Shown here: positions 1 to 64,000 of the stretch, piece by piece
How the letters are laid out: every line of letters starts with the position of its first letter
How positions within the stretch are numbered: the first letter of the stretch is position 1
Assembly: GCA_041658185.1 (NCBI GenBank)
Contig: JBBAAR010000008.1
Span: forward strand, 3,723-67,722
Length of the DNA: 64,000 bases
Origin: Elusimicrobiota bacterium
GTDB taxonomy: Bacteria; Elusimicrobiota; UBA8919
Direction of reading: 5' to 3'
The notes under the pieces: generated by a model
The model's input: the letters and a program-made list of their open reading frames with translations, nothing else
Told to the model about the DNA's origin: nothing
Database searches by the model: none
Program-made: the position numbers and the translations under genes

Positions 1-27
1 AACATTGTAATACTGCCCCTGTCAGTA

Positions 28-381
28 TTACTTTTCAGTATTTTTTAAACTTTCATACACCTGTTTAATGGAGGGTTTAATCGCCGGAATATCTTCCCTG
101 ACTACTTTCCAAACCTTCTCTAAATCAATCTCAAAATAATGATGAACAATTTTATCTCTCATCCGGGCGATTTCCCGCCATGGGACATTTGGATTATCTT
201 TCCTAACCGATAGCGGAATATTCTTAACCGCTTCGCCGATAATTTCAATATTTCTTATAACAGCATCGCTGGTTTTTTTATCCTGCAAAAAATTCTTATA
301 TGTAATACCGTCGGTAAATTCCTCAATACTTTTTATAGCCGTTAATATATCCTTAACAAAAAAACTATGCTCCCGTTTCAT
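28..381 (-). CDS. hepT: HepT-like (DUF86) toxin of a HepT/MntA toxin-antitoxin pair
   Basis: 117 aa. Carries the Rx4HxY-like 'RDKIVHHY' motif typical of DUF86/HepT. Overlaps the upstream nucleotidyltransferase gene by 4 nt, the usual antitoxin-toxin arrangement. Confidence 0.75.
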   Translation of the reverse strand: MKREHSFFVKDILTAIKSIEEFTDGITYKNFLQDKKTSDAVIRNIEIIGEAVKNIPLSVRKDNPNVPWREIARMRDKIVHHYFEIDLEKVWKVVREDIPAIKPSIKQVYESLKNTEK

Positions 382-671
382 AAATAAACCACGCTCTCTA
401 AAATATTTTTCTTTAATTCCTGCCGAATATCTTCTTTCGGAACAACTTCCGTTTTAACACCCAAAATATCTTCAAGGTATATTTCCAATCCGGCCAATTT
501 CAGAAGGCTTATTGTTTCATTGAAACTAACCAGAATATCAATATCACTTTTTGAGGTTTGTATGCCTCTGATATAAGAACCGAAAACACCTATTTTTTTA
601 ACCTTGTATTTTTTCCTTATTTCGTCTTTGTGCTTTTGAATTATATTTTTGATTTCTTCAAATGTTTTCAT
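378..671 (-). CDS. mntA: MntA-like minimal nucleotidyltransferase antitoxin
   Basis: 97 aa. 'GVFGSYIRG...SDIDILV' is the GS...D.D motif of the minimal nucleotidyltransferase fold. Translationally coupled to hepT. Confidence 0.75.
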   Translation of the reverse strand: MKTFEEIKNIIQKHKDEIRKKYKVKKIGVFGSYIRGIQTSKSDIDILVSFNETISLLKLAGLEIYLEDILGVKTEVVPKEDIRQELKKNILESVVYL

Positions 672-959
672 AGCAGAAATTATACCAAAAAAAATGAAAA
701 AGTCAAATAAAAAAACGACCGTTCACAACCCAGCCGTTTATTGTCATTGCGAGGACGTAAATCGCCCGCGGCAATCCCGATGTTAAAATATTGTACCTGT
801 CCCCTTTTTATATAATTTGAAACCGCAGATACATCCCGTAAGCGGGACAGACGCCGATTTACGCAGATTAAAAACTACAAATCACTATTATTCTTTTGAA
901 TTTATCTGTGTTCATCTGTGGTTCCATTTTTTGCATTACAGAACCTTAACTTGTATTTT

Positions 960-2867
960 TCACTGATTTATCTGTATATCATCCACATACATCTTTGCGC
1001 CGGGGGCGGTTGAGAATCCCTCTATCTTCAGTTTGAGTACTCCGTTACGGTTCGGTGTGCCGGAAACCTGCAACTGTTCCCATGTGTCGGAAGAGGCACT
1101 CATCGTTGCATTGCTGTTCACTCCCAGATTGTACAGTGTTAATTTTGGCTTTGTTGCACTGCCGTAACTTGTGTTGTATCTTATGTATGCTGTTATTGTT
1201 ACAAGTTGTCCTGATTTCGCAGCAACTTCCCACTCCCACAAACCATCTCCGACAAATCCGAAACTGTTCGGGCCTGTCCTTACCGTCGTCTTCTCCTGAT
1301 ACGTCCCCGGTTTTGTCCGCCAACTTACAGTCGCCGAATTGTTTGAACCTGCTGTGTTTATCGCTTGTACATATCGGCTATATTGCTTGTTTCTTGTCAG
1401 CCCTGTTTCTTCATAATATATCGTGTCAGCCGGTAATGTCGCGAGCAAGCCGCCTGTTGATGTATAAATCTTGAAATTATCCTCCTGCGATGCTCCGGAT
1501 GAGTTGTCAGTCCAGTACCAGGTTATCTTCGTGAACGTGTTTGCCGTAACAGAACTTATCGCAGGCGCACTCGGAGTGACGGCGGGCGCGAAAAGATTAT
1601 CAATATAAAAAGTATTGGCTGCGTCTGCGTTGACTATGGTTACTATTATCCGGTCTATAACATCTTTGTTGGCATTGGATACCGCTGATATGTCCCAGGT
1701 TACTGTCTGATAGGTATCCGCCGGTGTGATGTTAGGCGTTATCTCCGTTGTCGTTCCGCCGGAGTCGTGGATACCTATTTTTATATTGCTCCCCGTTCTT
1801 GAAGAGCGGACATCAAACTTGATTTGTGTCCTATCGGATAAATTTATCGTAGGTGAAACGGTACGAGTGAGGGTTTTGTTGAGCGATGTGGTTATTGTTG
1901 AAGTGGACTTTAGTGCGTAAGAACCTTGCGTTTTGATAGTGGATTCAGAAAAGTCCTGTAGTCCCGGAATTGGGTATCTTACTATGACGATGCCGGAACC
2001 ACCGGCGCCGCCACCCGTATTTGTGCCTGCTTGATTCGCTCCTCCACCACCACCTCCAGTATTTGGTGTTCCTGCCGTTCCATTACTAGGTGCAGCACCA
2101 GAACCTGCTCCACCACCACCTGAACCACCGGCTACATTTGCATATAAAACACCACCACCCCCACCAGCATAAATAACAGATGTGCCAGAAATAGAAGATG
2201 CAATCCCATTACCGCCAGCACCTAACCCACCGGCAGCAGAAGCACCGCCTCCACCACCGCCCTTACTTGGCCCATCCGGGGTTGCTCCGGCAAAACCTTG
2301 TTCAGATGTTCCTGTGCCAGCAACAGTTTGATTATGAGAACCACCACCTCCAGAACCACCAGAGTTACCACTATTCGGTGAGGAAGCACCACCACCGCCA
2401 CCAATGGCAGTTATTGTACTAAAAACAGAATTTTCGCCATTGTTTCCAGAACTAGAACTTGTTCTGGCCGCACCGCCAGCACCCACAGTTACAGTATATG
2501 CCTGCGCAGTTACAACAAATCCTGTACTAGTTCTAAAACCGCCCGCACCACCACCGCCACCTTCATATCCACTGCTAGTACCATTTCCACCCGCTCCGCC
2601 ACCAGCAACCACAAGCACTTCCACATTCGTGGCGACATTTATCGTGAATGTTCCGTTGCTCATAAAGGTATGAATCCGGTAACCGCCGACCTCTGTTATC
2701 GTTCCGCCGGTAGCAGAAACACCAGCATTACTCAGATATGCCGCCTGTGCATTGACATCTGAATTATACTCCATATAATCAAGTTCCAAAGAAGTTGCAG
2801 CTACGGATGTCGGCACAAAAGCGAGCAAACTGAGAATAGAAATCAAATAACCAAGTCTTTTAATCAT
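960..2867 (-). CDS. Secreted glycine-rich repeat surface protein with an FN3-like domain and a C-terminal beta-sandwich
   Basis: 635 aa. N-terminal signal peptide. Long Gly/Ala/Ser/Thr low-complexity tracts (GGGGAGG repeats). An FN3-like segment ('ITWYWTDNS...YSRYVQAINTAG'). No enzymatic motif. Confidence 0.6.
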   Translation of the reverse strand: MIKRLGYLISILSLLAFVPTSVAATSLELDYMEYNSDVNAQAAYLSNAGVSATGGTITEVGGYRIHTFMSNGTFTINVATNVEVLVVAGGGAGGNGTSSGYEGGGGGAGGFRTSTGFVVTAQAYTVTVGAGGAARTSSSSGNNGENSVFSTITAIGGGGGASSPNSGNSGGSGGGGSHNQTVAGTGTSEQGFAGATPDGPSKGGGGGGASAAGGLGAGGNGIASSISGTSVIYAGGGGGVLYANVAGGSGGGGAGSGAAPSNGTAGTPNTGGGGGGANQAGTNTGGGAGGSGIVIVRYPIPGLQDFSESTIKTQGSYALKSTSTITTSLNKTLTRTVSPTINLSDRTQIKFDVRSSRTGSNIKIGIHDSGGTTTEITPNITPADTYQTVTWDISAVSNANKDVIDRIIVTIVNADAANTFYIDNLFAPAVTPSAPAISSVTANTFTKITWYWTDNSSGASQEDNFKIYTSTGGLLATLPADTIYYEETGLTRNKQYSRYVQAINTAGSNNSATVSWRTKPGTYQEKTTVRTGPNSFGFVGDGLWEWEVAAKSGQLVTITAYIRYNTSYGSATKPKLTLYNLGVNSNATMSASSDTWEQLQVSGTPNRNGVLKLKIEGFSTAPGAKMYVDDIQINQ

Positions 2868-2962
2868 ATTTCACCTCTAAATAGGAAATAAAAAACCAGC
2901 CCACATACTTGTGAACTGGTTTCTTTCTTTATTACTTCTATTTACCTTATCCTTACAAGGAT

Positions 2963-2990
2963 AGATAGATAGATAGATAGATAGATAAGG
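2963..2990. repeat. (GATA)7 tetranucleotide microsatellite
   Basis: ggATAGATAGATAGATAGATAGATAGATAagg lies ~100 bp upstream of the start (2867) of the Gly-rich surface protein gene. Confidence 0.9.
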
Positions 2991-3182
2991 AACTTAAATA
3001 ACGAAATTTATGCGTTTTAATGATATTTGTCAGCGTTTTCATACTATTATTATACATAATCTATTGTAACTTTTGGGTAACTTATTTGTAACTTATTTGT
3101 GACTTTATTTGCAGGCGTTATTATACATTTCTTCTCTTACGGCAAAAGTATAACAAAAAACTCTAATCCTGTCAAGTGATTT

Positions 3183-3995
3183 TTAATCTATATGATGTTC
3201 CAAATGTAAATGCGGGTGAACGTGAATTTTATTTTTATGCATATGGCTGTGAATATGAATGAGGTTATTGTCCCGAAGCAACTGTTCGTCTTTTAGAATT
3301 TCATCCGGTTTGCCGGATTTGATTATTTTTTTTTCACGACTGAAGACATAAACCGTATCCGATATTTCCTCAACGATATGCATATCATGGGTGGAGGTAA
3401 TGATTGTTTTACCGGCTTTATTTGCCTGAAGTAGCAAATTTATAATGTGTCTTGTCGTTAAAGGATCAAGCCCGGAAGAAGGCTCATCCAGGATAAGGAC
3501 ATCCGGATTTATCATCAATACCGAGGCAATGGCAACTTTTCGTTTTTCGCCTATGCTTAACTGGTGGGGCGACCTATTCAACAAGTCCGCAATATCCAAT
3601 AGATTGACAAGTTCATACAGCCGTTTTTGAATCTCCTCTTTTTCAACTCCGAAATGCAGCGGCCCGAAAACAATATCCTCCTTTACCGTCGGACAAAACA
3701 ACTGGACGTCGGAATTCTGAAAAACCAGCCCTACTTTCTTTCTAAAATTTTTTGAGAAATCCTCGTCGTTAAAATCATTTTCCTTGAATCCTTTACCAAA
3801 AACCTTGATAGCGCCTTTATCGGGGAAAATGAGTCCGTCAAGCATATGTAAAAGCGTGGATTTCCCGCAACCGTTCGCACCGATGAGAGTTATTTTTTCT
3901 CCCTGCCTGATATTTATATCTATACCGCATAGTGCAGGAAATTTTCCGAGATACGAAAAATGCACATCCTTTAATTCAAAAATTAGATTATCCAT
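3183..3995 (-). CDS. cbiO: ECF/cobalt-nickel transporter ATPase (CbiO/NikO-like) with a His-rich C-terminal tail
   Basis: Walker A 'GANGCGKST', ABC signature 'LSIGEKRKV', Walker B 'ILDEP'. C-terminal tail 'HIHSHMHKNKIHVHPHLHLEHHID'. Confidence 0.85.
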   Translation of the reverse strand: MDNLIFELKDVHFSYLGKFPALCGIDINIRQGEKITLIGANGCGKSTLLHMLDGLIFPDKGAIKVFGKGFKENDFNDEDFSKNFRKKVGLVFQNSDVQLFCPTVKEDIVFGPLHFGVEKEEIQKRLYELVNLLDIADLLNRSPHQLSIGEKRKVAIASVLMINPDVLILDEPSSGLDPLTTRHIINLLLQANKAGKTIITSTHDMHIVEEISDTVYVFSREKKIIKSGKPDEILKDEQLLRDNNLIHIHSHMHKNKIHVHPHLHLEHHID

Positions 3996-4824
3996 AATTA
4001 AAATACAACACCCCGGCGGAAATTATTACGACCAGACATAACCACAGCCAATCTTCTGTTTTGATTTTGAAATCATCCAGTGCAACTGATTCTCCGCGAT
4101 ATCCCCTGGAAAGCATCGCCTTATATACATCTTCATTCAATTGATACGAACGCTGCCAAAGAAATGCAATATTCCATGCAACAAGATGCTGTCCTGTTTT
4201 GTAATGAACTTTTGTTCCGATGCGGCTTTTAACGGCAAGATAAGTGTTTTCTATAATCTCTATAAACAGGTAGATGTACCTGTAACACATTCCGACCGTC
4301 ATCACAAATACCTGCGGGATTCCGAAAATCCGCAAAACCTTAAGCAATTCAAAATGCTTGGTCGTAATGCTTAAAAGAACGGCAAAAGATACTGAGGTCA
4401 TCACACGCACGACAAATAAAGATGCCCCAAAAAATCCCTGACGGGTAATTGTAAGTTTAATTCCGGATATGTTTAAGACAGCCAGCGTTTCACCCGGCGT
4501 AAAAATGCTAAACATAGCAGGGAACGCAATAAAAAGAGAAAACAAGGGAATAAATATCCAGGTTCGCTTTAAGAAAAACCCTAAGTTGATTTTAGAAATA
4601 GAGCCCAGCAACAAACACAACGCATACAGGTAAAATAAGATACGGATATTCTTTGTAAGAATTATCAGAACGATCAACATCAAGAAAGTTATTGTTTTTA
4701 TTCTGGGATCTAATGACTGCAAAAATCCTCTCTTCAAAGCATATTCATCGGCAAAGACGGATTCTTTTAAAAAGTGTAGAGCGCCCGCAAGGGAGCGCTC
4801 TATAAAATTATTACTTTTTGACAT
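3988..4824 (-). CDS. cbiQ: ECF transporter transmembrane T component (CbiQ-like)
   Basis: 278 aa polytopic membrane protein. Overlaps cbiO by 8 nt and sits in the cbiM-N-Q-O order. Confidence 0.75.
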   Translation of the reverse strand: MSKSNNFIERSLAGALHFLKESVFADEYALKRGFLQSLDPRIKTITFLMLIVLIILTKNIRILFYLYALCLLLGSISKINLGFFLKRTWIFIPLFSLFIAFPAMFSIFTPGETLAVLNISGIKLTITRQGFFGASLFVVRVMTSVSFAVLLSITTKHFELLKVLRIFGIPQVFVMTVGMCYRYIYLFIEIIENTYLAVKSRIGTKVHYKTGQHLVAWNIAFLWQRSYQLNEDVYKAMLSRGYRGESVALDDFKIKTEDWLWLCLVVIISAGVLYFNYG

Positions 4825-5143
4825 TTAATAATTTTCCTATACCCGTTATGACGAGCACAATCAGTCCGATTCCTACGATGGCTGATATTATATAAGCAAA
4901 ACTTAACTGCGATAGTCCCTTTTCTTCCCAGCCCTTAAAAGCGTAATCCGGCATAGGAGCATTCCAAATGCTCGCGAACTTTTTGAGTCCTTGAGGAATA
5001 TAACCTACGAGTTTTTGCATTTCGTTTGCACTCCATTCGCCCCAGGCAGAGCCGGCTTTAAAATGCTCCGGTAATATAAGCCCGAGCGGAGAAAGTATAA
5101 CCAATACCGCCAGCCCCAGCCAAAGTTTAGTAGTAATCTTCAT
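4811..5143 (-). CDS. cbiN: CbiN-like small membrane component of the Ni/Co uptake system
   Basis: 110 aa with two TM segments. Positioned between cbiM and cbiQ and overlaps both. Confidence 0.65.
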   Translation of the reverse strand: MKITTKLWLGLAVLVILSPLGLILPEHFKAGSAWGEWSANEMQKLVGYIPQGLKKFASIWNAPMPDYAFKGWEEKGLSQLSFAYIISAIVGIGLIVLVITGIGKLLNVKK

Positions 5144-5826
5144 CAGTTTTTCCTCCCTTCTTCAAGAAGTTCCGTAGAATGTTTCTGCAGATATTTTATT
5201 ACAAGGGCAGTTACAATCGCTTCCACCCATCCAAAAATCAACAGGTGTTCTCCCAACATTACAGGCAAGGCGACATTTAATCCATAAGGACAATAGAGTG
5301 CCTGTCCGCTTGCTGTTTTATGTAACAGGGGCTGGATACCGAACTCAAATCCGGTAAGTCCTGCAGCAATATTAAGGGCTACATAACCGGCAATGCCTGC
5401 GGCAATGACTCTTCTATTTGAATATGCAGAAGAATTGTAACTAATCGTTTTATAGATGTAATACCCGGCAAATGGAAGCACAAAAGCCATGTTAAAACAG
5501 TTAGCGCCGATTGCCGTAATGCCTCCATCACCGAATAAAAGCGCCTGAATCACAAGTGCCACGGTAATGGCGATACTTGCCGCCCATGGTCCAAGAAGTA
5601 TTGCAACCAAAACGCCGCCTACGGCATGCCCGGTTGTCCCGCCGGGTATCGGCACATTGAACATCATTATCACAAAACTGAATGCCGCACCTATTGCCAG
5701 AAGCGGCACCTGTTTCGCTTTGAGTGTATTCTTAACAATCTTTGAAGCGACTGCCCATATTGGAATCATAACTGCATAGAAAAATCCGCAGGTTACCGGT
5801 CCTAAATATCCGTCTGGTATGTGCAT
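5143..5826 (-). CDS. cbiM: CbiM/NikM substrate-specific component of the Ni/Co ECF transporter
   Basis: N-terminus 'MHIPDGYL' is the conserved CbiM/NikM start. 227 aa, multi-TM. Confidence 0.85.
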   Translation of the reverse strand: MHIPDGYLGPVTCGFFYAVMIPIWAVASKIVKNTLKAKQVPLLAIGAAFSFVIMMFNVPIPGGTTGHAVGGVLVAILLGPWAASIAITVALVIQALLFGDGGITAIGANCFNMAFVLPFAGYYIYKTISYNSSAYSNRRVIAAGIAGYVALNIAAGLTGFEFGIQPLLHKTASGQALYCPYGLNVALPVMLGEHLLIFGWVEAIVTALVIKYLQKHSTELLEEGRKN

Positions 5827-5838
5827 ATTAACCTCCCG

Positions 5839-6507
5839 TTAAAATTCTGTGTGAAATCCAAAAGAGATTTTCTCTCCTGTATTTTTGAACCCCTTCCCAT
5901 AAGCAAAATTCAGCGAAGAAATATCGGCAAGTTTGTATCGGACTCCTAATAGGTAATTCTGAAGCCCAATTTTTTCGCCGACAACTTCACCCACTAAATC
6001 AATTTTTTCCAACGGGTATTCAATCGCGGAACTGTAAATTATTTCGCCTTCTGTGTTTTCATCGCCAGAAACCGCATAGCCAATATTTGCGTGAACGGTG
6101 ACGGGTTGGATTTCCCTTGAAAAAATACCGTTCAAAAAATATTCTGAAGAACCAAGTTCATTGTTGACGGTTAAAGCAAAAATATCTTTCAGCAAAAGGA
6201 ATTTGAAACCAAGCGTCGTCATCCCAAGCGGTTCCGCCGGTTTCGGCTCTACCTGATATGGGAATGAAATCCCAATGTCCATTTTTTCCGTAATTCCGTG
6301 TTTCAGCGATAAACCGCAGGAGTGATTTCTGAAAATATTTTCATCCTTACAATTATCATACCCCACTTCCAATTCATACTTTCCAATTTCAACGGTCCCG
6401 ATATCATCCGTCGTTAACGGATGAGCCGCAAACAAAACAGAACCCCATAAAACAACCAAACAAAAACCAAACGCTTTTCTCAACATACTTTTTGCCTCCA
6501 TTTTCAA
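5839..6507 (-). CDS. Outer-membrane beta-barrel-like protein co-transcribed with the Ni/Co transporter
   Basis: Signal peptide, alternating hydrophobic pattern, C-terminal '...GFHTEF' ending in Phe as in OMPs. The ORF track starts it at a TTG; the ATG at 6499-6501 is the likelier start. Confidence 0.5.
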   Translation of the reverse strand: MKMEAKSMLRKAFGFCLVVLWGSVLFAAHPLTTDDIGTVEIGKYELEVGYDNCKDENIFRNHSCGLSLKHGITEKMDIGISFPYQVEPKPAEPLGMTTLGFKFLLLKDIFALTVNNELGSSEYFLNGIFSREIQPVTVHANIGYAVSGDENTEGEIIYSSAIEYPLEKIDLVGEVVGEKIGLQNYLLGVRYKLADISSLNFAYGKGFKNTGEKISFGFHTEF

Positions 6508-6578
6508 TTAGACCAATTGGACTAATTGGATTTTTTGCTACAATTATAAAAATCGTGCTACTTATAAAACAAAAAAAA

Positions 6579-6992
6579 TTATACTTCCTTCCCCGTTGTT
6601 GACATGCTTAATGCTGTGTGTTTCACGCCTTTTATTGACTTTAATATATCCGATAGTTTTCTGGCTTCACTGGATTTCCCTCTAACCGCAATTATTTCCA
6701 GACAATTATCATGGTCTAAATGAATATGCTGCGTTGAAATAATTAAGTCGTGAAAATCGTGCTGTATATCCGTAAGTTTATCCGCAAGTTCTCTTTTGTG
6801 GTGATCGTAGATAAGGGTTATCGCTCCGGCGATTTCCTTGCCCTCCTGCCATTCCTTCTTTATTAGTTCCTGGCGAATTAAATCGCGAAATGCCTCCGAA
6901 CGATTTGTATAGTTTCTGGATCTTATAAGTTTATCAAATTTATCAAGCAGGGTCTTTTCTAATGAAACGCCGAACCTGAATAATTTTTCCAT
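6579..6992 (-). CDS. nikR: Nickel-responsive regulator NikR (RHH + ACT-like metal-binding domain)
   Basis: 'MEKLFRFGVSLEKTLLDKFDKLI...NRSEAFRDLIR' is the ribbon-helix-helix N-terminus. The C-terminal H/C-rich domain contains 'HDFHDLIISTQHIHLDHDNCLE'. Start taken at the internal Met, since the NikR N-terminus begins at the RHH. Confidence 0.8.
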   Translation of the reverse strand: MEKLFRFGVSLEKTLLDKFDKLIRSRNYTNRSEAFRDLIRQELIKKEWQEGKEIAGAITLIYDHHKRELADKLTDIQHDFHDLIISTQHIHLDHDNCLEIIAVRGKSSEARKLSDILKSIKGVKHTALSMSTTGKEV

Positions 6993-7109
6993 AGTAGCAC
7001 CTTTCCGGCAATTGTAGCACAAAATCCAAATTCTGTCAAGTACTTTTTTTTATTTTTGAAAGTTTATTTCCTGAGGTAAGGCAATCGGAGAGTCTTTGCC
7101 GGCGGAAAA

Positions 7110-8222
7110 TCACTTTTTAGCCATTAGATACCCGGAAGATATCGCGGTAAATGGTACCGCAAGTAAGAAACCTATGGAACCGGCGACGGTCTGAAACACA
7201 ACTATAAAAAACCATTCATTATTAAAAAGGTTTGTTAAAGAACGGATTGAAACGGTCAAAGAAATAATTAAAACCAGTTCCGCACCGAAATAGGCGAGAA
7301 CAAGCGTATTGGAAACAACGGATGATATATCCCGTCCCACATTCATTCCATAATGTATCAGTTCCTTTCTTGATATGCCGGACCTTTTTAATACAATCTG
7401 CTCCATTGAAGAAGCAACACAGACAGCGACATCTATAATCACGCCGCACGCACCTATAATTAAAACAGAAAAAAGTAATTGCTGGAAATTGTTAAACGGC
7501 TGTGAAGAATAATTTTTTGAAAAATAGTTAAGAAATTGAACCGGCTCTAATGAAAATCCGTTTATATTCGCAAGCGGATAAAAAATCATGCCGAGAATTA
7601 AAACAAAAATTATGCTCAAAAGTGTTCCGACTATCGCTGATACGGATTTTCTGCTGAATTTCCCGATAAAAAAAATTATCGTTGAGGTGATAAAAAATAC
7701 AATGAAAAGTGAAATTACCAGAGGACTGTATCCATGAATTATTAAAGGCACATAAACAAAAATTATAATTACTATTCCCGCAAAAAGAGTGAAAAGTCCG
7801 CCAAGTTTATTCAGCCCTCCGATAATTAGAACGAATAATAGAAACAAAAATGCCAACAACGCAAGCGATAAAGTTCTGTCATAATCAACCACAGTCGCTT
7901 TGTTGATATTATCCTTATAAGAAATAAGAATCCTGCTACCCGGACGCACATCAATTAAAAATCCTTCTCTGTAATTTGCGGCTTCCGCAATTTGTCCGCG
8001 GGACGCACCGAAAGTAATTTTTACCGACAGAATATCCGACTGCTTATCAGTTTTTATTACCTTGATAACTTTGCCGACGGCATAATTATCTTTTGATTTT
8101 GATATTTCAAGCAAAGGATGAGCATAAAAATCATGTTCCGGCGGTTCGGGCCAAGAATCAGCGAAAATAAAATTGACCGATAACACAAGTAATGAAACCA
8201 AAAGAAAAAAATTCCTGCGCAT
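7110..8222 (-). CDS. YibE/F family membrane protein
   Basis: 370 aa. Signal peptide plus an extracytoplasmic domain, then ~7 TM helices. Paralogous to the upstream gene. Confidence 0.6.
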   Translation of the reverse strand: MRRNFFLLVSLLVLSVNFIFADSWPEPPEHDFYAHPLLEISKSKDNYAVGKVIKVIKTDKQSDILSVKITFGASRGQIAEAANYREGFLIDVRPGSRILISYKDNINKATVVDYDRTLSLALLAFLFLLFVLIIGGLNKLGGLFTLFAGIVIIIFVYVPLIIHGYSPLVISLFIVFFITSTIIFFIGKFSRKSVSAIVGTLLSIIFVLILGMIFYPLANINGFSLEPVQFLNYFSKNYSSQPFNNFQQLLFSVLIIGACGVIIDVAVCVASSMEQIVLKRSGISRKELIHYGMNVGRDISSVVSNTLVLAYFGAELVLIISLTVSIRSLTNLFNNEWFFIVVFQTVAGSIGFLLAVPFTAISSGYLMAKK

Positions 8223-8225
8223 ATT

Positions 8226-9341
8226 TTAATTTTTTGAAATGAAACCCATTAAATAAACCGTCGGTGGAATTGAAACGACAAACGCTAAACTTGAAATAAA
8301 TGCCTGTATTACGACGATAGAAAAAAATTCCCAGTTTATTATTCTTATAAACGGGACATGAAGAACGGTGTAGACCACAATCATTACCAGTGATGTGCTG
8401 ACAAATACGAACAACAAACTGCCCAGCATCCCGCCCAAAACATCCCTGCCTATTTCAAGACCCGATGAGATTAAATCACTTTTTTTAATGTCCGGATTGG
8501 AAATGGAAACTGAATTCATTCCGGAAACAACATCCACAACCACATCAATAACGGCGCCGAGCGAGGCGATAACCGTGCCGCCGGCGATAAGCGATGCAAA
8601 ATCCGTAATTTTCCAACTATCGGAAGTTCTTACCATTGTAATAATCATCCGCGAACCCTCTAAAAAAATTCCTGAAATTTTACTTAACTTTAAAAAAATA
8701 AGCGTAGTAATACCTGCGAATAAAATACCGGCGGTTATACCGCACAATGAAACAAAAGATTTCTTCGTAAAACCGAAAATTAAAAAAATCGTAATAATTG
8801 CCCCTATTAGAGCAACGGCACTGCAACTGATAAGCGGGGAATAACCGTCCTTTATTAGAGGAATAAGCACTTTTACAAGAAGAAAAATATTTAAAAAAAT
8901 AGAAGCGAATGCTCTTGCCCCTTTCCAGCCGCAGACCGAACACAAAACCGCAAAAAAAATCAAAACGGTTAAAAGCAAAAATTTATCCCTGACATATCCT
9001 CTAATAAAAACATTTTCAATTTCACCGCATTCATTTTCCGCTATTGCGACCACTACTACGCTATTTTGTTTTATTTGCGTATTGTAATTTTTTTCGTCCC
9101 ATAAATAATTTTTCACATCAACAATTTTATTTTTGTGTTTGCCGGATATAATTTCCAATGAAACATTTTCAATTTTAACATTTTTTTTTATTTCCGAACT
9201 GCCGATTTTCAGAACCTTCGCTTTAGAGAAAACATCCGCAAAAATATACTGGCAGAGCAAAAGTTCAATAAATAAAAATAAAATGAAGTTTTTCATATGG
9301 TGAAGGAATAAATGGACATTTGTCCATTTATGGTAAATCAA
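8226..9341 (-). CDS. YibE/F family membrane protein (paralog)
   Basis: 371 aa with the same architecture as 7110..8222, arranged in tandem. Confidence 0.6.
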   Translation of the reverse strand: MIYHKWTNVHLFLHHMKNFILFLFIELLLCQYIFADVFSKAKVLKIGSSEIKKNVKIENVSLEIISGKHKNKIVDVKNYLWDEKNYNTQIKQNSVVVVAIAENECGEIENVFIRGYVRDKFLLLTVLIFFAVLCSVCGWKGARAFASIFLNIFLLVKVLIPLIKDGYSPLISCSAVALIGAIITIFLIFGFTKKSFVSLCGITAGILFAGITTLIFLKLSKISGIFLEGSRMIITMVRTSDSWKITDFASLIAGGTVIASLGAVIDVVVDVVSGMNSVSISNPDIKKSDLISSGLEIGRDVLGGMLGSLLFVFVSTSLVMIVVYTVLHVPFIRIINWEFFSIVVIQAFISSLAFVVSIPPTVYLMGFISKN

Positions 9342-9813
9342 TTATTTCAGGGGTGAGATTTATCGTGTTAAGAATTGCGATGGTGCTTCTTCCGGTGAGC
9401 CATCCGCCGCATTCTCCGGGATTTATAACAAGAGCGGAATCTTTTCTTATATCAATTTCGTGGGTATGCCCGTAGATAACGATATCGTAATTTTTGCATA
9501 TCTTTAACTGGTCTATGAATTTCGGCTGGTGCATAACGACGACTTTTTTCCCGCCGAGAGCCAACTCAAAAAAATCCTGCTTAATTTCCCCGATATTTTT
9601 AAACCTTTCCAATAAATATGGTTTATCTCCGTCGTTATTACCGAAGACACCGGCAAATTTCATCTTTAATTTTTCAAACTCTTGGGCGGTAAAAGGCGAG
9701 ACAATGTCACCCGCATGCAGAACAATTTCAACATTTTTTCCGTTGAAAAAATCCACCGCCTTCCTGATGGCGTTCATATTATCGTGAGAGTCGGACATAA
9801 TACCTATGAGCAT
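9328..9813 (-). CDS. YfcE/MJ0936-family metallophosphoesterase
   Basis: 'IGIMSDSHDN', 'HAGDI', 'GNND', 'GHTH' calcineurin-like phosphoesterase motifs. Confidence 0.85.
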   Translation of the reverse strand: MLIGIMSDSHDNMNAIRKAVDFFNGKNVEIVLHAGDIVSPFTAQEFEKLKMKFAGVFGNNDGDKPYLLERFKNIGEIKQDFFELALGGKKVVVMHQPKFIDQLKICKNYDIVIYGHTHEIDIRKDSALVINPGECGGWLTGRSTIAILNTINLTPEIIDLP

Positions 9814-9832
9814 ATTTCTACCTTTTTATTCA

Positions 9833-9945
9833 CGGAGCGAGCAAGAAATTTCTGAAGAGCCTCAATTTACGACTTATTCGTTCCAGGAATAAATTGCAGA
9901 GCGAGTTCTGACGAGCGTCTCAAAGAAATTTGCTTGCGAGCGACT
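9833..9945 (+). repeat. MITE-like ~113-bp repeat element, copy A (GAGCGA-GCAAGAAATTT ... AAATTTGCTTGC-GAGCGA)
   Basis: ~90% identical to the reverse complement of 63088-63198. 11-bp imperfect terminal inverted repeats GCAAGAAATTT/AAATTTGCTTGC flanked by GAGCGA. Confidence 0.7.
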
Positions 9946-10363
9946 ATTCTCCGATGATTTTTACCAAAACTTCCCTTTTCCGAGGGCGGTTGTCCATATC
10001 AACGAAAATTATCTGTTGCCAGACGCCCAAAACCATTTTGCCGTTATCAACCGGAACGGTCAACGAGGGTCCGAGAAGCGACGCTCTTAAATGCGAGTGG
10101 GCGTTACTGTCGGAATGCGTCTTGTTATGCCCGTAGTCGCCGGCTTCAGGCGCAAGTTTTTTCAGTAAGTCCTGTAAATCGGAAACCAGACCCGGTTCGT
10201 ATTCTATCGTAGTAATAGCGCCCGTCGCACCGGCAATAAAAACATTCAAGATGCCGTTTTTTATTTTTGATTTTTCCAAAATCTTTTTAAGTTCCGGCGT
10301 AATATCAACTATATCGCAGTTGCCTTTCGTTTCAAAACCAATTTTATCGGTAAATATTTTCAT
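9944..10363 (-). CDS. yjbQ: YjbQ/UPF0047 family protein (secondary thiamine-phosphate synthase-like)
   Basis: 139 aa. 'DITPEL...HSHLRASLLGPSLTVPV...G.WQQI.F.D.D' matches the YjbQ family. Confidence 0.8.
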   Translation of the reverse strand: MKIFTDKIGFETKGNCDIVDITPELKKILEKSKIKNGILNVFIAGATGAITTIEYEPGLVSDLQDLLKKLAPEAGDYGHNKTHSDSNAHSHLRASLLGPSLTVPVDNGKMVLGVWQQIIFVDMDNRPRKREVLVKIIGE

Positions 10364-10372
10364 ACTGTAAAA

Positions 10373-10702
10373 TTATTTATTTTTCTCTTTTTCCTTTTCC
10401 GCTTTGAGTGATTTAGTTAACTGCCAGCGGGCGCCGACTCTCTGAAAACGGTCTAAATTCCATTTTATATCCCGGGTATTCGGTATTCCCCTTAACGCCA
10501 TATCCAGAGTTTTAAGCATATTTATTACGGCAGATTCTTCTAAATCCTTCGCCGCGCTGCCGGTAAAATCCAGTTCGCCTTTAATTTCCACATTGCCTTT
10601 CGCCGTCGTAATCCTCAGTTTTTGAACATTTATCCATCTTTTTACAAGTTCTATTTTTACATTATTGTTAATCTGCCAGTCAATTTTTCTGTCGTACTCC
10701 AT
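10373..10702 (-). CDS. Hypothetical protein
   Basis: 109 aa ORF with a Lys/Glu-rich C-terminal tail and no recognisable motif. Confidence 0.4.
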   Translation of the reverse strand: MEYDRKIDWQINNNVKIELVKRWINVQKLRITTAKGNVEIKGELDFTGSAAKDLEESAVINMLKTLDMALRGIPNTRDIKWNLDRFQRVGARWQLTKSLKAEKEKEKNK

Positions 10703-10703
10703 A

Positions 10704-11954
10704 TCAACCTCCTATTTTTTCAAACCCCGTATATTTTGCAAGATTTTTTGGAATTGAAACCGAGCCGTCGTTATTTTGAAAATTTTCCAGAATTGCGGCG
10801 AAAGTGCGGCCGACGGCAACTCCCGAACCGTTTAACGTGTGGACAAATTCTAATTTTTTATCGCGGCGGATTTTGCAGTTAAGCCGTCTCGCCTGAAAAT
10901 CTTTACAGTTTGAAACTGAAGAAACCTCGCGCCATTTCTTTTCGCCGGGCATCCAAATTTCCAAATCGTATGTCTTCGCCGATGAAAAACCTAAATCGGC
11001 CGTGCAGAGTTCAACCACGCGATATGGGAGTTCAAGTTGTTTCAAAATCTCCTCGGCGTCCGAGACCATTTTTTCAAGTTCAGCCATTGATTCTTCCGGT
11101 TTTGTAAATTTTACGAGTTCAACTTTATTAAACTGATGGTTCCTGATAAGCCCGCTGGTATCTTTCCCGTAAGACCCCGCTTCCCGCCGGAAACAGGCGG
11201 TATATGCGACATATTTGAGCGGGAGTTGTTCTTCCGTTAAAATTTCTTCGCGGTGAATGTTGCTGAGCGGGACCTCCGCAGTAGGTATCAGATATTCGTT
11301 ATCGTTGCACTTGTAAAGTTCTTCTTCAAATTTCGGAAGTTGCCCCGTCCCGATGAGGCATTTTTTTTCAACAATAAAAGGCGGAAAAATTTCTTTATAA
11401 CCGCTCGCCAAATGAATATCAATCATAAAATTTATTAAAGCGCGCTCCAATTTTGCGCCTTCATTTTTAAGCAGCGCGAAACGACTGCCGGAAAGTTTTG
11501 ACGCCGTTTTGAAATCAAAAATTTTAAGCCCCTCGCCGAGTGTCTGGTGGTCAAGCGGTTCAAAATCAAATTTTTTTATATCGCCGGACTGCCGCACAAC
11601 TTTGTTGTCCGTGGGAGACATTCCTATCGGCACGGTATCGTCGGGCATATTCGGGATATAAAGCAATTTGTCAAAAAATAGTTCGTCAAATTTTTTCAGT
11701 TTTTCTTCCGCATCTTTTATACTCTGTTTCAGACGCTGCATTTCGGGGAGCAGTTCGCTTTTTTTGGCGGGGTTTTTGGATATGTCGTCCGTGATTTTAT
11801 TTCTTTTTGCCTTCAGTTCCTCGTTTTCCTTAAGGATTTTTCTGTAATCTCCGTCCAAAGAAACTATTTCGTCCAGGTTGAATTTTGAGTTCCTTTTTTT
11901 GAGCCCTTCTTTTACAATCTCCGGATTTTCCCTGATAATTTTTATGTCAATCAT
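10704..11954 (-). CDS. serS: Seryl-tRNA synthetase
   Basis: 416 aa. N-terminal coiled-coil 'MIDIKIIRENPE...'. Class II aaRS motifs ('FRREAGS', 'GSGVAVGRT'). Confidence 0.92.
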   Translation of the reverse strand: MIDIKIIRENPEIVKEGLKKRNSKFNLDEIVSLDGDYRKILKENEELKAKRNKITDDISKNPAKKSELLPEMQRLKQSIKDAEEKLKKFDELFFDKLLYIPNMPDDTVPIGMSPTDNKVVRQSGDIKKFDFEPLDHQTLGEGLKIFDFKTASKLSGSRFALLKNEGAKLERALINFMIDIHLASGYKEIFPPFIVEKKCLIGTGQLPKFEEELYKCNDNEYLIPTAEVPLSNIHREEILTEEQLPLKYVAYTACFRREAGSYGKDTSGLIRNHQFNKVELVKFTKPEESMAELEKMVSDAEEILKQLELPYRVVELCTADLGFSSAKTYDLEIWMPGEKKWREVSSVSNCKDFQARRLNCKIRRDKKLEFVHTLNGSGVAVGRTFAAILENFQNNDGSVSIPKNLAKYTGFEKIGG

Positions 11955-12061
11955 ATTTTAATTTTAACAGAATTTTCGGGATTTGTCAACCGCACTTATC
12001 CATTTTTTTCTAAAAGATGAAAAAATTCAAGTCCGGCACAAAATACGTTTCAGAATACGCA

Positions 12062-13054
12062 CTAAATTGTAATTGAATATTGCCTGTTACGTCTGGTACC
12101 GACAGATATTACCCTTTTTGTTTTTAATAACGGATTTAATACCTTGTAGACACCCTGTCGGGTAATTTGAAGTTCCGCCGTAAGTTGTTTCATTGTTTTT
12201 GGACCGTCTTGCGCCAATATTATCAGCAATCTCTTCTGCGTTTCGGAAAGTGAAGGCAGTTTTTTTTCCGTTGCCTGCGCCGATTTAAGACGATTATATG
12301 CCCGCTCAAGCCCTTCAGCCGTTATATCGCAGATATATTCCAGCCAGTCAGCCAATCCGCCGGGTTTTCTTGCGTTGCTTAATTGCGAATAATAGAATTT
12401 CCTGTTTTCCAATAAAATATCGTCCAGCGTAAAAACGTGCAGGGTGTCAAATCCGCGGCGATATAATTCCCAACTGGCTAACACTCTGGCTACTCTGCCG
12501 TTGCCGTCGCGGAAAGGATGTATCGTTGCAATTTCAAGATGAGCAATCGCAGAACTTAAAACAGGATGATATTGATGGCTTTCGTTATTTAACCAATCTA
12601 AAAACTTTTTCATAAGATGCGGAACTTTTTCGGGCGAAGGCGGCGTGTGGTCTCCGACATATACCTGAACCTTTCTGTATTTACCGACAGGAACGCCGGC
12701 AACCGCTTTTTCACCGATAATTTTGTGCAATGTAAAAATACTGCCTTCCGTAATAACTTTTGTATTTTCTTTTTCTCTTATCCATCTGACGACGTCCAGA
12801 TAATTTTTTACCATCTGTATATGGAATTCCGGTTTTCGCGGTCTTTCACCGTCATCCACCTGTTTGACTTCCTGCGGAGTCAACGTGCTTCCCTCAATTG
12901 TCGTTGAAGCATAAGCCATTATTACCGCCGATTCTTTCTGAACTACCGGAACGAACACTCCTTTTGTTGAACTACCCGCAATTTTGCCATGCAGATAATC
13001 TATCTCCGACAGCGTTTTCATTACTCTCGGTCTGATTTCAATGTTATCCGGCAT
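12062..13054 (-). CDS. Fic/DOC family protein with C-terminal winged HTH
   Basis: Fic motif 'HPFRDGNGRVARVL'. Fic_N-like 'TIEGSTLT'. C-terminal wHTH. Confidence 0.88.
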   Translation of the reverse strand: MPDNIEIRPRVMKTLSEIDYLHGKIAGSSTKGVFVPVVQKESAVIMAYASTTIEGSTLTPQEVKQVDDGERPRKPEFHIQMVKNYLDVVRWIREKENTKVITEGSIFTLHKIIGEKAVAGVPVGKYRKVQVYVGDHTPPSPEKVPHLMKKFLDWLNNESHQYHPVLSSAIAHLEIATIHPFRDGNGRVARVLASWELYRRGFDTLHVFTLDDILLENRKFYYSQLSNARKPGGLADWLEYICDITAEGLERAYNRLKSAQATEKKLPSLSETQKRLLIILAQDGPKTMKQLTAELQITRQGVYKVLNPLLKTKRVISVGTRRNRQYSITI

Positions 13055-13183
13055 ATTTCTATCCTTTTGTCATCTCTATGTCAACCTTATGTCAACTACA
13101 GTTTACATAAAGTTTCTCATAAAGTCAAGTGTTTTTTTATTTTTTTGAGGTAAGTTGCAGGTCAAGTAAAATTCTTGCATGTA

Positions 13184-14206
13184 CTATAGATGATGCGTGG
13201 TTTTATGAAAATCTCTTATACTAAAAAAAATAACAATGATTATTAAAATGATAAAACTAATCCAAATTAGATTAAAATTAGGAATAGTCTCATATTTTGG
13301 CATACCTACTGACAATAATTCAGAAGTTGCTGGTTGATTTTTACTTTTAAAAACAATCAATCTGTTTTGACCAGGTTTTAAACACGAGATGTTAATATTT
13401 ATTAAACGTTTCTTTATATTATCAATTTGAAATACTTGGTTTTCTATAACCTCTTGAAGTAAGCCTATTCCAGGAGCATCGCTCATATTTATTGAAATTG
13501 GAATGTCAATTGCGTCAGATTTACCAATGTTTTTGATTTCAAAAGGTGTCAAAGTAATATACCGTGTTTCGCTTAGACTTTTATAAGCTATCAATTGTTT
13601 ATTTATTTCCGTTATTTTTCTTATTTCAATATTTAAGATGTCTTTAAAAAACTCAATTAATGAATTATCGGTCGCTTTATATCCATATTGTAATTGTAAT
13701 TGTAATAAAAAATTGATTGGTGAATTAAACATATTAGAAGGACTTAAAGCAGTTTCATCTTGTTGTTTTTCATAACCGAGTTTGCATTTCAGGATTGATA
13801 AATTAAATTTATTTTGATCAAAATCTTTTGCCTGAATTGCTTTCTTGTCATATTTGTCATAAAAATTTGATTTTGATTTATCATACCAGTCTAAATAATG
13901 ACATATAAAATATGGTTTAATCAAATTTCCCTTAATTGATGCACTTCTTAAACCCTCATATTTCGTATACTTCTCTAAATCAATAGTAATATCGCATCCA
14001 TTCTTTTTTAACTCTTCATTAAATTTAATAAAATCAACAATCACAACAGGATTGTGCGGGATAAGTTTTATTTTAGGTCGATTCGTTAAAAAACCATATG
14101 ATATAATTAATCCAATTATCACAGACAAACTAGAAAATACCATTAAATAATTTTTCAAATTATTAATTTCAACAAGCCACAATAAATATTCTTTTATTTT
14201 TTTCAT
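13184..14206 (-). CDS. Hypothetical membrane-anchored protein (N- and C-terminal TM), AT-rich
   Basis: 340 aa with a TM helix at each end. No motif. ~28% GC. Sits between Fic and the methyltransferase. Confidence 0.45.
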   Translation of the reverse strand: MKKIKEYLLWLVEINNLKNYLMVFSSLSVIIGLIISYGFLTNRPKIKLIPHNPVVIVDFIKFNEELKKNGCDITIDLEKYTKYEGLRSASIKGNLIKPYFICHYLDWYDKSKSNFYDKYDKKAIQAKDFDQNKFNLSILKCKLGYEKQQDETALSPSNMFNSPINFLLQLQLQYGYKATDNSLIEFFKDILNIEIRKITEINKQLIAYKSLSETRYITLTPFEIKNIGKSDAIDIPISINMSDAPGIGLLQEVIENQVFQIDNIKKRLININISCLKPGQNRLIVFKSKNQPATSELLSVGMPKYETIPNFNLIWISFIILIIIVIFFSIRDFHKTTHHL

Positions 14207-14305
14207 TTATCTTAATAACATATACACCTATTCAGGGACAAATTTTATATACTCATCCTAAAATTACTTTTTAAGTTTTCGAATAAAAAACCAGAACCGC
14301 TCTGA

Positions 14306-15550
14306 TTATATTTTTTTCAATATTACAATATATTCTTGGGTCATCGTATCGTCTAATTTGCCGAGCTCGTTTGAAGGGGAATTTTTTGCGGGCATTCTTT
14401 TATTGGGTATGTTTCTAACGCTGGTTTTTATATGCTTAAAACCGTTTAATTCGAACATTTTGACTATTATTTCGTCAGTCGGCAAAATTGTGCCTTTTAC
14501 TTTTCGGTTACCTACAACATAGCAAACAACTCCGTTTTTTTTAACTTTTTTTGATACATTATTCACGGAAGAAAATAAATCAATATAAAATGAAGCAACA
14601 TCTTTTACCCTGTTTTCATCCTTACTTTTTATTTTTTTTATAATATCGTCTAATACTTTTATATCAAACTTCGGTATTTCCTGCACTCTTATACCGCCCA
14701 TCAATTTTTTATCTACTTGATTTGCATTTTCAGAATCTAACCACTGATTTGCTAAACGCGAAAATTGCCCATATGCAACGGTAGTTCGTGAATCCCCGTA
14801 AGGTGGAGATGTTACGACAATATCAACGTTCCCATCGGCAATTATATCATCAGGTATTTTTTCGGAAGAATTAAAATCAAATACATCCGTATGTGCACCG
14901 TTACAAAGTTTTTCACTGAATTTAGCATATCCGTTTCTATTGCGCAATAATTTACCGAACATTAATCCGAAAACGTCCGGCTCAAACTTCTGAATTTGTT
15001 TTTCAGACATTCTGTATAATTTAAATTCACCGTTTCTCGTCAGCGATGCCTCCCTTACCGTTTCACTGAAAGCAACTTTGAAAAAATCTTTTATGTCTTC
15101 ATCTTGCACATTATTCACGTATTGTTTTACGGTAGCCAAATCCATTATGATGTTTTTTTTGAACCAGAAATTTATATTATTGAAATCAGGTATTATTAAT
15201 GATTTACGGGAATTGTTAAAATGTATTTGAAAAATGAAATCATTAAAATCTCTTATAAATAAATCCAAATTCTGCAAGTTAACTTTTGTAGTTTTAACCT
15301 TAGAAATCAACCGAGCCAATGGATTTAAATCAGTTCCAATAGCATTTATGTTTTTTAAATTTGCCTCTACCAAAGACGTTCCAGTACCGCAATATGGGTC
15401 AAACAATAATTTTGCTTTTTGACCATACGTTTCTATCAATCTTTCCGCTATTTGAGGAATCATCATAGCAGGATAACTATGAAAACAATGGGTATATGTT
15501 TTGGTATTCTCGTTTCTAAAATCCCAAGACAAATCCATGGATTTTTTCAT
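14306..15550 (-). CDS. DNA methyltransferase (N6-adenine/N4-cytosine type, motif I before motif IV)
   Basis: Motif I 'LLFDPYCGTGTS' and motif IV 'VVTSPPYGD' (SPPY). 414 aa. Confidence 0.8.
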   Translation of the reverse strand: MKKSMDLSWDFRNENTKTYTHCFHSYPAMMIPQIAERLIETYGQKAKLLFDPYCGTGTSLVEANLKNINAIGTDLNPLARLISKVKTTKVNLQNLDLFIRDFNDFIFQIHFNNSRKSLIIPDFNNINFWFKKNIIMDLATVKQYVNNVQDEDIKDFFKVAFSETVREASLTRNGEFKLYRMSEKQIQKFEPDVFGLMFGKLLRNRNGYAKFSEKLCNGAHTDVFDFNSSEKIPDDIIADGNVDIVVTSPPYGDSRTTVAYGQFSRLANQWLDSENANQVDKKLMGGIRVQEIPKFDIKVLDDIIKKIKSKDENRVKDVASFYIDLFSSVNNVSKKVKKNGVVCYVVGNRKVKGTILPTDEIIVKMFELNGFKHIKTSVRNIPNKRMPAKNSPSNELGKLDDTMTQEYIVILKKI

Positions 15551-15553
15551 ATC

Positions 15554-16324
15554 TTATATTATTTTTCCCTTATGTAAGAAACAATCAATGAGATATTTCT
15601 CTTCAATTCTGAAAGCAGTCCCATGATTGCGAACCGTTCCATTCGGTTTCAAGTGGATTCTTATGTCCATTATTATAATACCTTTTTCAATGTAATCAAG
15701 AAAAATTTTGCTATTGACATTTTCCAAAAGATACGCTTCGTTGTACCAAAATTCTTCTTCGTTTTTTTCGTTCAATTTAGTATCTGCAAAAACAACCATT
15801 AAATTAGGCATTTTTTTCTCGAATTGCTCGGTAAGATGAGTTAATTTCCACTGTCCTAATACAACTTTATCAATGTGTTTTAAAAGCATTAAATCATTAT
15901 TTTTATCAATTTCTAAAAATAAACCTTGCGGATTTGGGTTATTATTGACCGTACAATAAAGTGCCGGACGCTCATCCTCATCTTTATAGCCGTATTTTTC
16001 AACGATATAATTCTGTTTCTGCTGCCAAGCGCCTCTATTAAAAGTGAACATTGTTACTCGGTTAGATACATTTTTTCTTTGGGTTTTAAGTTCAATTTTT
16101 TCTAAATCAGGCCCGGCAATGTTGTTTTCAGTTAAACCAAGTTTTTGCTCCAAAGTGTGTCCTACCCCGGTATTGCCGCTCCTCATGGACTTCATATAAC
16201 CTTTTTTCGATATTTTATTAATCTCAATTTTAAACTCTTCTAAATTCATATTATTTTTGTTTTTTGTTAAACTAATTTTGATACAAGTTCTTTGAAACTT
16301 TTGACTTCCTGCCAGCCGGTGCAT
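15554..16324 (-). CDS. Putative type II restriction endonuclease (PD-(D/E)xK-like), partner of the methyltransferase
   Basis: 3-nt gap to the MTase. 'GPD...EKIELK' is a PD-ExK-like motif. The likely true start is the internal 'MNLEEF' (~16249). Confidence 0.5.
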   Translation of the reverse strand: MHRLAGSQKFQRTCIKISLTKNKNNMNLEEFKIEINKISKKGYMKSMRSGNTGVGHTLEQKLGLTENNIAGPDLEKIELKTQRKNVSNRVTMFTFNRGAWQQKQNYIVEKYGYKDEDERPALYCTVNNNPNPQGLFLEIDKNNDLMLLKHIDKVVLGQWKLTHLTEQFEKKMPNLMVVFADTKLNEKNEEEFWYNEAYLLENVNSKIFLDYIEKGIIIMDIRIHLKPNGTVRNHGTAFRIEEKYLIDCFLHKGKII

Positions 16325-16542
16325 TTTACTCCGACTTCACCGTTATAGAAATAATAAACGTTGTCTGTAATTTCCGTTAAACGTTTTTTTCCGTAATAAT
16401 TCTTAAGATAATTATGAATTTTCTTTTCTAAAAAATTTTCATTTTTCGCAGAGAAAATTTTCCCAAAATTTTGTTCATATTCCCCGCAGATAAATTCAAA
16501 ATCAACAAAATAGATTCCATTTTTTCTACAATTATTTTGCAT
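16267..16542 (-). CDS. Hypothetical small protein upstream of the R-M pair
   Basis: 91 aa ORF overlapping the REase 5' region. No motif. Confidence 0.3.
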   Translation of the reverse strand: MQNNCRKNGIYFVDFEFICGEYEQNFGKIFSAKNENFLEKKIHNYLKNYYGKKRLTEITDNVYYFYNGEVGVKCTGWQEVKSFKELVSKLV

Positions 16543-16588
16543 ATTTTTATAAGTTTATTCTACTTTTTTTGAGATAATAAGTCAAACT

Positions 16589-16774
16589 CTATTTGTTAAT
16601 TTCTTCGGCTTCGTCAGCGGAGTGCCAGTTTTCCAGATTGCTCAATATTTCTTTCTGATTTACAGGCAATTTTCTTGCTTTTATTATTGCTGAATTTTCA
16701 TCTTCGGCTTTAACTTTATAAGTGCAATAGCCGGATGAGTAAATTTTAACTTCAAACTGTTTTTGATTTTTCAT
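16589..16774 (-). CDS. Hypothetical small protein
   Basis: 61 aa. 4-nt overlap with the upstream Zn-ribbon ORF. Confidence 0.35.
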   Translation of the reverse strand: MKNQKQFEVKIYSSGYCTYKVKAEDENSAIIKARKLPVNQKEILSNLENWHSADEAEEINK

Positions 16775-17022
16775 ATACGAAATCTTTCATTCAAAACCAC
16801 ATAATCGTCACTTGTTTTTGAGTCGCATTCAATGCAAACATAATCGCCTTTGGGATAATTTACATTATTTGCTTTTCTGGTGGCGATATCATTCAGGTCG
16901 GGGACTCTGTTGACAAACCAACCGGAACCGAGCGACACACTTCGGCCGCAGTGATTACAAATCTGAATACTTGGTTTTATTTTTGAGATTCTCTGTTTCG
17001 CGGTTGGGGCTGTTTTTTTCAT
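16771..17022 (-). CDS. Zinc-ribbon protein (CxxC...CxxC)
   Basis: 83 aa with 'CNHCGR....CIECDS'. Confidence 0.45.
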   Translation of the reverse strand: MKKTAPTAKQRISKIKPSIQICNHCGRSVSLGSGWFVNRVPDLNDIATRKANNVNYPKGDYVCIECDSKTSDDYVVLNERFRI

Positions 17023-17118
17023 TTCGCTCCGTGGGACGGGAACGACGGGTCAATGATGCGGCGTGATTTAATTATATCTAATTTATGCCGGTGTTAACTT
17101 TTTGCTGATTTATGCAAC

Positions 17119-17517
17119 TTATCCCTTCAACGAAAATATCTGTTTATGATAGTCAAGCGTCAAAATAAATTTACTCAAAAAACTTTTCACACCAAGTAAC
17201 GGGACGTTCAAATTCGGCATAAAATCAATCAGAACATCTTGACCGGTAAAATTTCGTATCTCAATCCTGACCGTGTGTGAATATGCAGTAGTTTTACCGT
17301 TACCGGTATTTATTTCTTTCACAAAACCGGCATTTAAGTTATGTCCGAGAATACTTGCAAAACGCGAGGGTAGGGCACACTCATCCGCACCGGTATCAAC
17401 CAATCCCAAAACTTTTAATCTTTTATTTGTATGAGGATTTATTATGGTGACGGGCAACCACGGACGGGAGATGTCTCCGGAACTTAATTTTGAAAAAGGT
17501 ATGTTTAAGAGTTCCAT
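17119..17517 (-). CDS. Retropepsin-like aspartic protease (clan AA)
   Basis: 132 aa. Catalytic 'LVDTGADECALP' (D-T/S-G-A). Confidence 0.7.
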   Translation of the reverse strand: MELLNIPFSKLSSGDISRPWLPVTIINPHTNKRLKVLGLVDTGADECALPSRFASILGHNLNAGFVKEINTGNGKTTAYSHTVRIEIRNFTGQDVLIDFMPNLNVPLLGVKSFLSKFILTLDYHKQIFSLKG

Positions 17518-17519
17518 TC

Positions 17520-17708
17520 TTAATATATTTGAACCATGTTCTTGGCAGGTACAAATAATATAACGGGGTCGGAGAATCCTTTCCCCGTTGCTTTTTTATA
17601 TGCTTTTTGCGGGTCTTTATCGTGGGCAATTACATCCGGTTTGTTAAAATCCGCTATTGCAACATATTGCCCGGAATATTTTTTTTCTTTTATCAGTACA
17701 TGCGACAT
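17520..17708 (-). CDS. Hypothetical small protein upstream of the retropepsin
   Basis: 62 aa ORF 2 nt from the retropepsin start. Confidence 0.35.
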   Translation of the reverse strand: MSHVLIKEKKYSGQYVAIADFNKPDVIAHDKDPQKAYKKATGKGFSDPVILFVPAKNMVQIY

Positions 17709-17797
17709 ATCAATTCCTCCAAATAAAACTTTTTCTGCATTTAAGTATATCTAAAAAAATAAAAAAGTCAAGTGAAAAAATCGGTTTTTGATTTCTG

Positions 17798-19192
17798 CTA
17801 CCCTTTTACCACGCCAAGCGGTTTCATTTTTGCGACTTTTTTGGAGATGCCGGCGCGGTGGCACACATCAACGACCATATTTACGTCTTTGTAAGCATTT
17901 GGCGATTCTTCGGCAAGTGTTTTCCATTCTTTTGCCTGAACGGTGATTCCTTCGCTTTCAAGCCGTTTGGCAAGTTCGGAGCCCCTTTCACCTTTTAACG
18001 CCTGCGTTCTTGACATCACCCTTCCGGCGCCGTGGCAGGTGCTTCCCCAGGTCTCTTTTAATGCCTGTTCGGTCCCGACCAGCACATAACTTGCCGTTCC
18101 CATAGTTCCCGGGATTAAAACGGGTATGTCCGGAAATGAACGGGTCGCACCTTTTCTGTGAATGAATATTTTTTTACCGCCGTGTTCCTCAAATTTTCCG
18201 ATGTTGTGAGCGACATCGTAGACCAGTTCAAGTCCTAAGTCCTTCGGCGATTTCGTCAGCACTTTCATAAACGTTTCCCTGACCCAGTGCGTAATTATTT
18301 GTCTGTTCGCAAATGCGTAATTTGCCGCGCAAGCCATCGCCGAAAAATATTTTTTGCCTTCATCGGATAAAACCGGCGCGCAGGCGAGTTGCTTGTCAAT
18401 TAAATTTATTCCGTATTTTCTTGCCGCAGAAAGCATTACTTTGATATAGTCGTCGCAGACCTGATAACCCAGCCCGCGGCTTCCGGTATGAATCATCACC
18501 GTTATTTGTCCCAAAAAAATTCCGAATTTTTGCGCATATTTTTCGTCGTAAATTTCAACAACTTCCTGAATCTCCAAAAAATGATTTCCGGCACCGAGCG
18601 TGCCTAACTGCTCTCTCCCTCTTTCAACTGCTCTGGGCGAAACCGCTGAAAAATCCGCTCCGGCAAGTGTTCCTTTTTCCTCAATGTTTTCCGAGTCCTT
18701 TTTTTCGCCGAAGCCCGAATCTTGCGCCCACTTTGCGCCTTTTTCAAGAACATTTTTTACTTCCTTGGACGAAAGATTTAACTTGCCGGTTGAACCCACT
18801 CCCGACGGTATGTTTGTGAAAAGTCCGGCAACCAGATTTTTTACGTGGTTTCCCACGTCTTTTTTTGAAAGGTTCGTCCGCAATAACCGCACGCCGCAGT
18901 TTATGTCGTAACCGATTCCCCCGGGGGAAATTACTCCGTCATTAAGATTAAAAGCGGCGACACCGCCTATCGGGAAACCGTATCCCCAGTGTATATCCGG
19001 CATTGCAAGTGATTTACCGATAATACCCGGGAGTGTAGCGACATTTGAGACCTGCTGGTATGCGTTGTCATTACAGATGTTAGACACCATTTTTTCGGAA
19101 GCAAAAATCAGCCCCTCGGTGCGCATCCCTCCGATTTTTTCAATCTTCCACCTGTAATCGTCAACTTTTTTTAAGGGACAGAACTGCGGCAT
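17798..19192 (-). CDS. rtcB: RNA-splicing ligase RtcB
   Basis: 464 aa. 'MPDIHWGYGFPIGGVAAF', 'GAGNHF', 'CHGAGR' are the RtcB metal/GTP motifs. Confidence 0.92.
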   Translation of the reverse strand: MPQFCPLKKVDDYRWKIEKIGGMRTEGLIFASEKMVSNICNDNAYQQVSNVATLPGIIGKSLAMPDIHWGYGFPIGGVAAFNLNDGVISPGGIGYDINCGVRLLRTNLSKKDVGNHVKNLVAGLFTNIPSGVGSTGKLNLSSKEVKNVLEKGAKWAQDSGFGEKKDSENIEEKGTLAGADFSAVSPRAVERGREQLGTLGAGNHFLEIQEVVEIYDEKYAQKFGIFLGQITVMIHTGSRGLGYQVCDDYIKVMLSAARKYGINLIDKQLACAPVLSDEGKKYFSAMACAANYAFANRQIITHWVRETFMKVLTKSPKDLGLELVYDVAHNIGKFEEHGGKKIFIHRKGATRSFPDIPVLIPGTMGTASYVLVGTEQALKETWGSTCHGAGRVMSRTQALKGERGSELAKRLESEGITVQAKEWKTLAEESPNAYKDVNMVVDVCHRAGISKKVAKMKPLGVVKG

Positions 19193-19203
19193 ATTTTCTG
19201 TTT

Positions 19204-19623
19204 TTACACATCAAAAATTATTTGGGTTTTGTAGCCGGCGGTGGTTTTTTCAATTTTCAAATTGTGGTAGGTGGCGGCTTTGATATCGTTTGAAATTTCG
19301 TGGGCGGAAATCTGTTCGCCGGATATGTTGGCATCCAGATGGGTTTCGCTTATTTTTAAGATATCAAATCTCTTAAAGAGTACTTTTTTTGTTGAATAAT
19401 AATACAGGAGTTCATTAAGAAAGGTTATCAGAAGTTCCTCGTTATCGTGTGCGTCAATTGAAACGGATATTAAAATTTTTTCATTAATTTTTTCAAGCGG
19501 GGTGATAACGGAGAACATTCCGAATGCGGCATTTTCAAAAAGATCGCCGGTGGTTTTTCCGTAAGCGATAATACCCACATCCGCGGTGTGATTGAGCGTC
19601 TCAAACTTCTTTGTCGTCTCCAT
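19204..19623 (-). CDS. Archease (RtcB activator)
   Basis: Start taken at '[18 protein letters not shown]', since the archease N-terminus contains 'HTAD.G'. Immediately downstream of rtcB. The longer ORF (to 19677) would overlap gyrA. Confidence 0.8.
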
Positions 19624-22207
19624 TTTCGGTTTCCTTCGCCGCATAAGCGATTGATGCCAGTTTGTCGCCCTCTTCAAGACGGATAAGCCGCACGCCCTGC
19701 GTGTTTCTTCCTATGACGGAGATGCCCTTTGCTGCCATTCTTATCATAATGCCTTTTTCGGTCATCAGCATTATGTCGCTGTCGTCCTTTACATTTTTTA
19801 TGCCGATGACGCAACCGTTCCTATCGGTGGTCTTTATGTTGATAACGCCTTTTCCGCCGCGGGATTGCAGACGATAGTCGTCTATGTGAGTTCTTTTTCC
19901 GTAACCGTTGACAGCTGCGATTAAGACGGTATCTTTGGCAGAAACCGTTTCCATTCCGATGGTCTCATCATCTTTGTTAAGACGGATTCCGCGCACGCCT
20001 TTTCCGGATCTGCCTATTACCCGTATTTGTTCTTCGTTAAATCTGATGGCAAGTCCGTTTTTGGTAGCGAGAATGACCTCCTGTTTACCGTCGGTGTGCT
20101 TGACGTCTATTAAAGAATCGCCGTCGTCAAGATTGATAGCGATAATTCCCGATTTTCTTATATTTGAGTATTCGGCAAGTTCGGTCTTTTTGATTGTCCC
20201 GTTCCGTGTCGCCATCAAAAGATACGAACTCTTCTTTTCTTCAAACGACCTTATCGGAATCGCAGCGGTGATTTTTTCCTCAGTGGATGATAGTTGCACA
20301 AGATTTATTATCGCCTTGCCTTTTGATGTCCTCTGCGCCTCCGGGATTTCATAGACGCGCAGCCAGTAAACGCGGCCCCTGTTTGTGAAAAGCAGCATAT
20401 AAGAATGCGTAGATGTCACAAAAAGATTTTCTATAAAATCTTCTTCGCGGGTCGTCATACCGGTTACGCCTCTTCCGCCGCGATGCTGTGATTTGTAAGT
20501 TGTCGTCGGCATTCTTTTGATATAGCCGGCGTGGGAAATGGTTACGACGACATCCTCCTCAGTAATTAAATCGTCCATATCCAGGTCAACCGCATTGGCA
20601 ACAATTTTTGTTCTTCTTTCGTCGCCGTATTTTTCTTTGAGTTCCGCCAGTTCAGTTTTGATGATGGTCAAGACCTTTTTTGGGTCGTCTAAAATGGATT
20701 TCAGTTTTTCAATCGTCTTTATCAGTTCAAGATATTCATCGTCAATCTTTTTCTGTTCAAGACCGGTAAGTTGCGACAGTTTCATATCCAGAATCGCCTG
20801 GGCCTGAATTTTTGATAACTCAAACTCTTCCATCAAGCGGGTTCTGGCTATATCGGTATCTTTTGATTCCCGTATAAGTTTTACTATTTTATTGAGGTTA
20901 TCAAGCGCTATTTTCAAGCCCTCTAAAATGTGTGCGCGCGCTTCCGCTTTGGCAAGTTCAAACTTTGTCCGACGGACAACTATTATTTTTCTATGCTCAA
21001 CATAATGCACAAGCATCTCTTTTATGTTGAGGACGCGGGGACGGTTATTGACGAGGGCAAGCATTATTACTCCGAAAGATGATTCCATCTGGGTATGTTT
21101 GAATAACTGGTTTAACACGACCTGCGGGTTGCCGTCCCGTTTTACCTCAATAACAAGCCGCATACCGTCCCGGTCCGACTCGTCGCGGATATCGGAGATG
21201 TCCTCAATTTTTTTATCTTTCACGAGGTCGGCTATTGTTTCAATAAGGACTGCTTTATTGACCTGATACGGAAGTTCGTTGACGATAATTGCCGTTTTTC
21301 CGCTTTTTATATCTTCAATATCCGCTTTTGCTCTTATTCTTATTGAGCCGCGACCCGTCGCAAAATAGTCCTTTATTCCCTGCCTTCCAAAAATAATTCC
21401 GGCAGTCGGAAAATCGGGACCTTTTATAATTTTTGAAAGTTCCGGAATATCAATTTCAGGATTTTCTATAACTGCGGCTATAGCGTCGCAAATTTCAGTG
21501 AGATTATGAGGCGGAATATTTGTCGCCATACCGACGGCAATTCCGGAAGAACCGTTTAACAAAAGATTGGGAAGTTTTGAAGGAAGTACAAGCGGCTCGG
21601 TCATAGACGCATCATAATTCGGTCCGAAATCAACTGTGTTTTTATCAAGGTCGCCGAGCACCTCTTCTGAAATCTGGTCAAGCCGAACTTCCGTATAACG
21701 CATCGCAGCCGGCGGGTCGCCGTCAACACTGCCAAAATTTCCCTGACCTTCAACGAGCGGATAGCGGAGCGAAAAATCCTGCGCCATTCTGACCATTGCC
21801 TCATACACTGATGAATCGCCATGGGGATGATATTTACCGAGACAATCGCCGACGACTCTCGCGGATTTTTTGTATGCCGTGTTGTGCCTTAAACCCATTT
21901 CTTTCATCGTGAAAAGTATGCGGCGGTGGACGGGCTTCAAGCCGTCGCGGACATCAGGCAATGCGCGGCCGACGATGACGGACATAGAGTAGTCAATATA
22001 GGACGTCTTCATCTCGTCCTCAATGTTGCGCGGAAAAACATGTTTCTGTTCTTCTTCGGTTAATTGCACCGGTTTGAGCGGAGGCGGAGTAGAGGCAGAC
22101 GCCGTCTCCGCCGGAGATATTTCCTTCGGCGATTCATCCTGCTGCTCAACTTTTGCAACTTCCTTTTCCTTATCTACTTTAATCTTTCTCGGTCTTCCTC
22201 TGGGCAT
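19601..22207 (-). CDS. gyrA: DNA gyrase subunit A with a ~58-aa basic N-terminal extension (AT-hook-like PRGRPRK)
   Basis: '[30 protein letters not shown]', catalytic Tyr region and C-terminal beta-pinwheel repeats. 868 aa. Confidence 0.95.
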
Positions 22208-22250
22208 AAATTTGATTTCCTTTCTATTCCTTTGACTAATTTTATATTTT

Positions 22251-25003
<2,753 letters not shown>

Positions 25004-25079
25004 TTAACACCAGAACATAGTGCATAGAGCACAGAGTACAGAACTACGCTCTCTCAACTACGCTCTACGCTCTGCCTCT

Positions 25080-26177
25080 CTAATCCAGCCGCATAGGCAT
25101 AATTATGTAAAGATAATTCGGGTCGTCAGCGGGTCTCAAAACCCCGGGGCTTACCGGTGTAGTGAACTCAAAAATAATTTCATCGTTGGTCACCACGCGC
25201 AGCATATCAATAACATAATTGGGATTGTAAGCCACAGTGAACGGCTCGCCTTTGTAGTCGGTTTCTATTTCGTCGTTTCCCTCGCCCTTGCCCTGCTCCA
25301 TTGAATAAATTAAAATTTTACCCTTGCCGACTGAGTATTTTATTGACGAGGGCCTGAACGGCAGCACCCGGTCGGTGGCATCAAGCAAATCCTTCGTCTT
25401 TATTTTGAGAGAGCCCTTTTTCTCCTTCGGAATAACTTGTTCGTAATTCGGGAAATGCCCCTCAATAAGCCGGGAGCGCAGAATTGTCTCGCCGATTTTA
25501 AACCCTATCTGGTTTTCAAACACGCCGACTTCCGTTTCCTCAATTGATGTACCTGAAATAATTTTTAAAAGTTCTTCAATCGCTTTTGACGGAATTATAA
25601 ATGTACTTGAGATTTTTTTATCAACCGCATTTTCTTTTGAAATGTAAGCAAGCCGTTTTCCGTCGGTTGAAACCATAATTGCCTTGCCTTTTTCAATAAG
25701 AAAATATATCCCGTTTAAGACGTATCTGGTCTCATCCATTGAAATAGCAAACTTGGTTTTTGTTATCATATCTTTAAGCGTAGCCGTCGCTATTTTGAAT
25801 GTTTTTCCGCCTTCAAAATCAACGGCAACCGGGAACTCCGTCTTTGAAAGTCCTACAAGCGAATATTTTGTTTTCCCGGATTTTATAATTACCTTTTCGT
25901 TTTCGGAAACCTCTATCTCTACTTCCTGCTGAGGCAGTTTTTTGATGATATCAATTATAAGTTTGCCGGGCAGAGTAATTCCGCCTTCTTTCAATACCTG
26001 TGCTTTGATAACCGTTTTAGCGGCAACTTCTAAATCAGTCGCTGCAAGCGTTAAACTATCTTCTTTCGCATCAAAAAGCAGGTTTGACAACTGCGGCAGT
26101 GTGCTTTTTTGCGAGACAGCACCCGATACAATTCCCGTTCCTTTCAAAAGTTCGTCCTTCATACAAACAATTTTCAT
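25080..26177 (-). CDS. dnaN: DNA polymerase III beta sliding clamp
   Basis: 365 aa with three-domain clamp architecture. Immediately downstream of dnaA. Confidence 0.93.
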   Translation of the reverse strand: MKIVCMKDELLKGTGIVSGAVSQKSTLPQLSNLLFDAKEDSLTLAATDLEVAAKTVIKAQVLKEGGITLPGKLIIDIIKKLPQQEVEIEVSENEKVIIKSGKTKYSLVGLSKTEFPVAVDFEGGKTFKIATATLKDMITKTKFAISMDETRYVLNGIYFLIEKGKAIMVSTDGKRLAYISKENAVDKKISSTFIIPSKAIEELLKIISGTSIEETEVGVFENQIGFKIGETILRSRLIEGHFPNYEQVIPKEKKGSLKIKTKDLLDATDRVLPFRPSSIKYSVGKGKILIYSMEQGKGEGNDEIETDYKGEPFTVAYNPNYVIDMLRVVTNDEIIFEFTTPVSPGVLRPADDPNYLYIIMPMRLD

Positions 26178-26444
26178 TTGGTCCCCCTATCCCCTTTTTT
26201 TGGTTTCTTGTTATTATATTAAATATATAATCATAATCATCATAATAGCTGTGGATATGTTAGTTATACCGCATCCGGCACTTTTTATTTTTTTTCATAC
26301 TCGGTAAACCGCAGTAATTCCAACTTTATTAATGTTAATTATGATGTTGATAACCGTCCAATTTTATTAACACTGCCAAATTTTTTTATTTTTTCTTGAA
26401 CTTATCAACCGTTATAAAAAATTACTAACAAACTTTAATACTTT
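26178..26444. promoter_or_regulatory. Candidate oriC / dnaN-dnaA intergenic AT-rich region with DnaA-box-like sites
   Basis: 267-bp AT-rich gap containing TGTTGATAA (~26337), TTATCAACC (~26402), TTATTAACA and an ATATATAAT-rich unwinding-like stretch. Confidence 0.5.
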
Positions 26445-27803
26445 TTATTTTCCCGATTTTATTTCCTGGATTATTTTATTAACCTGTGCCGCAAAATATG
26501 CGTCTTTTGCCATCGTTTTTTCTATTTTATCAAATGAATAAAGAACTGTAGTATGGTCTCTGCCGCCGAATGCCTCGCCGATGTCGGTAGTGGATAGTTC
26601 CGTAAATTTTCTTGCCAGATACATAGCAATCTGTCTCGGATGCGCAATGGCATCCGTTCTTTTTTTGCTTTTCAAATCCTTTATGTCAAGATTGAAATTT
26701 CTTGCTATGATTTTTTGTATGCGTTCCATTGTAACCGGGAACTCCACGGATTCCTGTCTTACTATATCCTTGAAAATTTCATGCGCTCTGTCAACTGTAA
26801 TCTGGCTCCCTGTCAGTGATGCGTGCGCCACTATTTTTATAAGTGCTCCCTCAAGCGACCTTATATTTTCTTTTATCTGCGCTGCGATGAAAAGTATCAC
26901 ATCCTCAGGAACATGAATTCTTTCGTCAAAGATTTTGCTTTTTAATATGGCAATCCTTGTTTCCAAATCCGGCGGCTCAATATCCGCGACCAACCCCCAC
27001 TCAAACCTGCTTTTGAGCCGGTCCTGCAGCGTTATTATTTCTTTAGGTGCGGAGTCGGCGCACAAAACAATCTGTTTCCCGGCGTCATATAAGGAATTAA
27101 AAGTGTGATGAAACACCTCCTGTATCTGCTCGCCCCTCCCGAGGAACTGGATATCGTCAATAAGAAGTGCGTCAAGCGAACGGAATTTTTGGTGGAACTG
27201 CGGCATCCGGCCTTTCTGCATTGAATCAATCATTTCGTTGGCGAATTTTTCGCAGGTGATATATAAAATTTTTGCCGCCGGATATTTTTGTTTCATCCTC
27301 TGCCCTATTGCATGAAAAAGATGCGTTTTTCCCAAACCCACTTTTGCGTAAATAAAAAGCGGATTATACGCCTTGCCGGGATTTTCGGCGACCGCAAGCG
27401 CCGCCGCCTGTGCAAGACGATTGGAATTTCCGACGATAAATTTTTCAAAAGTGTATTTAGGATTAAACTGGTTTTCAAGAAAAACGGATTCTTCTTTTGC
27501 AACAGGTATCGGCTCGGTTATTTGTTCCGCCCGTTTTAACATCTCGTCCAAATTTTTTGTTACAGTATAATCAAGTACCATCGCGGTCCCGACTTGTCCG
27601 GAAATTTCTTTTTCTATATTTTCCTGAATATTTTCCCTGAACCAATCAATAAAAAATTTGTTCGGCACTTCAATTATGAATTTATTTTCAATAATTGAAA
27701 CTGCTTTTGCGGGTTTTATCCACAATTCAAAAGAATTTTCAGGAATTATTTTTTGAATAACTTCAAGCGTTTTTTCCCACAATTCTTGCGGAGTTTTGTT
27801 CAT
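26445..27803 (-). CDS. dnaA: Chromosomal replication initiator DnaA
   Basis: Walker A 'GLGKTHL'. AAA+ boxes. C-terminal DNA-binding 'IAHPRQIAMYLARKFTELS...IGEAFGGRDHTTVLYS'. Confidence 0.95.
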   Translation of the reverse strand: MNKTPQELWEKTLEVIQKIIPENSFELWIKPAKAVSIIENKFIIEVPNKFFIDWFRENIQENIEKEISGQVGTAMVLDYTVTKNLDEMLKRAEQITEPIPVAKEESVFLENQFNPKYTFEKFIVGNSNRLAQAAALAVAENPGKAYNPLFIYAKVGLGKTHLFHAIGQRMKQKYPAAKILYITCEKFANEMIDSMQKGRMPQFHQKFRSLDALLIDDIQFLGRGEQIQEVFHHTFNSLYDAGKQIVLCADSAPKEIITLQDRLKSRFEWGLVADIEPPDLETRIAILKSKIFDERIHVPEDVILFIAAQIKENIRSLEGALIKIVAHASLTGSQITVDRAHEIFKDIVRQESVEFPVTMERIQKIIARNFNLDIKDLKSKKRTDAIAHPRQIAMYLARKFTELSTTDIGEAFGGRDHTTVLYSFDKIEKTMAKDAYFAAQVNKIIQEIKSGK

Positions 27804-28020
27804 TATGAAGACCTATTGAAAACTTACTAACAAAGTTATGCACAAATGTTAATAACATTCCAACTTGTTTTTAATTATCTGATACTACCATATTTTATCA
27901 GGTTTTCCCATTACTTTTGCAATTATACAAAATGTTTATTAGGAAGTCAAGGAAAATATTTTTTCAAAAAATATTTTTTTTCTTGACAAATTTTTTTATT
28001 TTTATATAATTACTTTAATT

Positions 28021-28524
28021 ATGAAACAGCAAGCACTTGTTATTATCAAACCGGACGGACTGAAAAAATCTTTAACGGGAAGTATACTGTTAAAACTTTC
28101 CGAGGCGAAACTTGAAATTATCGGAGCGAAAGTTGTTAAACCGACCCGGGAACTCGTGGAAAAACATTATGCCCACATGAAAGAAAAACCGTTTTTTGAG
28201 GAAATAGTCCAGTATCTTTGCGGTGATATTCACAAATTAAAGCGGGTGCTCGTACTTTTGTATCAGGGAGAAAATGCAATTGAAAAATTAAGAAAAATAT
28301 CGGGTGCTACAAATCCCGAGGATGCCGAACCGACTACCATCCGCGGTTCTTACGGAAGAATTACCACAAAAGGCGTTTATGAAAATGTCCTGCATGTTTC
28401 CGGCGCTGACTCGGAAGCCGAGCGGGAAATAAAATTATGGTTTCAACCTTCCGAAATCGTTCACGAGATTTATCCCACCAAGGAAGTTGTAATAGAAAAA
28501 TTAAAAATTAAAGAATGGGCGTAA
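28021..28524 (+). CDS. ndk: Nucleoside diphosphate kinase-like protein
   Basis: 'LVIIKPDG', 'HYAHMKEKPFFEEIVQY', 'NVLHVSGADSEAE' parallel NDK motifs. 167 aa. Confidence 0.7.
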   Translation: MKQQALVIIKPDGLKKSLTGSILLKLSEAKLEIIGAKVVKPTRELVEKHYAHMKEKPFFEEIVQYLCGDIHKLKRVLVLLYQGENAIEKLRKISGATNPEDAEPTTIRGSYGRITTKGVYENVLHVSGADSEAEREIKLWFQPSEIVHEIYPTKEVVIEKLKIKEWA

Positions 28525-28572
28525 AAAAACCCCGGACCGCATGGTTCAGGGCTTTTTTATTTTAGCTGCAAC
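28525..28572. terminator. Bidirectional rho-independent terminator candidate between convergent ndk and the 143-aa gene
   Basis: AAAAAAACCCCGGACCGCATGGTTCAGGGCTTTTTTATTTT: an imperfect GC stem flanked by an A-tract and a T-tract. Confidence 0.5.
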
Positions 28573-29004
28573 TTATTTTTTTACCGGTTCTGCCGCTTTT
28601 GCTTTAGCTTTTGCTGCAGGTTTCGGAACTTTAACTTTTATTGAAGTTGCGATATTTTTTTCAGCTTCCATTCTGTATCTCACAGAAACTTTAGTGCCGG
28701 CAGCGAGTTCGGACAACTGAATTGCTTTATCTTCTTTTGTCAGTTTCGTCTTTGCGTCCACCGTTACGATCTGTGTTTCACCTTTTTTCTCATTTTTGAT
28801 CGTTACCTGCGAGTTCGCTATGTCGACGGCGACAACCTCACCGGTTATAGACATGGACTTCTTTTTTGCTTTGGCTGCGGGTTTTATTGTTTTGGAAGGC
28901 GCCGCTTTTACCGCCTCGGGTTTTGCCATCTGTTCCTCGGCATAAATTAAACCGATTCCTGCCGTAAAACTTAACATTACCAATAATGCCATTAAACGTT
29001 TCAT
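28573..29004 (-). CDS. Secreted Lys/Ala-rich protein
   Basis: Signal peptide. 'KPAAKAKKK' and 'KPAAKAKAKAAEPVKK' low-complexity ends flanking a small beta domain. Confidence 0.5.
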   Translation of the reverse strand: MKRLMALLVMLSFTAGIGLIYAEEQMAKPEAVKAAPSKTIKPAAKAKKKSMSITGEVVAVDIANSQVTIKNEKKGETQIVTVDAKTKLTKEDKAIQLSELAAGTKVSVRYRMEAEKNIATSIKVKVPKPAAKAKAKAAEPVKK

Positions 29005-29162
29005 TTGTACTTCCTCCTTTAAGATGAGATTTTACTAAATTTTTAGTTGATATTCATCGGATATTTTTGTCGTTCACCTCCTATTTTTCCAAGTTTGTGA
29101 ATATCATCCGTCCATCAGTAAAATCTTTTTTTTATTTTCCTCTTCCGCTGTTGCAAAAAAAC

Positions 29163-29480
29163 TTATTTGAAAAAGTTTAGGGGATAAAATTCCTCGCAAA
29201 CGGGATGTAGAATAAAATGACCGATAAAACAATTAGGAAAAAAACAATTTAACAGGTTTCCGGAAACGAAGTTGTTATTCGTAAAGGTATTGAAATTTCC
29301 GGATATGCTATGCAAATCAAAAGTTATTTCGTAGAGACCCGGCAACGAATAATTGGATGTATCGTAGCGTTGCTGTATCTCCTGGTCGGGAATTACAGGA
29401 TTATCCTTCTCGATTAAAAACAATGCACCGGCGGAAACAACAAAGATAAACAAACTACTCAGTATGCTGAATAATCCCAA
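29163..29480 (-). CDS. Hypothetical small membrane protein
   Basis: 105 aa ORF with an N-terminal TM helix. No motif. Confidence 0.35.
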   Translation of the reverse strand: MGLFSILSSLFIFVVSAGALFLIEKDNPVIPDQEIQQRYDTSNYSLPGLYEITFDLHSISGNFNTFTNNNFVSGNLLNCFFPNCFIGHFILHPVCEEFYPLNFFK

Positions 29481-29634
29481 TGTTTTGAATATTATAGTAT
29501 ATTAATAAAATTTTGTCAAGCACTTTTCTGCCTGATCAAAAAATATACCACAAGGTCGTAATAAACCTGAAAATTCTGATATTTCGGTAAAATAGCCGGT
29601 TCATTGCCGTCCGGCAAATATTATTTATTTCTTG

Positions 29635-29781
29635 CCGAGGATTCTGAACACTTTTGTACCGCATTCAGGACAAACGCCCTGCAGCGCCCTTCTTCCGCCC
29701 TTCATCTCAATTTCTTTTGCGTCCTTAATCTCCACCTGCTTCTTGCACTTCATACATCTGCCTTCCGCCATTTTGTCAGCC
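29635..29781 (-). CDS. Small zinc-ribbon protein (48 aa; CxxC...CxxC), not in the ORF track
   Basis: Reverse-complement translation: MAEGRCMKCKKQVEIKDAKEIEMKGGRRALQGVCPECGTKVFRILGKK. Resembles small Zn-ribbon (DUF5679-like) proteins. Confidence 0.5.
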
Positions 29782-29805
29782 CTCCTTTTTTGATTTCGGT
29801 TTTAA

Positions 29806-30660
29806 CTATTTTTTTGATTTATGCCGCAAGATGTTAACGATTCTGTTCAGGTCGTTAAGCGATGCGCACGAGACGATAATTTTTCCTTTTCCCCCGCGGT
29901 ATTTTATTTCAACTTTTGTGCCTAAAATCCGCTGGAGTTCCTCCTCAACCGCAATAATGTTGCTGTCTTTTTTTGATTTTGATTTTTTTGAATTCTTAGA
30001 AATTTTTTCAACATCCCTGACGGTGAGTTGCTGGTTTATTATCCTTTCCAAAAGCAGCCGTTGCTTCATCGGGTCGTCAATTGATGCGATTGCGCGCGCG
30101 TGTCCTTCGGTTATTTTACCCTCTGAAATCGCATCCTGTATGTTCCGCGGAAGAGAAAGCAGCCGGGTTATATTTGCGACTGTTGAACGGGATTTCCCCA
30201 GCGTTTTTGCGAGGTCTTCCTGAGTTAAGTTGAACTCTATCATCAGCCGTTTGTAACCCTTCGCCTCTTCAATCGGATTCAAATCGCTGCGTTGTAAATT
30301 TTCAATTAAAGATATTACGAAACATTCTTTTTCCGAAAGCGGTTTTATTATTGCGGGGATTTCGGAAAGCCCGGCGAGCATTGATGCCCGCCACCTGCGT
30401 TCTCCCATAACGAGTTCGTAAGTGCCGTTTTCGTTTGACGGCCGCACCGTTATCGGTTGCGCAAGCCCGTGTTCCAAAATTGAATCAGCGAGAGTTTTTA
30501 ACTCGGCCTCATCAAATTTTTCTCTTGACTGATATTTATTCGGCTTGATTTTGTTGACAGATATTTTTACAGTTCCTTCTGCGTTGATTATAGGAGTTAA
30601 AAGGGCGTTTCCTATTTCCGGTATAAGTGCTTCCAATCCTTTCCCAAGTGCTTTTCTCAT
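29806..30660 (-). CDS. parB: Chromosome partitioning protein ParB
   Basis: ParB box 'GERRWRA', HTH 'LTQEDLAKTLGKSRSTVAN'. 284 aa. Confidence 0.92.
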   Translation of the reverse strand: MRKALGKGLEALIPEIGNALLTPIINAEGTVKISVNKIKPNKYQSREKFDEAELKTLADSILEHGLAQPITVRPSNENGTYELVMGERRWRASMLAGLSEIPAIIKPLSEKECFVISLIENLQRSDLNPIEEAKGYKRLMIEFNLTQEDLAKTLGKSRSTVANITRLLSLPRNIQDAISEGKITEGHARAIASIDDPMKQRLLLERIINQQLTVRDVEKISKNSKKSKSKKDSNIIAVEEELQRILGTKVEIKYRGGKGKIIVSCASLNDLNRIVNILRHKSKK

Positions 30661-30732
30661 AAATTTCCTCCGTCTGAAAAGTAATACATTTGTAGTAATT
30701 CGTCGTCGGTAGATAATTCTAAAAAATAGATT

Positions 30733-30984
30733 TTATTGTCTATGAAATAAAACATTTGTAGTAATTTTTAATCCACGGGATACCCGCCGCTTTTTCCCTA
30801 TTCTAAATTTTATCATTCCCGATTCCCGTAATTTTTTCAGATGCGAAGTTACAGTCCGTGTGGAAAGTCCGAGATATTTTGCAATCTCCCTTACCGTCGG
30901 CGGGATTTTGCGGTTTTCAAGCGACTTGCGGACAAAATTAAAAATCCGTTTATCCGTTTTTTTTAGCAATATCTTTTTTCTCAT
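30733..30984 (-). CDS. Stand-alone LexA-N-terminal-like winged-helix DNA-binding protein between parA and parB
   Basis: 83 aa. 'IPPTVREIAKYLGLSTRTVTSHLKKLRESGMI' parallels the LexA DNA-binding domain. No S24 peptidase domain. Overlaps the parA 3' end by 35 nt. Confidence 0.55.
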   Translation of the reverse strand: MRKKILLKKTDKRIFNFVRKSLENRKIPPTVREIAKYLGLSTRTVTSHLKKLRESGMIKFRIGKKRRVSRGLKITTNVLFHRQ

Positions 30985-31744
30985 TTTCTCTGCTCGTAAT
31001 CTCTTTTGCCAAATTCATATATGCCTCGGCCCCGCGGGAATGTTTGTCGTATAAAATAACCGGCTTGCCGAAGCCCGGTGCCTCTGCCAGCCGAACATTT
31101 CTCGGAATTATCGTCTTATACACTTTGTCGCCGAAATATTTTTTTATTTCCGTAATCACCTGCCCGGAAAGATTTATTCTCGCATCGTACATAGTCAGCA
31201 AAACTCCTTCAACATAGAGATTTATATTTAAGTTTTTTTTCAAGGCGTCAATTAGTTTGAGAAGTTGCCCCAGTCCTTCTAATGCGTAATACTCACATTG
31301 TATGGGAATAATTACAGAGTGGGCAGCAGTCAGAGCATTTACGGTCAGCAAACCCAAAGACGGCGGGCAATCAATTATGATGTAATCATAGACCTTTTCA
31401 AATTTCGCCAGTGCGGTTTTCAGCCGTGTTTCACGGGCAAGCATATTTACAAGTTCAATTTCGGCGCCCACTAAATCCAGTCCGGACGGTACAATTTCGC
31501 ACCATTCAATTTCCGTCGGAAGAATAGTATCCTCAAGCAGTTTATCATCAATCAAAACATTGTAAATACTTGCCGAGACCTCATCTTTTTTAATTCCGAA
31601 TCCGCTGGTGGAATTCGCCTGCGGATCCATATCAATAAGAAGCGTTTCGTAGGAAAGCAGTGCTAAAGATGCCGATAAATTTATAGCGGTTGTTGTCTTC
31701 CCCACCCCGCCTTTTTGATTTGCAATAACGATAATTTTACTCAT
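30950..31744 (-). CDS. parA: Chromosome partitioning ATPase ParA/Soj
   Basis: Deviant Walker A 'NQKGGVGKTTTAINL'. 264 aa. Confidence 0.93.
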   Translation of the reverse strand: MSKIIVIANQKGGVGKTTTAINLSASLALLSYETLLIDMDPQANSTSGFGIKKDEVSASIYNVLIDDKLLEDTILPTEIEWCEIVPSGLDLVGAEIELVNMLARETRLKTALAKFEKVYDYIIIDCPPSLGLLTVNALTAAHSVIIPIQCEYYALEGLGQLLKLIDALKKNLNINLYVEGVLLTMYDARINLSGQVITEIKKYFGDKVYKTIIPRNVRLAEAPGFGKPVILYDKHSRGAEAYMNLAKEITSRENEKKDIAKKNG

Positions 31745-31749
31745 AATTT

Positions 31750-32694
31750 TTAATCAGTTCCCTTCGGATGTTTTTCAAAAAAATTCCACATCTCATCGGT
31801 AGCGGAGATTTCCGTCGTCGGAATGTCGCCTCCCCGCCATGCCGGTTTTCCGCCGGGCCATGCGTGTTCTCCGTTTTTTATTGTGACTAAAACAACTTCG
31901 GAATTATTTTTTCCGCCGGTATATTTTTCAGTTATGATATTTCCTTTTTCGGTGCGATTCGGTTTCGGAGAGCAGCCGTTATGAGTTACCCAAAAATCAG
32001 CCGCAAAGGCAACGGATTTGTCGGTCCTGCGCCGCCTGTCTGCCCGTTTTTTCGGTTCGCCGCCCTCATAAAGTACGTGTTGGTCTGCCGTGCCGTGAAA
32101 TATCATTACCGAAACGGGATTTTCCGGTGTGCGGTCAATGTTTAACGCGCCAGCGACCGGCGCAATTGCGGCGATTTTGTCAGACAGTTCACAGGCAAGC
32201 CGGTAAGCCATCATTCCGCCGTTTGATATTCCTGTCGCATAAATACGCCGCTCGTCTATTTTCAACTCTTTTTCAATTTGATTGATAAGTTCCTGTATAA
32301 ATCCGACGTCATCCACATTATGTTCAAGCGCATAACCGCAGCAGTTGCCGGCATTCCACGTAAGAATTTTTTTCAGCCGCCCGGTGCCGTTCGGATAAAC
32401 AACGATGAAGCCCTCTTCGTCCGATTTTTTGCTGAAGCCGGTTGTCTCCACGGTTTTTGAGGCATTCCCGCCTCCGCCATGCAGCACGATGACCAGCGGC
32501 GCTGCTTTTTTTTCGTTAAAAGACACAGGGATATGGAGCAGGTATGTCCTCGTCCGTCCGCCGAATTCCAGTTTTTTCCAGTAGTCGCCGGCTTTATAAC
32601 TTTCACAGCGAGCTTGCGTCGCACCGAACATAATCACGGCTGACAGGGTCATTGCAGTCAGAACGGTTGAATTTTTTGTCATAAAATAGAACAT
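31750..32694 (-). CDS. Secreted alpha/beta-hydrolase (esterase/PHB-depolymerase-like)
   Basis: Signal peptide. 'HGGGGNA' oxyanion region. 'GISNGG' nucleophile elbow (GxSxG). Confidence 0.7.
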   Translation of the reverse strand: MFYFMTKNSTVLTAMTLSAVIMFGATQARCESYKAGDYWKKLEFGGRTRTYLLHIPVSFNEKKAAPLVIVLHGGGGNASKTVETTGFSKKSDEEGFIVVYPNGTGRLKKILTWNAGNCCGYALEHNVDDVGFIQELINQIEKELKIDERRIYATGISNGGMMAYRLACELSDKIAAIAPVAGALNIDRTPENPVSVMIFHGTADQHVLYEGGEPKKRADRRRRTDKSVAFAADFWVTHNGCSPKPNRTEKGNIITEKYTGGKNNSEVVLVTIKNGEHAWPGGKPAWRGGDIPTTEISATDEMWNFFEKHPKGTD

Positions 32695-32747
32695 TTAATC
32701 TCACCTGCTTTTTGCACGCAGCGTAAAAAGTCAGGCGTAGCGCTTTG

Positions 32748-33251
32748 TTAGACATTTTTAATTTTATTTGTGATTAAATCCCAGCGATTCAAATACTTAT
32801 CAATTTTCCAGCCATTATGATTTTTTCCAGGAGGAAGTACTAAACCTCGACATTTTGTTGATGCATCGTGCTTTCTTCCATTTTTTCCAGGTTTTGCTAC
32901 CCATACTTCATGTTGCTCTTGCATATTTTTTGCCATATCTTTACTTGGAATTATATAGTATTCAAAATCAGAGGATTGGGTTGGGTTTGGGATGCCGGCA
33001 ATTACCCAAAAAAATGTTTCGTTGTAAATCTTTTCAGACTTAATACCAACCATACAAGTATGACTGCCAGGCAAAAATGTTTTCACTTGAATATGAACAA
33101 AATCTGTAGCGGATTTATTTGTGCATAATATATCAACATTTGGACAATTACCCAGTGTAACATTAGCGACTAATCCGCGACGACATAGTTCAGCCGCAAC
33201 AAAAAATTGACTAGCACTCGCTCTATGGCTTTTATCATGTTCTTTTTTCAT
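32748..33251 (-). CDS. Hypothetical protein, possible PD-(D/E)xK nuclease fold
   Basis: 167 aa. 'AAELCRRG...VDILCT...IQVKT' spacing resembles an E...D...QxK core. Weak call. Confidence 0.35.
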   Translation of the reverse strand: MKKEHDKSHRASASQFFVAAELCRRGLVANVTLGNCPNVDILCTNKSATDFVHIQVKTFLPGSHTCMVGIKSEKIYNETFFWVIAGIPNPTQSSDFEYYIIPSKDMAKNMQEQHEVWVAKPGKNGRKHDASTKCRGLVLPPGKNHNGWKIDKYLNRWDLITNKIKNV

Positions 33252-33329
33252 ATTTATTATTTTCCTTTGCCTATCAATGTATTAGATGATACAAAAATTA
33301 TTTAAAATGTCAAGAAAAAAATGCCAGAT

Positions 33330-33345
33330 TGTTTCACGTGAAACA
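33330..33345. promoter_or_regulatory. 16-bp perfect palindrome TGTTTCACGTGAAACA (copy 1)
   Basis: Exact palindrome with a CACGTG core. ~80 bp upstream of the 167-aa gene start and just downstream of the rimO stop. Confidence 0.7.
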
Positions 33346-33346
33346 T

Positions 33347-34627
33347 TTAAGCAATCAGGTCATAAACATTTTTAACTTCAAGTATCTTCATTTTTATAAG
33401 AGCGCCCGCTTCTTGTTCGGATGAAAAAATAACCCTGCCGTCTATTTCCGGCGATTGAAATTCGCAATGACCGTATTTTCCGCCGTCAATCAAGACCTCA
33501 AAAGTTTTTCCGACCCGCTTTTTGTTTTTCAAAAAAGTAATTTTCTGCTGTTCCGCCATTATTTCACTCAAACGTTCTTTTTTAACTTTTAACGGGACTA
33601 AATTGTTCATTTTACAAGCCGTTGTTCCTTTTTGCGCCGAATAAATAAACCCGCCCAGCCAATCAAATTCTAATTTTTTAATATCATTTAACAATTTCGT
33701 AAAACTTTTTTCCGTCTCTCCGGGAAACCCGACCATAACGGTTGTCCTGAGTGCTATATCCGGAACTTTTTTTCTCAATTTCTCAATAGTTGAAAAAATT
33801 GTCTTTGATGAAGGTCTTCCCATTTTTTTTAACACTTTGTCATCGGTGTGCTGGATAGGAATATCAACATATTTGCAGACCTTTTCGTTTTCGGCAATTT
33901 CAGAAATCAATTCATCCGTGAAATGTGCGGGGTGAGTATAAAGCAGGCGAATCCATCGCAAACCGTCAATTTTAGAAATTTTTTTGAGAAGTAAAGCAAG
34001 CATCAATTTCCCGCCGTAGATGTCAATTCCGTACATTGTGGTGTCCTGTGCGGTAAGAATCACCTCTTTTCTGCCGGATTTTACTGCATTTTCAACATCG
34101 GTTAAAATATGTTCCATTTTTCTGCTTCTGAAATTTCCCCGTAGTTGCGGGATGATACAATAACTGCACCTGTTGTCGCACCCGTCGGCGATTTTTATGT
34201 ATGCGTAACTTTTAGGTGTTGAAAATAATTTTGGTTCGTCGGATATGATAAATTTCGGAATGCTAATTTTGCTCATCGGTTTTTCGGCTGCTGCTAAAAT
34301 ATCAACAATTTTAGTAAAATCGGAACTTCCCAGTATAGCGTCAATTTTCGGGAATTTTTGAAGTAATGCGGATTTTTCATATTGCGGGAGACATCCGCAA
34401 ACAACAAGTTTTTGGTATTTAGATTTGTTTTTTGATATTTGATTTATCGTATTGTACGCTTCTTTTCTCGCACTATCAATAAAAGCGCAGGTATTTATTA
34501 TAATGATGTCGGCTGTTTTCGGCTCGCCGCATAATGCATAGCCGTTTTTCGTTAAAATGCCGGCGACCGTCTCGGAATCAACCAGATTTTTAGGACATCC
34601 CAAAGAAATTATATGAACTTTTTTCAT
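33347..34627 (-). CDS. rimO: Ribosomal protein S12 methylthiotransferase RimO (radical SAM MTTase with TRAM domain)
   Basis: 'KVHIISLGCPKNLVDSE' N-terminal MTTase cluster. Radical SAM 'CDNRCSYC'. C-terminal TRAM. 426 aa. Confidence 0.88.
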   Translation of the reverse strand: MKKVHIISLGCPKNLVDSETVAGILTKNGYALCGEPKTADIIIINTCAFIDSARKEAYNTINQISKNKSKYQKLVVCGCLPQYEKSALLQKFPKIDAILGSSDFTKIVDILAAAEKPMSKISIPKFIISDEPKLFSTPKSYAYIKIADGCDNRCSYCIIPQLRGNFRSRKMEHILTDVENAVKSGRKEVILTAQDTTMYGIDIYGGKLMLALLLKKISKIDGLRWIRLLYTHPAHFTDELISEIAENEKVCKYVDIPIQHTDDKVLKKMGRPSSKTIFSTIEKLRKKVPDIALRTTVMVGFPGETEKSFTKLLNDIKKLEFDWLGGFIYSAQKGTTACKMNNLVPLKVKKERLSEIMAEQQKITFLKNKKRVGKTFEVLIDGGKYGHCEFQSPEIDGRVIFSSEQEAGALIKMKILEVKNVYDLIA

Positions 34628-34630
34628 TTT

Positions 34631-34683
34631 ATTGCAGAGCGAGTTCTAACGAGTGTCTCAAAGAAATTTGTTCCCGAGCGACC
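34631..34683 (+). repeat. Half copy (right arm) of the MITE-like repeat element, copy B
   Basis: TTGCAGAGCGAGTTCTAACGAGTGTCTCAAAGAAATTTGTTCCCGAGCGAC matches the right half of 9833-9945 at ~90%. Confidence 0.65.
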
Positions 34684-34685
34684 TT

Positions 34686-36512
34686 TCATTGTTTCACGTG
34701 AAACATTTTAAGAGCCGGCTTCGCTTCGCCGGTTTTATCAAAAAGGGCAAAGTCCGTCCACATTTTCTCCGTGTACCATTCCGGGCTCCAGTAGAAAATA
34801 CCCGCTATGTTTTTGTTTCTTGCGCATCCGTCAATAAAATCCGAAATCCACCGTTTTTGTCCGTCAACGGTCAACGGATAACCGACGACCGGCTTGTTCC
34901 ACGCGGCGAATTGTCCTTCAATTTTTCCGGAAGAAGGGTAAGCAAACTCGCAAATAATTACCGGTTTTTTAATCTCCGAAACCAGCAATTCCACAAATTT
35001 TTCCAAGTCCTTAAATGTGTTATGCGGGCTTAAGCCGGAAGAGGGAAAATAGGATAAACCGAGTTCATCAATCTGCACTCCCGCCGTTCTCATTGTTTTA
35101 TAAAAATTTCCACAGAATTCCGGATTCCACCATTGGGTAAGATGCAGTATAAATTTCGCCTGCGGGTTAACCTTTTTTATTCCTTCCTGCGCTGCTTTGA
35201 TGAGTTCCGCCTCGTTGTTCCAGATATTTTTTTTCATCCAGTTGATATTAAAACGCACGCCCCAATCCTCGGCGAACTCTCCGCATATACCGAAGTCAAT
35301 TTCATTTCCTATTTCATATGTGTCAATTTTTATACCTGCCTGTTCAAAAGCCGTTGCGGTATTTTCAGAGTATTTTTTTACTTCTTTGATTTTTTCGCCG
35401 AAAGATAAATTTTTCCATTTTTCCGGGACAGGTTGCTTTACATAATCAGCCCAAGTATCGCTTAAAAAAACAACAAGGTAGGGCTTTAAGCCAGCCCGCA
35501 CGGCCTCTTTTGCAATTTTAATGGAATAATCCAGTCCACTATGCCCGTTTTTATTTGTCCATAACCTTATTCTGAACCAATTAAACCCGTTTTCAGAGAG
35601 AATTTGAAATATATTTTTTGTTTTTCCGTTAATTTTCCAATTTATGCCCTGCTCCGACATATCTAACGAATAATTCGCATCTGCGCCGATTTTGAACTCC
35701 CGTTCCGAATCACCCCAGATAGCGGAAGCCCATTCCGGATGGTCAATAAACGGGTTGCGGTTTCCCTGAATTTGAAATATCGCTTCATTTCTGTCGTTTT
35801 CCTTTTGACTGACAGGGTCGCTTAAATGCCATTTTAGAAGCGTTTTTATTGCCCAGTCGTTAAAATTCCCGCCGTTTTCCGTTACCATCTCGCTTTTTGA
35901 ACAATTAAGCGGGTCCTCGCCCGTCATATATCTTACGACAAAGTAAAAATATCCTCTCGCAAAATCGCCCTTAAATTCATCCGACGGCTCAAATACGTCG
36001 CCCTCAAAACCAAGTCCTTCCCGCGATTTTCCTACTTTTGAAATGCCATACTGCTGATAACTTTTTCCGACCTCGCCCAATGGTTTAACCCCTTTTTGTC
36101 CGTTTGTATGGGCGTCCGCCAAAATAACATTAAAGAGGTCGGAATGCGCGGGCGTATCTTTCCCGCCGCCCCACCAATCTTTAGGCCAGGAATGTTCGCG
36201 GGTTAAAAAACCACCGACCTCGCCGGTTTTTCCGGATTGAACGGACTCAAAAGAGTCAAAGTTATATCCCGAATACATACACCACGGTTTGCCTTCCGGC
36301 GTTGCGTCGGTTTTTTCAAAATATTTCCAAAGTTCCGAGTAATCCGGGACGGAATGGTCTTTTATTATATTATGCAACGATACCCTTAATTCATTCTCGA
36401 TTTTTCCTTTTGCGGAGTCATAGTATCCTTCCGGCTCTTCTGAAAACAGAGAACAACAGGAAAAAACTAAAATGGCCGCAATAATTATATTCTTTCTTTT
36501 TTTCCGTAGCAT
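34686..36512 (-). CDS. Secreted fusion protein: Endonuclease I (EndA/Vvn family) N-terminal domain + glycoside hydrolase family 53 (endo-1,4-beta-galactanase-like) C-terminal domain
   Basis: N-terminus: signal peptide, then 'GFLTREHSWPKDWWGG...HSDLFNVILADAHTNGQKG' (Endonuclease_1 NREH/DLHHL-like motifs). C-terminus: 'FNWFRIRLW', 'VVFLSDTWADYVKQP', 'YEIGNEIDF' (GH53 HYSDTWAD and catalytic-Glu GNE motifs). 608 aa. Confidence 0.7.
   Translation of the reverse strand: MLRKKRKNIIIAAILVFSCCSLFSEEPEGYYDSAKGKIENELRVSLHNIIKDHSVPDYSELWKYFEKTDATPEGKPWCMYSGYNFDSFESVQSGKTGEVGGFLTREHSWPKDWWGGGKDTPAHSDLFNVILADAHTNGQKGVKPLGEVGKSYQQYGISKVGKSREGLGFEGDVFEPSDEFKGDFARGYFYFVVRYMTGEDPLNCSKSEMVTENGGNFNDWAIKTLLKWHLSDPVSQKENDRNEAIFQIQGNRNPFIDHPEWASAIWGDSEREFKIGADANYSLDMSEQGINWKINGKTKNIFQILSENGFNWFRIRLWTNKNGHSGLDYSIKIAKEAVRAGLKPYLVVFLSDTWADYVKQPVPEKWKNLSFGEKIKEVKKYSENTATAFEQAGIKIDTYEIGNEIDFGICGEFAEDWGVRFNINWMKKNIWNNEAELIKAAQEGIKKVNPQAKFILHLTQWWNPEFCGNFYKTMRTAGVQIDELGLSYFPSSGLSPHNTFKDLEKFVELLVSEIKKPVIICEFAYPSSGKIEGQFAAWNKPVVGYPLTVDGQKRWISDFIDGCARNKNIAGIFYWSPEWYTEKMWTDFALFDKTGEAKPALKMFHVKQ
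34690..34705. promoter_or_regulatory. 16-bp palindrome TGTTTCACGTGAAACA (copy 2)
   Basis: Overlaps the last codons (MFHVKQ*) of the nuclease-GH53 gene and lies ~65 bp upstream of the rimO start. Confidence 0.7.
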
Positions 36513-36526
36513 ATTATTATATTAAC

Positions 36527-36768
36527 CTTATTATTTCTCGCTGAGCGAGCAAGAAATTTGTAATCATATCGCCGAGCGAGGGAGTTGGTGAGTCGGGTTT
36601 CTCACAGGTCGGCTTACTCTTTCAGCCGACCGGGAGAGAGCACTGCATCAAGCAGAGACAGCGTTCCGACGAGACAATTCCCGTGCGACCGAAGCCGACA
36701 GGGCGGTCGGATGAGCGACCAAAGGGAGTCCCTTTAGGGGTGTTTCCGACAAATTTACTTGCGAGCGA
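36527..36768 (+). repeat. MITE-like repeat element, copy C, with the central segment replaced or expanded by a ~185-bp GC-rich structured insert
   Basis: Left arm TTTCTCGCTGAGCGAGCAAGAAATTTG and right arm AAATTTACTTGCGAGCGA match the termini of copies A and D. The interior (36561-36745) is ~60% GC, versus ~36% for the genome. Confidence 0.6.
36561..36745. ncRNA. Candidate structured ncRNA (unknown class) inside repeat copy C
   Basis: Multiple stems: GTCGGCT-N9-AGCCGAC, CGGGA...TCCCG enclosing CTGC-AUCAA-GCAG, CCGAC-AGGGCG-GTCGG, AAAGGGAGTCCCTTT. Sits in the 5' leader region of the nuclease-GH53 gene (minus strand). Confidence 0.35.
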
Positions 36769-36769
36769 T

Positions 36770-36785
36770 TGTTTCACGTGAAACA
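36770..36785. promoter_or_regulatory. 16-bp palindrome (copy 3, extended to the 20-bp ATTGTTTCACGTGAAACAAT)
   Basis: Perfect 20-bp palindrome at the 3' end of the DUF2723 gene and ~260 bp upstream of the nuclease-GH53 start. Confidence 0.7.
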
Positions 36786-36786
36786 A

Positions 36787-38529
36787 TTATCTTTCATACT
36801 CCGATTTCCGGAGAAACTCCATCTCCGCTTCTTTTTTCAAACCCGCCTGCGAAAGAATAACTCCGGCATTGACGGATGCGTCTGTATAATACGAAATCAC
36901 AGTTTTTTCATAGTAATCAAGTTGGTTTTTAGGTTTTCTAAAAGGATAGAGTTCAAAAAGGAAACTGCCGCTGCTGACCTTTTCCGCTTTTTGAATTGCA
37001 GTCGCATTTTTAATCACCCTGCAGCCCAGGCCCCGCGGGATAACATAATTTTCAAGCCCCGGATGCACGCCTTCGGTAAAAACGGGCTCTTTGTCCGATT
37101 TTTTAAGAAGCGCATCAACAGTAGAAACAGAATTTTCATTGTAAAAAATTTCGGGGTATTTCTGCTCGTATTCGGCAATCCGCCAGGGCATAAATGAACT
37201 CAGAATTACTTTTACATCCCGCCGCATTTTTTCAACATTTTGAAAATAATTAACGGTAAAAATAGGTATGTCGGCGGTCATTAAAAGATAGGAATTTTCA
37301 GGAATTGAACGGAGCAGGTTTTTACCGTAATCGTGGGCAAGAAAATTGTTCCGCTTGTCTAAATGTTGAAAATTTTGGTAAAACAGAAATCCCGGCAAAA
37401 TGAGAAAAAGCGGGGATAAAATACGGGAAAAAAGTACCTGTCCCTTTATTATATCCATAAGTCCGCCAATCCCCATACCTATTATTAAGGCAATAAAAAC
37501 AGAGGACAAAACGCAAGCCGGTTCAAGTATCACAAGTGAAAATTCATTGTTCGGCAGTCGGGAGAGTAATATAAAAAACGGTCCGGTGAACAGGAAAAAA
37601 AAGAGCATTGTTTTTCCGAACCCGCCTTGAAGGTCTCTAAAACAGAAAAAAACACCGCTCGCCGTCAAAATAATGCCGAGCCGTCCGAATTGGTTCCTAA
37701 ACAATTGCCAAAACATTTTTGCAGAATCTTTAAGCGTATTTCCGTGCGCCGCGCCGGAATGCCTGCTTGAAAGTTTGACCGTGCCGTAGTCGGTCCTCAT
37801 CAAAACATTCGCAAAACTGCTTATTGTCTGCGGATTGCCCCAGTTGTTTAACGGCTGTTGCTTCGCCCTTATAGGAAGGAAAATATAAACGGAAAAGCCG
37901 AGAAGAAAAAACAGCGAGAGGGAGAGCAATTTTACCTTTTTACGCTTTAATAAATAATAAATTATTCCTGGGAGTAAAAGCACAAGCGTATGGTGGTTTC
38001 CGAGACCCAAACCGAATAAGAAAGCGGCGAGGAGCGTGTAGTTGCCGGGCTTGTTCGGCTTAGTAGCAAGTAACAAATAAACTATCAAAATGGCGAAAAG
38101 GGCGTTCATTGAGTATATTTCCGCCAAAATGGATTGCCGCCAAAAAGCAGTGGAAAACGCCAGCGTTAACGCAGATATAAAGGCAGTGAAGGAAAGCGAA
38201 AAAAAGTGAAAAAAAGTGTTTGACGAACTGCTTTCATTCAATCTCGCCCACTTCCGTTCACTTCTTTTCACTATTAAATAGACCATCATAACGGTTAATG
38301 AAGATGTAAAAGCGGAAAAAATGTTCAAACGGTAGCCGATGTTTCCGAAAGGAATTAGAATCGTCCATATTTTGCCGAGAATCACATAAACGGGATACCC
38401 CGGCGGATGTGCTATTCCCAGAGTAAAAGCAGAAGCGGTTAAATCACCTGCGTCCCTGAAAGGCGAAACGGAGGGGTAAAGAGTATAAAGATATGTTGAA
38501 AAACTGATTAAAAACAGAAAAATAGCCAT
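36787..38529 (-). CDS. DUF2723-family (TMEM260-like) GT-C-fold membrane glycosyltransferase-like protein
   Basis: 580 aa. N-terminal 'YPSVSPFRDAGDLTASAFTLGIAHPPGYPVYVILGKIWTILIPFGNIGYRLN' is ~70% identical to the same segment of 61204..63084. Multi-TM. C-terminal soluble region. Confidence 0.65.
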   Translation of the reverse strand: MAIFLFLISFSTYLYTLYPSVSPFRDAGDLTASAFTLGIAHPPGYPVYVILGKIWTILIPFGNIGYRLNIFSAFTSSLTVMMVYLIVKRSERKWARLNESSSSNTFFHFFSLSFTAFISALTLAFSTAFWRQSILAEIYSMNALFAILIVYLLLATKPNKPGNYTLLAAFLFGLGLGNHHTLVLLLPGIIYYLLKRKKVKLLSLSLFFLLGFSVYIFLPIRAKQQPLNNWGNPQTISSFANVLMRTDYGTVKLSSRHSGAAHGNTLKDSAKMFWQLFRNQFGRLGIILTASGVFFCFRDLQGGFGKTMLFFFLFTGPFFILLSRLPNNEFSLVILEPACVLSSVFIALIIGMGIGGLMDIIKGQVLFSRILSPLFLILPGFLFYQNFQHLDKRNNFLAHDYGKNLLRSIPENSYLLMTADIPIFTVNYFQNVEKMRRDVKVILSSFMPWRIAEYEQKYPEIFYNENSVSTVDALLKKSDKEPVFTEGVHPGLENYVIPRGLGCRVIKNATAIQKAEKVSSGSFLFELYPFRKPKNQLDYYEKTVISYYTDASVNAGVILSQAGLKKEAEMEFLRKSEYER

Positions 38530-38545
38530 TGTTTCACGTGAAACA
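38530..38545. promoter_or_regulatory. 16-bp palindrome TGTTTCACGTGAAACA (copy 4)
   Basis: Abuts the start codon of the DUF2723 gene (minus strand), in the divergent intergenic region with the TPR gene. Confidence 0.7.
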
Positions 38546-38907
38546 TTAAATGATTTGGTATAATTGGAGACCGTTGAAAAACCTTGTTTTTGTAGGCACG
38601 GTCTATGACCGTGCTAATATGCCATAGACGGAGTACGAACAAAGTTCGTGTCTACAATAAATATACCAAACACTTTTTCACCGGTATTATTATACAAAAA
38701 ATTTAGTTTAATTCAAGTCCTGTTGGATTAAGATTCTCTATCTAATTGGGGCAAGCCCGCCAAAAACAAAAAATCGTTCTGCATTTTTTTTGTTGTATTT
38801 TTTCAAAAATTTTGTATAATTTTTTTAGATGGAAAAAGACTTTTTCGTTAGAAAAACCGGAAAAACAGGGGAAACCAGAACCGTCCCCGTATTGCGTTGA
38901 GAAATAT

Positions 38908-41118
38908 ATGAAAAAACGTTTAGAGAATACCGTCCCGAATCACCTCTGGAAACAATGGATTGCAATTGGGATAATAGTTTTGGCAACAACAGTTGTCTAT
39001 TATAACTCACTAAAAGCACCGTTTATATTTGATGATATTGGAAAAATTGTTGAAAATCCCGATATAAACGATTTAAGAAATCTCAAAACAAAACTCATTT
39101 ACCCTTATAGTAAGAATAAAATATGGGAGCGAAACGATCCATCCCGCCCAGTTACATATTTGACTTTTACACTAAATTATTATTTTGGGAAATTAAATAC
39201 TTTCGGTTATCATCTATTTAATCTGCTCATACATATATTTAATGCGATTCTGCTGTTCTTTTTGACAAAAAAAATGATATTGTATCTCTGTAAGAAAGAT
39301 TCTGTTGTTTTCTCTTTTTTTGTGGCATTGTTTTTTGCCGTTCATCCAATCAACACAGCCGCAGTAACGTATATTTTTAGTCGTTCCGATGTTTTAGCTA
39401 CTTTTTTTTATATTTCATCTTTAATGTTATTTATAAAAACACGAGAAGTGACTTCGGACTTTGGACATCGGACACTTTTATACATTTTATCATTAGTGTG
39501 TTTTATATTAGCCCTTTTCTCAAAGCAAATAGCAGTAACTTTGCCTGCGATAGTGCTGGCTTTTGATTATATTTTCCTGAACGATTTCAGTGCAAAAAAA
39601 ACTCTTGAAAAAAAATATTATCACATACCGTTCTGGATTCTACTGATTGCGTATTTATTATTCCGATATTTTTATTTTGGCGGGCTGGGAGATGTAGAAG
39701 CAGAGACAAAAGATACTTGGAATAGATATTCCTATTTAATTATTCAGCCATACATAATTTTAAAGTATTTAAAACTGTTGCTTATTCCTATCGGACTTTG
39801 CATAGACCATCTAATCAGCCCTGTAAAAACATTGGAATTAAAAACAATAATATCTTTTTTGTCTCTTGCGGTAATATTCCGGTTAACTTACAGGACTTAT
39901 AAAAAGAAAACAGATATTTCAAAGATAATTCTATTTTGTGTGTTGTGGTTTTTTATAATTTTATCTCCGACATCCAGTTTTTTTCCTACCACCAGTGCAT
40001 TAGTTGAGAACCGGCTGTATATTTCAGGTATTGGATTTTATTTTTTTATTACTTTTTTGTATTTTAAAATATTTAAGATAGATTTTGCACTTGCGCAGGA
40101 GTTGAATTTAACCCGGAATTGGATTTTATTTAGTGTTATAATGCTTCATATTTCCCTGCTTGGTTATGGGACAATAAAACGAAATCAACTTTATCAAAAT
40201 CCTATATTACTATGGCAGGATGTTATTTCAAAATATCCTAATAATCCAAGAGCATATACCAATCTCGGACTTTTATTGGAAAAGTTAAACAGATTTACAG
40301 AAGCGGAGAAAGAATACAGGGAGGCGATAAGGATAAATCCGAATGCTGAAAAAGCGCACAACAATCTCGGCGGTTTATTGTGTAATTCAAAAAGATTTAA
40401 AGAAGCAGAGAGAGAATTCAGAGAGGCAATAAGAATAAATCCAAATAATGCAGGAGTGCACTACAATTTCGGACTTTTATTGTATACTTCAAAGAGATTT
40501 AAAGAGGCAGAGAGAGAATTCAGGGCGGCAATAAGAATAAATCCAAATTATTTAGAGGCGCACAACAATCTCGGCGGTTTATTGTATAATTCAAAAAGAT
40601 TTGAAGAAGCAGAGAGAGAATTCAGGGCGGCAATAAGAATAAATCCAAATTATTCAGAGGCGCACTACAATTTCGGACTTTTATTGTATACTTCAAAGAG
40701 ATTTAAAGAGGCAGAGAGAGAATTCAGGGCGGCAATAAGAATAAATCCAAATTATTTAGAGGCGCACAACAATCTCGGCGGTTTATTGTATAATTCAAAA
40801 AGATTTAAAGAAGCAGAGAGAGAATTCAGGGCGGCAATAAGAATAAATCCAAATTATTCAGAGGCGCACAACAATCTCGGAATTTTATTGGTAAGGTTAA
40901 ACAAATTGGAAGAAGCAGAAAAAGAATTCAGGGAAGCGATAAGGATAATGCCGAATAATACAGAAGCACACTACAATTTAGGCAATTTGTATTATGAACT
41001 GAAAGAATATAACAAGGCACTTCGAAAATTTGAAACTGCTTTAAGATTGTCACCAGACAATCAATTTATTCAAGATAAAATCAAGTTGTTACGTCAATTA
41101 ACGATGGAGAGGAAGTAA
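38908..41118 (+). CDS. TMTC/DUF1736-like membrane GT-C protein with a C-terminal TPR array
   Basis: 'PFIFDDIGKIVENPDI' is the FxxDD motif of the PMT/TMTC-like family. ~11 TM. C-terminal ~10 TPR units. Start taken at the internal ATG (38908); the ORF track begins at 38746. Confidence 0.7.
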   Translation: MKKRLENTVPNHLWKQWIAIGIIVLATTVVYYNSLKAPFIFDDIGKIVENPDINDLRNLKTKLIYPYSKNKIWERNDPSRPVTYLTFTLNYYFGKLNTFGYHLFNLLIHIFNAILLFFLTKKMILYLCKKDSVVFSFFVALFFAVHPINTAAVTYIFSRSDVLATFFYISSLMLFIKTREVTSDFGHRTLLYILSLVCFILALFSKQIAVTLPAIVLAFDYIFLNDFSAKKTLEKKYYHIPFWILLIAYLLFRYFYFGGLGDVEAETKDTWNRYSYLIIQPYIILKYLKLLLIPIGLCIDHLISPVKTLELKTIISFLSLAVIFRLTYRTYKKKTDISKIILFCVLWFFIILSPTSSFFPTTSALVENRLYISGIGFYFFITFLYFKIFKIDFALAQELNLTRNWILFSVIMLHISLLGYGTIKRNQLYQNPILLWQDVISKYPNNPRAYTNLGLLLEKLNRFTEAEKEYREAIRINPNAEKAHNNLGGLLCNSKRFKEAEREFREAIRINPNNAGVHYNFGLLLYTSKRFKEAEREFRAAIRINPNYLEAHNNLGGLLYNSKRFEEAEREFRAAIRINPNYSEAHYNFGLLLYTSKRFKEAEREFRAAIRINPNYLEAHNNLGGLLYNSKRFKEAEREFRAAIRINPNYSEAHNNLGILLVRLNKLEEAEKEFREAIRIMPNNTEAHYNLGNLYYELKEYNKALRKFETALRLSPDNQFIQDKIKLLRQLTMERK
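40260..40960 (+). repeat. Near-identical tandem 102-bp (34-codon) TPR-encoding DNA repeats
   Basis: ~7 units alternating two subtypes ('YLEAHNNLGGLLYNSKRFKEAEREFRAAIRINPN' and 'YSEAHYNFGLLLYTSKRFKEAEREFRAAIRINPN') with >90% nucleotide identity. Confidence 0.85.
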
Positions 41119-41281
41119 GAAACATAGTTGCAGACGAGATAAAAATGCAAGGAATGAAAGTAAAAGGCAACGTTTAAAAATTTGCGGGTTGTTTTTGTGG
41201 ATAACGTCCTTACAATATTAATTATGGATCGGTTAAATCTTTAAAATCTACAATTTTTAATTTATTTTTTGGGAGGATTCT

Positions 41282-41935
41282 ATGAAAAGTAAATTGGTTT
41301 TATGCGTTCAGGTGTTGTTTGCGGTTGCTGTCATTTCGGGTTCGGCTGTTTTCGGTCAGGAGTTAAAAACGATAAAACTTCCCGCTCCTCAAATGAACGG
41401 CGGAAAACCTCTTATGCAGGCGTTAAAAGAAAGAAAAACCGGCAGGGAATTCAGCAATAAAAAAATTCCTGTTCAGACGCTGTCAAATTTACTCTGGGCG
41501 GCTGACGGGATAAATCGTCCCGACGGTAAGCGTACGGCTCCTTCGGCGATGAATATGCAGGAAATAGATATTTATGCGGCGATGTCGGACGGTCTTTATC
41601 TTTATGACGCAAAGCAAAATTCACTGAAAATGATTTTTTCGGAGGATATTCGCGCGTTAACCGGTTCCCAGCCGTTCGTAAAAGAAGTTCCGTTAAATCT
41701 TATTTATGTTGCGGACATTTCCAAATTTGGCAATACTCCGGAAAAAGATGTCTATCTTTACGTCGGCGCGGACACCGGTTTCATCAGCCAGAATGTTTAT
41801 CTTTTTTGCGCATCCGAGGGTCTGGCGACGGTCGTGCGCGGATACGTGGATAAACCTGCTCTGGAGAAAAAAATGAATCTGAATAAAAATCAAAAAGTGA
41901 TTCTTGCGCAGTCCGTCGGATATCCTGAAAAATAA
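41282..41935 (+). CDS. Secreted nitroreductase/SagB-type dehydrogenase-like protein
   Basis: Signal peptide. 'R.T.REF....I....LS.LLWAA.G' nitroreductase-family motif. 217 aa. Confidence 0.6.
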   Translation: MKSKLVLCVQVLFAVAVISGSAVFGQELKTIKLPAPQMNGGKPLMQALKERKTGREFSNKKIPVQTLSNLLWAADGINRPDGKRTAPSAMNMQEIDIYAAMSDGLYLYDAKQNSLKMIFSEDIRALTGSQPFVKEVPLNLIYVADISKFGNTPEKDVYLYVGADTGFISQNVYLFCASEGLATVVRGYVDKPALEKKMNLNKNQKVILAQSVGYPEK

Positions 41936-41997
41936 ATGGATGGAGTTAATAAAGAGGGCATTGCTGTAGAGAAGAAAAGCAGCCGGCCGGAGCATTT

Positions 41998-42975
41998 CTA
42001 AATCCACTTCATTTTTTTAAGTATATAATAAGCGCCAATTCCTATAAGTACCAATCCTAACGTAAAAAGTAGATACGAGAATATCCAATTCGTGTTGGTG
42101 GTACCGGTAATCATGGACCATTCGGACATCCCGCCGATTCCTGTGATAACGGTCAGCGGCATGAAAACAGTCATAATAGCTGTAAGCCGCTTGATAACAT
42201 CGTTCATTTTATAAGATGAAATTGAAAGTTGCGCATCTAATGTATCCCGCCCCATTTCGTTATATTCTTTAATCTTATTTCTGATTTTCTCGGCGTGATT
42301 GATTACATCATTGAAATACGCGATGCTATTTTCGGAGAAATATCCGTGCTTGAAACACAGGATGTCCGACAGCACTTCAATCTGGGGCAACAGAACACGT
42401 TTCATTAAAGACAAGTTTCTTTTAATCCGGTAGATGTCATTAATCGTATCATGTTCCGTAAGACTGAACACCTCTTTTTCAGTTTCATTAAGTTTTTTCC
42501 GCAAACTTGAGAGTACCGGATAGTAGGAATCAATCATAGTATCAAGAATATGCTGAACGATAAAATCAGTTCCCTTTAAAAAGTGGGGATAATTATTTCT
42601 GAATTTTTTTTTCAGCTCCGGTATGAACGGCACGGGTTTCAGGTGATTGGTTACTATGAAATTTTTCCCGACGAAAAAATCAACTTCCCAAGTTGCCACG
42701 CGAGAGTCCTCCTCATGATAGACCAGTGAATGAAAAACGCCGAACAGGTACGTATCATAATCGTCAATCTTCGGATGGTCAACGAATACTTGGCAGTCCT
42801 CCACCGTTAACGGGTGAAATTTGAACAAATCCAGAAGCACCTTTCTTGTTTCTTCCGGAGTCGGGGCATACAGGTCTACCCATAAAATCCCGGACGCTAC
42901 CGGATGTATCTTTTTTAGTTCCTCAATCGGCATCTCTCTTGTTTCTTTACCGTCATTATAAAGTATTTCAATCAT
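41998..42975 (-). CDS. corA: CorA-family divalent cation transporter
   Basis: 325 aa. Two C-terminal TM helices with a 'GIGGMSEW' (GMN-variant) loop. Cytoplasmic N-terminal domain. Confidence 0.75.
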   Translation of the reverse strand: MIEILYNDGKETREMPIEELKKIHPVASGILWVDLYAPTPEETRKVLLDLFKFHPLTVEDCQVFVDHPKIDDYDTYLFGVFHSLVYHEEDSRVATWEVDFFVGKNFIVTNHLKPVPFIPELKKKFRNNYPHFLKGTDFIVQHILDTMIDSYYPVLSSLRKKLNETEKEVFSLTEHDTINDIYRIKRNLSLMKRVLLPQIEVLSDILCFKHGYFSENSIAYFNDVINHAEKIRNKIKEYNEMGRDTLDAQLSISSYKMNDVIKRLTAIMTVFMPLTVITGIGGMSEWSMITGTTNTNWIFSYLLFTLGLVLIGIGAYYILKKMKWI

Positions 42976-42994
42976 ACGAGCACCCTCCCTATCA

Positions 42995-43942
42995 TCATTT
43001 TTCGTTAAGCCAGGCGGTTTCCAAGTCGGACATATTCTTGAATTCCGATTGATAGCCCCAGAACAACGCCTCGTCGGTGTTTTCCGTCTCGCGCAGTTTA
43101 GTCAAAAAATTATAAAACTTTTCTTTCGGATATTTTGCAAGTAAAAAGCCGGTCAGTGATTCCGCCTGAGAATACCAGATATTAACTTTTTCCGCCGTTG
43201 CGGTCTCAAAATCAAATGCCAGAAATTCGCTCAACGTCAGCCGCTTGGTTTTGTCAAACGGCGGTTTTTTTATTTTTATATCTAAATTTTTGGTTTCTTC
43301 ATACATCGCAAGCCCTTCATTTATCCATTTTGTTACCTTCGTCGCTTTTTCTCCCATAAAATCGTTGAAAATAAGATGTGTTATTTCGTGAGGTAGAATA
43401 TATGATAAATGTTTTCCTTCAAAAGTGTAAATTTTTCTGTTAGTAGCGAATCCGCCCGACCATTCCGGCCGTTTCGTGTTTTCTTTGTATGATTGTGCAT
43501 CGGGATAAATGTAAATTAAAAATCTTTCCGGCGGGTTGAAATTATAAAGGTTTGTGTCGGAAATTACCGTTCCGTAAATTTTTTCAACCTGTTGTGCGAG
43601 GTCTTTAAGCGACGGTTCGTTCGTTGAATGAACGGTAAAATGTGTTGCATAAATTTGAGATAAGCCGTCGGGTAGAGTGGGGGTGATTTCCTCCGCCGAA
43701 ACGGTGTCCGTCTTAAATCTCTGCTGCGAGTTAATCTGTTCTTTTAATGTCTGTAATTCTTCCTCTTTTTGTTTTGTGATTCTTTCGTTTTTTATATCAA
43801 TGAATTTGGAAACCGCCATCAGGAAAAACCAAAGATAAATCGCCAGAACAATTCCGATTGTTGCCAGCCAGTAAGACCGCTCTGCCGAAATGCCGAAAAG
43901 TTTCACAAAAGCGATTATACAATAAAACTTGATTTTTAACAA
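42995..43942 (-). CDS. Membrane-anchored putative zinc metallopeptidase (HExxH)
   Basis: N-terminal TM. Coiled-coil. 'ILPHEITHLIF' HExxH motif. 315 aa. Confidence 0.5.
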   Translation of the reverse strand: MLKIKFYCIIAFVKLFGISAERSYWLATIGIVLAIYLWFFLMAVSKFIDIKNERITKQKEEELQTLKEQINSQQRFKTDTVSAEEITPTLPDGLSQIYATHFTVHSTNEPSLKDLAQQVEKIYGTVISDTNLYNFNPPERFLIYIYPDAQSYKENTKRPEWSGGFATNRKIYTFEGKHLSYILPHEITHLIFNDFMGEKATKVTKWINEGLAMYEETKNLDIKIKKPPFDKTKRLTLSEFLAFDFETATAEKVNIWYSQAESLTGFLLAKYPKEKFYNFLTKLRETENTDEALFWGYQSEFKNMSDLETAWLNEK

Positions 43943-43995
43943 GTGATTTGATATAATAAAAATAAGGTTAGCAACAAGTATTCAACTACTTCCGT

Positions 43996-44032
43996 AGTTG
44001 CGAAAGTAGTTGAATAGGTTTTATTTTACCGA
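43996..44032. promoter_or_regulatory. 13-bp perfect inverted repeat in a divergent promoter region
   Basis: TATTCAACTACTT-ccgtagttgcga-AAGTAGTTGAATA between the peptidase gene (minus) and the MBL hydrolase gene (plus). Confidence 0.5.
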
Positions 44033-44048
44033 CGATAAGAGGTATTTT

Positions 44049-44888
44049 ATGATTGTCAAATTTTGGGGTGCAAGGGGTTCTATTCCTGTTTCGGGAAAAG
44101 AATATTTGAAGTACGGCGGCTCAACTACCTGCGTTGAAATCACGACGAAAAACGGCGAAACAATAATAATTGATGCCGGTACGGGTATCAGAAAATTAGG
44201 CATAAAAATCGCCGCAGAAAAAAGAAAAAATATAAATTTGATTTTTACTCACGCGCACTGGGACCATATAATGGGTTTTCCGTTTTTTAAACCTCTCTAT
44301 GCGAAAGAAACAAAAATAAAAATGTTCGGTTGTCCGTTTTCACAGGAATCGGTAAAAGATTTATTTTCCGAGACGATGCACCCGCCGTACTTTCCGGTTA
44401 ACTTCAACGATATAAAAGCGAAAATATCATATAGCAAATCATGTGAAAGAAAATTCTTGATAGACACTGTTGAAATCACGCCTATCCCGTTAAGTCATCC
44501 GAATTCCGGGCTTGGCTATAAGTTCACTGAAGACGGTAAATCGTTTGTTTTTCTGACGGATAACGAACTTACTTACAGGCACAAAGGCGGGTTGGATTTT
44601 GCCGGTTATGTCAAATTTTGCAAGAATGCGGATTTATTAGTTCACGATGCGGAGTTCACCGGGAAGGAATATAAATTCACAAAAACTTGGGGACATACCG
44701 TTTTTAATGATGCCTTGCGGCTTGCACTTTATGCCGATGTTAAAAAATTTATTTTATGGCATCATAATCAGGAAAGAACCGATATCGCATTAAATAAAAT
44801 AGTTGCCGCTTGCAGAAAGATAATAGAAAAAAGCGGAAAAAGTTTAAATTGTTCTGCTGCCCGGGAAGGGACGGAGATAAAACTGTGA
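44049..44888 (+). CDS. MBL-fold metallo-hydrolase
   Basis: 'FTHAHWDHIMGFPFF' is the HxHxDH motif. Start taken at 'MIVKFWGARGS'. Confidence 0.8.
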   Translation: MIVKFWGARGSIPVSGKEYLKYGGSTTCVEITTKNGETIIIDAGTGIRKLGIKIAAEKRKNINLIFTHAHWDHIMGFPFFKPLYAKETKIKMFGCPFSQESVKDLFSETMHPPYFPVNFNDIKAKISYSKSCERKFLIDTVEITPIPLSHPNSGLGYKFTEDGKSFVFLTDNELTYRHKGGLDFAGYVKFCKNADLLVHDAEFTGKEYKFTKTWGHTVFNDALRLALYADVKKFILWHHNQERTDIALNKIVAACRKIIEKSGKSLNCSAAREGTEIKL

Positions 44889-44894
44889 TTTTAT

Positions 44895-46742
44895 ATGAAT
44901 AAAAAAATATCAATTTATCTGATGCTTTTGATTTTTGTTTCCGTCGGAGTTTATTCCAATTCTGTTTTTAATAAATTTGCGTTTGACGATGTCCACATCG
45001 TTGAAAATAATCCGCTGATAAAAAATACGTTCCGCGGTGCAGGGTTGCTTTTCAAGAGCGAATACGGGGCGCAAACGGACTTCGCCGGAGTAAAAATTTA
45101 CAGACCTCTGGTTATGGTTTCGTATCTTTTAACAAATATTTTTTCCGGTAATAAACCTATCTTTCATCATTTAGGGAACGTAATTTTACAGACGATAAAT
45201 GTCCTGCTCGTTTTTTTTCTTTGCAAACAGTTGCTTGCATTTTTTTACAAAAAAGAAGGTTTTGAAACAGAGGCATTTTTATGCGCTTTGTTTTTTGCGG
45301 TTCATCCTGTTCACGCGGAGGTTGTAGCCGGCATTGTCGGGCGGTCGGAAATTTTAGCGGGGTTTTTCTGTTTTGTTTCGTTCCTGCTTTACATTAAAAA
45401 CAATCTTTTTTGGTCCATGGTTGTTTTTTTTCTCGCCCTTTTATCAAAAGAAAACTCCGTCGCATTGTTAGGTTTAATTTTTTTTTACGAGGTTCTTTTC
45501 AATAAAAAATTGTCAAAATCAATAATCGGTTTTTTCGGGATTTTTGTTTTCTGGCTTATTGTCAAATATTTTGCCATCGGCGGCATTTTTACCGGTAGCG
45601 AGAGATATTTCAAGGAGGGCTTGGCCGTTAGGGTTTTTACGATGAGCAAAGCGACGTTATTCTACATAAAACTTATGTTTATCCCGTATCCGTTGAACCC
45701 CGATTGGGGCTTGAGCGATATCATTTCAATTTCACAAACATTTTTCGAGCCGTTTGTCATTTTAAGTTTTTTAACCCTTGCCGCCGTGTTTTTTGCCGCA
45801 TACAAAATGATAAAAATAAATCCGGTTTTTGCATTTTCAATTTTATGGTTTTTCGCCTTTCTTTTTCCGGTGTCCAACATCATTCCAATAGGCGATTTTA
45901 TCGCCGAGAGATTTTTATATATTCCTTCATTCGGTTTTTGTCTGTTTGCCGGCGATTTGGTCCATCGTAATAAAAAACTGATAAAAATTGCACCGCTTAT
46001 TTTGGTAATTTTTTCTTTTATCACAGTGAAACAAAATACCGTCTGGAAAAACAATATGTCGCTATGGACGTACACCGCTCAAAAATTTCCGAAAAATTGG
46101 CGTGCGTTCTGGGAATTGGGCAAATGTTACCGGACTGAGAAAAATGCCGGCGATACGATAAAGTATTTCAAAAAATCAATAGCATTAAGAGAGACGGATT
46201 TAGTTCTGTATGATTTAGCGGTTGAGTTGAGAAAAAAAGGCGATTGTCCTTCTGCAATTGAGTCGCTCAACATTCTTATCGGCATTGACGGGAAAAGTGC
46301 AAAGGCGTATCTTGAAAGAGCAAAATGTTACGGTCATACAGGCAGTTATAAAGATGCCGTCTCGGATTTTCAGACCGCCGCACTTTTGTCGCCGAAAGAC
46401 GACAACATTTTTTACGAGGCCGGCAGGTTTTATATTTTAAGAGGCGATTTGTCGTCGGCAAAAAATAATTTTAAGAAAGCGGCGGAACTTAACGGCAAAA
46501 ACGCGAATGCTCTCGTGGGCGTCGGCGTATGTTTTTATCAAATGAAAAATTTTAAGATTGCAAAAAACTATTTTTCCGCTGCCCTGAGAATTGATTCTCA
46601 AAATACGGAAGCCATGTATAATCTTATAGTCGTAAATGTATCGCTTGGGAATAAGGAAGAGGCGAAATCACTTTTAGAAAAATACAAAAATCTTAACCCT
46701 GATGACCCAAAAATCAGCCGGATTGAGGCGGGTATTTTATGA
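44895..46742 (+). CDS. TMTC/DUF1736-like membrane GT-C protein with a C-terminal TPR array (paralog of 38908..41118)
   Basis: 'FAFDDVHIVENNPLI' FxxDD motif. Multi-TM. C-terminal TPRs. 615 aa. Confidence 0.7.
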   Translation: MNKKISIYLMLLIFVSVGVYSNSVFNKFAFDDVHIVENNPLIKNTFRGAGLLFKSEYGAQTDFAGVKIYRPLVMVSYLLTNIFSGNKPIFHHLGNVILQTINVLLVFFLCKQLLAFFYKKEGFETEAFLCALFFAVHPVHAEVVAGIVGRSEILAGFFCFVSFLLYIKNNLFWSMVVFFLALLSKENSVALLGLIFFYEVLFNKKLSKSIIGFFGIFVFWLIVKYFAIGGIFTGSERYFKEGLAVRVFTMSKATLFYIKLMFIPYPLNPDWGLSDIISISQTFFEPFVILSFLTLAAVFFAAYKMIKINPVFAFSILWFFAFLFPVSNIIPIGDFIAERFLYIPSFGFCLFAGDLVHRNKKLIKIAPLILVIFSFITVKQNTVWKNNMSLWTYTAQKFPKNWRAFWELGKCYRTEKNAGDTIKYFKKSIALRETDLVLYDLAVELRKKGDCPSAIESLNILIGIDGKSAKAYLERAKCYGHTGSYKDAVSDFQTAALLSPKDDNIFYEAGRFYILRGDLSSAKNNFKKAAELNGKNANALVGVGVCFYQMKNFKIAKNYFSAALRIDSQNTEAMYNLIVVNVSLGNKEEAKSLLEKYKNLNPDDPKISRIEAGIL

Positions 46743-47668
46743 GAAAATTTAAAATAGGGCTGGCTTTAGGCGGCGGCGGTGCGAGGGGAATCGCCCATAT
46801 CGGCGTGCTGAAAGTTCTTGAAAAAAACGGCGTCAAGCCGGATTTCGTTGCGGGGACATCTATGGGAGCGATTATCGGCGCTATGTATTGCGCAGGATTA
46901 TCAACGGATGAGATGGAAAAAAAAGTTGCCCTGTTTATTTCTACGGATATTTACAGAGAGCTGAAATTTGACAAAATGACATCTCCCGAATCAAAAAATA
47001 TTTTTACCGAGATATTCGGAAAAATAAAAGAGAAGTCACTTTTTTATCTCTCCGGAATTAAACCGGCGTTTCTGGAAAAAAAATCAATTGACAAAATGAT
47101 AGAGTTTTTTCTGCCGGACATTGATTTTATAGATTTGAAAATTCCGTTTGCCTGCGTGGCGGTGGATATTTTACAGGGGAAAGAGGTTGTATTCCAAAAA
47201 GGTCCTATCTGGGAAGCAGTGGCTTCCAGCATTTCAATTCCCGGAATTATGCCGCCTGTAAAATATGAGGGCGGAGTTTTGGTTGACGGCGGCGCGGTCC
47301 AAATTGTTCCCGTTAAGGTCTTGAAAGATTCCGGTTGCGATTTCTCAATAGGCGTTGATGTCAGCGCCGGACTTTTTGCTGTTTCGGAAGATGAACTGAA
47401 AAGCGCTTTTGATATCACCCATCGTACAAGTGAAATTGCACTTTCGGTATTAAGACAGATTCAAATTAAAAATGTTGATTTTTTAGTCAAGCCGGAGGTT
47501 CAAAATATAAAATGGTTTGAAATAAAAAAATTCCGCGAGTGTATTTTAGCCGGTGAAACGGATGTATTAGAGAAAATCCCGCAACTTAAAAATAAAATAA
47601 TGACAAAAAAAATAAAAACATTTTTCAGCCGTATGTTTGCTATTGACAAAGCGAAAAAAATAAGTTAA
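46739..47668 (+). CDS. Patatin-like phospholipase
   Basis: 'GGGGARGIAHIGVL' oxyanion hole. 'GTSMGA' GxSxG. 'DGG' catalytic Asp. 309 aa. Confidence 0.88.
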   Translation: MRKFKIGLALGGGGARGIAHIGVLKVLEKNGVKPDFVAGTSMGAIIGAMYCAGLSTDEMEKKVALFISTDIYRELKFDKMTSPESKNIFTEIFGKIKEKSLFYLSGIKPAFLEKKSIDKMIEFFLPDIDFIDLKIPFACVAVDILQGKEVVFQKGPIWEAVASSISIPGIMPPVKYEGGVLVDGGAVQIVPVKVLKDSGCDFSIGVDVSAGLFAVSEDELKSAFDITHRTSEIALSVLRQIQIKNVDFLVKPEVQNIKWFEIKKFRECILAGETDVLEKIPQLKNKIMTKKIKTFFSRMFAIDKAKKIS

Positions 47669-47680
47669 AATAAAAAAATC

Positions 47681-47815
47681 ATGAAACCGACTTTTAATCC
47701 GAATGTAAGAAGAAAGAAAAAACACAAAGGATTCCGCGCTAAGATGAAAACTTCAGGCGGAAGAAATGTTTTAAGCCGTCGCAGAAATAAGGGCAGAAAA
47801 AATCTGATACCGTAA
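47681..47815 (+). CDS. rpmH: 50S ribosomal protein L34
   Basis: 44 aa: [44 protein letters not shown]. Not in the ORF track (<60 aa). Immediately precedes rnpA. Confidence 0.9.
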
Positions 47816-48198
47816 TGGGTTTATCGCGGTTAAACCGTCTGACAAAATCCGATAATTTTGCGAGAATAAAAAAATCCAAACGCTGCCGGAAATTTTTATC
47901 GGGCGGTTTTGTTTTCTATATCTGCCCGAACGGAAAAAATGTTTCCCGTATGGCCGTTGTGTGTTCTTCAAAATTAGGCGACGCCTGTAAACGCAACCGC
48001 TTGAAGCGTCTCGCTCACGAGGTTTTCCGTTTCAATCATACACGGTTTCTGCAAAACGCGGACATTATTGTAATCCCGCAAAAAGAAGTTATGCCGTCGG
48101 TAAATTACCGGTATATTGAAAAACATTTTTTAGAGGCGTTTCAAAAAGCGGGGTTTCTAAGAATGGAACCACAGATGAACGCAGATGGACACAGATAA
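47815..48198 (+). CDS. rnpA: Ribonuclease P protein component
   Basis: 127 aa. 'NRLKRL' RNR-like motif. Classic rpmH-rnpA arrangement. Confidence 0.88.
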   Translation: MGLSRLNRLTKSDNFARIKKSKRCRKFLSGGFVFYICPNGKNVSRMAVVCSSKLGDACKRNRLKRLAHEVFRFNHTRFLQNADIIVIPQKEVMPSVNYRYIEKHFLEAFQKAGFLRMEPQMNADGHR

Positions 48199-48286
48199 AA
48201 GTCAGAATTAAGAATTGGGAATTATCTGCGTAAATCGGAGCCTGCCCCCGAATGATTCTATCGGGGGTTTATCTGTGCTAAAAAGA

Positions 48287-48493
48287 ATGAAATCGCTATC
48301 GGTTTTTCTTATCAAAATATACCAGTTTTTTGCCGGACTGTTTCCGAAACAGTGCAGGTTTTATCCAAGTTGTTCCGTCTATGCCGTTGAATCATTGGAA
48401 AAATTCGGATTTTTTAAGGGATGGTTTTTAACGATAAAACGGCTTTTTAAGTGCGGTCCGTGGCATCCCGGCGGTTTTGACCCTGTGCCGTAA
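48287..48493 (+). CDS. yidD: Membrane protein insertion efficiency factor YidD
   Basis: 'IYQFF....CRFYPSCSVYAVE...G...G..L...R..KCGPWHPGGFDPVP'. Start taken at the internal Met. Confidence 0.88.
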   Translation: MKSLSVFLIKIYQFFAGLFPKQCRFYPSCSVYAVESLEKFGFFKGWFLTIKRLFKCGPWHPGGFDPVP

Positions 48494-48602
48494 AATAGAA
48501 AATCAGCGTCTAAGAAGTAATACAAATGTATCAGTTTTCAGACGACAAAATTTATTATTAAATTAAATCTTCCGACGACTAATTAAAACAAATGTTTTAA
48601 TT

Positions 48603-50138
48603 TTGAGAGAGAAAAAAATGGAAAAAAGAACTTTTTTGGCAATAATTCTGTCATTGGTAATTCTTTTCGGTTGGAATTTGCTTTTCAAACCTAAACCCCG
48701 CTTCCCGGTAGAAGCGCCCGCTGCAGCGAATACTTGTGAGGTATCGCCGGCAATATCTCCCGGGCAAAAAAACATCGCACCGTCAATCCCGTCCCAAAAA
48801 TCTGCCGCAAAATTTCAGATAGAAACGGACAAGGTGATATATGTTTTAAGCACGGACGGAGCGTCAATTGTAAATTGTTTTCTCAAAGAGGAGCGGCTGA
48901 AAGAAAAAACTACGGTTGAACTCGTATTAAACGGTAAATTATTAAACGATAAGGATACCGGCATCTGGTCAAACATTTGGGCGAAAAATCAGTCGTGCCA
49001 GGCAACTTTTGTCCGTTCAACGGGCGATTTTGATATAGAGAAAACTTTTTATTTTAGTAACAATTCACATATAGTTGATGTAAAATATACCGTCTCAAAT
49101 AAAACCAAATCCCCGAAAAGTTTTGAGGGTTTAACGCTGTCAATCGGCCCCGGGCTCGGTACCGATAAAAAAGAATTAAAGGAAAATATGAGATTATTAA
49201 GAGCAATTTCATATTCGCAAAAAAAAGTTGAAAAATTAAATGCCGGTGTCTATCAATTCCCGTCAAAGTGGGCAGGCATTGACAATAGATATTTCCTTTC
49301 AGTTTTTTTGAGGACGAATAATGACTTCAAAAATATAAAAGTTGAAAAAGCGGAAAAGTTGCCGTTAATGGAAATTTCCACCGGTAAAATTGATTTTTTG
49401 CCGTCTGAAAAAAAGAGTTTTTCAACGATTGCCTATATAGGTCCGAAGGGTTATACGCATCTTAAGGGGATAAAAGTTGACGGATTAAAACCGCAACTTG
49501 AAAAGGCGGTTGATTTCGGATTTTTCGGCGACCTCGGAGAATTAGCGCTTTCCGCGTTGAATTATATCTATAAATACACCCACAATTACGGTTGGGCGAT
49601 TTTTATAATCTCGGTAATTCTTAATATCATATTTTATCCGCTTTCTAAAAAGTCATTCACATCTGCACAGAAAATGAAATTGGTTCAGGGAGATGTAAAG
49701 GCACTTCAAATAAAATACAAAAGCGACCCGAAAAAAATGAATACTGAAACATGGGCGCTTTACAAAGCAAAGGGTGTCAATCCGTTCAGCGGGTGTCTTC
49801 CGATGCTGGTCCAGTTGCCTATTTTCTGGGCGCTTTTTACGATGTTGAGAAACGCCTACGAATTGCGCGGTGCATATTTTATGTTCTGGATAACGGATTT
49901 ATCGGCGAAAGACCCTTATTATATTTTACCTATTTTAATGGGCGGCGGAATGTTTTTGCAGCAGTGGATGTCCACGAACATTGCTGACCCGACGCAGAAG
50001 CAGATGATGATAATGATGCCCATAATTTTTACCGTGATGTTTCTCGGATTTCCTTCGGGTCTGGTTATCTACTGGCTTACAAACAGCATTGTAACGATTT
50101 TGGAGCAGTGGCTTATTTTTAAGAAAGCAAAAGCATGA
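48603..50138 (+). CDS. yidC: Membrane protein insertase YidC
   Basis: Periplasmic N-domain plus C-terminal 5-TM core ('PYYILPILMGGGMFLQQWMS', 'GLVIYWLTNSI'). 511 aa. Confidence 0.92.
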   Translation: MREKKMEKRTFLAIILSLVILFGWNLLFKPKPRFPVEAPAAANTCEVSPAISPGQKNIAPSIPSQKSAAKFQIETDKVIYVLSTDGASIVNCFLKEERLKEKTTVELVLNGKLLNDKDTGIWSNIWAKNQSCQATFVRSTGDFDIEKTFYFSNNSHIVDVKYTVSNKTKSPKSFEGLTLSIGPGLGTDKKELKENMRLLRAISYSQKKVEKLNAGVYQFPSKWAGIDNRYFLSVFLRTNNDFKNIKVEKAEKLPLMEISTGKIDFLPSEKKSFSTIAYIGPKGYTHLKGIKVDGLKPQLEKAVDFGFFGDLGELALSALNYIYKYTHNYGWAIFIISVILNIIFYPLSKKSFTSAQKMKLVQGDVKALQIKYKSDPKKMNTETWALYKAKGVNPFSGCLPMLVQLPIFWALFTMLRNAYELRGAYFMFWITDLSAKDPYYILPILMGGGMFLQQWMSTNIADPTQKQMMIMMPIIFTVMFLGFPSGLVIYWLTNSIVTILEQWLIFKKAKA

Positions 50139-50157
50139 TTCTGGAGGTCTATTTATT

Positions 50158-50856
50158 ATGAAAAATGAAATTGAGGTAACCGGTAAGACGGTAGATGAGG
50201 CGATAGAGAAAGGACTTAAAAAACTTGGAATTGACAAAAAGGCTGCCGAGATAAAAATTCTTGACGAAGGAAAATCCGGGCTTTTCGGATTGATGGGTTT
50301 TTCCCCGGCGCGAATAAAAATTTCAGTTAAAGGCGGGACTACCGCATCTTCAAAAAGTAATGAAAAAAGCGATGAAATTAGTTCCGCCCCTCCTGTAGAT
50401 TACGCTGTCATATCAAAAAATGCCGAAAAAATTATCAAAAAGATACTGGAATTAGCCGGTTTCGTAGCCAAAGTGTCCACAGGGACATCGCCTCGCGGTC
50501 TCGTCTTAAATATCTCCTGTGATGACAGCGCTATTTTGATAGGCAGGCAGGGACAGACAATAGCGGCGTTGGAATACATACTGAAACTGATATTGAGCAA
50601 ACAGGAAAGCCGCGGGGTAAGAATAACGCTTGACATAGACGGCTACCTTGAAAGAAGGAATGAAAAAATTGTCAATAAAGCAAGAGAAATAGAAGAGCGG
50701 GTAAAAATGAAAAACGAGCCGGTTGAAATAAAACTTCCGGCGAGCGAAAGAAAAATAATACATCTTACTTTGCAGGACAGTGAATTTGTTGAAACGGTGT
50801 CCGAGGGCGAAGGCGAAGACAGAAAACTTATTGTAAGACCGAAGTCGCGCCCCTAA
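50158..50856 (+). CDS. jag: Jag/KhpB RNA-binding protein (Jag_N + KH + R3H)
   Basis: 'IEVTGKTVDEAIEKGLKKLG' Jag_N. C-terminal R3H 'SERKIIHLTLQD'. Classic yidC-jag-mnmE order. Confidence 0.88.
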   Translation: MKNEIEVTGKTVDEAIEKGLKKLGIDKKAAEIKILDEGKSGLFGLMGFSPARIKISVKGGTTASSKSNEKSDEISSAPPVDYAVISKNAEKIIKKILELAGFVAKVSTGTSPRGLVLNISCDDSAILIGRQGQTIAALEYILKLILSKQESRGVRITLDIDGYLERRNEKIVNKAREIEERVKMKNEPVEIKLPASERKIIHLTLQDSEFVETVSEGEGEDRKLIVRPKSRP

Positions 50857-50913
50857 TTTTTCCGGAGTTTTACCCCATTCTAATTAAGCGGGGTTTTATC
50901 AAAGAGGTGCGGG

Positions 50914-52293
50914 GTGAAAATAAATTCTGATGATACGATTGTCGCCATATCCACACTTTCTGGTTTTGCCGGCATAGGGATTGTCCGTCTCAGCGGTCCC
51001 GCGGCATTAAGCATCGCTTCCAAAATCTTCCATCCGAAAACGAAAAAAAAAATTTCAGAACTTTCCGCCAACACTGTCCATCTCGGGAAAATAAGTGACG
51101 GTAAAAAATTTGTTGATGAAGTGCTTTTGACGGTTATGAAAGCTCCGAAATCATATACCCGCGAGGATATAACAGAAATTTCCTGCCACGGTGGCCCCGT
51201 CCCGCTAAAAAAAACTCTTGAATTGTGCGTCAAATACGGTGCGCGTCTTGCCGACCCCGGCGAATTTACAAAGCGCGCTTATCTCAACGGGCGGATAGAT
51301 TTATCTCAGGCCGAGGCGGTCTGCGATATTATAAAGGCAAAAACGGAAGCAGCTCTCTCCTGTGCGGTTAGTCAATTGAGCGGGGTTTTATCGGAAGAAA
51401 TAAACAGGCAAAAAAGCGAACTTGTGGACATATTGGCTACAATAGAAGCGGCGATTGACTATTCGGAAGACGAGATACCGGTTATAGACGGTGAAGAAGT
51501 TCTCGGAAAGGTTGAAAAGGTAGGAACTGCGTTGGAGAAAATCCTTCTGACATTTCAGACCGGCAAAATTTACAGAGACGGAGTAAGAACCGCTATTATA
51601 GGCAAGCCGAATGTCGGAAAATCGTCGCTTTTGAATGTTTTAGTCGGGCAAAATAGAGCGATTGTAACGGAAATTCCAGGCACGACAAGGGACATCATAG
51701 AGGAGACGATTGACATTTCAGGTATTCCTTTGATTTTGACGGACACCGCCGGCATAAGAAAACACAGCAAAGATATAGTTGAAAAAATAGGAATTGAGAG
51801 GGCGCAGGAGACACTGCAAACTGCCGATTTGGTCCTGTTCGTATTGGACTCATCTTCAGAATTAAGTCATGAAGATTTTCACATTGCCGAACTGCTTGTT
51901 TCAAAAAAAGTTATTCTGGTTTTGAATAAATCCGATAAGCCCTCTAAAATCGGCAATGTTTCTGAGTTGGAAATTCCTGCTCCGGTTGTTACAATATCCG
52001 CTTCAAAAAATGAGGGTTTAGAAGAACTGAAAAAGATTATTTATAATTTGTTTATAACAAGCGATATAAACACCAGCGATTTTTTACTTACAAACACAAG
52101 GCATAAGATATTAGTTGAGAATGCTTTGAACTCGCTTGAAAAAGCGGCGTCGTCGGTTAAAGACGGCTTATCGGAAGAGTTCACGGCAACGGATTTGCGG
52201 AGTGCTCTGAATTATTTGGGCGAAATTACGGGCGAGGTTCCGACGGAAGAAATACTTGACAGGATTTTTTCAAATTTCTGCGTCGGAAAATAG
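50914..52293 (+). CDS. mnmE: tRNA modification GTPase MnmE (TrmE)
   Basis: G1 'GKPNVGKSS', G3 'DTAG', G4 'NKSD', C-terminal 'CVGK'. 459 aa. Confidence 0.95.
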   Translation: MKINSDDTIVAISTLSGFAGIGIVRLSGPAALSIASKIFHPKTKKKISELSANTVHLGKISDGKKFVDEVLLTVMKAPKSYTREDITEISCHGGPVPLKKTLELCVKYGARLADPGEFTKRAYLNGRIDLSQAEAVCDIIKAKTEAALSCAVSQLSGVLSEEINRQKSELVDILATIEAAIDYSEDEIPVIDGEEVLGKVEKVGTALEKILLTFQTGKIYRDGVRTAIIGKPNVGKSSLLNVLVGQNRAIVTEIPGTTRDIIEETIDISGIPLILTDTAGIRKHSKDIVEKIGIERAQETLQTADLVLFVLDSSSELSHEDFHIAELLVSKKVILVLNKSDKPSKIGNVSELEIPAPVVTISASKNEGLEELKKIIYNLFITSDINTSDFLLTNTRHKILVENALNSLEKAASSVKDGLSEEFTATDLRSALNYLGEITGEVPTEEILDRIFSNFCVGK

Positions 52294-52392
52294 TTGCTTG
52301 AATTTGCTTTTTTTATCGTCTGAAAAATGAAACATTTGTTATAGTTTTCCGTTGGCAAATTTTTTTCAGATTTTAATTAAGAGGAGAGAAAA

Positions 52393-52752
52393 ATGCTCAA
52401 CATTGCGTATCTAATTGTCGGTTTGGCGGCGGGAATTATGGGCGGGCTGTTCGGACTCGGAGGCGGCACAATTTTAATTCCGGCACTTGTTTATTTTTTC
52501 AAAATGACTCAACATCAGGCACAAGGGACATCTCTTGCTGCTATGATTCCGCCGATAGGACTTCTTGCAGCCGTAAAATATTATCAAGCAGGGCATGTAA
52601 ATATAAAAATTGCCGCACTTGTTGCTGTTGGCTTTTTTATCGGCGGATTTTTCGGCGGCGCTCTCGCACAACCGGTCAGCGACCCGGTCCTTAAAAAAAT
52701 CTTCGGTGTTTTTATCGTAATAGTCGGGTTAAATATGTTTTTCGGAAAATAA
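52393..52752 (+). CDS. Short TauE/SafE (TSUP) family membrane protein
   Basis: 119 aa, 4 TM. 'GGLFGLGGGTILIPALV' TSUP motif. Confidence 0.65.
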   Translation: MLNIAYLIVGLAAGIMGGLFGLGGGTILIPALVYFFKMTQHQAQGTSLAAMIPPIGLLAAVKYYQAGHVNIKIAALVAVGFFIGGFFGGALAQPVSDPVLKKIFGVFIVIVGLNMFFGK

Positions 52753-52753
52753 A

Positions 52754-53590
52754 ATGCAAAAAATTTTCAAGGCACGGTTCCTGATTTTACTTTTAACTTT
52801 TTGCTCTTGTTCTTTCCATCGTCCGAAACAAAAAGTTTGCAAAATAATTTATGAACAGGATTTCCCCATATCATTAGAATCTGTCGCAGTTTTTCCGGTT
52901 AGAATAGGATTCCCCACCGCATCTGCAACCGAATTCATCCCGCTTGTCAAATCACCGCTTATTATAGAAAATAAATCAGAGGATTGGCTCGGCCGCCGAG
53001 AGGAAAAAATGATAGTTGACTTTGAGACAGCCGAAAAAATAAGCAATATCACATCCGAGCATTTTTATACCATTTTGATAAAAAAGAAAAAGTATCGCCG
53101 CCTCGTCCATCCTGACACCGTAAGAAATGTAATGCTGAATAAAAAAACCTGGGGTATCGGTAATTTTAAGAGAGTAGATGATTTAAACAATCCCGAAACC
53201 CTTAAAAAATTATATGAAATTTCCGACGAATTAAAAGTTGACAGTTTGCTTATCAGCGTTATAAAAAAATGCGAAACGATTATTATTAATAAAAATGTAA
53301 AATCAACCGGTAGACGGGACTTCGGCGAGTATCAGAAAAGTATGAGTTATTCTTATAAATTTGAACTTGAATCAGGACTTTTCGCCGCCTCCGAGAAAAA
53401 AATCGTTTGGATTGGCGAAAGCAGAGAAACAAAATCAAACCGCACGCCGGAGTTAGAGCAGAATATACTTGTCGCATTCGCCACAAACGGACTTGAAAAA
53501 TTTTTTAGAAAATATCTGACGGAAAAAATTTTAAGGGAGGAACCGGAATATCAATGCGTGTTAAAAATAATAAATACCTTGCCATTTTGA
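52754..53590 (+). CDS. Hypothetical lipoprotein
   Basis: 'LLLTFCSCS' lipobox-like signal. 278 aa. No motif. Confidence 0.45.
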   Translation: MQKIFKARFLILLLTFCSCSFHRPKQKVCKIIYEQDFPISLESVAVFPVRIGFPTASATEFIPLVKSPLIIENKSEDWLGRREEKMIVDFETAEKISNITSEHFYTILIKKKKYRRLVHPDTVRNVMLNKKTWGIGNFKRVDDLNNPETLKKLYEISDELKVDSLLISVIKKCETIIINKNVKSTGRRDFGEYQKSMSYSYKFELESGLFAASEKKIVWIGESRETKSNRTPELEQNILVAFATNGLEKFFRKYLTEKILREEPEYQCVLKIINTLPF

Positions 53591-54249
53591 AATCTGTGTT
53601 AATCTGTGTCAATCTGTGGTTTCATATTTTGACTTTTTGTTTTTTGTTGAGTGATTTTGTATATTCCGAGTCATTATCCGGAAAAATTATTATTGTTGAC
53701 CCGGGGCACGCCGCAAAAAATTTTAACGGAAAAATTGTAAATTACGGATGTAAAAGTGCTTCCGGCGTGAAAGAAACAGATATCGTTGTTGATATTTCCG
53801 AAATTTTAGACGGGATTTTTTTGCAGGAAGGTGCGACGGTATATTTTACCCGTGACAGAAAAAATTACTGGCGGTTAGCAGAAAGTCAGGACGCCGATAA
53901 CCAAGCTCGCGCCGAGTTCGCCAACTCAAAAAATGCCGACCTGTTTTTACGTGTCCATTGCAACTGGTCGCCGAATAAAAAAAAGCGCGGCGTTTCGGTT
54001 CTGTGGTATAAAGACGACTCAAAAAAATTCGCAGAAACGGTGTATGAAGAAATAAAAAAATCCGGAGTTATCGTTGACGGCATTCATAAGCAATACCTTG
54101 TCGGTTTTGAGTTCGCAAAAGTCCCGTCAATTTTAATAGAATACGGCTATCTCTCAAACAAATCAGACGAAAAACTTTTGAAAGATAAAAAATATCTGCA
54201 AAAAGTTTCAGAGACGATTATAAATGGACTAAAAAAGTACTATAAGTGA
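53554..54249 (+). CDS. N-acetylmuramoyl-L-alanine amidase (Amidase_3 family)
   Basis: 'KIIIVDPGHAAKN', '...LFLRVHCN', '...EYGYLSN' Amidase_3 zinc-ligand motifs. Confidence 0.8.
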   Translation: MRVKNNKYLAILKSVLICVNLWFHILTFCFLLSDFVYSESLSGKIIIVDPGHAAKNFNGKIVNYGCKSASGVKETDIVVDISEILDGIFLQEGATVYFTRDRKNYWRLAESQDADNQARAEFANSKNADLFLRVHCNWSPNKKKRGVSVLWYKDDSKKFAETVYEEIKKSGVIVDGIHKQYLVGFEFAKVPSILIEYGYLSNKSDEKLLKDKKYLQKVSETIINGLKKYYK

Positions 54250-54260
54250 GGTAACAATTT

Positions 54261-55298
54261 ATGAAAAAGTTCAGATTAAGTTTTTTAATTGTTTTAAGTA
54301 TTAATGTAATCCAAATTTTAAGATTATTTGCCGACGACACATACGTAGAAATTGCCGGGGGCGCCGCTAAAATTATGGATGAACACAACAGTATATCTAT
54401 GGTTTCAGAATATGTAATAATGGATATTACGAAAAGTGAATATTACACAGTTGATGCGAGTTTTGAATTTTATAATAATGGAGTTGATACTGAAACAGTG
54501 GTTGGTTTTCCACAAGTGGAATGGGTTATGAATAATGATGATTTAAAAGACGAGGAGTTTTCTAATTTTGTGTCATTCAAGACATTTATAAACGAATCCG
54601 AAGCAAAAACTGTAGTAATACCGAATTCTGAAAAAAAGACAGATGTAAAAAAATGGATAATAAAAACAGTAAAATTCCCTTCCCAAAAAGTGACAAAAAC
54701 AAGAGTAATTTATAAAGCACCTTATGGGGATGTTTCAGGTAGAACTATTTTGGCTCTTTATTTGTATGGAACCGGTGGCTCTTGGTATGGTAGTATTGGT
54801 AAAGTAATATTTGATTTAAGGTTTTCAAATGACACATGGATACAAATAGAAAATTCTAATTATTTATATCCCTTTATGTCACTATGGTGGAAAAAACGAT
54901 CAGGACAAGAGATTCCAATGGTTATTTTCAAACGTAGGAAAAATGAAATGATTTGGGAATTAAAAGATATTGAACCCCAACCGAATGATTATTTTAAAAT
55001 TTCCTTAGGAGGACATGGAAGGCATATACCTTGGGGTTACTCATTTGATTGGGATAAAAATAAACTTGATGAACCTTGTCTTGAGTTGCTGTCAATGTGG
55101 CAATTGAAAATTTTCAGGAATGAGTTTTATGCAAGACACGGAAGAATTTTCAAAGATAAAAAATTACAAGAATATTTTGAGTCACAGGATTGGTACAAGC
55201 CAAACCCAAATTTCTCTGAGAAAATGTTAAATAAAACTGAATTAGAAAATATCAAAAAAATCAAAGATTATGAAACAAAAATAGAGAAAGAAAAATAA
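54261..55298 (+). CDS. Secreted YARHG-domain protein
   Basis: Signal peptide. C-terminal 'LKIFRNEFYARHGRIFKDKKLQEYF' is the YARHG motif. Confidence 0.75.
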   Translation: MKKFRLSFLIVLSINVIQILRLFADDTYVEIAGGAAKIMDEHNSISMVSEYVIMDITKSEYYTVDASFEFYNNGVDTETVVGFPQVEWVMNNDDLKDEEFSNFVSFKTFINESEAKTVVIPNSEKKTDVKKWIIKTVKFPSQKVTKTRVIYKAPYGDVSGRTILALYLYGTGGSWYGSIGKVIFDLRFSNDTWIQIENSNYLYPFMSLWWKKRSGQEIPMVIFKRRKNEMIWELKDIEPQPNDYFKISLGGHGRHIPWGYSFDWDKNKLDEPCLELLSMWQLKIFRNEFYARHGRIFKDKKLQEYFESQDWYKPNPNFSEKMLNKTELENIKKIKDYETKIEKEK

Positions 55299-55302
55299 TT
55301 TT

Positions 55303-55336
55303 ATGTTCACATATCCGGAAAAATTTGATGTGATTG
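55303..55336 (+). repeat. Degenerate duplicate of the mnmG 5' end (copy 1; attL-like scar) heading cassette 1
   Basis: ATGTTCACATATCCGGAAAAATTTGATGTGATTG is 32/34 identical to the true mnmG start at 59150. Encodes [11 protein letters not shown] then diverges to a stop. Confidence 0.85.
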
Positions 55337-55438
55337 GAGCAAAACAATTTTTTCCGGATAAAATCACTTGACAAATTAACTATTATTGTATAACATATTA
55401 CTTGTCAGGTAATTTACATTACACAAAGAGTTGAAAAA

Positions 55439-56251
55439 ATGAAAACACTCGGGAAAATCAGCGCCAATCTTATAGCCGAACTTTATGATGAAAACAAGCC
55501 GGTTTTTATGATTGACGATATCGTCCGTATAAATAAAACATCCCGCCCGAATGCGGCGAAGTTGGTTTTTGATTTAATTAAAAGAAAAGTAATCCATCGG
55601 CTTAAAAAGGGCAAGTACATTATTATTCCGCAGGAACTCGGTTCGGCGGATACATTTACCGGTAATTTGTATGTAATGGCAAAGGAAATTGTAAATACAC
55701 AGAATTACTATATTGCTTTTTATAGTGCTATGAAATACTGGGGAATGACGACCCAGCCGGTTATTAAAATGTTTATTGTCACATCAAAAAGACAGTTCCC
55801 GCCGAAAGCAATCGCAGACAAAGTTTCGTTTGTATTTGTGAACAAAAAAAATATATGGGGTATAAAAAGCGAATGGATAACAAAAACGGCGAGAGTGAAT
55901 ATTTCCGATATTGAAAAAACGATAGTTGACGCGCTTTCCCATCCCGAATACTGCGGCGGGATTACGGAGGTCGCCAAGGGTATCTGGTTGGTTAAAGATA
56001 AAATAAATTTTAAACGGCTCGTTAAATATACGACGAAATATAACAAAAAAGTGGTCGCCAAAAGATTGGGTTATATTCTTGAAATACTCGGCATAGATGC
56101 CGGCGATACATTTACAAAACTGAAAACTTATGTTTCAAACAGATATGATTTATTAGATCCGACATCCATAAAAAAAAGTATTGATAAAAATAATTGGCGT
56201 TTGATTGATAATATCGGAAGCAACCAGATATTAAAAATTATATCTGCATAA
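55439..56251 (+). CDS. abiEi: AbiEi-like antitoxin/transcriptional regulator (type IV TA)
   Basis: 270 aa. N-terminal wHTH with 'RLKKGKYIIIP'. 4-nt gap to the AbiEii gene. Confidence 0.65.
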   Translation: MKTLGKISANLIAELYDENKPVFMIDDIVRINKTSRPNAAKLVFDLIKRKVIHRLKKGKYIIIPQELGSADTFTGNLYVMAKEIVNTQNYYIAFYSAMKYWGMTTQPVIKMFIVTSKRQFPPKAIADKVSFVFVNKKNIWGIKSEWITKTARVNISDIEKTIVDALSHPEYCGGITEVAKGIWLVKDKINFKRLVKYTTKYNKKVVAKRLGYILEILGIDAGDTFTKLKTYVSNRYDLLDPTSIKKSIDKNNWRLIDNIGSNQILKIISA

Positions 56252-56255
56252 AATT

Positions 56256-57056
56256 ATGATTGAATACAATTATGTAAGAAAATTGAGTGAAAAAATCGGT
56301 ATTCCGGAAGAAACCATTGAAAAGGACTTTTGTATAGAATTATTGCTCAGCCGATTTTGTAACAGTGCCATCTTGACAAAAAATTTTGTATTTCGCGGAG
56401 GGACAGCATTAAAAAAAATGTATTTTCCGGAGTTCCGTTATTCGGAGGATTTGGATTTTATATTAAAATCCGACGATAATTTAAGTATTTATGAAAAAAT
56501 CATTGAAGATATTTTAAGTGAAGCGGTAAAGCATTTGCCGATAGTTCTTAAGATAAAAAATATTTTTTATTCTCAGCGGGGGCATCTGCAAATATTTATT
56601 CTGTATGATATTATTCCGGAAATTCGTTCCGCTAAAGAACTGAAGATAGACATAATTGAGGACAGTATTGTATTGCCCTCAAAAAATAGAAAAATCAATT
56701 TTTCATTTGAATATTTTAAAAAGTCAAATTGCTTTCTGAATACATATAATTTGGAATCAATAATTGCAGAAAAAATCGGTAGAATTTTGGATGTGGTAGA
56801 TGAGCCGCGTGATTTGTGGGATTTACTGTATCTGCTGAAATCAAAAATAAAAATTAGAGATGCCAAAAAATCATTCAGGAAAAAATACGGGACAGAAATA
56901 AATGCACCAAGTTTGCGTAATGCCGTAAAAAATAAAAATTACAAAAAAATGTGGGATATAAGATTGAAAAACCAACTGCCGAATCTCACCGAGTATGAAA
57001 CAGTTGTGAAAGAACTTGAAATTTTAATAAAATCTTATTTTCAAGCGAGCGAGTGA
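56256..57056 (+). CDS. abiEii: AbiEii/AbiGii-family nucleotidyltransferase toxin (DUF1814)
   Basis: 'FRGGTALKKMYFPEFRYSEDLDF' is the family-defining GGTAL...RYSEDLD motif. Confidence 0.85.
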   Translation: MIEYNYVRKLSEKIGIPEETIEKDFCIELLLSRFCNSAILTKNFVFRGGTALKKMYFPEFRYSEDLDFILKSDDNLSIYEKIIEDILSEAVKHLPIVLKIKNIFYSQRGHLQIFILYDIIPEIRSAKELKIDIIEDSIVLPSKNRKINFSFEYFKKSNCFLNTYNLESIIAEKIGRILDVVDEPRDLWDLLYLLKSKIKIRDAKKSFRKKYGTEINAPSLRNAVKNKNYKKMWDIRLKNQLPNLTEYETVVKELEILIKSYFQASE

Positions 57057-57141
57057 AAAACAAACTTGTTTGTTTTTCCGAGTGAGCGCCGAAAGCAAAG
57101 GGTTTAATACCCGTTATTTCGGCGATGTATAAAAAATAATT

Positions 57142-57169
57142 CCCAATTAGTCCAATTGGACTAATTGGG
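57142..57169. repeat. 28-bp perfect palindrome CCCAATTAGTCCAATTGGACTAATTGGG
   Basis: Exact reverse-complement symmetry. A 24/26-matching relative (CAATTAGACCAATTGGACTAATTGGA) lies at 6505-6530, overlapping the start of the Ni-locus OMP-like gene. Confidence 0.85.
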
Positions 57170-57183
57170 AAAAATAGATTATT

Positions 57184-57223
57184 ATGTTCACATATCCGGA
57201 AAAATTTGATGTGATTGCGGTTG
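57184..57223 (+). repeat. Degenerate duplicate of the mnmG 5' end (copy 2) heading cassette 2
   Basis: 36/40 identical to the mnmG start. Encodes [15 protein letters not shown]... then a stop after 24 codons. Confidence 0.85.
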
Positions 57224-57326
57224 ATGGAAGTTCTTTCAATGATAGACGAAAAACTTGAGCAGAAAAAAAAGCAAAAAAATATTTTAACAAACAAGATTTC
57301 CTAGCCGGGAAAAAGAGGGTAAAAAT

Positions 57327-58430
57327 ATGAGCAAGATAATGAGTGTTGAAGGGTTATACGGTAAGATAAGAGAAATTTTAGAAAGCGCCCGCAGTAATTC
57401 TTATCGTGCGGTAAACTTCGCAATGGTTCTGGCATATTGGAATATAGGAAGGATTATCGTTGAAGAAGAACAAAAAGGTAAAAACAAAGCGGATTATGGC
57501 ACATATCTTATAAAAGAACTTTCAAACAGGTTGCGAAAAGAATATGGCGAAGGGTTTAACGAAACGAATCTGAAATATTTTCGGCAATTTTATGTTGCCT
57601 TCCCAATAAGTCACGCGGTGCGTGACCAATCTCATATTGCTAAAAAAGGTCACGCAGTGGGTGACTTTTTCTCTGTTTTGCTGAATAAGAATCTATCTTC
57701 TAAGTTAACATGGACGCATTATCGGCTATTGCTTAAAGCGGGTAATTCATCAGCGAGAGAGTTTTATATAAACGAATGTATTGAAGGCAACTGGAGCACT
57801 CGTCAACTTGAACGGCAGATAAATTCCTTTTATTACGAACGGCTTTTGGCAAGCAAAAATAAAAAAGCGGTAGTAAAAGAAGCATTAAAAACCGCGGATA
57901 AGTTAAAGACCACTCCGAATGATGTTATCAAAGACCCATATGTTTTGGAATTTCTCGGTCTGAAAGAGAATAAAAAATACCTTGAGTTAAATATAGAAAA
58001 AGCGATTATTGACAAACTTCAGGAGTTTTTGCTTGAACTTGGAAAAGGTTTTTGTTTTGTTGCCCGCCAGCAGCGGATTTCTACAGAAAGCCAGCATTTT
58101 TACATAGACCTTGTGTTTTATAATTACATTCTGAAATGTTTTGTTTTGATTGATTTGAAAGTCGGGAAACTTACTCATCAGGATATAGGGCAGATGGATA
58201 TGTATGTTCGCTTGTATGAAGACAAAATAAAACCGGAAGGACATAATCCAACAATAGGGATAATTCTTTGCGCCGAAAAAGACGAGACGGTAGTCAAATA
58301 TTCCGTATTAAAGGAAAACAAACGATTATTCGCTTCAAAGTATAAATTATATCTTCCCACTGAGGCAGAATTGAAAAAAGAACTTGAAAAAGAAAGGAAT
58401 CTTATTGAAACAGAGCAAAAATTAAAATAG
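57327..58430 (+). CDS. DUF1016/YhcG-like PD-(D/E)xK nuclease-fold protein
   Basis: C-terminal 'IDLVFYNYILKCFVLIDLKVGKL' is a PD-(D/E)xK core. N-terminal YhcG-like domain. 367 aa. Confidence 0.7.
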   Translation: MSKIMSVEGLYGKIREILESARSNSYRAVNFAMVLAYWNIGRIIVEEEQKGKNKADYGTYLIKELSNRLRKEYGEGFNETNLKYFRQFYVAFPISHAVRDQSHIAKKGHAVGDFFSVLLNKNLSSKLTWTHYRLLLKAGNSSAREFYINECIEGNWSTRQLERQINSFYYERLLASKNKKAVVKEALKTADKLKTTPNDVIKDPYVLEFLGLKENKKYLELNIEKAIIDKLQEFLLELGKGFCFVARQQRISTESQHFYIDLVFYNYILKCFVLIDLKVGKLTHQDIGQMDMYVRLYEDKIKPEGHNPTIGIILCAEKDETVVKYSVLKENKRLFASKYKLYLPTEAELKKELEKERNLIETEQKLK

Positions 58431-58433
58431 GAT

Positions 58434-58472
58434 TCGTTCGGCACTTATCCGGAAAAATTTGATGTGATTGCG
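58434..58472 (+). repeat. Degenerate duplicate of the mnmG 5' end (copy 3, lacks ATG) heading cassette 3
   Basis: GTTCGGCACTTATCCGGAAAAATTTGATGTGATTGCGG matches the mnmG start with a 3-nt insertion and 2 mismatches. Confidence 0.8.
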
Positions 58473-58509
58473 GCAGAGAAGTGCACTGCCGTGGACTAAG
58501 GATATTTTT

Positions 58510-59142
58510 ATGAAAATAGAATACGTATCGTTTAAAAATCGGGCTGCCCGTTCCGGGTACATCCGCGACAGGTTTTCACACTTGTTAGCCGGAAAAATAC
58601 TTGATGTCGGGTGCGATATGGCGGTTTTAAAAAAATTATTGCCGGATGCCGAATACACCGGCGTAGACATTGCGGGCGCTCCCGATATTAAATTGGATTT
58701 GGAAAGCATTGACAAACTTCCATTTAACGACGGAACTTTTGATTGCGTGATTTGCTCAGACGTATTGGAACACCTTGATAATTTACATCATATTTTTGAT
58801 GAATTGGTCCGGGTTGCAAAAAATCATATTATTATTTCGCTGCCGAATAACTGGGTCAATGCAAGATTGCCGATAAGCAGGGGAAAAGGTTCGTTCGGGC
58901 ACTATGGGTTGCCTGCCGTTCCACCGCCCGACCGCCACAAATGGTTTTTCGGACTTTCCGAGGCGATAAATTTTATAAAGAAAAAATCTGAAACGTCGGC
59001 GGTTACCGTTGCTGAAATGTATATAAACGAAAAACCGAGACCGGTACTCTTGAGGTCTGCGCTGAAATTGATGAATGCTTCACGGGAACGTTATCTGAAC
59101 CGCTATGCGCATACCGTGTGGTTCGTCCTCAAAAAGAAATAG
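58510..59142 (+). CDS. Class I SAM-dependent methyltransferase (substrate unknown)
   Basis: '[11 protein letters not shown]' (motif I), '[12 protein letters not shown]' (post-I/II). ~210 aa. Confidence 0.7.
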
Positions 59143-59149
59143 GAAAATT

Positions 59150-60907
59150 ATGTTCACATATCCTGAAAAATTTGACGTGATTGTGGTAGGGGCGGGGCAT
59201 GCGGGTTGCGAGGCAGCTTTGAGTTCAGCGAGAATGGGGTTGAAAACTCTGCTTCTTACCATAAATGCGGATACCGTTGCCCAGATGTCCTGCAATACTG
59301 CAATCGGCGGCGTCGCGAAGGGACAAATCGTCAGAGAAATAGATGCCCTCGGCGGTGAAATGGCAAAAATCGCTGATAAAACCGGTTTGCAGTTCCGTAT
59401 ACTCAACAAATCAAAAGGACCAGCGGTGCAGTCACCGAGAGCACAATGCGACAAAAAACTTTATCAGTTCACAATGAAGCATACGATTGAAAAGCAAAAA
59501 AACCTGCGGTTCATTCAGGCGGAAGCGACAGAAATTTTAACCGACGGGAAAAAAGCAATCGGTATTATCACAAAACCGTCAATAAAATTTTTAGGCAGAA
59601 CCGTAATTATAACAACCGGCACATTTTTGAAAGGGCTTATCCATATCGGCGAGACAACTTTTCACTCCGGAAGAAGCGGCGAATTTGCGGCTATGCATCT
59701 TTCGGATTCACTGAAAAAACTCGGGTTTGAAATCGCACGTCTTAAAACCGGGACTCCGCCGAGAATTAACGGAAAAACGGTTGATTATTCAAAATGTATT
59801 GCACAACCCGGCGATGAACCTGCTATACCATTTTCATATTTTACAGAAAAAATAACGCAGAAACAACTTCCCTGCTGGCTCACTTATACGAATGAAAAAA
59901 CCCACAAAATTATATCGGCAAATTTTCACCGCGCGCCGCTTTTTTCAGGACAGATTAAAGGTATCGGGCCCAGATATTGTCCGTCCATTGAGGATAAAGT
60001 AAAAAAATTTCCCGAAAAGAACCGCCACCAGATTTTTCTTGAGCCGGAGGGATATGATACGGAAGAGGTCTATTGCAACGGAATTGCGACCTCGCTTCCA
60101 TATGATGTCCAATATGAAATGTTGAAAACTATAGACGGGCTGGAAAATTGTGAGATGATAAGACCCGGCTATGCGATTGAATATGATTTTTGCCAGCCGA
60201 CACAACTGAAGCCGACTCTTGAAACGAAAAATATTGAAGGTTTATTTTTTGCGGGACAGATTAACGGAACTTCCGGTTATGAGGAAGCGGCAGGTCAGGG
60301 AATAATTGCCGGAATAAATGCAGTTGCAAAAATAAAAGGTATTGAGCCGCTGATTCTTCGTCGGGATGAAGCGTACATCGGAGTTTTAATAGACGATTTG
60401 GTGACGAAAGGCGTCCTTGACCCTTACAGAATGTTCACTTCCCGTGCCGAGTATCGTCTTATTCTACGCGCCGACAATTCTGATTTGCGTTTGATGGATT
60501 ACGGTTATAAATACGGTTTGATTGACGGCGAAATTTACAAAAAGTTTCAGAAGTACAGGGAACTTGTTAAAGAAAATAATTTTGAGTTTGACGCAGATAT
60601 TTTACCGTGGACAAAAGAGAAGATTGAATATGAAATTGAAATTGAAAAAAAATATGCCGGCTACATAAAAAGACAGATTGCGGATGTTGAAAAATTCAAA
60701 AAAATTGAAAATAAAAAAATTCCGGAAAAAATTAACTATGACAAAATTCCGGGCTTATTGACGGAAAGCAGGCACAAGTTGAATCAGGTGCGTCCGGTTT
60801 CCGTCGGTCAGGCATCAAGAATTTCAGGGGTTACTCAAGCCGATTTAAGCATAATTATGATATGGCTGGAAAAGAAAAAGCGCATAAAGAGGGCAAATTA
60901 TGGATAA
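59150..60907 (+). CDS. mnmG: tRNA uridine 5-carboxymethylaminomethyl modification enzyme MnmG (GidA)
   Basis: '[24 protein letters not shown]' FAD-binding start. 'TGTPPRI'. C-terminal helical domain. Start taken at the internal Met; the ORF track starts 15 codons earlier. Confidence 0.95.
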
Positions 60908-61202
60908 TTTCATTAGTAATGATGTCCCGTTGGATGTCCTTGACACCGAACTCGTTTTGGAGGTCGCTTCAAAAAATATTTTAGGATTTGAAAAACGGTT
61001 TAAGTTTTTTAATACCCATTTTGAGTATAAGAATTTTTTCGGAAGAAAAAGAAAGGTATATTACAGTTTGTTAGAAAAAATTTATTATGCTAAAAACAAA
61101 ATAAAAATAAAACTTTACGGTAAAATGTTCGCCATATCGTTGTGCGGTGTAGAAAATTCCGTAGAAAACTACGACAAATTGAAAAAATTAACCGGATTTT
61201 GA
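60900..61202 (+). CDS. Hypothetical small protein
   Basis: 100 aa ORF overlapping the mnmG stop by 8 nt. No motif. Confidence 0.35.
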
Positions 61203-61203
61203 T

Positions 61204-63084
61204 ATGTTTTTTTTGGTTTTTAATTCCACATTTATAATTTATCTCTGCACGATGTATCCGACCATATCGCCTTATCGCGATAGCGGCGATATGATTGTTT
61301 CTGCATTTACATTGGGTATCGCCCACCCGCCGGGTTATCCGCTTTATGTTTTATTGGGAAAAATTTTTACCATTTTGATTCCGTTCGGTAACATCGCATA
61401 TAAAGTAAATTTGATGTCCGCATTTTTCGGCGCCGCGGCATGCGGGATTTTATATCTGTTGATAAAAAAAATCGGTGAGCAAATTTTTAGCGATAAAAAA
61501 CCGGTTTTGATTTTCAGTTCGTTGTTTGCAGTGTTTTTGTTTTCTTTAAGTTCATCAATGCACTCTTTAAGCATCGTTTCTGAAATGTATTCTATAAACA
61601 CCTTTTTTGCCGTTTTGATAATTTATTTATTATTTACTACTAAGCCGAGCCAGCCCGGCAACTACACGATACTCGCCGCTTTCTTATTCGGCTTGGGTCT
61701 CGGGAATCATCAAACGCTTGTACTTTTACTCCCAGGAATAACTTATTTACTGATTAAGCGGCTGGGCAAAACCTTTCTACCGTTTACCCTCTACCTTATA
61801 CCCGCCTTTCTTATCGGCTTTTCCGGCTATCTTTTTTTACCTATCCGGTCCGCACAAAATCCTACTGCAAATTGGGGCGACCCGTCGGCAAAGGTTCGAA
61901 ATTTTTACAGAGTGCTCACCCGCGCCGATTATGGCGGCGTCCGTCTTCATCCGGAGAAAAGTCCGACGGAACAGAATTTTTCAACGGTGATAAAAAATTT
62001 CGTTAATTTTTTAAACATATCTATTGAAAGTAAAAACGGCTGGGCTGTTGCGACGATTTTTTTTCTTGCCGCGGGCCTTTATTTAGCATTCAGAAAAAAA
62101 CTTTTTTGGACTTTGTTTTTATTCTGGTTTTTTTCAGGTCCGGTATTTTTTATAATTTCAAATTTACCGCTGACCGATAGAACCTCGCTTCCGATTTTGG
62201 AGCCATATCTAATAATGCCGATGATAGTTTTTACGATATTCGTTGCTTTGGGATATTTTCATGGCATTTTAAGTTTAAGCAGATTTATTGGAGATAAAAT
62301 TGTAATATTTGTGATTTCTGCCGGTATGTGCGGAATAATTTTATTTAACTTGCCGCAGTTGTCAAAACGGTATGAATTCATCGGATACGATTATTCAAAG
62401 GACTTGCTGAAAACTCTGCCGAAAAATTCGGTATTGTTTAATCCCGACGATACAACAACTTTTACCCTTAAATATCAGCAGGATTGTATCCGGAGAAGAA
62501 AGGATGTCAGATTAGCCGTTTTTTACAAAACATTGTGGGGTTACGGGCAACTTAAAAAGAAATATCCTGAAATTTTGCCGGACTATGAAATAAAATCAGG
62601 GATTGAACTTGAGGCCGTGCTTTTGTCATATAATTTTAACCGATTTCCTTTTTATTCCGATAATATAAGCAAAATTCCTCCGGACTATAAAATTACGCCA
62701 AAAGGATTTCTTTACGGCAACTCGGATATTTCATCGTCGGAAAAGATGTTTGATTTTTATGTTTTGCCGCCTCGCACTTTTGGAAAAAACAGGTTTTTCA
62801 CTAAGCAGATAATAAATTATTACTCTGCGGGATATAACAATCTGGGGCTTGTATTTAATGAAAAAAAATTATACAATAAAAGCGTTCCGCTCTTTGAAAA
62901 AGCAATTTCTGTCGACCCGTCGCTTTCTCAGGCGTATAATAATTTGGGTGTAGTGTATTGGGAAAAAATGGATTATGCAAAAGCATCCGAGTATTTTTCC
63001 CAAGCGCTTAAAAATGCTCCGAATGACGAAGGCGTAAAAAGAAACCTTTTTATTGCACAAGAAAAATTAAAGGGTAAAAAATGA
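61204..63084 (+). CDS. DUF2723-family (TMEM260-like) GT-C membrane protein with C-terminal TPRs (paralog of 36787..38529)
   Basis: 626 aa. N-terminal 'YPTISPYRDSGDMIVSAFTLGIAHPPGYPLYVLLGKIFTILIPFGNIAYKVN'. C-terminal TPRs ('AYNNLGVVYWEKMDYAKASEYFSQAL'). Confidence 0.65.
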   Translation: MFFLVFNSTFIIYLCTMYPTISPYRDSGDMIVSAFTLGIAHPPGYPLYVLLGKIFTILIPFGNIAYKVNLMSAFFGAAACGILYLLIKKIGEQIFSDKKPVLIFSSLFAVFLFSLSSSMHSLSIVSEMYSINTFFAVLIIYLLFTTKPSQPGNYTILAAFLFGLGLGNHQTLVLLLPGITYLLIKRLGKTFLPFTLYLIPAFLIGFSGYLFLPIRSAQNPTANWGDPSAKVRNFYRVLTRADYGGVRLHPEKSPTEQNFSTVIKNFVNFLNISIESKNGWAVATIFFLAAGLYLAFRKKLFWTLFLFWFFSGPVFFIISNLPLTDRTSLPILEPYLIMPMIVFTIFVALGYFHGILSLSRFIGDKIVIFVISAGMCGIILFNLPQLSKRYEFIGYDYSKDLLKTLPKNSVLFNPDDTTTFTLKYQQDCIRRRKDVRLAVFYKTLWGYGQLKKKYPEILPDYEIKSGIELEAVLLSYNFNRFPFYSDNISKIPPDYKITPKGFLYGNSDISSSEKMFDFYVLPPRTFGKNRFFTKQIINYYSAGYNNLGLVFNEKKLYNKSVPLFEKAISVDPSLSQAYNNLGVVYWEKMDYAKASEYFSQALKNAPNDEGVKRNLFIAQEKLKGKK

Positions 63085-63087
63085 AAG

Positions 63088-63198
63088 TCACTCGCAAGCA
63101 AATTTTCTTGTGACGCTCGTCAGAACTCGCTCTGCAATTTACTCCTGCAGGGCATAGGTCGTAAATTGAGGCTCTTCAAAAATTTCTTGCTTCGCTCT
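63088..63198 (-). repeat. MITE-like repeat element, copy D (inverted relative to copy A)
   Basis: The reverse complement aligns with 9833-9945 at ~90% identity across ~110 bp. Confidence 0.7.
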
Positions 63199-63217
63199 GG
63201 TAGAGAATGGTTAAAAA

Positions 63218-64000
63218 ATGAATTCGCAATCGCTGAAAGTTTTTTTAGATGGACTAAAAGTTCTCAACATAAAACTTGATAAACGGCAAATAGGACAGTT
63301 TTCAATTTATTTTGACGAACTAAAAAAGTGGAATCAAAGGTTTAATCTGATAGGTCCCGCAACGGATGAAGAAATCATTAAAAGACATTTTTTGGATTCC
63401 TTAAGCGTGCTTTCAGTTTTACCTACACTGCCCGATGCTCCCTGCTTTTTAGATATAGGCACCGGCGCAGGTTTCCCCGGCATACCCGTGAAAATTGTAT
63501 TGCCGGCAATATCGCTGACGCTTTTGGACTCATCAAAAAAGAAAACGGAATTTTTGAGGCATCTGTGCAAAAAATTAGACATAAAAGCAGAAATAATCTG
63601 TAACAGAGCGGAGAGCGTAGTCAAAATGTCCACATATCAAAGTAAATATGATTTTGTCGCCGCAAGAGCCGTAGCCAAATTGTCAACAGCGGAAGAATTG
63701 TGTCTGCCTTTTCTTAAAACCGGCGGAACTTTAATTTTGCAAACAGGAAATAAAACAGATATCAATCTGAAAAATGGAGAAATTATGGAAAAGTTTCGGC
63801 TGCCGGAAAAAATTCTGCCGGGACGAGCGGTTTTATCAATCAGAAAAAAAACCGTAGGATTTACGCTTATTGAACTTATGATAGTTGTTGCTCTCATAGG
63901 CATTCTTGCTTCTATTGCAATTCCTAAATTTGCGGAAATGATTAGGAGAACCAAACAAGGGAAAACAAAGGGCGAGTTGGGAAATTTAAGGAGTGCGATA
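63218..64000 (+). CDS. rsmG: 16S rRNA m7G527 methyltransferase RsmG (GidB), ORF continuing in frame into a type IV pilin-like N-terminus; runs off the window end
   Basis: 'FLDIGTGAGFPGIPVKI' RsmG SAM motif. No stop after the RsmG C-terminus ('...LPGRAVLSIRKK'). Reading continues through an A8 tract (63844-63851) into 'GFTLIELMIVVALIGILASIAIPKF' (class III signal/prepilin motif). Not in the ORF track because it is open to the window end. Confidence 0.8.
   Translation, partial: MNSQSLKVFLDGLKVLNIKLDKRQIGQFSIYFDELKKWNQRFNLIGPATDEEIIKRHFLDSLSVLSVLPTLPDAPCFLDIGTGAGFPGIPVKIVLPAISLTLLDSSKKKTEFLRHLCKKLDIKAEIICNRAESVVKMSTYQSKYDFVAARAVAKLSTAEELCLPFLKTGGTLILQTGNKTDINLKNGEIMEKFRLPEKILPGRAVLSIRKKTVGFTLIELMIVVALIGILASIAIPKFAEMIRRTKQGKTKGELGNLRSAI

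Follow-up and report, generated by a model that had tools for sequence, protein, structure and literature searches.

Four perfect palindromes beside parAB and dnaA in an Elusimicrobia-like chromosome are very probably parS sites

Introduction

The consensus parS sequence, the target of the partition protein ParB, has been printed as (TGTTTCAC-GTGAAACA) (bioRxiv 10.1101/724823), and Table 1 of a review gives TGTTNCACGTGAAACA for Bacillus, Corynebacterium, and Burkholderia and lists for Hyphomonas the exact 16-mer that is the subject of this work (PMC7022226). The same review describes parS sites and par operons as origin-proximal and the GERRxRA motif as the CTP-binding arginine patch of ParB, which is needed for clamp closure and spreading (PMC7022226). 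The residues that set the DNA-binding specificity are R173/T179/A184/G201 in Caulobacter ParB and Q/K/K/R in Noc, and among them R173 and G201 are the determinants for parS (bioRxiv 10.1101/724823). The Noc-binding sites (NBS, TATTTCCCGGGAAATA) of Bacillota are also 16-bp palindromes, bound by a ParB paralog. Searching the literature for parS in Elusimicrobia gave nothing relevant.

Here we analyze a 64-kb window (the whole stretch of DNA under study) in which four copies of a perfect palindrome had been read, in an original prediction, as the operator of a dimeric regulator that was left without a name. The sequence comparisons presented below indicate that the four palindromes are very probably chromosomal parS, i.e. 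the centromere-like loading sites of a ParABS partition system. Such a system is ordinary and already well known, and it is not the operator of a new regulator.

Results

The 16-mer TGTTTCACGTGAAACA occurs in the 64-kb window in exactly four exact copies, starting at positions 33330, 34690, 36770, and 38530, and dinucleotide shuffles gave a chance expectation of 0.00 for this sequence, so that both the existence of four perfect palindromes and their excess over chance were borne out. No degenerate extra copies were found at ≤3 mismatches across the same window. The copy at 36770 extends, as had also been pointed out, to a 20-bp palindrome with AT flanks (ATTGTTTCACGTGAAACAAT, 36768-36787). The four copies lie as follows.

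33330..33345, no strand assigned: putative parS site 1, one base past the rimO stop codon (33347-33349)
34690..34705, no strand assigned: putative parS site 2, overlapping the final codons of the EndoI-GH53 gene and 2 nt from a half copy of repeat E
36770..36785, no strand assigned: putative parS site 3, abutting a full copy of repeat E
38530..38545, no strand assigned: putative parS site 4, abutting the ATG of the DUF2723/TMEM260-like gene

The spacings between the sites (1360, 2080, and 1760) are all multiples of 80 and all starts end in 0, which seemed artificial. A planted or artefactual origin of the palindromes was rejected because two public contigs that were assembled independently of the window carry them at identical positions: sites 4, 3, and 2 are present in Logan contig L121 and site 1 in Logan contig L001 (both from SRR8449812), with 100% identity across the sites. 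The spacings in the relatives described below are non-periodic (1980 and 1414 in L003; 1760, 1271, and 3392 in L084; 1831 in L085; 1519 in L083), and this, together with the identity of the independent contigs, leads us to regard the multiples of 80 as a coincidence.

Letter for letter, all four copies are the published consensus parS, and the four exact TGTTTCACGTGAAACA matches all conform to the consensus TGTTNCACGTGAAACA of chromosomal parS. The exact 16-mer appears in 27 papers, which are essentially all devoted to ParB-parS. The genes of a partition system are located in the same window.

29806..30660, minus strand: parB (284 aa), predicted binder of the four sites
30950..31744, minus strand: parA (264 aa), Walker-type partition ATPase with a KGGVGKT motif

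The parA-parB pair is complete and lies 1.6-6.8 kb from the sites, with an 83-aa LexA-like wHTH ORF between the two genes. The Pfam families ParA, CbiA, and AAA_31 were recognized in parA, whose product is 55-84% identical to the ParA proteins of 80 genomes, and ParB_N, HTH_ParB, and ParB_C were recognized in parB (on the identical gene of L001). The ParB protein passed the TIGR00180 model parB_part with 198 bits (cut-off, 58), and its best matches among solved structures were ParB/Spo0J (E values of 1e-54 to 1e-50). It contains the motifs GERRWRAS and ENLQR, the first of which aligns with the same motif in the ParB structures of M. xanthus, Thermus, and H. pylori. At the positions equivalent to Caulobacter residues 173/179/184/201 it has R/I/S/G, and its specificity, as judged from these residues, is predicted to be of the parS type (R..G) rather than of the Noc type (Q..R). 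The local ParB scores well on the Noc model (240 bits) yet remains under the cut-off (315), and the NBS sequence differs from the palindrome found here at the diagnostic positions 1 and 6 of each half-site. The identification of the palindromes as NBS was rejected on these three grounds, i.e. the diagnostic positions, the specificity residues (R/I/S/G versus Q/K/K/R of Noc), and the score below the cut-off.

The binder that the original prediction had left unnamed is thus instead predicted to be ParB, whose gene lies 2.7 kb away beside parA. The proposal that the palindrome is the target of a dimeric regulator holds in that the predicted ParB is a dimeric HTH DNA-binding protein, and it fails as regards a transcriptional operator.

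To the left of parB lie two further genes that mark the region, and to the right of site 4 the gene orientation flips.

26445..27803, minus strand: dnaA, origin marker (Pfam DnaA_N, Bac_DnaA, and Bac_DnaA_C on the identical L001 gene)
25080..26177, minus strand: dnaN (DNA_pol3_beta families on the identical L001 gene)
38546..38745, no strand assigned: divergent intergenic region, gene-strand switch

The start of dnaA is 5.5-10.7 kb from the sites, and dnaA and dnaN together are located 5.5-13 kb away. The cumulative GC skew reaches its minimum at ~37 kb, within the parS cluster, and the large ORFs are almost all on the minus strand to the left of 38546..38745 and mostly on the plus strand to its right. 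Because the cluster sits on the GC-skew minimum and at the gene-strand switch, it is placed next to the origin. Canonical DnaA boxes were not enriched in the 64-kb window (21 found versus 16 expected), and oriC was not pinpointed. The half-site TGTTTCACG resembles the DnaA box TTWTNCACA; this identity was rejected, since the boxes are not enriched and the parS match explains the motif fully.

The related Elusimicrobia contigs conserve parS while the flanking non-coding DNA diverges. Contig L003, whose ParA and RimO are 84% and 64% identical to those of the window, has three exact parS sites at the same junctions around the DUF2723 gene and rimO, within unrelated flanks; exact parS sites are also kept at the corresponding junctions in L083, L084, L085, and L114, and L004 has versions with 1-2 mismatches. 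A parS is found at the junction of site 1 also in L083, L084, L114, and L003, the arrangement around site 2 is the same in L085, the junction of site 3 has a parS also in L084 (site 2266), and the left flank of site 4 is shared, together with its parS, with L083, L084, and L085. Across many phyla, 57 of 82 parA loci contain parS-like sites (≤2 mismatches), 104 in all, where by our estimate ~0.3 would be expected by chance in 1.29 Mb, and this set includes a conserved site within the parB gene of Paenibacillus-type genomes. Exact-protein look-ups for RimO and DUF2723 found no record.

The distances between the palindromes and the gene starts had been given correctly in the original prediction: site 1 is 79 bp from the start of the 167-aa gene, site 2 is 63 bp upstream of the rimO start, site 3 is 258 bp from the start of the EndoI-GH53 gene, and site 4 abuts an ATG. 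A location between genes and 0-258 bp upstream of their starts would suit an operator through which an ordinary transcription factor, for instance the 83-aa LexA-like wHTH protein or NikR, co-regulates the 167-aa, rimO, GH53, and DUF2723 genes. In agreement with such an operator, a strong promoter-like site of the 167-aa gene has its -35 element 16 nt downstream of site 1, a small wHTH gene is nearby, and ParB has been reported to affect the expression of parS-adjacent genes in some species, e.g. S. pneumoniae (PMC4488948). However, the sequence is exactly the target of ParB, the neighboring genes lack functional coherence, and what follows a given parS junction varies among the relatives L083, L084, and L085 (a serpin gene, GH53, or repeat E and rimO). 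Moreover, none of the four sites overlaps a -35/-10 pair, other phyla have the motif within ORFs as well (22 of 84 sites in coding sequence), and L003 retains the sites but lacks the wHTH gene. The role as an operator in gene regulation was therefore not upheld, given a cluster adjacent to the origin, neighbor genes that are unrelated and variable among relatives, and sites within coding sequence, and we consider a conventional operator to be very unlikely. Transcriptional effects on the neighboring genes, if any, would be secondary.

A contact of the palindromes with gene ends had been missed earlier: sites 1, 2, and 3 reach stop codons or come within one base of them. Site 3 starts one base past the stop of the DUF2723/TMEM260-like gene, and the end of the GH53 gene, six codons long (MFHVKQ-stop), is encoded by site 2. 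Site 4 borders the divergent intergenic region where the gene orientation flips, and a 120-nt inverted-repeat insert abuts it.

The proximity of three sites to stop codons, on the transcribed strand, would fit an element acting at the RNA level, i.e. a small hairpin where cistrons meet, acting as terminator, processing site, or mRNA stabilizer. Against this, the palindrome as RNA would be limited to a 6-bp stem rich in A and U, with a 4-nt loop and lacking a U tract, and the contact with stop codons is not shared by L003, where the site is 52 nt past the rimO stop. No terminator-like site was predicted at any of the four copies, which agrees with the earlier statement that the palindrome is not a terminator hairpin. 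A search of the 257-bp spacer and of the surroundings of the sites gave 0 Rfam matches, both at gathering thresholds and at E ≤ 1, and no tRNAs were found in the same regions. An RNA-level element at the palindromes is thus extremely improbable. For the spacer and the DNA near the sites, a riboswitch or other structured RNA was likewise rejected in view of the lack of an Rfam match; the full copy of repeat E, which also has no Rfam match, has an RNA fold with a z score of -4.15.

Repeat E is present next to two of the four putative parS sites.

36513..36769, plus strand: repeat E, full copy (modular intergenic repeat), whose right arm (..AAATTTACTTGCGAGCGA) abuts site 3
34631..34687, plus strand: repeat E, half copy (right arm), 2 nt from site 2

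The observation that two palindromes abut MITE-like repeat arms was therefore correct, and it raised the question of whether the palindrome has no function and is just the end, or a passenger, of a mobile MITE-like repeat that has scattered it. Of 10 aligned E copies from two lineages, 8 have their right arm 0-7 nt away from the palindrome, and in the 20 kb of L003 each of the three copies of E directly adjoins it. Nevertheless, no copy of E accompanies sites 1 and 4, and the palindrome is missing at the E copies of 9800-9960 and 63061-63230, so that the co-occurrence suggested by the original prediction is frequent but not obligatory in either direction. Furthermore, E is modular and strongly diverged, with a mean column identity of 31%, whereas the palindrome stays perfect, and the 16-mer is kept beside parAB in phyla that lack E. 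These data leave very little probability to a mere passenger of E. Dispersal of the palindrome together with E is compatible with its identity as parS and does not replace it.

Discussion

Established knowledge of the ParB family allows a mechanism to be proposed for the four predicted parS sites. A ParB dimer would dock on each 16-bp palindrome through two HTH domains, and binding to parS would set off the CTP-dependent closure of the N-terminal gate of ParB. The closed clamp would slide from parS onto adjacent DNA, and therefore many ParB dimers would build up along several kb. The four sites fall within 5.2 kb, and the ParB accumulations would there join into a single partition complex that covers the origin region; nucleoid-bound ParA-ATP would pull the partition complex and the newly replicated origins apart, and the complex would probably also load the SMC condensin.

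For the annotation, the gain is that the motif is fixed as parS and its predicted binder is named (ParB, 29806..30660), and the window is thereby assigned to the region of the replication origin in the Elusimicrobia-like chromosome of an uncultured organism. If the motif is parS, a false lead is removed, and there is no orphan regulator to hunt.

As a separate observation, whole genes differ between close relatives, with breakpoints located exactly at parS and apparently within it. The genes apparently gained or lost encode a DUF2723-type glycosyltransferase, a serpin, and the EndoI-GH53 fusion, and the classes of parS flanks recombine (A with a, b, or f; B with b or e; E with b). Repeat E may home to the centromere palindrome, or it may carry it. 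That the origin-proximal parS array doubles as a platform for gene-cassette turnover in this Elusimicrobia lineage is a tentative idea that we regard as rather unlikely. If it were true as a recurrent parS-dependent process, and not an incidental deletion between short direct repeats, it would represent an undescribed side effect or exploitation of centromere sites. The new interest of the locus is limited to such side observations, i.e. the breakpoints of gene gain and loss at parS and the modular repeat associated with parS.

The gene cassettes of integrons resemble this arrangement: single genes share one orientation, each has the same palindromic repeat (attC in integrons) behind it, and the gene content between the repeats varies among relatives with breakpoints at the repeat. 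The attC sites are 57-141 bp long and imperfect, whereas the repeat found here is 16-20 bp long, is perfect, and has a different, established function. No integrase was found among the neighboring genes scanned. The palindromic operators of dimeric HTH regulators share with the sites described here a perfect inverted repeat and a homodimeric HTH protein; in contrast, the binder of parS is a sliding clamp, gated by CTP, which nucleates a complex for DNA segregation on the kilobase scale, and the position of parS relative to promoters is unconstrained.

The closest known systems are the chromosomal ParABS systems of type Ia, such as Spo0J-parS of B. subtilis and ParB-parS of Caulobacter, with which this locus shares the 16-bp consensus, the clustering of several copies near oriC together with a parAB operon, a ParB with GERRxRA, HTH, and a C-terminal dimerization domain, and a Walker ATPase ParA. 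There is no essential difference between those systems and the one described here. The local peculiarities are that all four copies are perfect consensus and lie exactly at gene boundaries, that several sites abut a modular repeat, and that an 83-aa wHTH ORF is present between parA and parB. The parS model calls neither for a location exactly at gene boundaries nor for the frequent company of repeat E, and both features hint that duplication or recombination has also had a part in the past of the sites.

Identity and layout of the palindromic sites

The 16-bp palindrome TGTTTCACGTGAAACA was found by exact match exactly four times in the 64-kb window, at 33330 (parS1), 34690 (parS2), 36770 (parS3) and 38530 (parS4), against an expectation of 0.00 in dinucleotide-preserving shuffles. 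No further copy was detected in the whole 64 kb when up to three mismatches were allowed, and the four perfect sites therefore form a tight, isolated 5.2-kb cluster. A check of the sequence agreed with the original prediction on these coordinates, on a 20-bp extension at parS3 and on the distances from sites to gene starts. All genes of the cluster are carried by the minus strand and, in gene sense, are arranged as follows:

36787..38529, minus strand: DUF2723/TMEM260-like gene; parS4 abuts its ATG and parS3 lies one base past its stop codon
257 bp between parS3 and the next gene: structured spacer
34686..36512, minus strand: Endonuclease-I::GH53 gene; its last six codons are parS2
33347..34627, minus strand: rimO; parS1 lies one base past its stop codon
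TTGACA-16-TATCAT, after parS1 and ahead of the next gene: strong promoter-like site
last in order, minus strand: 167-aa gene

All four sites are present in two independently assembled Logan contigs of SRR8449812 that are 100% identical to the window (L121, spanning 38596-34654, and L001, spanning 34204-23857). The spacings between sites (1360, 2080 and 1760) are each a multiple of 80; an artefact was rejected and this periodicity considered a coincidence, because the independent contigs confirm the positions and the spacings in relatives are non-periodic.

A full-text search with the exact 16-mer returned 27 papers that deal essentially throughout with ParB-parS, and a review that lists the parS consensus for Bacillus, Corynebacterium and Burkholderia gives this very 16-mer as the parS of Hyphomonas (PMC7022226). 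Judged by its sequence, the palindrome is a canonical chromosomal parS, and the identity of the four copies as the centromere (parS) sites of ParABS-type partition is well established and already known.

Origin setting and conservation

The genes lying to the left of the cluster include a par operon and replication genes:

30950..31744, minus strand: parA, ParA-type Walker ATPase with KGGVGKT (Pfam ParA, CbiA, AAA_31)
29806..30660, minus strand: parB (Pfam ParB_N, HTH_ParB, ParB_C)
26445..27803: dnaA, just beyond parB
25080..26177: dnaN, just beyond parB
with dnaA and dnaN, just beyond parB: ndk

Left of 38.5 kb nearly every large ORF runs on the minus strand, to the right most run on the plus strand, and the GC skew changes sign at this switch point, with its cumulative minimum near 37 kb, which places the parS cluster at the replication-origin region, the conserved location of par operons and parS sites (PMC7022226). 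No exact oriC position emerged from the window, in which canonical DnaA boxes show no enrichment (21 versus 16 expected). The organism is Elusimicrobia-like, ParA having its nearest genome matches in two MAGs, 'Elusimicrobia bacterium RIFOXYD2_FULL_34_15' (84%) and 'ADurb.Bin231' (69%).

Among 82 loci collected by ParA, 57 carry parS at up to two mismatches (104 sites, with about 0.3 estimated by chance in 1.29 Mb), and these 57 span Bacillota, Gemmatimonadota, Zixibacteria, Actinomycetota and others. In relatives, exact copies are kept in the closer metagenomic contigs L083, L084, L085 and L114 (RimO 84-91% identical), and the contig L003 (RimO 64%, ParB 76% identical to the window) has three exact copies, one ahead of DUF2723, one separating it from rimO and one past rimO, in flanks unrelated to those of the window; L004 carries variants with one or two mismatches. 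This conservation represents a clear phylogenetic footprint. The original prediction regarded the palindrome as a candidate operator and named an equal frequency in coding regions genome-wide as evidence to the contrary; in the ParA loci, 22 of the 84 sites at up to one mismatch lie within long ORFs, among them the conserved one of Paenibacillus-type genomes about 500 nt into parB, which speaks against an operator.

Relationship of parS to repeat E

The modular intergenic repeat E has a conserved left arm (GAGCGAGCAAGAAATTT) and right arm (..AAAGAAATTTGyTTGCGAGCGA), with a variable, hairpin-rich interior; its RNA fold is good (z = -4.15) and it matched no Rfam family. Its copies in the window and in L003 are:

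9800-9960, window: copy without parS
63061-63230, window: copy without parS
34631-34687, window: half copy, 2 nt from parS2
36513-36769, window: full copy, abutting parS3
5274-5542, 7361-7522 and 8953-9100, L003: three copies

The caveat that this MITE-like repeat may have dispersed the palindrome has substance, E and parS being often linked: of 10 aligned copies from the window, L083, L084, L085 and L003 (three copies), 8 have a parS at a distance of 0-7 nt from their right arm, across two lineages. The linkage is nevertheless not obligatory in either direction, E diverges while the palindrome stays perfect, and phyla without E conserve the same 16-mer next to parAB. Perhaps E contributed to the duplication of parS, or it homes to a position beside parS, but it does not displace the parS identity of the palindrome.

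A 120-nt segment abutting parS4 (38567-38686) has long terminal inverted repeats and an RNA fold of z = -3.5; L085, although collinear elsewhere, lacks it, and the segment thus looks like a small MITE-like insertion. Elsewhere, a 46-nt repeat (..ATGTTCACATATCCGGAAAAATTTGATGTGATTG) at 55291-55336, 57172-57217, 58425-58470 and 59138-59183, close to gene boundaries in a series of consecutive plus-strand genes, may be a common N-terminal coding sequence or a common leader. A 790-aa protein (38746..41118) owes its TPR repeats to six tandem 102-nt units at 40230-41039, which show 70-86% identity to the reference copy.

Gene turnover at parS

When the flanks of 16 parS copies were classified (50 nt on each side), class A, the left flank preceding the array, was found joined via parS to three different right flanks:

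class A plus DUF2723 start: window and L084
class A plus repeat E plus rimO: L083
class A plus GH53 start: L085

Likewise, class B, the 3' end of DUF2723, leads to E in the window and to a serpin gene in L084 (2287-3528; Pfam Serpin, E value 9e-121); that gene has parS at both ends, the downstream one being followed by E. Gene content between parS copies varies accordingly, L083 lacking DUF2723 and GH53, L085 lacking DUF2723, and L084 having the extra serpin gene. These junctions imply two or more events of gene gain or loss with breakpoints exactly inside parS, most simply explained by identical direct repeats of 18-23 bp having recombined or slipped; a dedicated cassette mechanism is unsupported, and no integrase was found among the neighbouring genes scanned. 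This turnover, seen in a handful of short metagenomic contigs, is the sole part of the analysis with potential for novelty.

The TMEM260-like/DUF2723 paralogs at 61204-63084 (plus strand) and 36787-38529 (minus strand) are 84% identical over a common stretch of 179 nt, and the second paralog has C-terminal TPR repeats and an E copy immediately after it. The minus-strand gene at 34686-36512 unusually fuses an Endonuclease-I domain (residues 40-260) to a GH53 galactanase domain (276-604). parS2 encodes the final six residues of its product (MFHVKQ), a parS tail that is absent from the L084 ortholog.

ParB as the predicted binder

The original prediction recognised correctly a target of a dimeric DNA-binding protein; the predicted binder is the ParB encoded next door, and chromosome segregation, rather than operator control by an unidentified regulator, is the function indicated. 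Site identity, the cognate proteins with their motifs, origin-adjacent position and conservation come from the present analysis, and the steps from nucleation to SMC loading from the ParB family literature (including PMC7022226). Each palindrome would nucleate ParB dimers, parS would stimulate CTP-dependent N-gate closure, and the closed clamps would slide to flanking DNA, so that from four closely spaced sites a single partition complex could form across the origin region, to be segregated by ParA-ATP and likely to load SMC. With parS4 right at a start codon and parS1 separated by 16 nt from a -35, the adjoining genes might be modulated incidentally, as a secondary effect of ParB occupancy there.

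An 83-aa LexA-like winged-HTH ORF (30733-30984, minus strand) sits between parA and parB, with a 35-nt overlap into the 3' end of parA. The gene calls of L001 and L002 include it as well, and L084 has an 85-aa ORF in the same position; L003 has none, its parA-parB gap being 88 nt. Another family of palindromic motifs, approximately CGTCTGAAAA..TACAAATGTA..TTTTCAGACG, occurs at 30671-30708, 30731-30766, 48507-48544, 48581-48616 and 52311-52346, just ahead of parB and ahead of the genes whose starts are at 48603 and 52393. It is an operator candidate, perhaps one for the winged-HTH protein encoded nearby.

The parB product scored 198 bits against TIGR00180 (cut-off 58) and 240 bits against the model of the ParB paralog Noc, under its cut-off of 315. 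Its closest solved structures are ParB/Spo0J of Myxococcus, Thermus, Helicobacter and Caulobacter (E values 1e-54 to 1e-50), and it carries an N-terminal LGKGLEAL peptide, an ENLQR box and GERRWRAS, its version of the arginine-patch motif for CTP binding (PMC7022226). Experiments have shown that specificity for parS versus the Noc-binding site is set by four positions, at which Caulobacter ParB carries R173/T179/A184/G201 and Noc carries Q/K/K/R (bioRxiv 10.1101/724823). The window ParB has R/I/S/G, so its two base-contacting determinants R and G are of the ParB type, in contrast to the Q/K/K/R of Noc.

Follow-up and report, generated by a model that had tools for sequence, protein, structure and literature searches.

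A conserved fusion of an Endonuclease I family domain and a GH53 domain in a predicted exported protein of Elusimicrobiota

The window examined here, a 64-kb stretch of Elusimicrobiota DNA, encodes a single polypeptide in which an Endonuclease I family nuclease domain and a GH53 glycoside hydrolase domain, each with its catalytic residues intact, follow a predicted export signal. This is a new combination of two known kinds of enzyme, rare yet conserved in a few bacterial phyla. We consider it probable (roughly 0.6) that the protein is an exported two-headed hydrolase, a Mg2+-dependent nuclease and GH53 glycanase that acts on mixed extracellular polymers for nutrient harvest.

The gene is a complete and uninterrupted open reading frame (ORF) of 1,827 nt (positions 34686 to 36512), encoding 608 amino acids and a stop codon in the order signal peptide, Endonuclease_1 domain, linker, and GH53 domain. 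It lies on the minus strand, as do all protein features given below, which corrects the preliminary description. The product is identical to the NCBI entry [quoted passage not shown] and an identical ORF sequence is present in an independent assembly (Logan contig L001). The gene is real and unbroken, and export of its nuclease and GH53 product from the cytoplasm is predicted from the N-terminal signal (approximately aa 1 to 24, MLRKKRKNIIIAAILVFSCCSLFS; positions 36441 to 36512). That segment, recognized by hydropathy and a lipobox regular expression, has a basic n-region and a 12-residue hydrophobic core, with a 10-mer hydropathy of 3.16. Cys19 matches a PROSITE-type lipobox rule, and the export signal may therefore be a lipoprotein signal. 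A hydrophobic N terminus precedes a conserved P-x-G-Y-Y, the start of the mature protein, in all full-length homologs, in line with the earlier proposal that the protein is secreted.

Between the two halves, length varies among homologs only in a linker of about 15 residues (aa 261 to 275; positions 35688 to 35732), which was delimited by homolog alignment and a dip in model confidence. All four strings previously quoted as domain hallmarks are present, namely, LTREHSWPKDWWGG (aa 103 to 116) and HSDLFNVILADAHTNGQKG (aa 123 to 141) in the nuclease half and VVFLSDTWADYV (aa 347 to 358) and YEIGNEIDF (aa 399 to 407) in the GH53 half. An AlphaFold model built with a mixed alignment of 149 sequences had a pLDDT of 94.2 and a pTM of 0.76, with values above 90 in the nuclease domain and a dip, to about 83, only at the interdomain linker. 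From the 14 fusion sequences alone, the nuclease core had a pLDDT below 50, which the mixed alignment raised.

Pfam, profile matches, and the model identify the N-terminal half (aa 40 to 260; positions 35733 to 36395) as an Endonuclease_1 (PF04231) His-Me finger nuclease domain. The Pfam match spans profile positions 3 to 235 of 235 at 169.1 bits against a cutoff of 25 (E = 1.8e-49), and this half also has profile matches to Vvn (1oup) and to endonuclease I (2pu3, 2g7e, and 2vnd). In the REH motif, the predicted metal ligand E106 and the predicted general-base histidine H107 (positions 36192 to 36197) are invariant in the 14 family members and are placed by the model at the end of strand 102-107; from motif comparison, we take them to be the equivalents of Vvn Glu79 and His80. 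The predicted Mg2+-binding Asn of the finger helix, N137 in DAHTNGQKG (positions 36102 to 36104), is likewise invariant, sits in helix 134-140 after strand 129-133 in the model, and lies in a region (DLFNVILADAHTNGQKG) that matches Vvn (DLHNLTPAIGEVNGDRSN) without gaps. The catalytic His closes strand 1 and the Asn opens the helix, which is the layout of a ββα-metal finger, and in the model REH and N137 follow the strand-strand-helix order of the His-Me finger. This half scores 25 bits against the 372-bit cutoff of the NCBIfam EndA equivalog, and its largely conserved cysteines number two only (C77 and C204); the multiple disulfides of Vvn and EndA, a feature of the proteobacterial subgroup, are not found. 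Judged by sequence, it belongs to the Endonuclease I family (His-Me finger group 9) but outside the EndA/Vvn equivalog. The single-domain nucleases nearest to it share about 45% identity with it and end in T9SS sorting, dockerin, or fn3 tails, which marks them as secreted or surface enzymes.

The C-terminal half (aa 276 to 604; positions 34701 to 35687) is a GH53 (PF07745) (β/α)8 domain according to Pfam, PDB matches, and fold search. The Glyco_hydro_53 match covers profile positions 3 to 340 of 340 at 199.1 bits against a cutoff of 24 (E = 1.2e-58), and sequence matches to GH53 entries in the PDB have E values from 1e-33 to 1e-18. In a Foldseek search of the PDB, the best 13 matches are all GH53 (E values of 6e-24 to 3e-19; target TM of 0.72 to 0.87), and the next family, GH10, follows at 1e-9, a gap of 10 orders of magnitude. 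The catalytic acid/base, E404 (GNE motif at the end of β-4; positions 35301 to 35303), aligns to Glu165 of both the Bacillus licheniformis galactanase (BlGal) and IaGal and is invariant in the family, with N403-E404 aligning to BlGal N164-E165. The catalytic nucleophile, E522 (IICEFAYP at the end of β-7; positions 34947 to 34949), lines up with BlGal Glu263 (mutated to Ala in E263A, 2gft) and is kept in all 13 members that reach the position. In the model, E404 and E522 fall on strands 398-401 and 518-523, as expected for the catalytic pair of clan GH-A. A concern expressed beforehand, that this half might not be GH53 or might lack the glutamates, was not borne out, and the catalytic residues of both halves are placed by the model on the expected strands or helix, with GH53 structures as the top fold matches. 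By reference to the residue roles described for IaGal (Glu165 and the −2 subsite Trp115; PMC8447715), the −2 subsite Trp is W354 (SDTWADY), an invariant residue aligned with Trp115, the second W in IaGal SDWWADP. The −3 subsite Trp on an extended eighth loop is absent (YWSPEWY-TEKMW versus WIPYPGAGWKTGEGNPW in IaGal), which is also true of fungal GH53 enzymes and so does not exclude GH53 membership. The nearest single-domain GH53 gene (P0015) directly follows a sugar ABC transporter operon.

The proposal that one chain carries both Endonuclease I and GH53 is thus upheld, with both domains full length in Pfam, at scores far above its cutoffs and well beyond chance, and both catalytic sets intact, and the arrangement proved as nonstandard as had been suspected: among 1.84 billion cluster representatives (50% identity), a single one spans both halves. 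The published list of Endonuclease_1 partner domains contains Ig-like modules only (PMC5714182). Our literature search found no paper on a nuclease and GH53 domain pair, and the large multistretch matches, which are tandem nuclease domains, include no independent nuclease-GH53 fusion. A scan of GTDB genomes returned at least one related genome. Thirteen two-domain homologs, 46 to 75% identical and labeled Elusimicrobiota, Dependentiae, or Chthoniobacterales, come from independent metagenomes, and in the resulting 14-member family, E106, H107, N137, E404, and E522 are kept in every member covering them. The two catalytic domains, joined by the short linker, evolve as a single unit, with pairwise identities in one half correlating with those in the other (r = 0.66).

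One metagenome-assembled genome (CAZJQD010000001.1; L006) carries the same modules in the same order as separate, adjacent, overlapping ORFs in different frames. These are 52% and 48% identical to the window protein and are closest to one of the fused homologs (P0013; 73% and 65% identity). The L006 nuclease is extended by about 85 aa that finish with a hydrophobic segment and RKLRA, a C-terminal anchor, and the L006 GH53 protein begins with a signal peptide of its own that includes a lipobox (LLFAVGC). The separate modules thus each have an envelope-anchoring signal and are closest to a fused protein, a Rosetta-stone pattern that argues for selection on the pairing itself. The fusions were monophyletic in 0 of 50 bootstraps of a neighbor-joining tree of the GH53 half, an alignment of 329 columns that is too weak to tell repeated fission from poor resolution. 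In a close relative (L002), the 75%-identical ortholog is broken by a 138-nt insertion, so that at least this relative can do without the gene.

The window is a chromosomal origin region with four perfect copies of parS. One copy, with the consensus TGTTTCACGTGAAACA (positions 34690 to 34705), overlaps the end of the ORF (MFHVKQ*), such that the last six codons are encoded by the parS site; the C-terminal tail is not conserved in homologs. The palindromic motif to which the preliminary description had implied a tie is this chromosome-partitioning site. The parS spacings in the window (1,360, 2,080, and 1,760 bp) are all multiples of 80, which was considered as a possible artifact and treated as coincidence, since the spacings in L002 differ (1,760, 1,271, and 3,392 bp). 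The implied tie to a GC-rich RNA candidate likewise fell away: this GC-rich spacer matches no Rfam family, its two strands fold equally well, and most of it is missing in the 75%-identical relative. Rfam gave no matches in the window at the gathering threshold or in the 30.5- to 39-kb interval at an E value of ≤1, leaving a known structured RNA next to the gene without support. The promoter and terminator scan gave counts equal to the shuffled expectation and was therefore uninformative. A gene for a TMEM260-like glycosyltransferase adjoins the fusion gene, and the same neighborhood is found in L002. Genes for galactose or galactan utilization or for nucleoside uptake were found neither in the 64-kb window nor beside the fusion in six other contigs.

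For this protein, we infer two activities, a galactan specificity, a location, and a physiological role as follows. Export from the cytoplasm would rely on a Sec-type signal peptide, which may be of the lipoprotein kind with Cys19. The N-terminal half would be a nonspecific Mg2+-dependent His-Me finger nuclease in which the general base is His107 and the metal is bound by Asn137 together with Glu106. The C-terminal half would be a retaining GH53 (β/α)8 glycanase with Glu404 as the acid/base and Glu522 as the nucleophile, its most probable substrate being β-1,4-galactan or related galacto-oligomers. Nucleic acid and galactan-type polysaccharide would then likely be depolymerized together at or near the cell surface, yielding phosphate or nucleotides as well as sugars. 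The relatives of the two halves, namely, secreted T9SS and dockerin nucleases on one side and, on the other, a GH53 gene adjoining one for a sugar ABC transporter, point more to nutrient scavenging than to a biofilm-matrix role.

An unlikely reading, which builds on the biofilm-matrix role suggested in the preliminary description, is that the protein degrades biofilm or host matrices of interwoven extracellular DNA (eDNA) and polysaccharide and serves dispersal, invasion, or escape from traps instead of nutrition. Two depolymerases that share a secreted chain and are held close by a short, rigid linker would suit such a task, some family members occur in Dependentiae, which are host associated, and the gene of one homolog (P0007) comes immediately after a pilin-like/Amuc_1102 gene cluster, only 5 bp away. 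However, biofilm, extracellular polymeric substance (EPS), dispersal, or matrix genes are absent near the gene in all seven genomic contexts examined, β-1,4-galactan is not, to our knowledge, a described major bacterial biofilm polymer, and the nearest relatives of both halves speak for nutrient acquisition. Matrix and nutrition roles are not mutually exclusive.

It seems improbable that the GH53 half serves chiefly for targeting or binding and tethers the nuclease to a galactan-containing surface, with glycosidase activity being secondary or lost, given that both catalytic Glu residues, the preceding Asn, and the −2 subsite Trp are kept in every covering member and that single-domain members of the same GH53 subclade occur in sugar uptake contexts. 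What speaks for this reading is that Endonuclease_1 is usually fused to noncatalytic adhesion or anchoring modules and that mean identity within the family is higher for the nuclease half (60%) than for the GH53 half (49%). Periplasmic housekeeping, in which an EndA-like barrier or recycling nuclease is joined to a glycanase for turnover of the cell's own envelope glycans, strikes us as equally improbable. Escherichia coli EndA and Vvn are periplasmic, and both the possible lipobox and the adjoining glycosyltransferase gene, kept in L002, would fit, but the nuclease half is nearest to extracellular T9SS and dockerin nucleases and not to EndA/Vvn (25 versus 372 bits for the EndA model), and the neighborhood is not kept outside the two Elusimicrobiota contigs. 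We give slightly less credence still to a dedicated "glyco-nucleic-acid" depolymerase, whose two active sites would act together on one composite substrate such as DNA-galactan complexes or sugar-decorated nucleic acid; the glycosidase would there strip or open the glycan before the nuclease cuts. An artificial merging of neighboring genes by a sequencing or assembly frameshift can be effectively dismissed despite the separate ORFs of L006 and the broken copy in L002, because no frameshift was found in the ORF, which is identical in an independent assembly, 13 fused homologs from different samples and phyla share a conserved junction, and the L006 genes carry their own anchor and signal, marking that split as genuine and not an error.

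The conserved fusion and its split version argue that some uncultured bacteria (Elusimicrobiota, Dependentiae, and Chthoniobacterales) gain by attacking nucleic acid and galactan-type glycan in one place. Mixtures of DNases and glycosidases have been engineered to dissolve biofilms, and the literature searched contained no natural enzyme combining a nuclease and a polysaccharide hydrolase in a single chain. If both activities are true, the protein would be a compact matrix-degrading enzyme, a first handle on an uncharacterized GH53 subclade, and a clue to the diet of poorly known phyla; if the glycosidase acts on something other than galactan, GH53 would no longer appear to be a family of one specificity.

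Among known systems, the characterized GH53 endo-β-1,4-galactanases (Aspergillus aculeatus 1FHL, Humicola insolens 1HJQ, B. licheniformis 1R8L/1UR0, Ignisphaera aggregans 7OSK, and Bacteroides thetaiotaomicron 6GP5) have the same (β/α)8 fold as the window protein, the β-4/β-7 Glu pair, and the motifs SD.WAD, HL, SY(F/Y)P, GQ, and YW.P.W, but are only about 23 to 28% identical to its GH53 half. The short eighth loop resembles that of the fungal enzymes, whereas BlGal and IaGal have the loop with the −3 subsite Trp (PMC8447715). Unlike canonical galactanases, the subclade of the window protein has an insertion of about 12 residues after β-4 (FGICGEF...W..RF..WM) that contains a conserved Cys (GICGE), another Cys preceding the nucleophile, and YWSPEW where those enzymes have YWEPAW; it has no characterized member. 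The window protein also differs from these galactanases in being fused to a nuclease. The low identity, the β-4 insertion, and YWSPEW suggest that specificity could differ from that of canonical galactanases.

The nuclease half shares with the Endonuclease I family (Vibrio vulnificus Vvn, E. coli EndA, Vibrio Dns, and Bacillus Bsn) the His-Me finger, the (E)H general base, and the metal-binding Asn, and with Vvn also the motifs FEP..D..KG..AR..Y.Y and QGNRNPF. Vvn and EndA are nevertheless distant (profile E value of about 1e-10), with disulfide cysteines that the window protein lacks and a far longer spacer between the His and the GG motif. The T9SS-type secreted nucleases, about 45% identical, are exported too. 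In Flavobacterium johnsoniae, PF04231 nucleases respond to phosphate depletion by induction (PMC8115612), which favors the nutrient reading, and Fjoh_4721/4723, secreted nucleases of this family from Bacteroidota, are among the closest known systems. Other Endonuclease_1 proteins have Ig-like, LTD, T9SS, or dockerin modules as partners, whereas the partner here is a catalytic glycosidase. The dockerin-bearing proteins (e.g., P0126, P0128, P0158, and P0192), whose nuclease domains are 44 to 48% identical to that of the window protein, represent another route to bring a nuclease physically beside polysaccharide-degrading enzymes; judging from the dockerin, the link in those systems would be noncovalent, via a scaffoldin, whereas in the window protein it is a covalent fusion.

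The minus strand carries an uninterrupted, single-frame open reading frame (ORF) at 34686-36512 whose 608-amino-acid product contains two complete Pfam domains, Endonuclease_1 (residues 40 to 260; 169 bits, E = 1.8e-49, profile positions 3 to 235 of 235) and Glyco_hydro_53 (residues 276 to 604; 199 bits, E = 1.2e-58, profile positions 3 to 340 of 340). The four sequence strings quoted in the preliminary description are all present (residues 103 to 116, 123 to 141, 347 to 358, and 399 to 407); together with the completeness of both domains, this confirms its observation and its assignment of an endonuclease I domain joined to GH53. The possibility that the C-terminal half is not GH53 is countered by the full-length match and the aligned pair of catalytic glutamates, and an artificial merger of two genes is countered by the unbroken ORF and its presence on an independently assembled Logan contig. 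That identical contig and 13 further proteins from other samples with the same two-domain architecture (46 to 75% identity) rule out an assembly artifact. Public databases also hold an identical protein ([quoted passage not shown]). The protein is a genuine and intact fusion, predicted to be exported and bifunctional, of a His-Me finger nuclease with a retaining GH53 glycanase.

Such fusions are rare. When 1.84 billion representatives at 50% identity were scanned exhaustively with HMMER, 12,600 relatives were recovered, only one of which (P0005) spanned both halves, in addition to a truncated fragment (P0045). Large proteins with multiple matching stretches were considered as independent nuclease-GH53 fusions and rejected, as they contain tandem nuclease domains. 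A published survey of His-Me finger proteins names no Endonuclease_1 partners other than Ig-like surface modules (fn3, LTD, and Big_2; PMC5714182), and the earlier view of the architecture as nonstandard is thus borne out. No description of the nuclease-GH53 pair was found in the literature searched. Homologs carry the JGI pipeline's machine label "arabinogalactan endo-1,4-beta-galactosidase/endonuclease I," so that databases already reveal the architecture, though it has not been studied. Labeled members include Candidatus Dependentiae (P0011) and Chthoniobacterales of the Verrucomicrobiota (within the P0006 cluster). The family is rare but conserved, is spread over at least three phyla, and represents a new combination of two well-known enzyme families.

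In the family alignment, the interdomain junction is short (residues 261 to 275) and is the sole length-variable stretch between the halves. Pairwise identities of the nuclease halves (mean, 60%) and the GH53 halves (mean, 49%) are correlated (r = 0.66), as expected if the halves evolve as one unit. At least one MAG (L006, CAZJQD010000001.1) has the same two modules as adjacent, separate ORFs (3756-6190) with a 67-nt overlap, the nuclease ORF having gained a C-terminal hydrophobic anchor (…MLWLPFPILLAICTYLTWRKLRA) and the GH53 ORF having its own lipoprotein-type signal (LLFAVGC). Because the nearest relative of both ORFs is a fused protein (P0013; 73% and 65% identity), the split form lies inside the fusion clade and is most simply explained by secondary fission. 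The pairing is kept despite the lost covalent link, and the predicted signals suggest envelope-associated products. In distance trees, the nuclease halves of the fusions group in a single clade whose only other members are three short-contig fragments, and the fusion GH53 halves are interspersed among single-domain proteins, a pattern that would fit either repeated fission or weak tree resolution.

The window corresponds to the chromosomal origin region of an Elusimicrobiota MAG: gyrA, gyrB, dnaN, dnaA, ndk, parB, and parA lie to one side (19601-31744), and yidC, jag, mnmE, and mnmG lie to the other (48603-60907). After parA come a hydrolase gene, an unknown gene, a RimO/MiaB-like gene, the fusion gene, a TMEM260-like glycosyltransferase gene, and TPR genes. 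Two TMEM260-like (protein O-mannosyltransferase-like) membrane glycosyltransferase genes are present (36787-38529 and 61204-63084, the latter fused to TPR repeats), as are large TPR proteins (38746-41118 and 44895-46742). The window also contains a type II restriction-modification pair (14306-16324; N6_N4 DNA methylase and MvaI/BcnI-family endonuclease) near a Fic-domain gene (12062-13054) and RtcB (17798-19192). No galactan, galactose, or nucleoside utilization genes occur within the 64-kb window. Among the contexts compared, this neighborhood is kept only in the contig carrying the 75%-identical ortholog (L002). Other fusion genes follow dnaA-dnaN-ROK (L003, 4372-9845; the distant homolog P0005, 51% identical) or a pilin-like/Amuc_1102 cluster (L004), or lie among sulfatases and a GH1 (L005 and L086) or amid unrelated genes (L087), so that no specific pathway is either supported or contradicted. 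Three of the seven contexts (the window, L002, and L003) are origin proximal, which may be coincidence.

Of the GC-rich RNA candidate and palindromic motif previously noted beside the gene, the former is the spacer described below and the latter the parS consensus TGTTTCACGTGAAACA; neither parS nor the spacer has an evident functional link to the enzyme. Perfect 16-bp parS copies (33330-33345, 34690-34705, 36770-36785, and 38530-38545; 18-bp shared core, ATTGTTTCACGTGAAACA) number four, where chance would give 0.06; every one sits at a gene end or boundary, and all fall within 5.2 kb, some 2.6 kb from parA/parB. One copy supplies the final codons of the fusion ORF, a C-terminal tail that is not conserved in homologs. 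The parS pair around the TMEM260-like gene recurs in L002 with identical 1,760-bp spacing. Spacings in the window (repeat starts 33327, 34687, 36767, and 38527) are 1,360, 2,080, and 1,760 bp, all multiples of 80; this is probably coincidence, since those in L002 (1,760, 1,271, and 3,392 bp) are not.

The GC-rich spacer upstream of the fusion gene (36513-36786; 274 bp, 50% GC) has no Rfam match even at an E value of ≤1, and its two strands fold about equally well (z = -3.6 and -3.7). It contains an internally duplicated ~25-nt motif, which occurs once in L002, and is mostly lineage specific, with only 64 nt at the equivalent position there. Between its TMEM260-like and fusion genes, L002 carries a parS-flanked serpin gene (2284-3504), where the window has only the spacer. 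The L002 ortholog itself is broken by a clean 138-nt insertion (3847-3984) with in-frame stops, in DNA that is otherwise roughly 90% identical. Its folding into a single long, imperfect hairpin (-48 kcal/mol, z = -5.9) bounded by inverted repeats makes this insertion MITE-like; Rfam gives no match for it, and the loci compared contain no second copy. A close relative can thus do without the fusion gene.

Every full-length fusion protein has an N-terminal signal segment, and Cys19 of the window protein fits the PROSITE lipobox rule. The nuclease half shares ~45% identity with secreted nucleases from Bacteroidota, Marinimicrobia, and other groups, which bear T9SS sorting domains, dockerins, fn3, or FlgD-Ig modules, and phosphate depletion induces related PF04231 nucleases in Flavobacterium johnsoniae (PMC8115612). 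The GH53 half falls in a large subclade of single-domain ~360-amino-acid proteins (50 to 55% identity); the gene for the closest one (P0015) immediately follows a sugar ABC transporter operon. Nutrient acquisition is the best-supported role: given the predicted activities, glycan specificity, and localization, the fusion would colocalize the breakdown of extracellular nucleic acid and galactan-type polysaccharide. The biofilm matrix-degrading role proposed in the preliminary description is a minority alternative, compatible with nutrient acquisition. Endonuclease_1 is also joined to dockerin (PF00404) in P0126, P0128, P0158, and P0192, which suggests that other bacteria incorporate nucleases into cellulosome-like complexes for polysaccharide degradation; such recruitment would be a noncovalent parallel to the fusion. 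The fusion is of moderate interest, mainly because it gives DNase-glycosidase cocktails a natural precedent and opens a way into an uncharacterized GH53 subclade.

Compared with known nucleases, the N-terminal half shares the FEP..D..KGD.AR.Y.Y and QGNRNPF motifs with Vibrio vulnificus nuclease (Vvn) and endonuclease I. R105-E106-H107 and N137 are invariant across the family, and the gapless match of DLFNVILADAHTNGQKG to DLHNLTPAIGEVNGDRSN of Vvn places N137 on the metal-binding Asn. Kinship with Vvn and EndA is only distant (25 bits for the NCBIfam EndA model against a cutoff of 372), and their disulfide cysteines are absent. HMMER alignments to solved galactanases, with residue roles taken from PMC8447715, match N403-E404 with the acid/base (Glu165 in both the Bacillus licheniformis and Ignisphaera aggregans enzymes), E522 with the nucleophile (B. 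licheniformis Glu263, changed to Ala in 2gft), and W354 with the I. aggregans -2 subsite Trp. The extended eighth loop of these two enzymes, with its -3 subsite Trp, is missing from the fusion, as it is from fungal GH53 enzymes. In contrast to characterized GH53 enzymes, the fusion has a ~12-residue insertion after beta-4 with a conserved Cys (GICGE) and a Cys before the nucleophile, and it reads YWSPEW where most GH53 enzymes have YWEPAW.

Follow-up and report, generated by a model that had tools for sequence, protein, structure and literature searches.

A 274-nt gap between two minus-strand genes of an Elusimicrobiota bacterium is mostly filled by a GC-rich island, which raises the question of what kind of element occupies it. 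The gap lies in the 64,000-nucleotide stretch of DNA that we analysed (the window; contig JBBAAR010000008.1), between a gene for a TMEM260-like glycosyltransferase and one for an Endonuclease_1+GH53 fusion protein, and its sequence is identical in two further assemblies. An original prediction had placed an island of about 60% GC, in a genome of about 36% GC, in the intergenic space upstream of the fusion gene on the minus strand, and had proposed that it is a novel non-coding RNA or a riboswitch-like leader. Both the position and the unusual composition are borne out: the island (36561-36745) is 57.8% GC, its 114-nt core 58.8% and the whole window 39.0%, a difference that is also seen in a sliding profile. 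The surrounding region is the neighbourhood of a replication origin (dnaN, a dnaA-sized ORF, NDK and rnpA). No transposase domain was found among the 19 window ORFs scanned, and within the island the gene strand has no site resembling a terminator or a promoter. We found that several small non-coding modules, each a dispersed repeat, make up the island as a mosaic; one of them, the core, is a previously undescribed element.

Folding of the single sequence gave a clear signal on either strand. Compared with 200 dinucleotide shuffles, the 260 nt at 36531-36790 fold with z-scores of -5.1 (plus strand) and -4.4 (minus strand), with no shuffle (0 of 200) as good, and the predicted structure is therefore taken to be real, beyond what chance would give; the 185-nt island alone gives z-scores of -3.5 and -3.1, respectively. 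Folding on both strands, which had been proposed as a check, thus yields below-shuffle energies whichever strand is read. Several stems quoted in the original prediction are present, namely GGTCGGC...GCCGACC (36608-36632), CTGC-ATCAA-GCAG, CCGAC-AGGGCG-GTCGG (inside 36688-36714) and AAAGGGAGTCCCTTT (inside 36715-36740), whereas CGGGA...TCCCG did not hold up as a conserved stem, the consensus instead pairing GGGAAUUGU with ACAACUCCC. The statement that the island belongs to no recognisable RNA class was likewise upheld. Rfam 15 gave no gathering-score match beyond tRNAs in the window or in 20 related loci, and at E <= 10 its 4227 families gave only chance-level matches to window positions 36400-36900 and to the surroundings of the core at a related locus (L039). 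The families compared include riboswitches, ribozymes, 6S, SRP, tmRNA and RNase P as well as the IS605-orfB and HEARO motifs. Hammerhead (CUGANGA...GAAA-like), twister and pistol ribozymes were considered by eye and dropped because the required helices are absent, and attC-like ends were dropped because the GTT/AAC end orientation is the reverse of that of attC.

The modules of the island are listed in Table 1. The 18-nt perfect palindrome that follows the upstream stop codon occurs four times in the window, with none expected, and also at gene boundaries in relatives (L003, L042 and L045-L048); it is a recurrent gene-boundary motif that lies outside the GC-rich repeat proper. Next comes the left terminal inverted repeat of what we call the frame, a segment absent from loci L030 and L003, in which ATCGC runs directly into the hairpin module. 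The left 77 nt, comprising the frame end, the hairpin and the CCGAC hairpin, share 95% identity with a 145-nt repeat at L009, which belongs to a second repeat family (famS), and are present in L018; the CCGAC hairpin segment occurs in famS copies of L038 (two copies), L015, L009 and L018 and is absent from L030. The core is bordered by CGCAC on its 5' side and CGCTC on its 3' side, and the sequence CGCTC-YRCGAT also follows the core in L030, L039, L040 and L003. Beyond the 3' strand of the outer stem lies the right terminal inverted repeat, whose end AAATTTCTTGCT(T)CGCTC is common to copies A and B of a shorter repeat in the window and to L009, L018, L030 and L041; from there 30 AT-rich bases lead to the ATG. 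The joints between modules fall at the pentamer CGCTC, once at CGCAC. Locus L030 has a simpler order (AUCGC, hairpin, core, GCGAU, right repeat), to which the window adds two insertions, one of 25 nt and one of 30 nt. The conserved unit accounts for 114 of the 185 nt of the island, and the remainder consists of three other repeat modules.

Table 1 Features of the island, of its flanking genes and of the short-form repeats in the window. The island and its flanks are given in the order of the gene (minus) strand, from the upstream stop codon to the next ATG.
Feature	Position	Strand	Remarks
TMEM260-like glycosyltransferase gene	36787-38529	minus	upstream of the island; TAA stop at 36787-36789
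18-nt perfect palindrome TTGTTTCACGTGAAACAA	36769-36786		directly after the TMEM260-like TAA stop
Outer-stem 5' strand AUCGC and frame left terminal inverted repeat TCGCTCGCAAGTAAATTTGTCGGAAACA	36741-36768	minus	AUCGC at 36764-36768
26-nt hairpin module CCCCTAAAGGGACTCCCTTTGGTCGC	36715-36740	minus	8-bp stem, ACU loop; the stem quoted in the original prediction as AAAGGGAGUCCCUUU
CCGAC-CGCCCU-GUCGG hairpin module TCATCCGACCGCCCTGTCGGCTTCGGT	36688-36714	minus	common to the famS repeat family
Core, one copy of the ~112-nt three-way-junction repeat	36574-36687	minus	114 nt here; cmsearch 116.5 bits, E = 4e-25
P4 hairpin of the core	36608-36632	minus	conserved 11-nt loop; 7 bp, 4 with compensatory changes across copies
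Outer-stem 3' strand GGCGAT	36568-36573	minus	complementary to AUCGC at 36764-36768
Frame right terminal inverted repeat ATGATTACAAATTTCTTGCTCGCTC	36543-36567	minus	pairs with 36741-36768 in the predicted fold
Endonuclease_1+GH53 fusion gene	34686-36512	minus	downstream of the island; ATG at 36512
Short-form copy A	9823-9949	minus	between metallophosphoesterase gene and UPF0047 gene; sense strand is the gene strand
Short-form copy C, truncated	34631-34687	minus	between GH53 stop and RimO start
Short-form copy B	63086-63220	plus	after second TMEM260-like gene, co-oriented with it

The core has nine homologues besides the window copy, ten copies in all. A genome scan with a degenerate core pattern identified five in Elusimicrobia bacterium UBA4817 (L037-L041), and the other four (L015, L023, L030 and L033) come from one metagenome, Ga0208373, and are among the 32 loci that a metagenome scan with a 23-mer of the hairpin module returned. 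A single-copy non-coding RNA gene is therefore discarded, the unit being multi-copy with at least five copies in one genome. With a covariance model derived from nine copies, each of the ten obtains 68-131 bits; apart from weak matches to famS, the model found nothing else above noise in 288 kb. No viral contig matched either the core pattern or the 23-mer, and BLAST of plasmids and phages with the whole spacer gave no match. Because the core copies differ by indels of 1, 2, 24 and 29 nt, a conserved reading frame is ruled out.

Comparison of the ten copies defines a ~112-nt family with a predicted closing stem (P0/P1), a helix P2 and a three-way junction carrying P3 and P4a/P4. The outer stem P0 is AUCGC/GCGAU. 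In P1 the consensus pair is the one given above, and the window copy has GGGAAUUGU opposite (C)CAACUCCC. P2 comprises 6 bp in the consensus fold and is compensated among copies, with GUCGG/CCGAC in the window, GUGGG/CCCAC in L030, GCGGG/CCCGC in L037 and GCAGAAC/GUUCUGC in L038. P3 varies in sequence and length, and a hairpin nonetheless folds in all ten copies. P4a (consensus UCWC/GWGA; UCUC/GAGA in the window) leads through an internal loop into P4, which in the window is GGUCGGC-UGAAAGAGUAA-GCCGACC and across copies takes the forms GGUCGGC/GCCGACC, GCACGGC/GCCGUGC and GCAUCGC/GCGAUGC around an 11-nt loop with the consensus UGAAAGCGUAA or AGAUAGCGUAA. Unpaired nucleotides are conserved in the junctions J3/4 (GCUCUCWCUCG) and J4a/2 (AAG) and in the P4 loop (GAWAGCGUAA). 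The minus-strand minimum-free-energy fold of the window copy contains the same helices as the core consensus. A pseudoknot between the P4-loop AGCG and the J3/4 CGCU was considered and rejected, since the window, L015 and L039 carry uncompensated changes.

Several measures indicate that these helices are maintained. Standard pairs make up 96.0% of 273 alignment cells, versus 36-47% after a shift of the 3' partners by one to three columns. Compensatory change on both sides is seen in 11 of 29 pairs, and the covariation score of 0.377 was reached by none of 500 shuffles (0.146 ± 0.019), figures to which the split between two subfamilies contributes much; with ten copies from about three populations and two subfamilies, many of the compensated cells therefore trace to few events. 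Loci L040 and L041, both of which carry a rare internal insertion, differ at seven positions over the 88 nt that they share, and four of these seven differences are two compensatory pairs in P4. Taken together, the aligned copies support the five predicted helices and a core fold kept by compensatory mutations, so that the stem conservation on which the original prediction had been staked is found among homologues. As to the sense strand of the core, the models give weak and conflicting indications: G.U outnumbers A.C by 11 to 5 on the gene strand, whereas the consensus fold energy (alifold) is -39.5 kcal/mol for the antisense and -36.0 kcal/mol for the gene strand.

All core homologues lie in short gaps beside unrelated genes. 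We tabulated the orientation of 16 elements relative to neighbouring ORFs of at least 90 aa within about 250 nt, and every neighbour called is co-oriented with its element. Where neighbours were called, the element starts 1-30 nt past the upstream ORF, or overlaps it slightly, and the downstream start codon follows 11-40 nt after the element. Genes for a P-II-like and an Ogg-like protein are among those found on the upstream side, and one copy precedes a P-II-adjacent small ORF; the downstream genes encode GH53, hexulose-6-phosphate synthase and several unnamed ORFs with unrelated N-termini. Additional co-oriented copies of the two other families are a famS repeat at L039 (3817-3936) and a short-form repeat at L053 (20748-20861). 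Around ~38.6 kb of the window, near dnaA, dnaN and rnpA, element orientation flips together with the gene strand, a flip that presumably also matches the direction of replication.

These placements bear on the proposal of a riboswitch-like, ligand-sensing leader that controls the Endonuclease_1+GH53 gene. The island does immediately precede that gene, shares its strand and is rich in structure, and to this extent, as a structured and conserved sequence, the original prediction stands. However, the same core fronts unrelated genes, it ends 61 nt before the ATG with another repeat terminus occupying the intervening stretch, it matches no riboswitch family, and in the closest relative with the same GH53 gene it appears to be deleted. 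With only 114 of the 185 nt conserved as a multi-copy unit that is replaced at orthologous sites, neither a leader nor a single-copy gene fits, and we regard control of the fusion gene by such a leader as scarcely credible. A gene-specific leader was rejected more generally on the same two grounds, the unrelated downstream genes and an orthologous site that is not conserved, either in L003 or in the Ogg-to-hexulose-phosphate-synthase spacer.

The orthologous sites differ in what they hold from one lineage to another. The core was not found in 13 loci of relatives. It is absent from relatives with RimO or GH53 homologues (L003, L004 and L042-L048), with which the 18-nt palindrome is shared. In the closest relative of the window, L003, which is syntenic and whose GH53 is 75% identical, the region upstream of the orthologous gene contains the palindrome, the hairpin and then GGGAATTGTCTCG abutting CTCTGCGAT, a remnant that could have arisen in a full core by deletion between a pair of CTCG sequences. 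In the spacer between the Ogg and hexulose-phosphate-synthase genes, the occupant is the core in UBA4817 and a short-form repeat in GCA_028718185.1, while L049, L050 and L052 carry an AT-rich palindrome of unrelated sequence. Among the UBA4817 relatives (L049-L054) we found no clean empty site with the same flanks, the spacer being differently occupied.

The covariation and the turnover pull in different directions on whether the ~112-nt core is itself a functional RNA class (a ribozyme for self-cleavage or processing, a regulatory element that binds a protein, or a guide-type RNA belonging to a mobile element) with the flanking modules as passengers. Covarying stems combined with strongly conserved unpaired nucleotides are the usual signature of a tertiary fold, and paralogues within one genome keep their pairing via double changes. 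The callable neighbours are all co-oriented, and sense RNA would therefore be made whenever the operon is read. Several small ribozyme classes, furthermore, are multi-copy and repeat-associated. Against this, none of the 4227 Rfam families resembles the core even at E <= 10, the downstream genes are unrelated, orthologous sites have lost the copy or hold something else, folding of the antisense strand is no worse and no associated protein gene was seen. On balance we consider a functional RNA class of this kind unlikely.

The ends of the modules recur in other repeats. The original prediction that the island sits between the termini of a MITE-like repeat was correct: the frame termini are those of the three short-form repeats in the window (Table 1). 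The further suggestion that part of the island is a diverged version of the short-repeat centre fared less well, the likeness between CTCGTCAGAACTCGCTCTGC and CTCGTCGGAACGCTGTCTCTGC being weak (4 of 500 shuffles as high). At the level of the families, internal similarity is weak both between the short form and the core (CTCGTCAGAAC) and between famS and the core (TGAAAGCGTA), with 4 of 500 shuffles scoring as high in each of these two comparisons. Copies of famS occur in L009, L018, L015, L038 (two) and L039, and the short form, famS and the core are found together in the same genomes. The three families have ends in common, of the form TCGCTC-GGGAR...YTCCC-TCGCTC or TCGCTC-GCAAG...CTTGC-TCGCTC, and each has terminal inverted repeats: GCAAGYAAATTT and AAATTTCTTGC in the frame, 19 nt in famS (GGGAGCAAATTTTCCAGAC and GTCTGGATAAATTTCTCCC), and GGGAATTGT and ACAACTCCC in the core. 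Every copy is flanked on both sides by (T)CGCTC; this sequence is constant, hence a target-site duplication, a preferred target and a part of the element would look alike.

The terminal inverted repeats and the many dispersed copies without coding capacity are properties of MITEs, and the extragenic location in operon spacers and the mosaic assembly are properties of BIMEs. One could alternatively view the helices as DNA hairpins and the modules as non-autonomous derivatives of HUH/Y1 single-stranded DNA transposons (IS200/IS605 or REP/RAYT type) that use one strand at the replication fork and insert 3' of a fixed pentamer, here CGCTC. Each module has CGCTC directly at its 5' border, and its 3' end restores the pentamer; insertion 3' of a target by an element ending in the same sequence would yield just this arrangement and would account for tandem and nested mosaics. 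The orientation flip near ~38.6 kb fits a replication-strand bias as well as it fits a transcription bias, and neither strand is clearly favoured energetically. IS200/IS605 elements have two similar subterminal hairpins at their ends, no terminal inverted repeat and insertion 3' of a fixed short target; the fixed 5' CGCTC and the strand bias agree with this pattern, whereas the ends seen here are of the terminal-inverted-repeat type and form pairs between them, and the hairpins P3 and P4 do not resemble one another. A REP unit measures 20-40 nt, has a 5' GTAG and often occurs in inverted pairs, in contrast to units of 110-145 nt in one orientation without GTAG, for which reason an identification as REP units was set aside. 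In the sequence at hand we saw neither tnpA (Y1 transposase) nor tnpB, and in ~0.5 Mb, a weak negative, no transposase, RAYT, TnpA/TnpB or reverse transcriptase lies near any copy; nor are core ends split around a coding region or ORF in any of these loci. A single-stranded DNA transposon is thus decidedly unlikely in our estimation.

Our preferred explanation, which we hold to be probable, is that the island belongs to a new repeat family, dispersed and structured, probably mobile and transcribed together with its neighbouring genes, which occupies co-directional spacers in Elusimicrobiota. In the window, a famS or frame element with terminal inverted repeats encloses the 26-nt hairpin, the CCGAC hairpin and the 114-nt core. 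The modules may be non-autonomous mobile DNA whose spread would depend on an enzyme acting in trans, which was not seen here, with CGCTC either targeted or carried, such that each insertion would create a new landing site and mosaics would accumulate. The modules would be transcribed within the operon mRNA, where their compact GC-rich fold, which the element ends close, may simply be tolerated or may serve as an intercistronic barrier to 3' exonucleases or as a processing site. Pairing would then be kept because the fold acts as an intercistronic structure, as we suggest by comparison with REP, ERIC, BOX and Correia elements. Mobility alone would not suffice: a cut-and-paste MITE needs no interior, and so the compensation in P2, P3 and P4 would be left unexplained, since compensation of internal helices needs RNA-level selection or a single-stranded DNA intermediate.

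The hairpin module has a distribution of its own. In a metagenome scan its exact 23-mer was present at 32 loci in unrelated contexts; it sits inside the core in L040 and L041 and in frame within a histidine kinase ORF in L022. Ten further loci (L007, L010-L013, L016, L017, L019, L024 and L029) define a second non-coding family of ~190 nt. Like the core, this family carries the 23-nt hairpin without a mismatch (CTAAAGGGACTCCCTTYGGTCGC), and its variable hairpins appear to be compensated; unlike the core, to which its remaining sequence is unrelated, it occurs in other organisms and apparently as a single copy per contig. It has no Rfam or ARAGORN match, and its identification as a tmRNA was rejected, ARAGORN having returned tRNAs only.

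Two more far-reaching readings are quite unlikely when taken jointly. In one, a mobile repeat would carry a new class of functional RNA, the core, which might act as a self-processing ribozyme and cleave operon transcripts or might have a part in mobilising the element itself. In the other, the 23-nt hairpin would be a cross-organism mini-insertion: the 21-26-nt hairpin (Y)CCCTAAAGGGACTCCCTTYGGTCGC, judged by its exact identity across organisms, may be a separate and unusually small insertion module that has spread into spacers, into non-coding RNAs unrelated to one another and even into the reading frame of a histidine kinase.

Several known repeats resemble the element in part. ERIC (IRU) elements are ~127-nt imperfect palindromes in transcribed intergenic regions of enterobacteria, with reported effects on mRNA stability. 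As in the family described here, their ends pair, size variants arise through segments at fixed internal sites and presence at orthologous sites is patchy; however, there is no sequence similarity, ERIC is a simple long hairpin rather than a three-way junction with conserved loops, and the constant CGCTC borders and uniform co-orientation are not seen in ERIC. REP/BIME elements of E. coli and Pseudomonas are GC-rich extragenic palindromes that are mobilised by RAYT, co-transcribed and act as barriers to 3' exonucleases. They likewise lie in operon spacers and at 3' ends as mosaics of several module types; REP units form inverted pairs, whereas the modules here are 26-145 nt long, in one orientation and CGCTC-bounded, and no RAYT was seen. 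BOX elements of Streptococcus pneumoniae (boxA, boxB and boxC) and Correia elements of Neisseria are small non-coding repeats, and the hairpins of the latter are RNase III substrates. Both are comparable in being modular or bounded by terminal inverted repeats, in lacking coding capacity, in adjoining genes and in having stable RNA folds; they differ in phylum and sequence, neither has a branched core with covarying internal helices, and Correia elements duplicate TA and insert in either orientation. The bcr1 repeat of the Bacillus cereus group, ~155 nt long and dispersed, has constant 5-nt TTTAT flanks that are taken as a target duplication. The constant flanking pentamer is shared, and bcr1 is transcribed with a predicted conserved RNA fold; the pentamer itself, the sequence, the host phylum and the fold are different.

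The element is thus real, structured and conserved, yet of an ordinary kind, a new dispersed intergenic repeat family in an under-studied phylum. Small structured intergenic repeats are well studied in a few model phyla, and Elusimicrobiota are known almost only from metagenomes. Judging from the literature searched, no such repeat family has been described so far in this phylum, and the same search returned no description of an Elusimicrobia repeat, an RNA motif or the 14-mer of the hairpin. For screens that look for riboswitches in GC-rich islands, the locus is a caution that what looks like a structured GC-rich island in an AT-rich genome may consist of stacked repeat modules and not of a regulatory RNA. 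The constant CGCTC joints, together with the 23-nt hairpin found across organisms, point to some mechanism of insertion. With its covariation and conserved loops, the core itself deserves consideration as a new Rfam family and makes an assay for ribozyme or processing activity worthwhile.

The hairpin (Y)CCCTAAAGGGACTCCCTTYGGTCGC, which is present in the island, is not confined to a single setting. Its 23-mer is found, identical, at 32 metagenome loci (L005-L036) whose contexts are unrelated, and the hairpin is placed variously 5′ of the core (the three-way-junction repeat), within the core (L040 and L041, from Elusimicrobia bacterium UBA4817), or within famS, the second repeat family. In one locus (L025) it lies between tRNA genes, and in another (L022) it is in frame in a 739-aa histidine kinase, where it encodes the peptide APKGTPFGRS. 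Copies from Elusimicrobia carry a CGC/TCGC direct repeat on the flanks of the hairpin.

The same 23-mer occupies a fixed position in a second conserved non-coding family of ~190 nt, whose members are found downstream of a terminator-like hairpin. Here the 23-mer is bracketed by an imperfect direct repeat of ~10 nt (AAGYGARCGSC), and the hairpins of the family are variable and apparently compensated. The family gave no Rfam match and no tmRNA call.

Other candidate small repeats were seen. An AT-rich palindrome (ACTTTCTCATTTAGCTAAATGATTAAATGAGAAAGT) fills the spacer between Ogg and the hexulose-6-phosphate synthase gene (HPS) in three contigs, and its copy in the UBA4817 relative L051 has an internal insertion or duplication of 62 nt; this palindrome may represent another small repeat family. 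Within a run of plus-strand genes in the window, a 46-nt direct repeat (...ATGTTCACATATCCGGAAAAATTTGATGTGATTG) is present in four copies 0.7-1.9 kb apart, and may be either the common start of paralogous genes or an element upstream of them. A site at ~0.9 kb is joined to the region directly after rnpA by two neighbouring inverted-repeat pairs, one of 28 nt (93%) and one of 25 nt (88%), which may be another dispersed repeat.

Coordinates of the repeats and associated genes
Feature	Source	Positions	Remarks
Hairpin (Y)CCCTAAAGGGACTCCCTTYGGTCGC	window	36715-36740	minus
Hairpin, in frame	L022	2695-2717	
~190-nt family	L011	571-953	also L007, L010, L012, L013, L016, L017, L019, L024, L029
AT-rich palindrome	L049	3486-3538	
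AT-rich palindrome	L051	3515-3629	
46-nt direct repeat	window	55291-55336, 57172-57217, 58425-58470, 59138-59183	
Inverted-repeat pairs	window	844-931 / 48159-48248	
TMEM260-like genes	window	36787-38529; 61204-63084	minus; plus
179-nt inverted repeat	window	37943-38121 / 61582-61760	
Endonuclease_1+GH53 gene	L003	3593-5584	break near 3890-3935
18-nt palindrome	window	33329-33346, 34689-34706, 36769-36786, 38529-38546	
18-nt palindrome	L003	482, 2240, 3511, 6903	

The two TMEM260-like genes of the window are oppositely oriented paralogues that share an inverted repeat (84% complementary), with a repeat of the island's family after each gene. In the closest relative of the window (L003), the Endonuclease_1+GH53 gene is in two pieces, a 100-aa ORF and a 549-aa ORF, broken through a frameshift or small insertion.

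An 18-nt palindrome, TTGTTTCACGTGAAACAA, occurs four times in the window, where no copies are expected, and is present in L003 as well as in the relatives fetched through RimO/GH53 homologues (L042, L045-L048). Every copy sits exactly on a gene boundary, overlapping a stop codon or predicted ATG (ATGTTTCACGTGAAACAATGA). Because of this position, because the palindrome is kept among relatives with RimO identity of only 67-87%, and because the genes between copies differ (TMEM260|RimO, TMEM260|GH53|RimO, or TMEM260|serpin|GH53-RimO), the element looks as though it marks the edge of a cassette or serves as an operator or recombination site.

Follow-up and report, generated by a model that had tools for sequence, protein, structure and literature searches.

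Genes and repeats upstream of mnmG

The window analysed here, a 64,000-nt stretch from an Elusimicrobiota bacterium, contains a functional mnmG gene (59150..60907, + strand; Pfam GIDA, 4e-174, profile positions 1-390 of 391, plus the C-terminal bundle), whose 3' neighbors are a 100-aa ORF and a TMEM260-like gene. On the same strand upstream lie an N-acetylmuramoyl-L-alanine amidase gene (53554..54249; Pfam Amidase_3, 4.6e-36), a conserved gene that flanks the hotspot described below on its left, and a YARHG-domain gene (54261..55298; Pfam YARHG), the variable "first gene" between the amidase gene and the first copy of the mnmG start, which has no such copy on its left side. Between the YARHG gene and mnmG are three unusually small cassettes (0.7-1.9 kb), with borders tight to their ORFs and separated by copies of the mnmG start, and the GC content of this array is 0.33, compared with 0.38-0.43 for its flanks.

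The first cassette encodes AbiEi (55439-56251, +; Pfam AbiEi_1, PF09407; PADLOC AbiEi, 1.2e-74) and AbiEii (56256-57056, +; Pfam AbiEii, PF08843; PADLOC AbiEii, 2.6e-49), an antitoxin/regulator and a nucleotidyltransferase toxin whose genes are adjacent, with 4 nt between them, and which together (55439..57056) constitute a predicted type IV toxin-antitoxin or abortive-infection pair. The pair has its own promoter-like site (55368..55396, +; TTGACA-17-TAACAT/TATAAC, followed by a conserved ATTAC-N7-GTAAT inverted repeat), which is invariant in 7 lineages. At the right end of the cassette, a perfect palindrome of 32 nt with a 14-bp stem (57140..57171) is an insertion specific to the window; it is missing from the AbiE right end in relatives and probably lies outside the recombination site. 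The second cassette carries a DUF1016/YhcG PD-(D/E)xK nuclease gene (57327..58430, +; Pfam YhcG_C, 2.6e-58, and DUF1016_N, 2.5e-43), which PADLOC recognizes as the candidate defense gene PDC-S02 (9e-148), and two of the window cassettes carry phage-defense genes (AbiE and DUF1016/PDC-S02). The third holds a class I SAM-dependent methyltransferase gene (58510..59142, +; Pfam Methyltransf_11/23/25), the true start of which is, by homology, the ATG at 58510. A homolog (79% at the amino acid level) lies immediately upstream of mnmG in L098/L099 and another (75%) occurs in L097 in an unrelated context without mnmG-start copies; comparison with the scar-less homolog shows that the cassette extends beyond the ORF by only 39 nt on the upstream side and 7 nt on the downstream side.

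The repeats share a 25-nt core, TATCCGGAAAAATTTGATGTGATTG, which is exact at 55312-55336, 57193-57217, and 58446-58470 and recurs with 2 mismatches within the true mnmG start, at 59159-59183. Each of the four core copies is on the + strand, 100 dinucleotide shuffles gave 0 core matches, and the chance expectation is 0. The copies are spaced 1881, 1253, and 713 nt from start to start. Copies 1 (55303..55336) and 2 (57184..57217), both running from ATG to GATTG on the + strand, retain their ATG (55303 and 57184), are identical to each other over 36 nt, and head dead ORFs of 22 and 24 codons, respectively. The left half of copy 1 derives from the mnmG start that preceded the insertion, and the left end of the AbiE cassette forms the right border of this copy; copy 2 is the junction between the right end of AbiE and the left end of DUF1016. 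In copy 3 (58434..58470, +), the core is intact, the ATG is gone, and the ATG-proximal remnant (58434-58445) is degenerate, TTCGGCACT replacing ATGTTCACA. All three upstream copies, hereafter called scars, run into stop codons, and only from copy 4 (59150-59183, +), the first 34 nt of the functional gene, does a full-length MnmG (585 aa; ATG 59150) with an end-to-end Pfam GIDA match continue. The core search and the shuffles thus agree with the four co-oriented copies, the third degenerate and without ATG and the last functional, that had been reported by a first-pass annotation of this DNA, and Pfam and PADLOC bear out its assignment of the intervening contents to AbiEi/AbiEii, DUF1016, and a SAM methyltransferase.

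A polymorphic hotspot between the amidase gene and mnmG

Among about 17 related loci of uncultured Elusimicrobia that we compared, about 12 alleles of which are occupied, the interval between the amidase gene and mnmG is a polymorphic hotspot. The comparison revealed both empty-site alleles, in which the amidase gene directly abuts mnmG (L009-L012 and L100/L101), and other cassettes, the occupied sites containing 1 to 4 scars (L004, L005, L008/L085/L089, L092, L095, and L096). The number of copies of the mnmG start is 4 in the window, 5 in L004, and 2 in each of L005, L008, L092, L095, and L096. The first-pass annotation had placed the hotspot within a conserved mnmE-mnmG adjacency, which does not hold in this clade, empty-site relatives included: mnmE (50914-52293) and mnmG are separated by a variable transporter gene (TauE or MFS type), a gene for a 278-aa protein, and the Amidase_3 gene, and the hotspot is amidase|mnmG rather than mnmE-mnmG.

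The AbiE cassette occupies the identical site in L004, L005, L008, L092, L095, and L096 and is lacking in L090, L093, and L094. Three pairs of alleles with and without AbiE share an upstream background, namely, L094 versus L092 (p421/p426), L090 versus L005 (Wzy-TPR), and L093/L086/L084 versus L095. Five types of scar-bounded cassettes were found (AbiE, DUF1016, methyltransferase, TPR657, and Wzy-TPR), and their order also varies: DUF1016 is downstream of AbiE in the window, whereas its ortholog in L004 (93% at the amino acid and 86% at the nucleotide level) sits upstream of AbiE. Across the five types, the cassettes end 2-12 nt after the stop codon and begin 33-110 nt ahead of the start codon; the exception is the AbiE cassette of the window, where window-specific insertions have moved the right border to ~130 nt from the stop. 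In other lineages, the place of the YARHG gene is taken by p402, Wzy_C-TPR, p421/p426, p546, or p244-p209-p238, and the gene immediately after the amidase gene never has a left scar; for Wzy-TPR, this is explained by a deletion which clipped the 3' end of the amidase gene as well. The empty sites, the alternative cassettes, the different array lengths, and the AbiE pairs all support the earlier proposal of repeated insertion at a single site in the mnmG 5' end, with the gene rebuilt downstream.

Scar structure, divergence, and the search for a recombinase

The junction sites are hybrids of both partners. In the right scar of DUF1016 (window 58434-58480 compared with L004 6194-6250), GG[C/T]ACT-TATCCGGAAAAATTT is constant in the two genomes and the 3' half tracks the downstream cassette. 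Scar copy 3 is therefore chimeric, its left half going with DUF1016 and its right half with the methyltransferase cassette, and the scar at L004 position 6209 combines the left half of window copy 3 with a different right half. The left border of DUF1016 at scar copy 2, GATTGCGrTTGATGGAAGT, is likewise found in L004, at position 4985. ATG..GATTG is present at the right end of every cassette other than DUF1016, a cassette never found next to mnmG. In recent scars, the repeat extends from about the ATG to about +34 to +38, as expected if an element must rebuild the 5' end of the gene.

Across 7 lineages, conservation of the non-coding scar to the left of AbiE amounts to 90-94%, compared with 63-71% for the next 38 alignment columns (spacer) and 91-92% for the AbiE promoter, and four of its five polymorphic sites correspond to third-codon positions of mnmG. 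Older scars are decaying (L004 2885 and 6209, L096 3362, and the ATG-proximal part of window copy 3). The cassettes themselves have diverged about as much as mnmG (81-94% nucleotide identity for AbiE versus 81-92% for mnmG, r = 0.81; 86% for DUF1016 versus 83-87% for mnmG), implying that turnover is slow and that movement is rare, ancient, or past; a search outside the clade found no near-identical cassette. One pair is discordant, the window and L008 sharing 93.8% of AbiE nucleotides and 85.5% of mnmG nucleotides.

No tyrosine or serine recombinase was detected among 40 window ORFs scanned against Pfam (most ORFs ≥110 aa), nor any recombinase within 10 kb of mnmG in the Pfam-annotated gene lists of L090, L092, L093, and L100, consistent with the earlier remark that the array and its surroundings contain none. 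The roughly 12 occupied alleles showed no integrase pseudogene, remnant, or other element debris. A search for an attP-bearing element found none, the core having 0 matches in viral contigs and only mnmG-linked matches in metagenome contigs; nor did a circular form of any cassette come to light. The core also lacks the dyad symmetry or conserved hairpin typical of a classical recombinase site. The hairpin that had been noted within the boundary repeats proved not to be general: it occurs, after copy 1, solely at the AbiE left end, is absent in most relatives, and is strong only in the window (z = -2.3); folding z-scores of -2.3, -0.9, and +1.0 for copies 1, 3, and 4 and of -1.4 to +0.6 in relatives indicate no common hairpin.

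These features can be compared with those of several known systems. Like the dusA-integrase islands and SXT/R391 at prfC, it targets the 5' coding end of a conserved housekeeping gene (in dusA, as in mnmG, a tRNA-modification gene), provides a new functional 5' end, and leaves imperfect direct repeats and the old 5' end as a remnant (PMC4482086). Those islands, however, measure 10-100+ kb and bear their own integrase by the att site, whereas the mnmG units measure 0.7-1.9 kb, comprise 1-2 ORFs, have no cognate integrase beside the site, and are stacked at a different target, mnmG, in an Elusimicrobia host. CIMEs devoid of an integrase accrete in tandem at att sites (PMC5704250). For such accretion arrays (the ICESt1/ICESt3 family of Streptococcus thermophilus, ssrA islands of Dehalococcoides, and tycheposon islands of Prochlorococcus), the sources describe integrase-less units that keep attL and attR, and serial same-site integration that moves older units inward with partial target-gene copies between them (PMC5704250; bioRxiv 10.1101/2020.12.28.424599; PMC3146451). 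The mnmG array shares with Campbell-type and CIME integration its target-derived direct repeats, unoccupied site, and hybrid junctions; it differs in the missing recombinase and in its position at a 5' end, the accretion arrays residing at gene 3' ends or tRNA/tmRNA genes, usually with at least one integrase element or fragments and with larger, loosely bounded units.

In integron arrays, too, compact, co-oriented, mostly single-ORF cassettes alternate with a short repeated site, order and content vary between relatives, and the cargo includes toxin-antitoxin and defense genes; cassette arrays can even exist without an adjacent integrase, as CALINs. Unlike attC, the mnmG repeat is the start of a coding gene, with no conserved imperfect hairpin and, on both strands, no GTTRRRY in the core; no intI or attI accompanies the array, which is flanked upstream by the amidase and YARHG genes and downstream by the 100-aa ORF and the TMEM260-like gene, and insertion here regenerates a host gene. 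Xer-dependent IMEX and pdif modules offer another parallel, being small, recombinase-less modules in tandem arrays, bordered by short host-site copies and moved in trans by a host-encoded recombinase. The sequence TTATGTTCACA is weakly XerD-arm-like, but its distance to the upstream ATAA ranges from 1 to 7 nt across copies, and this variable spacing between ATAA-like and TATGTT-like motifs does not readily fit a dif-like 11-6-11 architecture. The locus lies ~20 kb from the predicted replication origin and not at the terminus.

Origin of the array

Our working hypothesis, which we hold to be somewhat better than an even bet, is that the array arose by serial Campbell-type site-specific insertion at the mnmG start. 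The mnmG coding sequence would provide the attachment site in its first ~34-42 nt, and small circular cassettes, each with one copy of the site, would insert through a crossover within TATCCGGAAAAATTTGATGTGATTG, most likely toward its 3' end. Gene mnmG would then remain intact, its ATG and first 11 codons being newly provided by the right end of the incoming cassette, and the former start would stay behind as a scar. Internal scars with the 25-nt core may still be usable, allowing cassettes to be lost, gained, or re-ordered, and the co-directionality of cassettes and mnmG presumably permits read-through transcription of the latter. Since no recombinase was found in the cassettes or their neighborhood, the enzyme would act in trans, from the chromosome or a helper element, or would have been lost; the first-pass annotation had proposed that the cassettes may be mobilized in trans, like integron cassettes or satellites. 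The repeats, the cassette boundaries, the empty and alternative alleles, and the chimeric and conserved scars are observed, and the circular intermediates, the type of recombinase, and any present-day activity are inferred. Several results count against the hypothesis: the searches yielded neither a recombinase nor an attP-bearing element, the cassettes have diverged about as far as mnmG, the first gene after the amidase gene never has a left scar, and the core shows no dyad symmetry or conserved hairpin.

If the site-specific reading holds, mnmG would join the short list of protein-coding genes with a 5'-end attachment site, integrase-less units of 1-2 ORFs would prove able to stack and change order there, and a first handle would be gained on the exchange of AbiE and DUF1016/PDC-S02 defense genes in Elusimicrobia, a phylum in which very few members are cultured and, to our knowledge, few mobile elements are characterized. 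The tight borders and conserved scars also supply a concrete 25-nt substrate for finding the recombinase. A bolder proposal, which we put forward tentatively and regard as doubtful, is that the locus is a working cassette platform of a new kind, in which an unlinked recombinase reads the 25-nt core and captures, excises, and re-orders ORF-sized cassettes in an integron-like manner; the 5' coding end of a housekeeping gene, rebuilt at each insertion, would serve as its recombination site, with no integrase next to the array.

Homologous recombination alone might also generate such arrays: after one founding duplication of the mnmG start, RecA-dependent or slipped recombination between the 25-58-nt repeats, together with inter-strain exchange via amidase and mnmG homology, would delete, circularize, re-insert, and shuffle cassettes with no dedicated recombinase. 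We consider this unlikely. The lack of a recombinase near the arrays, the age of cassettes co-diverging with mnmG, and the discordant window-L008 pair would all fit, the last through exchange between strains, and direct-repeat loss plus allele swaps via the flanks would yield the pairs with and without AbiE. Left unexplained are the at least five unrelated genes bounded by mnmG-start copies whose 5' edge is at or near the ATG (degenerate in the DUF1016 right scar) and whose 3' edge, in recent scars, is at +34-38; moreover, repeats of 25-36 nt are poor RecA substrates, and drift should have eroded the non-coding scars like the spacer, yet they are 90-94% conserved. It is similarly improbable, in our estimation, that the array is a fossil, made of CIME-like deletion remnants of integrative elements or prophages that once carried mnmG-specific integrases and are now immobile, today's diversity reflecting differential loss and rearrangement of an ancestral array. 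This is the standard origin of integrase-less att-flanked units (PMC5704250), and it agrees with the parallel divergence of cassettes and host genes and with the visible decay of older scars (L004, L096, and window copy 3). It accounts poorly for five types that all have 1-2 ORFs and tight borders with no integrase debris in about 12 alleles, for the order of AbiE and DUF1016 varying between genomes, and for recent scars that are intact and conserved. Were relics and homologous recombination the whole explanation, the locus would be an ordinary, though tidy, integration hotspot.

The source being a metagenome-assembled genome, an assembler could conceivably have chained single-cassette strain variants via their common repeat, which we judge very improbable. 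A different assembler supports the array layout: when SRR8449812, possibly the read set behind the window assembly itself, was assembled by Logan at k=31, one contig (L001) came out continuous across copies 3 and 4, and the contig breaks fell precisely on copies 1 and 2, whose repeat is longer than k=31. At these two copies the graph is ambiguous, as it would fit either one linear array or a chromosome without cassettes accompanied by a circle. The flanks and two core positions differ among the copies, so they are no collapsed repeat, and multi-scar arrays are present in independent assemblies produced by other studies, namely, UBA4817 (L004), groundwater (L005), CG06 (L008), JGI (L085/L089), Logan (L092/L096), and NCBI (L095).

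Copies of the mnmG start and the cassettes between them

The 5' end of mnmG is a real and recurrent cassette-structured hotspot. In the window, the core TATCCGGAAAAATTTGATGTGATTG occurs exactly at 55312, 57193, and 58446 on the plus strand and with two mismatches at 59159, and dinucleotide shuffles gave no match (0/100). Together with their flanks, the four copies form a 46-nt family, with spacings of 1881, 1253, and 713 nt. Copies 1 (55303) and 2 (57184) open with an ATG, have 36 identical bases between them, and begin dead reading frames of 22 and 24 codons, respectively, that end in a stop. Copy 3 has no ATG, carrying TTCGGCACT instead of ATGTTCACA, and the ATG of copy 4, at 59150, is the start of the full-length MnmG (585 amino acids), which matches Pfam GIDA from end to end. 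Between successive copies lie AbiEi/AbiEii (55439-57056; Pfam and PADLOC), a DUF1016/YhcG PD-(D/E)xK protein (57327-58430; Pfam, and PADLOC candidate defence gene PDC-S02), and a class I SAM methyltransferase (58510-59142; Pfam), all oriented as mnmG. This is the layout, in copy starts and unit contents, that the first-pass annotation had described. No other dispersed gene-start repeats were found in the window, and an Rfam search of the whole window gave no match.

We rejected an assembly artefact as the source of the array, a highly improbable explanation given that independent assemblies also carry arrays. The contigs of a second assembler agree with the layout of the window: Logan contigs (k = 31) of SRR8449812 start or end exactly at copies 1 and 2, because the repeat is longer than k there, and a single contig extends from copy 2 across copies 3 and 4 and on into mnmG.

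The amidase-mnmG interval in relatives

The interval between the amidase gene and mnmG was compared in ~17 distinct related loci (handles beginning with L), taken from genomes, metagenomes, and Logan assemblies, some of them being present as duplicate assemblies. It is hypervariable within the clade whose MnmG is 85 to 97% identical to that of the window. The empty-site alleles and alternative cassettes that the first-pass annotation had proposed to look for were both found, the amidase gene directly adjoining mnmG in the more distant L009-L012 and L100/L101 (MnmG 76 to 83% identity). From the amidase gene to mnmG, the window carries YARHG, AbiE, DUF1016, and the methyltransferase, with a scar (a copy of the mnmG start) between each unit and the next, and L004 carries p402, Wzy_C-TPR, DUF1016, TPR657, and AbiE, likewise separated by scars. 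A first gene followed by a scar and AbiE is found in L005 (Wzy-TPR), L092 (p426), L008/L085/L089 (TPR688), L096 (p546, with a degenerate scar), and L095, where the gene preceding the scar is the last one of L093. Wzy-TPR stands alone in L090/L091, p421 in L094, and p244-p209-p238 in L093/L086 (L084 being partial); in L098/L099, the methyltransferase is the last unit before mnmG. Comparison of the alleles with and without AbiE thus shows that three upstream backgrounds exist in both states, with an identical insertion point in each. The order of AbiE and DUF1016 also differs, AbiE preceding DUF1016 in the window and following it in L004. Among 80 mnmG loci scanned across many phyla, only those of this close Elusimicrobia clade had repeats of their own start upstream of the gene.

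The gene next to the amidase gene never has a left scar. In L005 (6150-6210) and L090 (8020-8060), the amidase gene is truncated at its 3' end and runs on into the leader of Wzy_C-TPR; the corresponding place in L004 holds a complete amidase end followed by a further gene and a scar. From this comparison, the same deletion appears to have trimmed the amidase gene and removed the left scar of Wzy-TPR in L005 and L090, an explanation that covers Wzy-TPR only and not YARHG or the other first genes. On two further MAG contigs (L006, 9999-11719; L007, 448-2193), an mnmG whose protein is ~90% identical to that of the window lies in a wholly different neighbourhood, with nucleotide homology to the window beginning 2 to 20 nt upstream of the ATG; this context could mean that the region was rearranged, that mnmG was transferred, or that the contigs are chimeras of binning or assembly.

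Orthologous cassettes have diverged about as far as mnmG, with nucleotide identities of 81 to 94% for AbiE versus 81 to 92% for mnmG (r = 0.81, with one discordant pair, window-L008) and of 86% for DUF1016 versus 83 to 87% for mnmG, and with 79% amino acid identity for the methyltransferase versus 85% for MnmG. Outside the clade, no near-identical copies of the methyltransferase or of DUF1016 were found (closest, 75 to 79% and 69% or less, respectively), and a plasmid collection yielded only distant DUF1016 homologs. The core had 0 matches in viral contigs, and its six loci in metagenome contigs are all linked to mnmG. The parallel divergence, the lack of near-identical copies elsewhere, and the occurrence of the core only at mnmG together argue that cassette turnover is slow.

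Junction anatomy and proposed mode of insertion

Recent scars extend from the ATG (in L005, from up to 17 nt upstream) to +34-42, beyond which identity to mnmG is at background; past +38, only the methyltransferase leader departs from background (23/50 matches, marginal after multiple testing). A cassette begins after GATTG(YGG) and ends with the stop codon of its last gene, 2 to 12 nt, and ATGTTCAC. The methyltransferase cassette is approximately the ORF alone, since the sequence shared with the homolog of the scar-less locus L097 (75% amino acid identity) runs from the ATG to the stop codon. The right end of AbiE in the window lies ~130 nt past the stop codon, with two extra segments inserted. 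Relative to six other lineages, these window-specific insertions (within 57040-57183) comprise ~90 nt just after the AbiEii stop codon and, between AAAAAATAATT and AAAAATAGATT, a perfect palindrome of 32 nt with a 14-bp stem (57140-57171), which may be a tiny MITE-like insertion with target duplication.

The left border of DUF1016, GATTGCGrTTGATGGAAGT, is common to the window and L004. Its right scar is decayed and ATG-less in both (GG[C/T]ACT-TATCCGGAAAAATTT), but the 3' half of this scar differs, agreeing with the leader of the methyltransferase in the window and with that of TPR657 in L004. With a constant left half and a variable 3' half, the scars are thus chimeric: they join the ends of adjacent cassettes, and the switch from one to the other falls inside the 25-nt core, in which polymorphisms occur at +9, +15, +24, and +27. 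Because its right end has no start codon, DUF1016 is restricted to internal scars, and its presence only there indicates that internal scars are also used. The degenerate left part of copy 3 (58429-58449, GATTCGTTCGGCACTTATCC) is similar to a segment within the methyltransferase gene (58888-58908, GGTTCGTTCGGGCACTATGG, coding for GSFGHYG); the likeness may be due to chance, and the L004 counterpart of this scar is less similar.

The noncoding scar left of AbiE is 90 to 94% identical across seven lineages, a value equal to that of the AbiE promoter (91 to 92%) and far higher than that of the adjacent spacer (63 to 71%). Among the six closer lineages, four of the five polymorphic scar positions fall at third-codon sites of mnmG (p about 0.05), a bias which suggests copying of the scars from functional starts instead of free drift. 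The hairpin that had been ascribed to the boundary repeats arises from a segment of the AbiE leader that repeats part of the core in inverted orientation. It folds strongly only at copy 1 of the window (z -2.3), is weak in L092, and is not seen in the other loci; because the relatives do not fold and the inverted arm is part of the AbiE leader, we rejected it as a general property of the boundaries. The inverted repeat ATTAC-N7-GTAAT (55396-55425), invariant in seven lineages and placed immediately 3' of the AbiE -10 box, is a likelier AbiEi operator than this hairpin, the autoregulation exerted by AbiEi being the ground for this assignment.

The best explanation for the array, which we favour with modest confidence, is site-specific insertion with a cassette-borne gene start. 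In the simplest reading, serial Campbell-type site-specific recombination would take place at an attB inside the mnmG start, and the incoming DNA would bring a new mnmG start. In agreement with the first-pass annotation, neither the 40 ORFs scanned in the window nor the genes lying within 10 kb of mnmG in four relatives with Pfam-annotated gene lists include a recombinase domain, which points to a recombinase that would act in trans or would have been lost; ~12 occupied alleles likewise contained no integrase or element debris. The predicted junctions are ...GGGAAAAATAGATTATTATGTTCACATATCCGGAAAAATTTGATGTGATTG joined to GAGCAAAACAATTTTTTCCGG in an AbiE circle and ...GAAAGAAAAATAATTTTATGTTCACATATCCGGAAAAATTTGATGTGATTG joined to CGGTTGATGGAAGTTC in the AbiE-less chromosome. 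Insertion that rebuilds the start of the target gene is known from dusA-specific islands, in which the incoming DNA likewise supplies the new gene start (PMC4482086). The stacking of units recalls CIMEs, integrase-less units that keep their att sites and accrete in stacks (PMC5704250), as well as tycheposon islands, which are strewn with partial tRNAs. Unlike the usual islands, the mnmG array has tightly bordered units of 0.7 to 1.9 kb that consist of one or two ORFs and carry no integrase; it works like 5'-end-targeting islands and accretion arrays but lacks the integrase by which these are recognized.

Loss and homologous exchange could also have reshaped a relic, and such a fossil CIME array would be compatible with slow turnover, although we judge it unlikely. 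That homologous recombination alone produced the arrangement seems improbable to us as well. The array resembles those of integrons in unit size and variable order but has neither attC nor intI, and an integron-like platform driven by an unlinked recombinase is a tentative possibility. The core is not clearly dyad-symmetric, does not fold like attC, and lacks dif-like spacing; an integron attC site was rejected because motif and fold do not fit, and the spacing speaks against a dif-like site.

Genomic setting

The window, from an Elusimicrobia metagenome-assembled genome, is predicted to span the replication-origin region. Within 19601-38700, the cumulative GC skew reaches its minimum at ~36-38 kb, where gene orientation flips, and the minus strand encodes dnaA (26445-27803), dnaN, gyrB, gyrA, parB, and parA. 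Rightward of the predicted origin, the cassette array follows at a distance of ~17-21 kb. The adjacency of mnmE and mnmG assumed in the first-pass annotation does not hold in the window, where a TauE gene, a gene for a 278-amino-acid protein, an Amidase_3 gene, and a YARHG-domain gene intervene.

A 100-amino-acid ORF (60900-61202), which has an overlap of 8 nt with mnmG at its stop codon, was considered as a possible accessory factor but has no match in Pfam or PADLOC. It is kept in every array-bearing lineage with sequence past mnmG and also in L010 (40% identity), and it is missing from the empty-site lineages L009, L011, L012, and L100. A low-GC islet (12062-16324; GC 0.31-0.35) holds a Fic-domain gene, a 340-amino-acid ORF, and genes for an N6/N4 DNA methylase and a restriction endonuclease of the MvaI/BcnI family; it is probably another defence region that was acquired. 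The 29-nt motif GTCTGAAAAGTAATACATTTGTAGTAATT, for which Rfam gave no match, occurs at four intergenic sites (30672, 30738, 48508, and 52318; 76 to 100% identity), which lie upstream of parB and of yidC and downstream of mnmE. Finally, the gene for a 790-amino-acid TPR protein (38746-41118) contains six tandem 102-nt repeats at 40230-41039 that are 70 to 86% identical.
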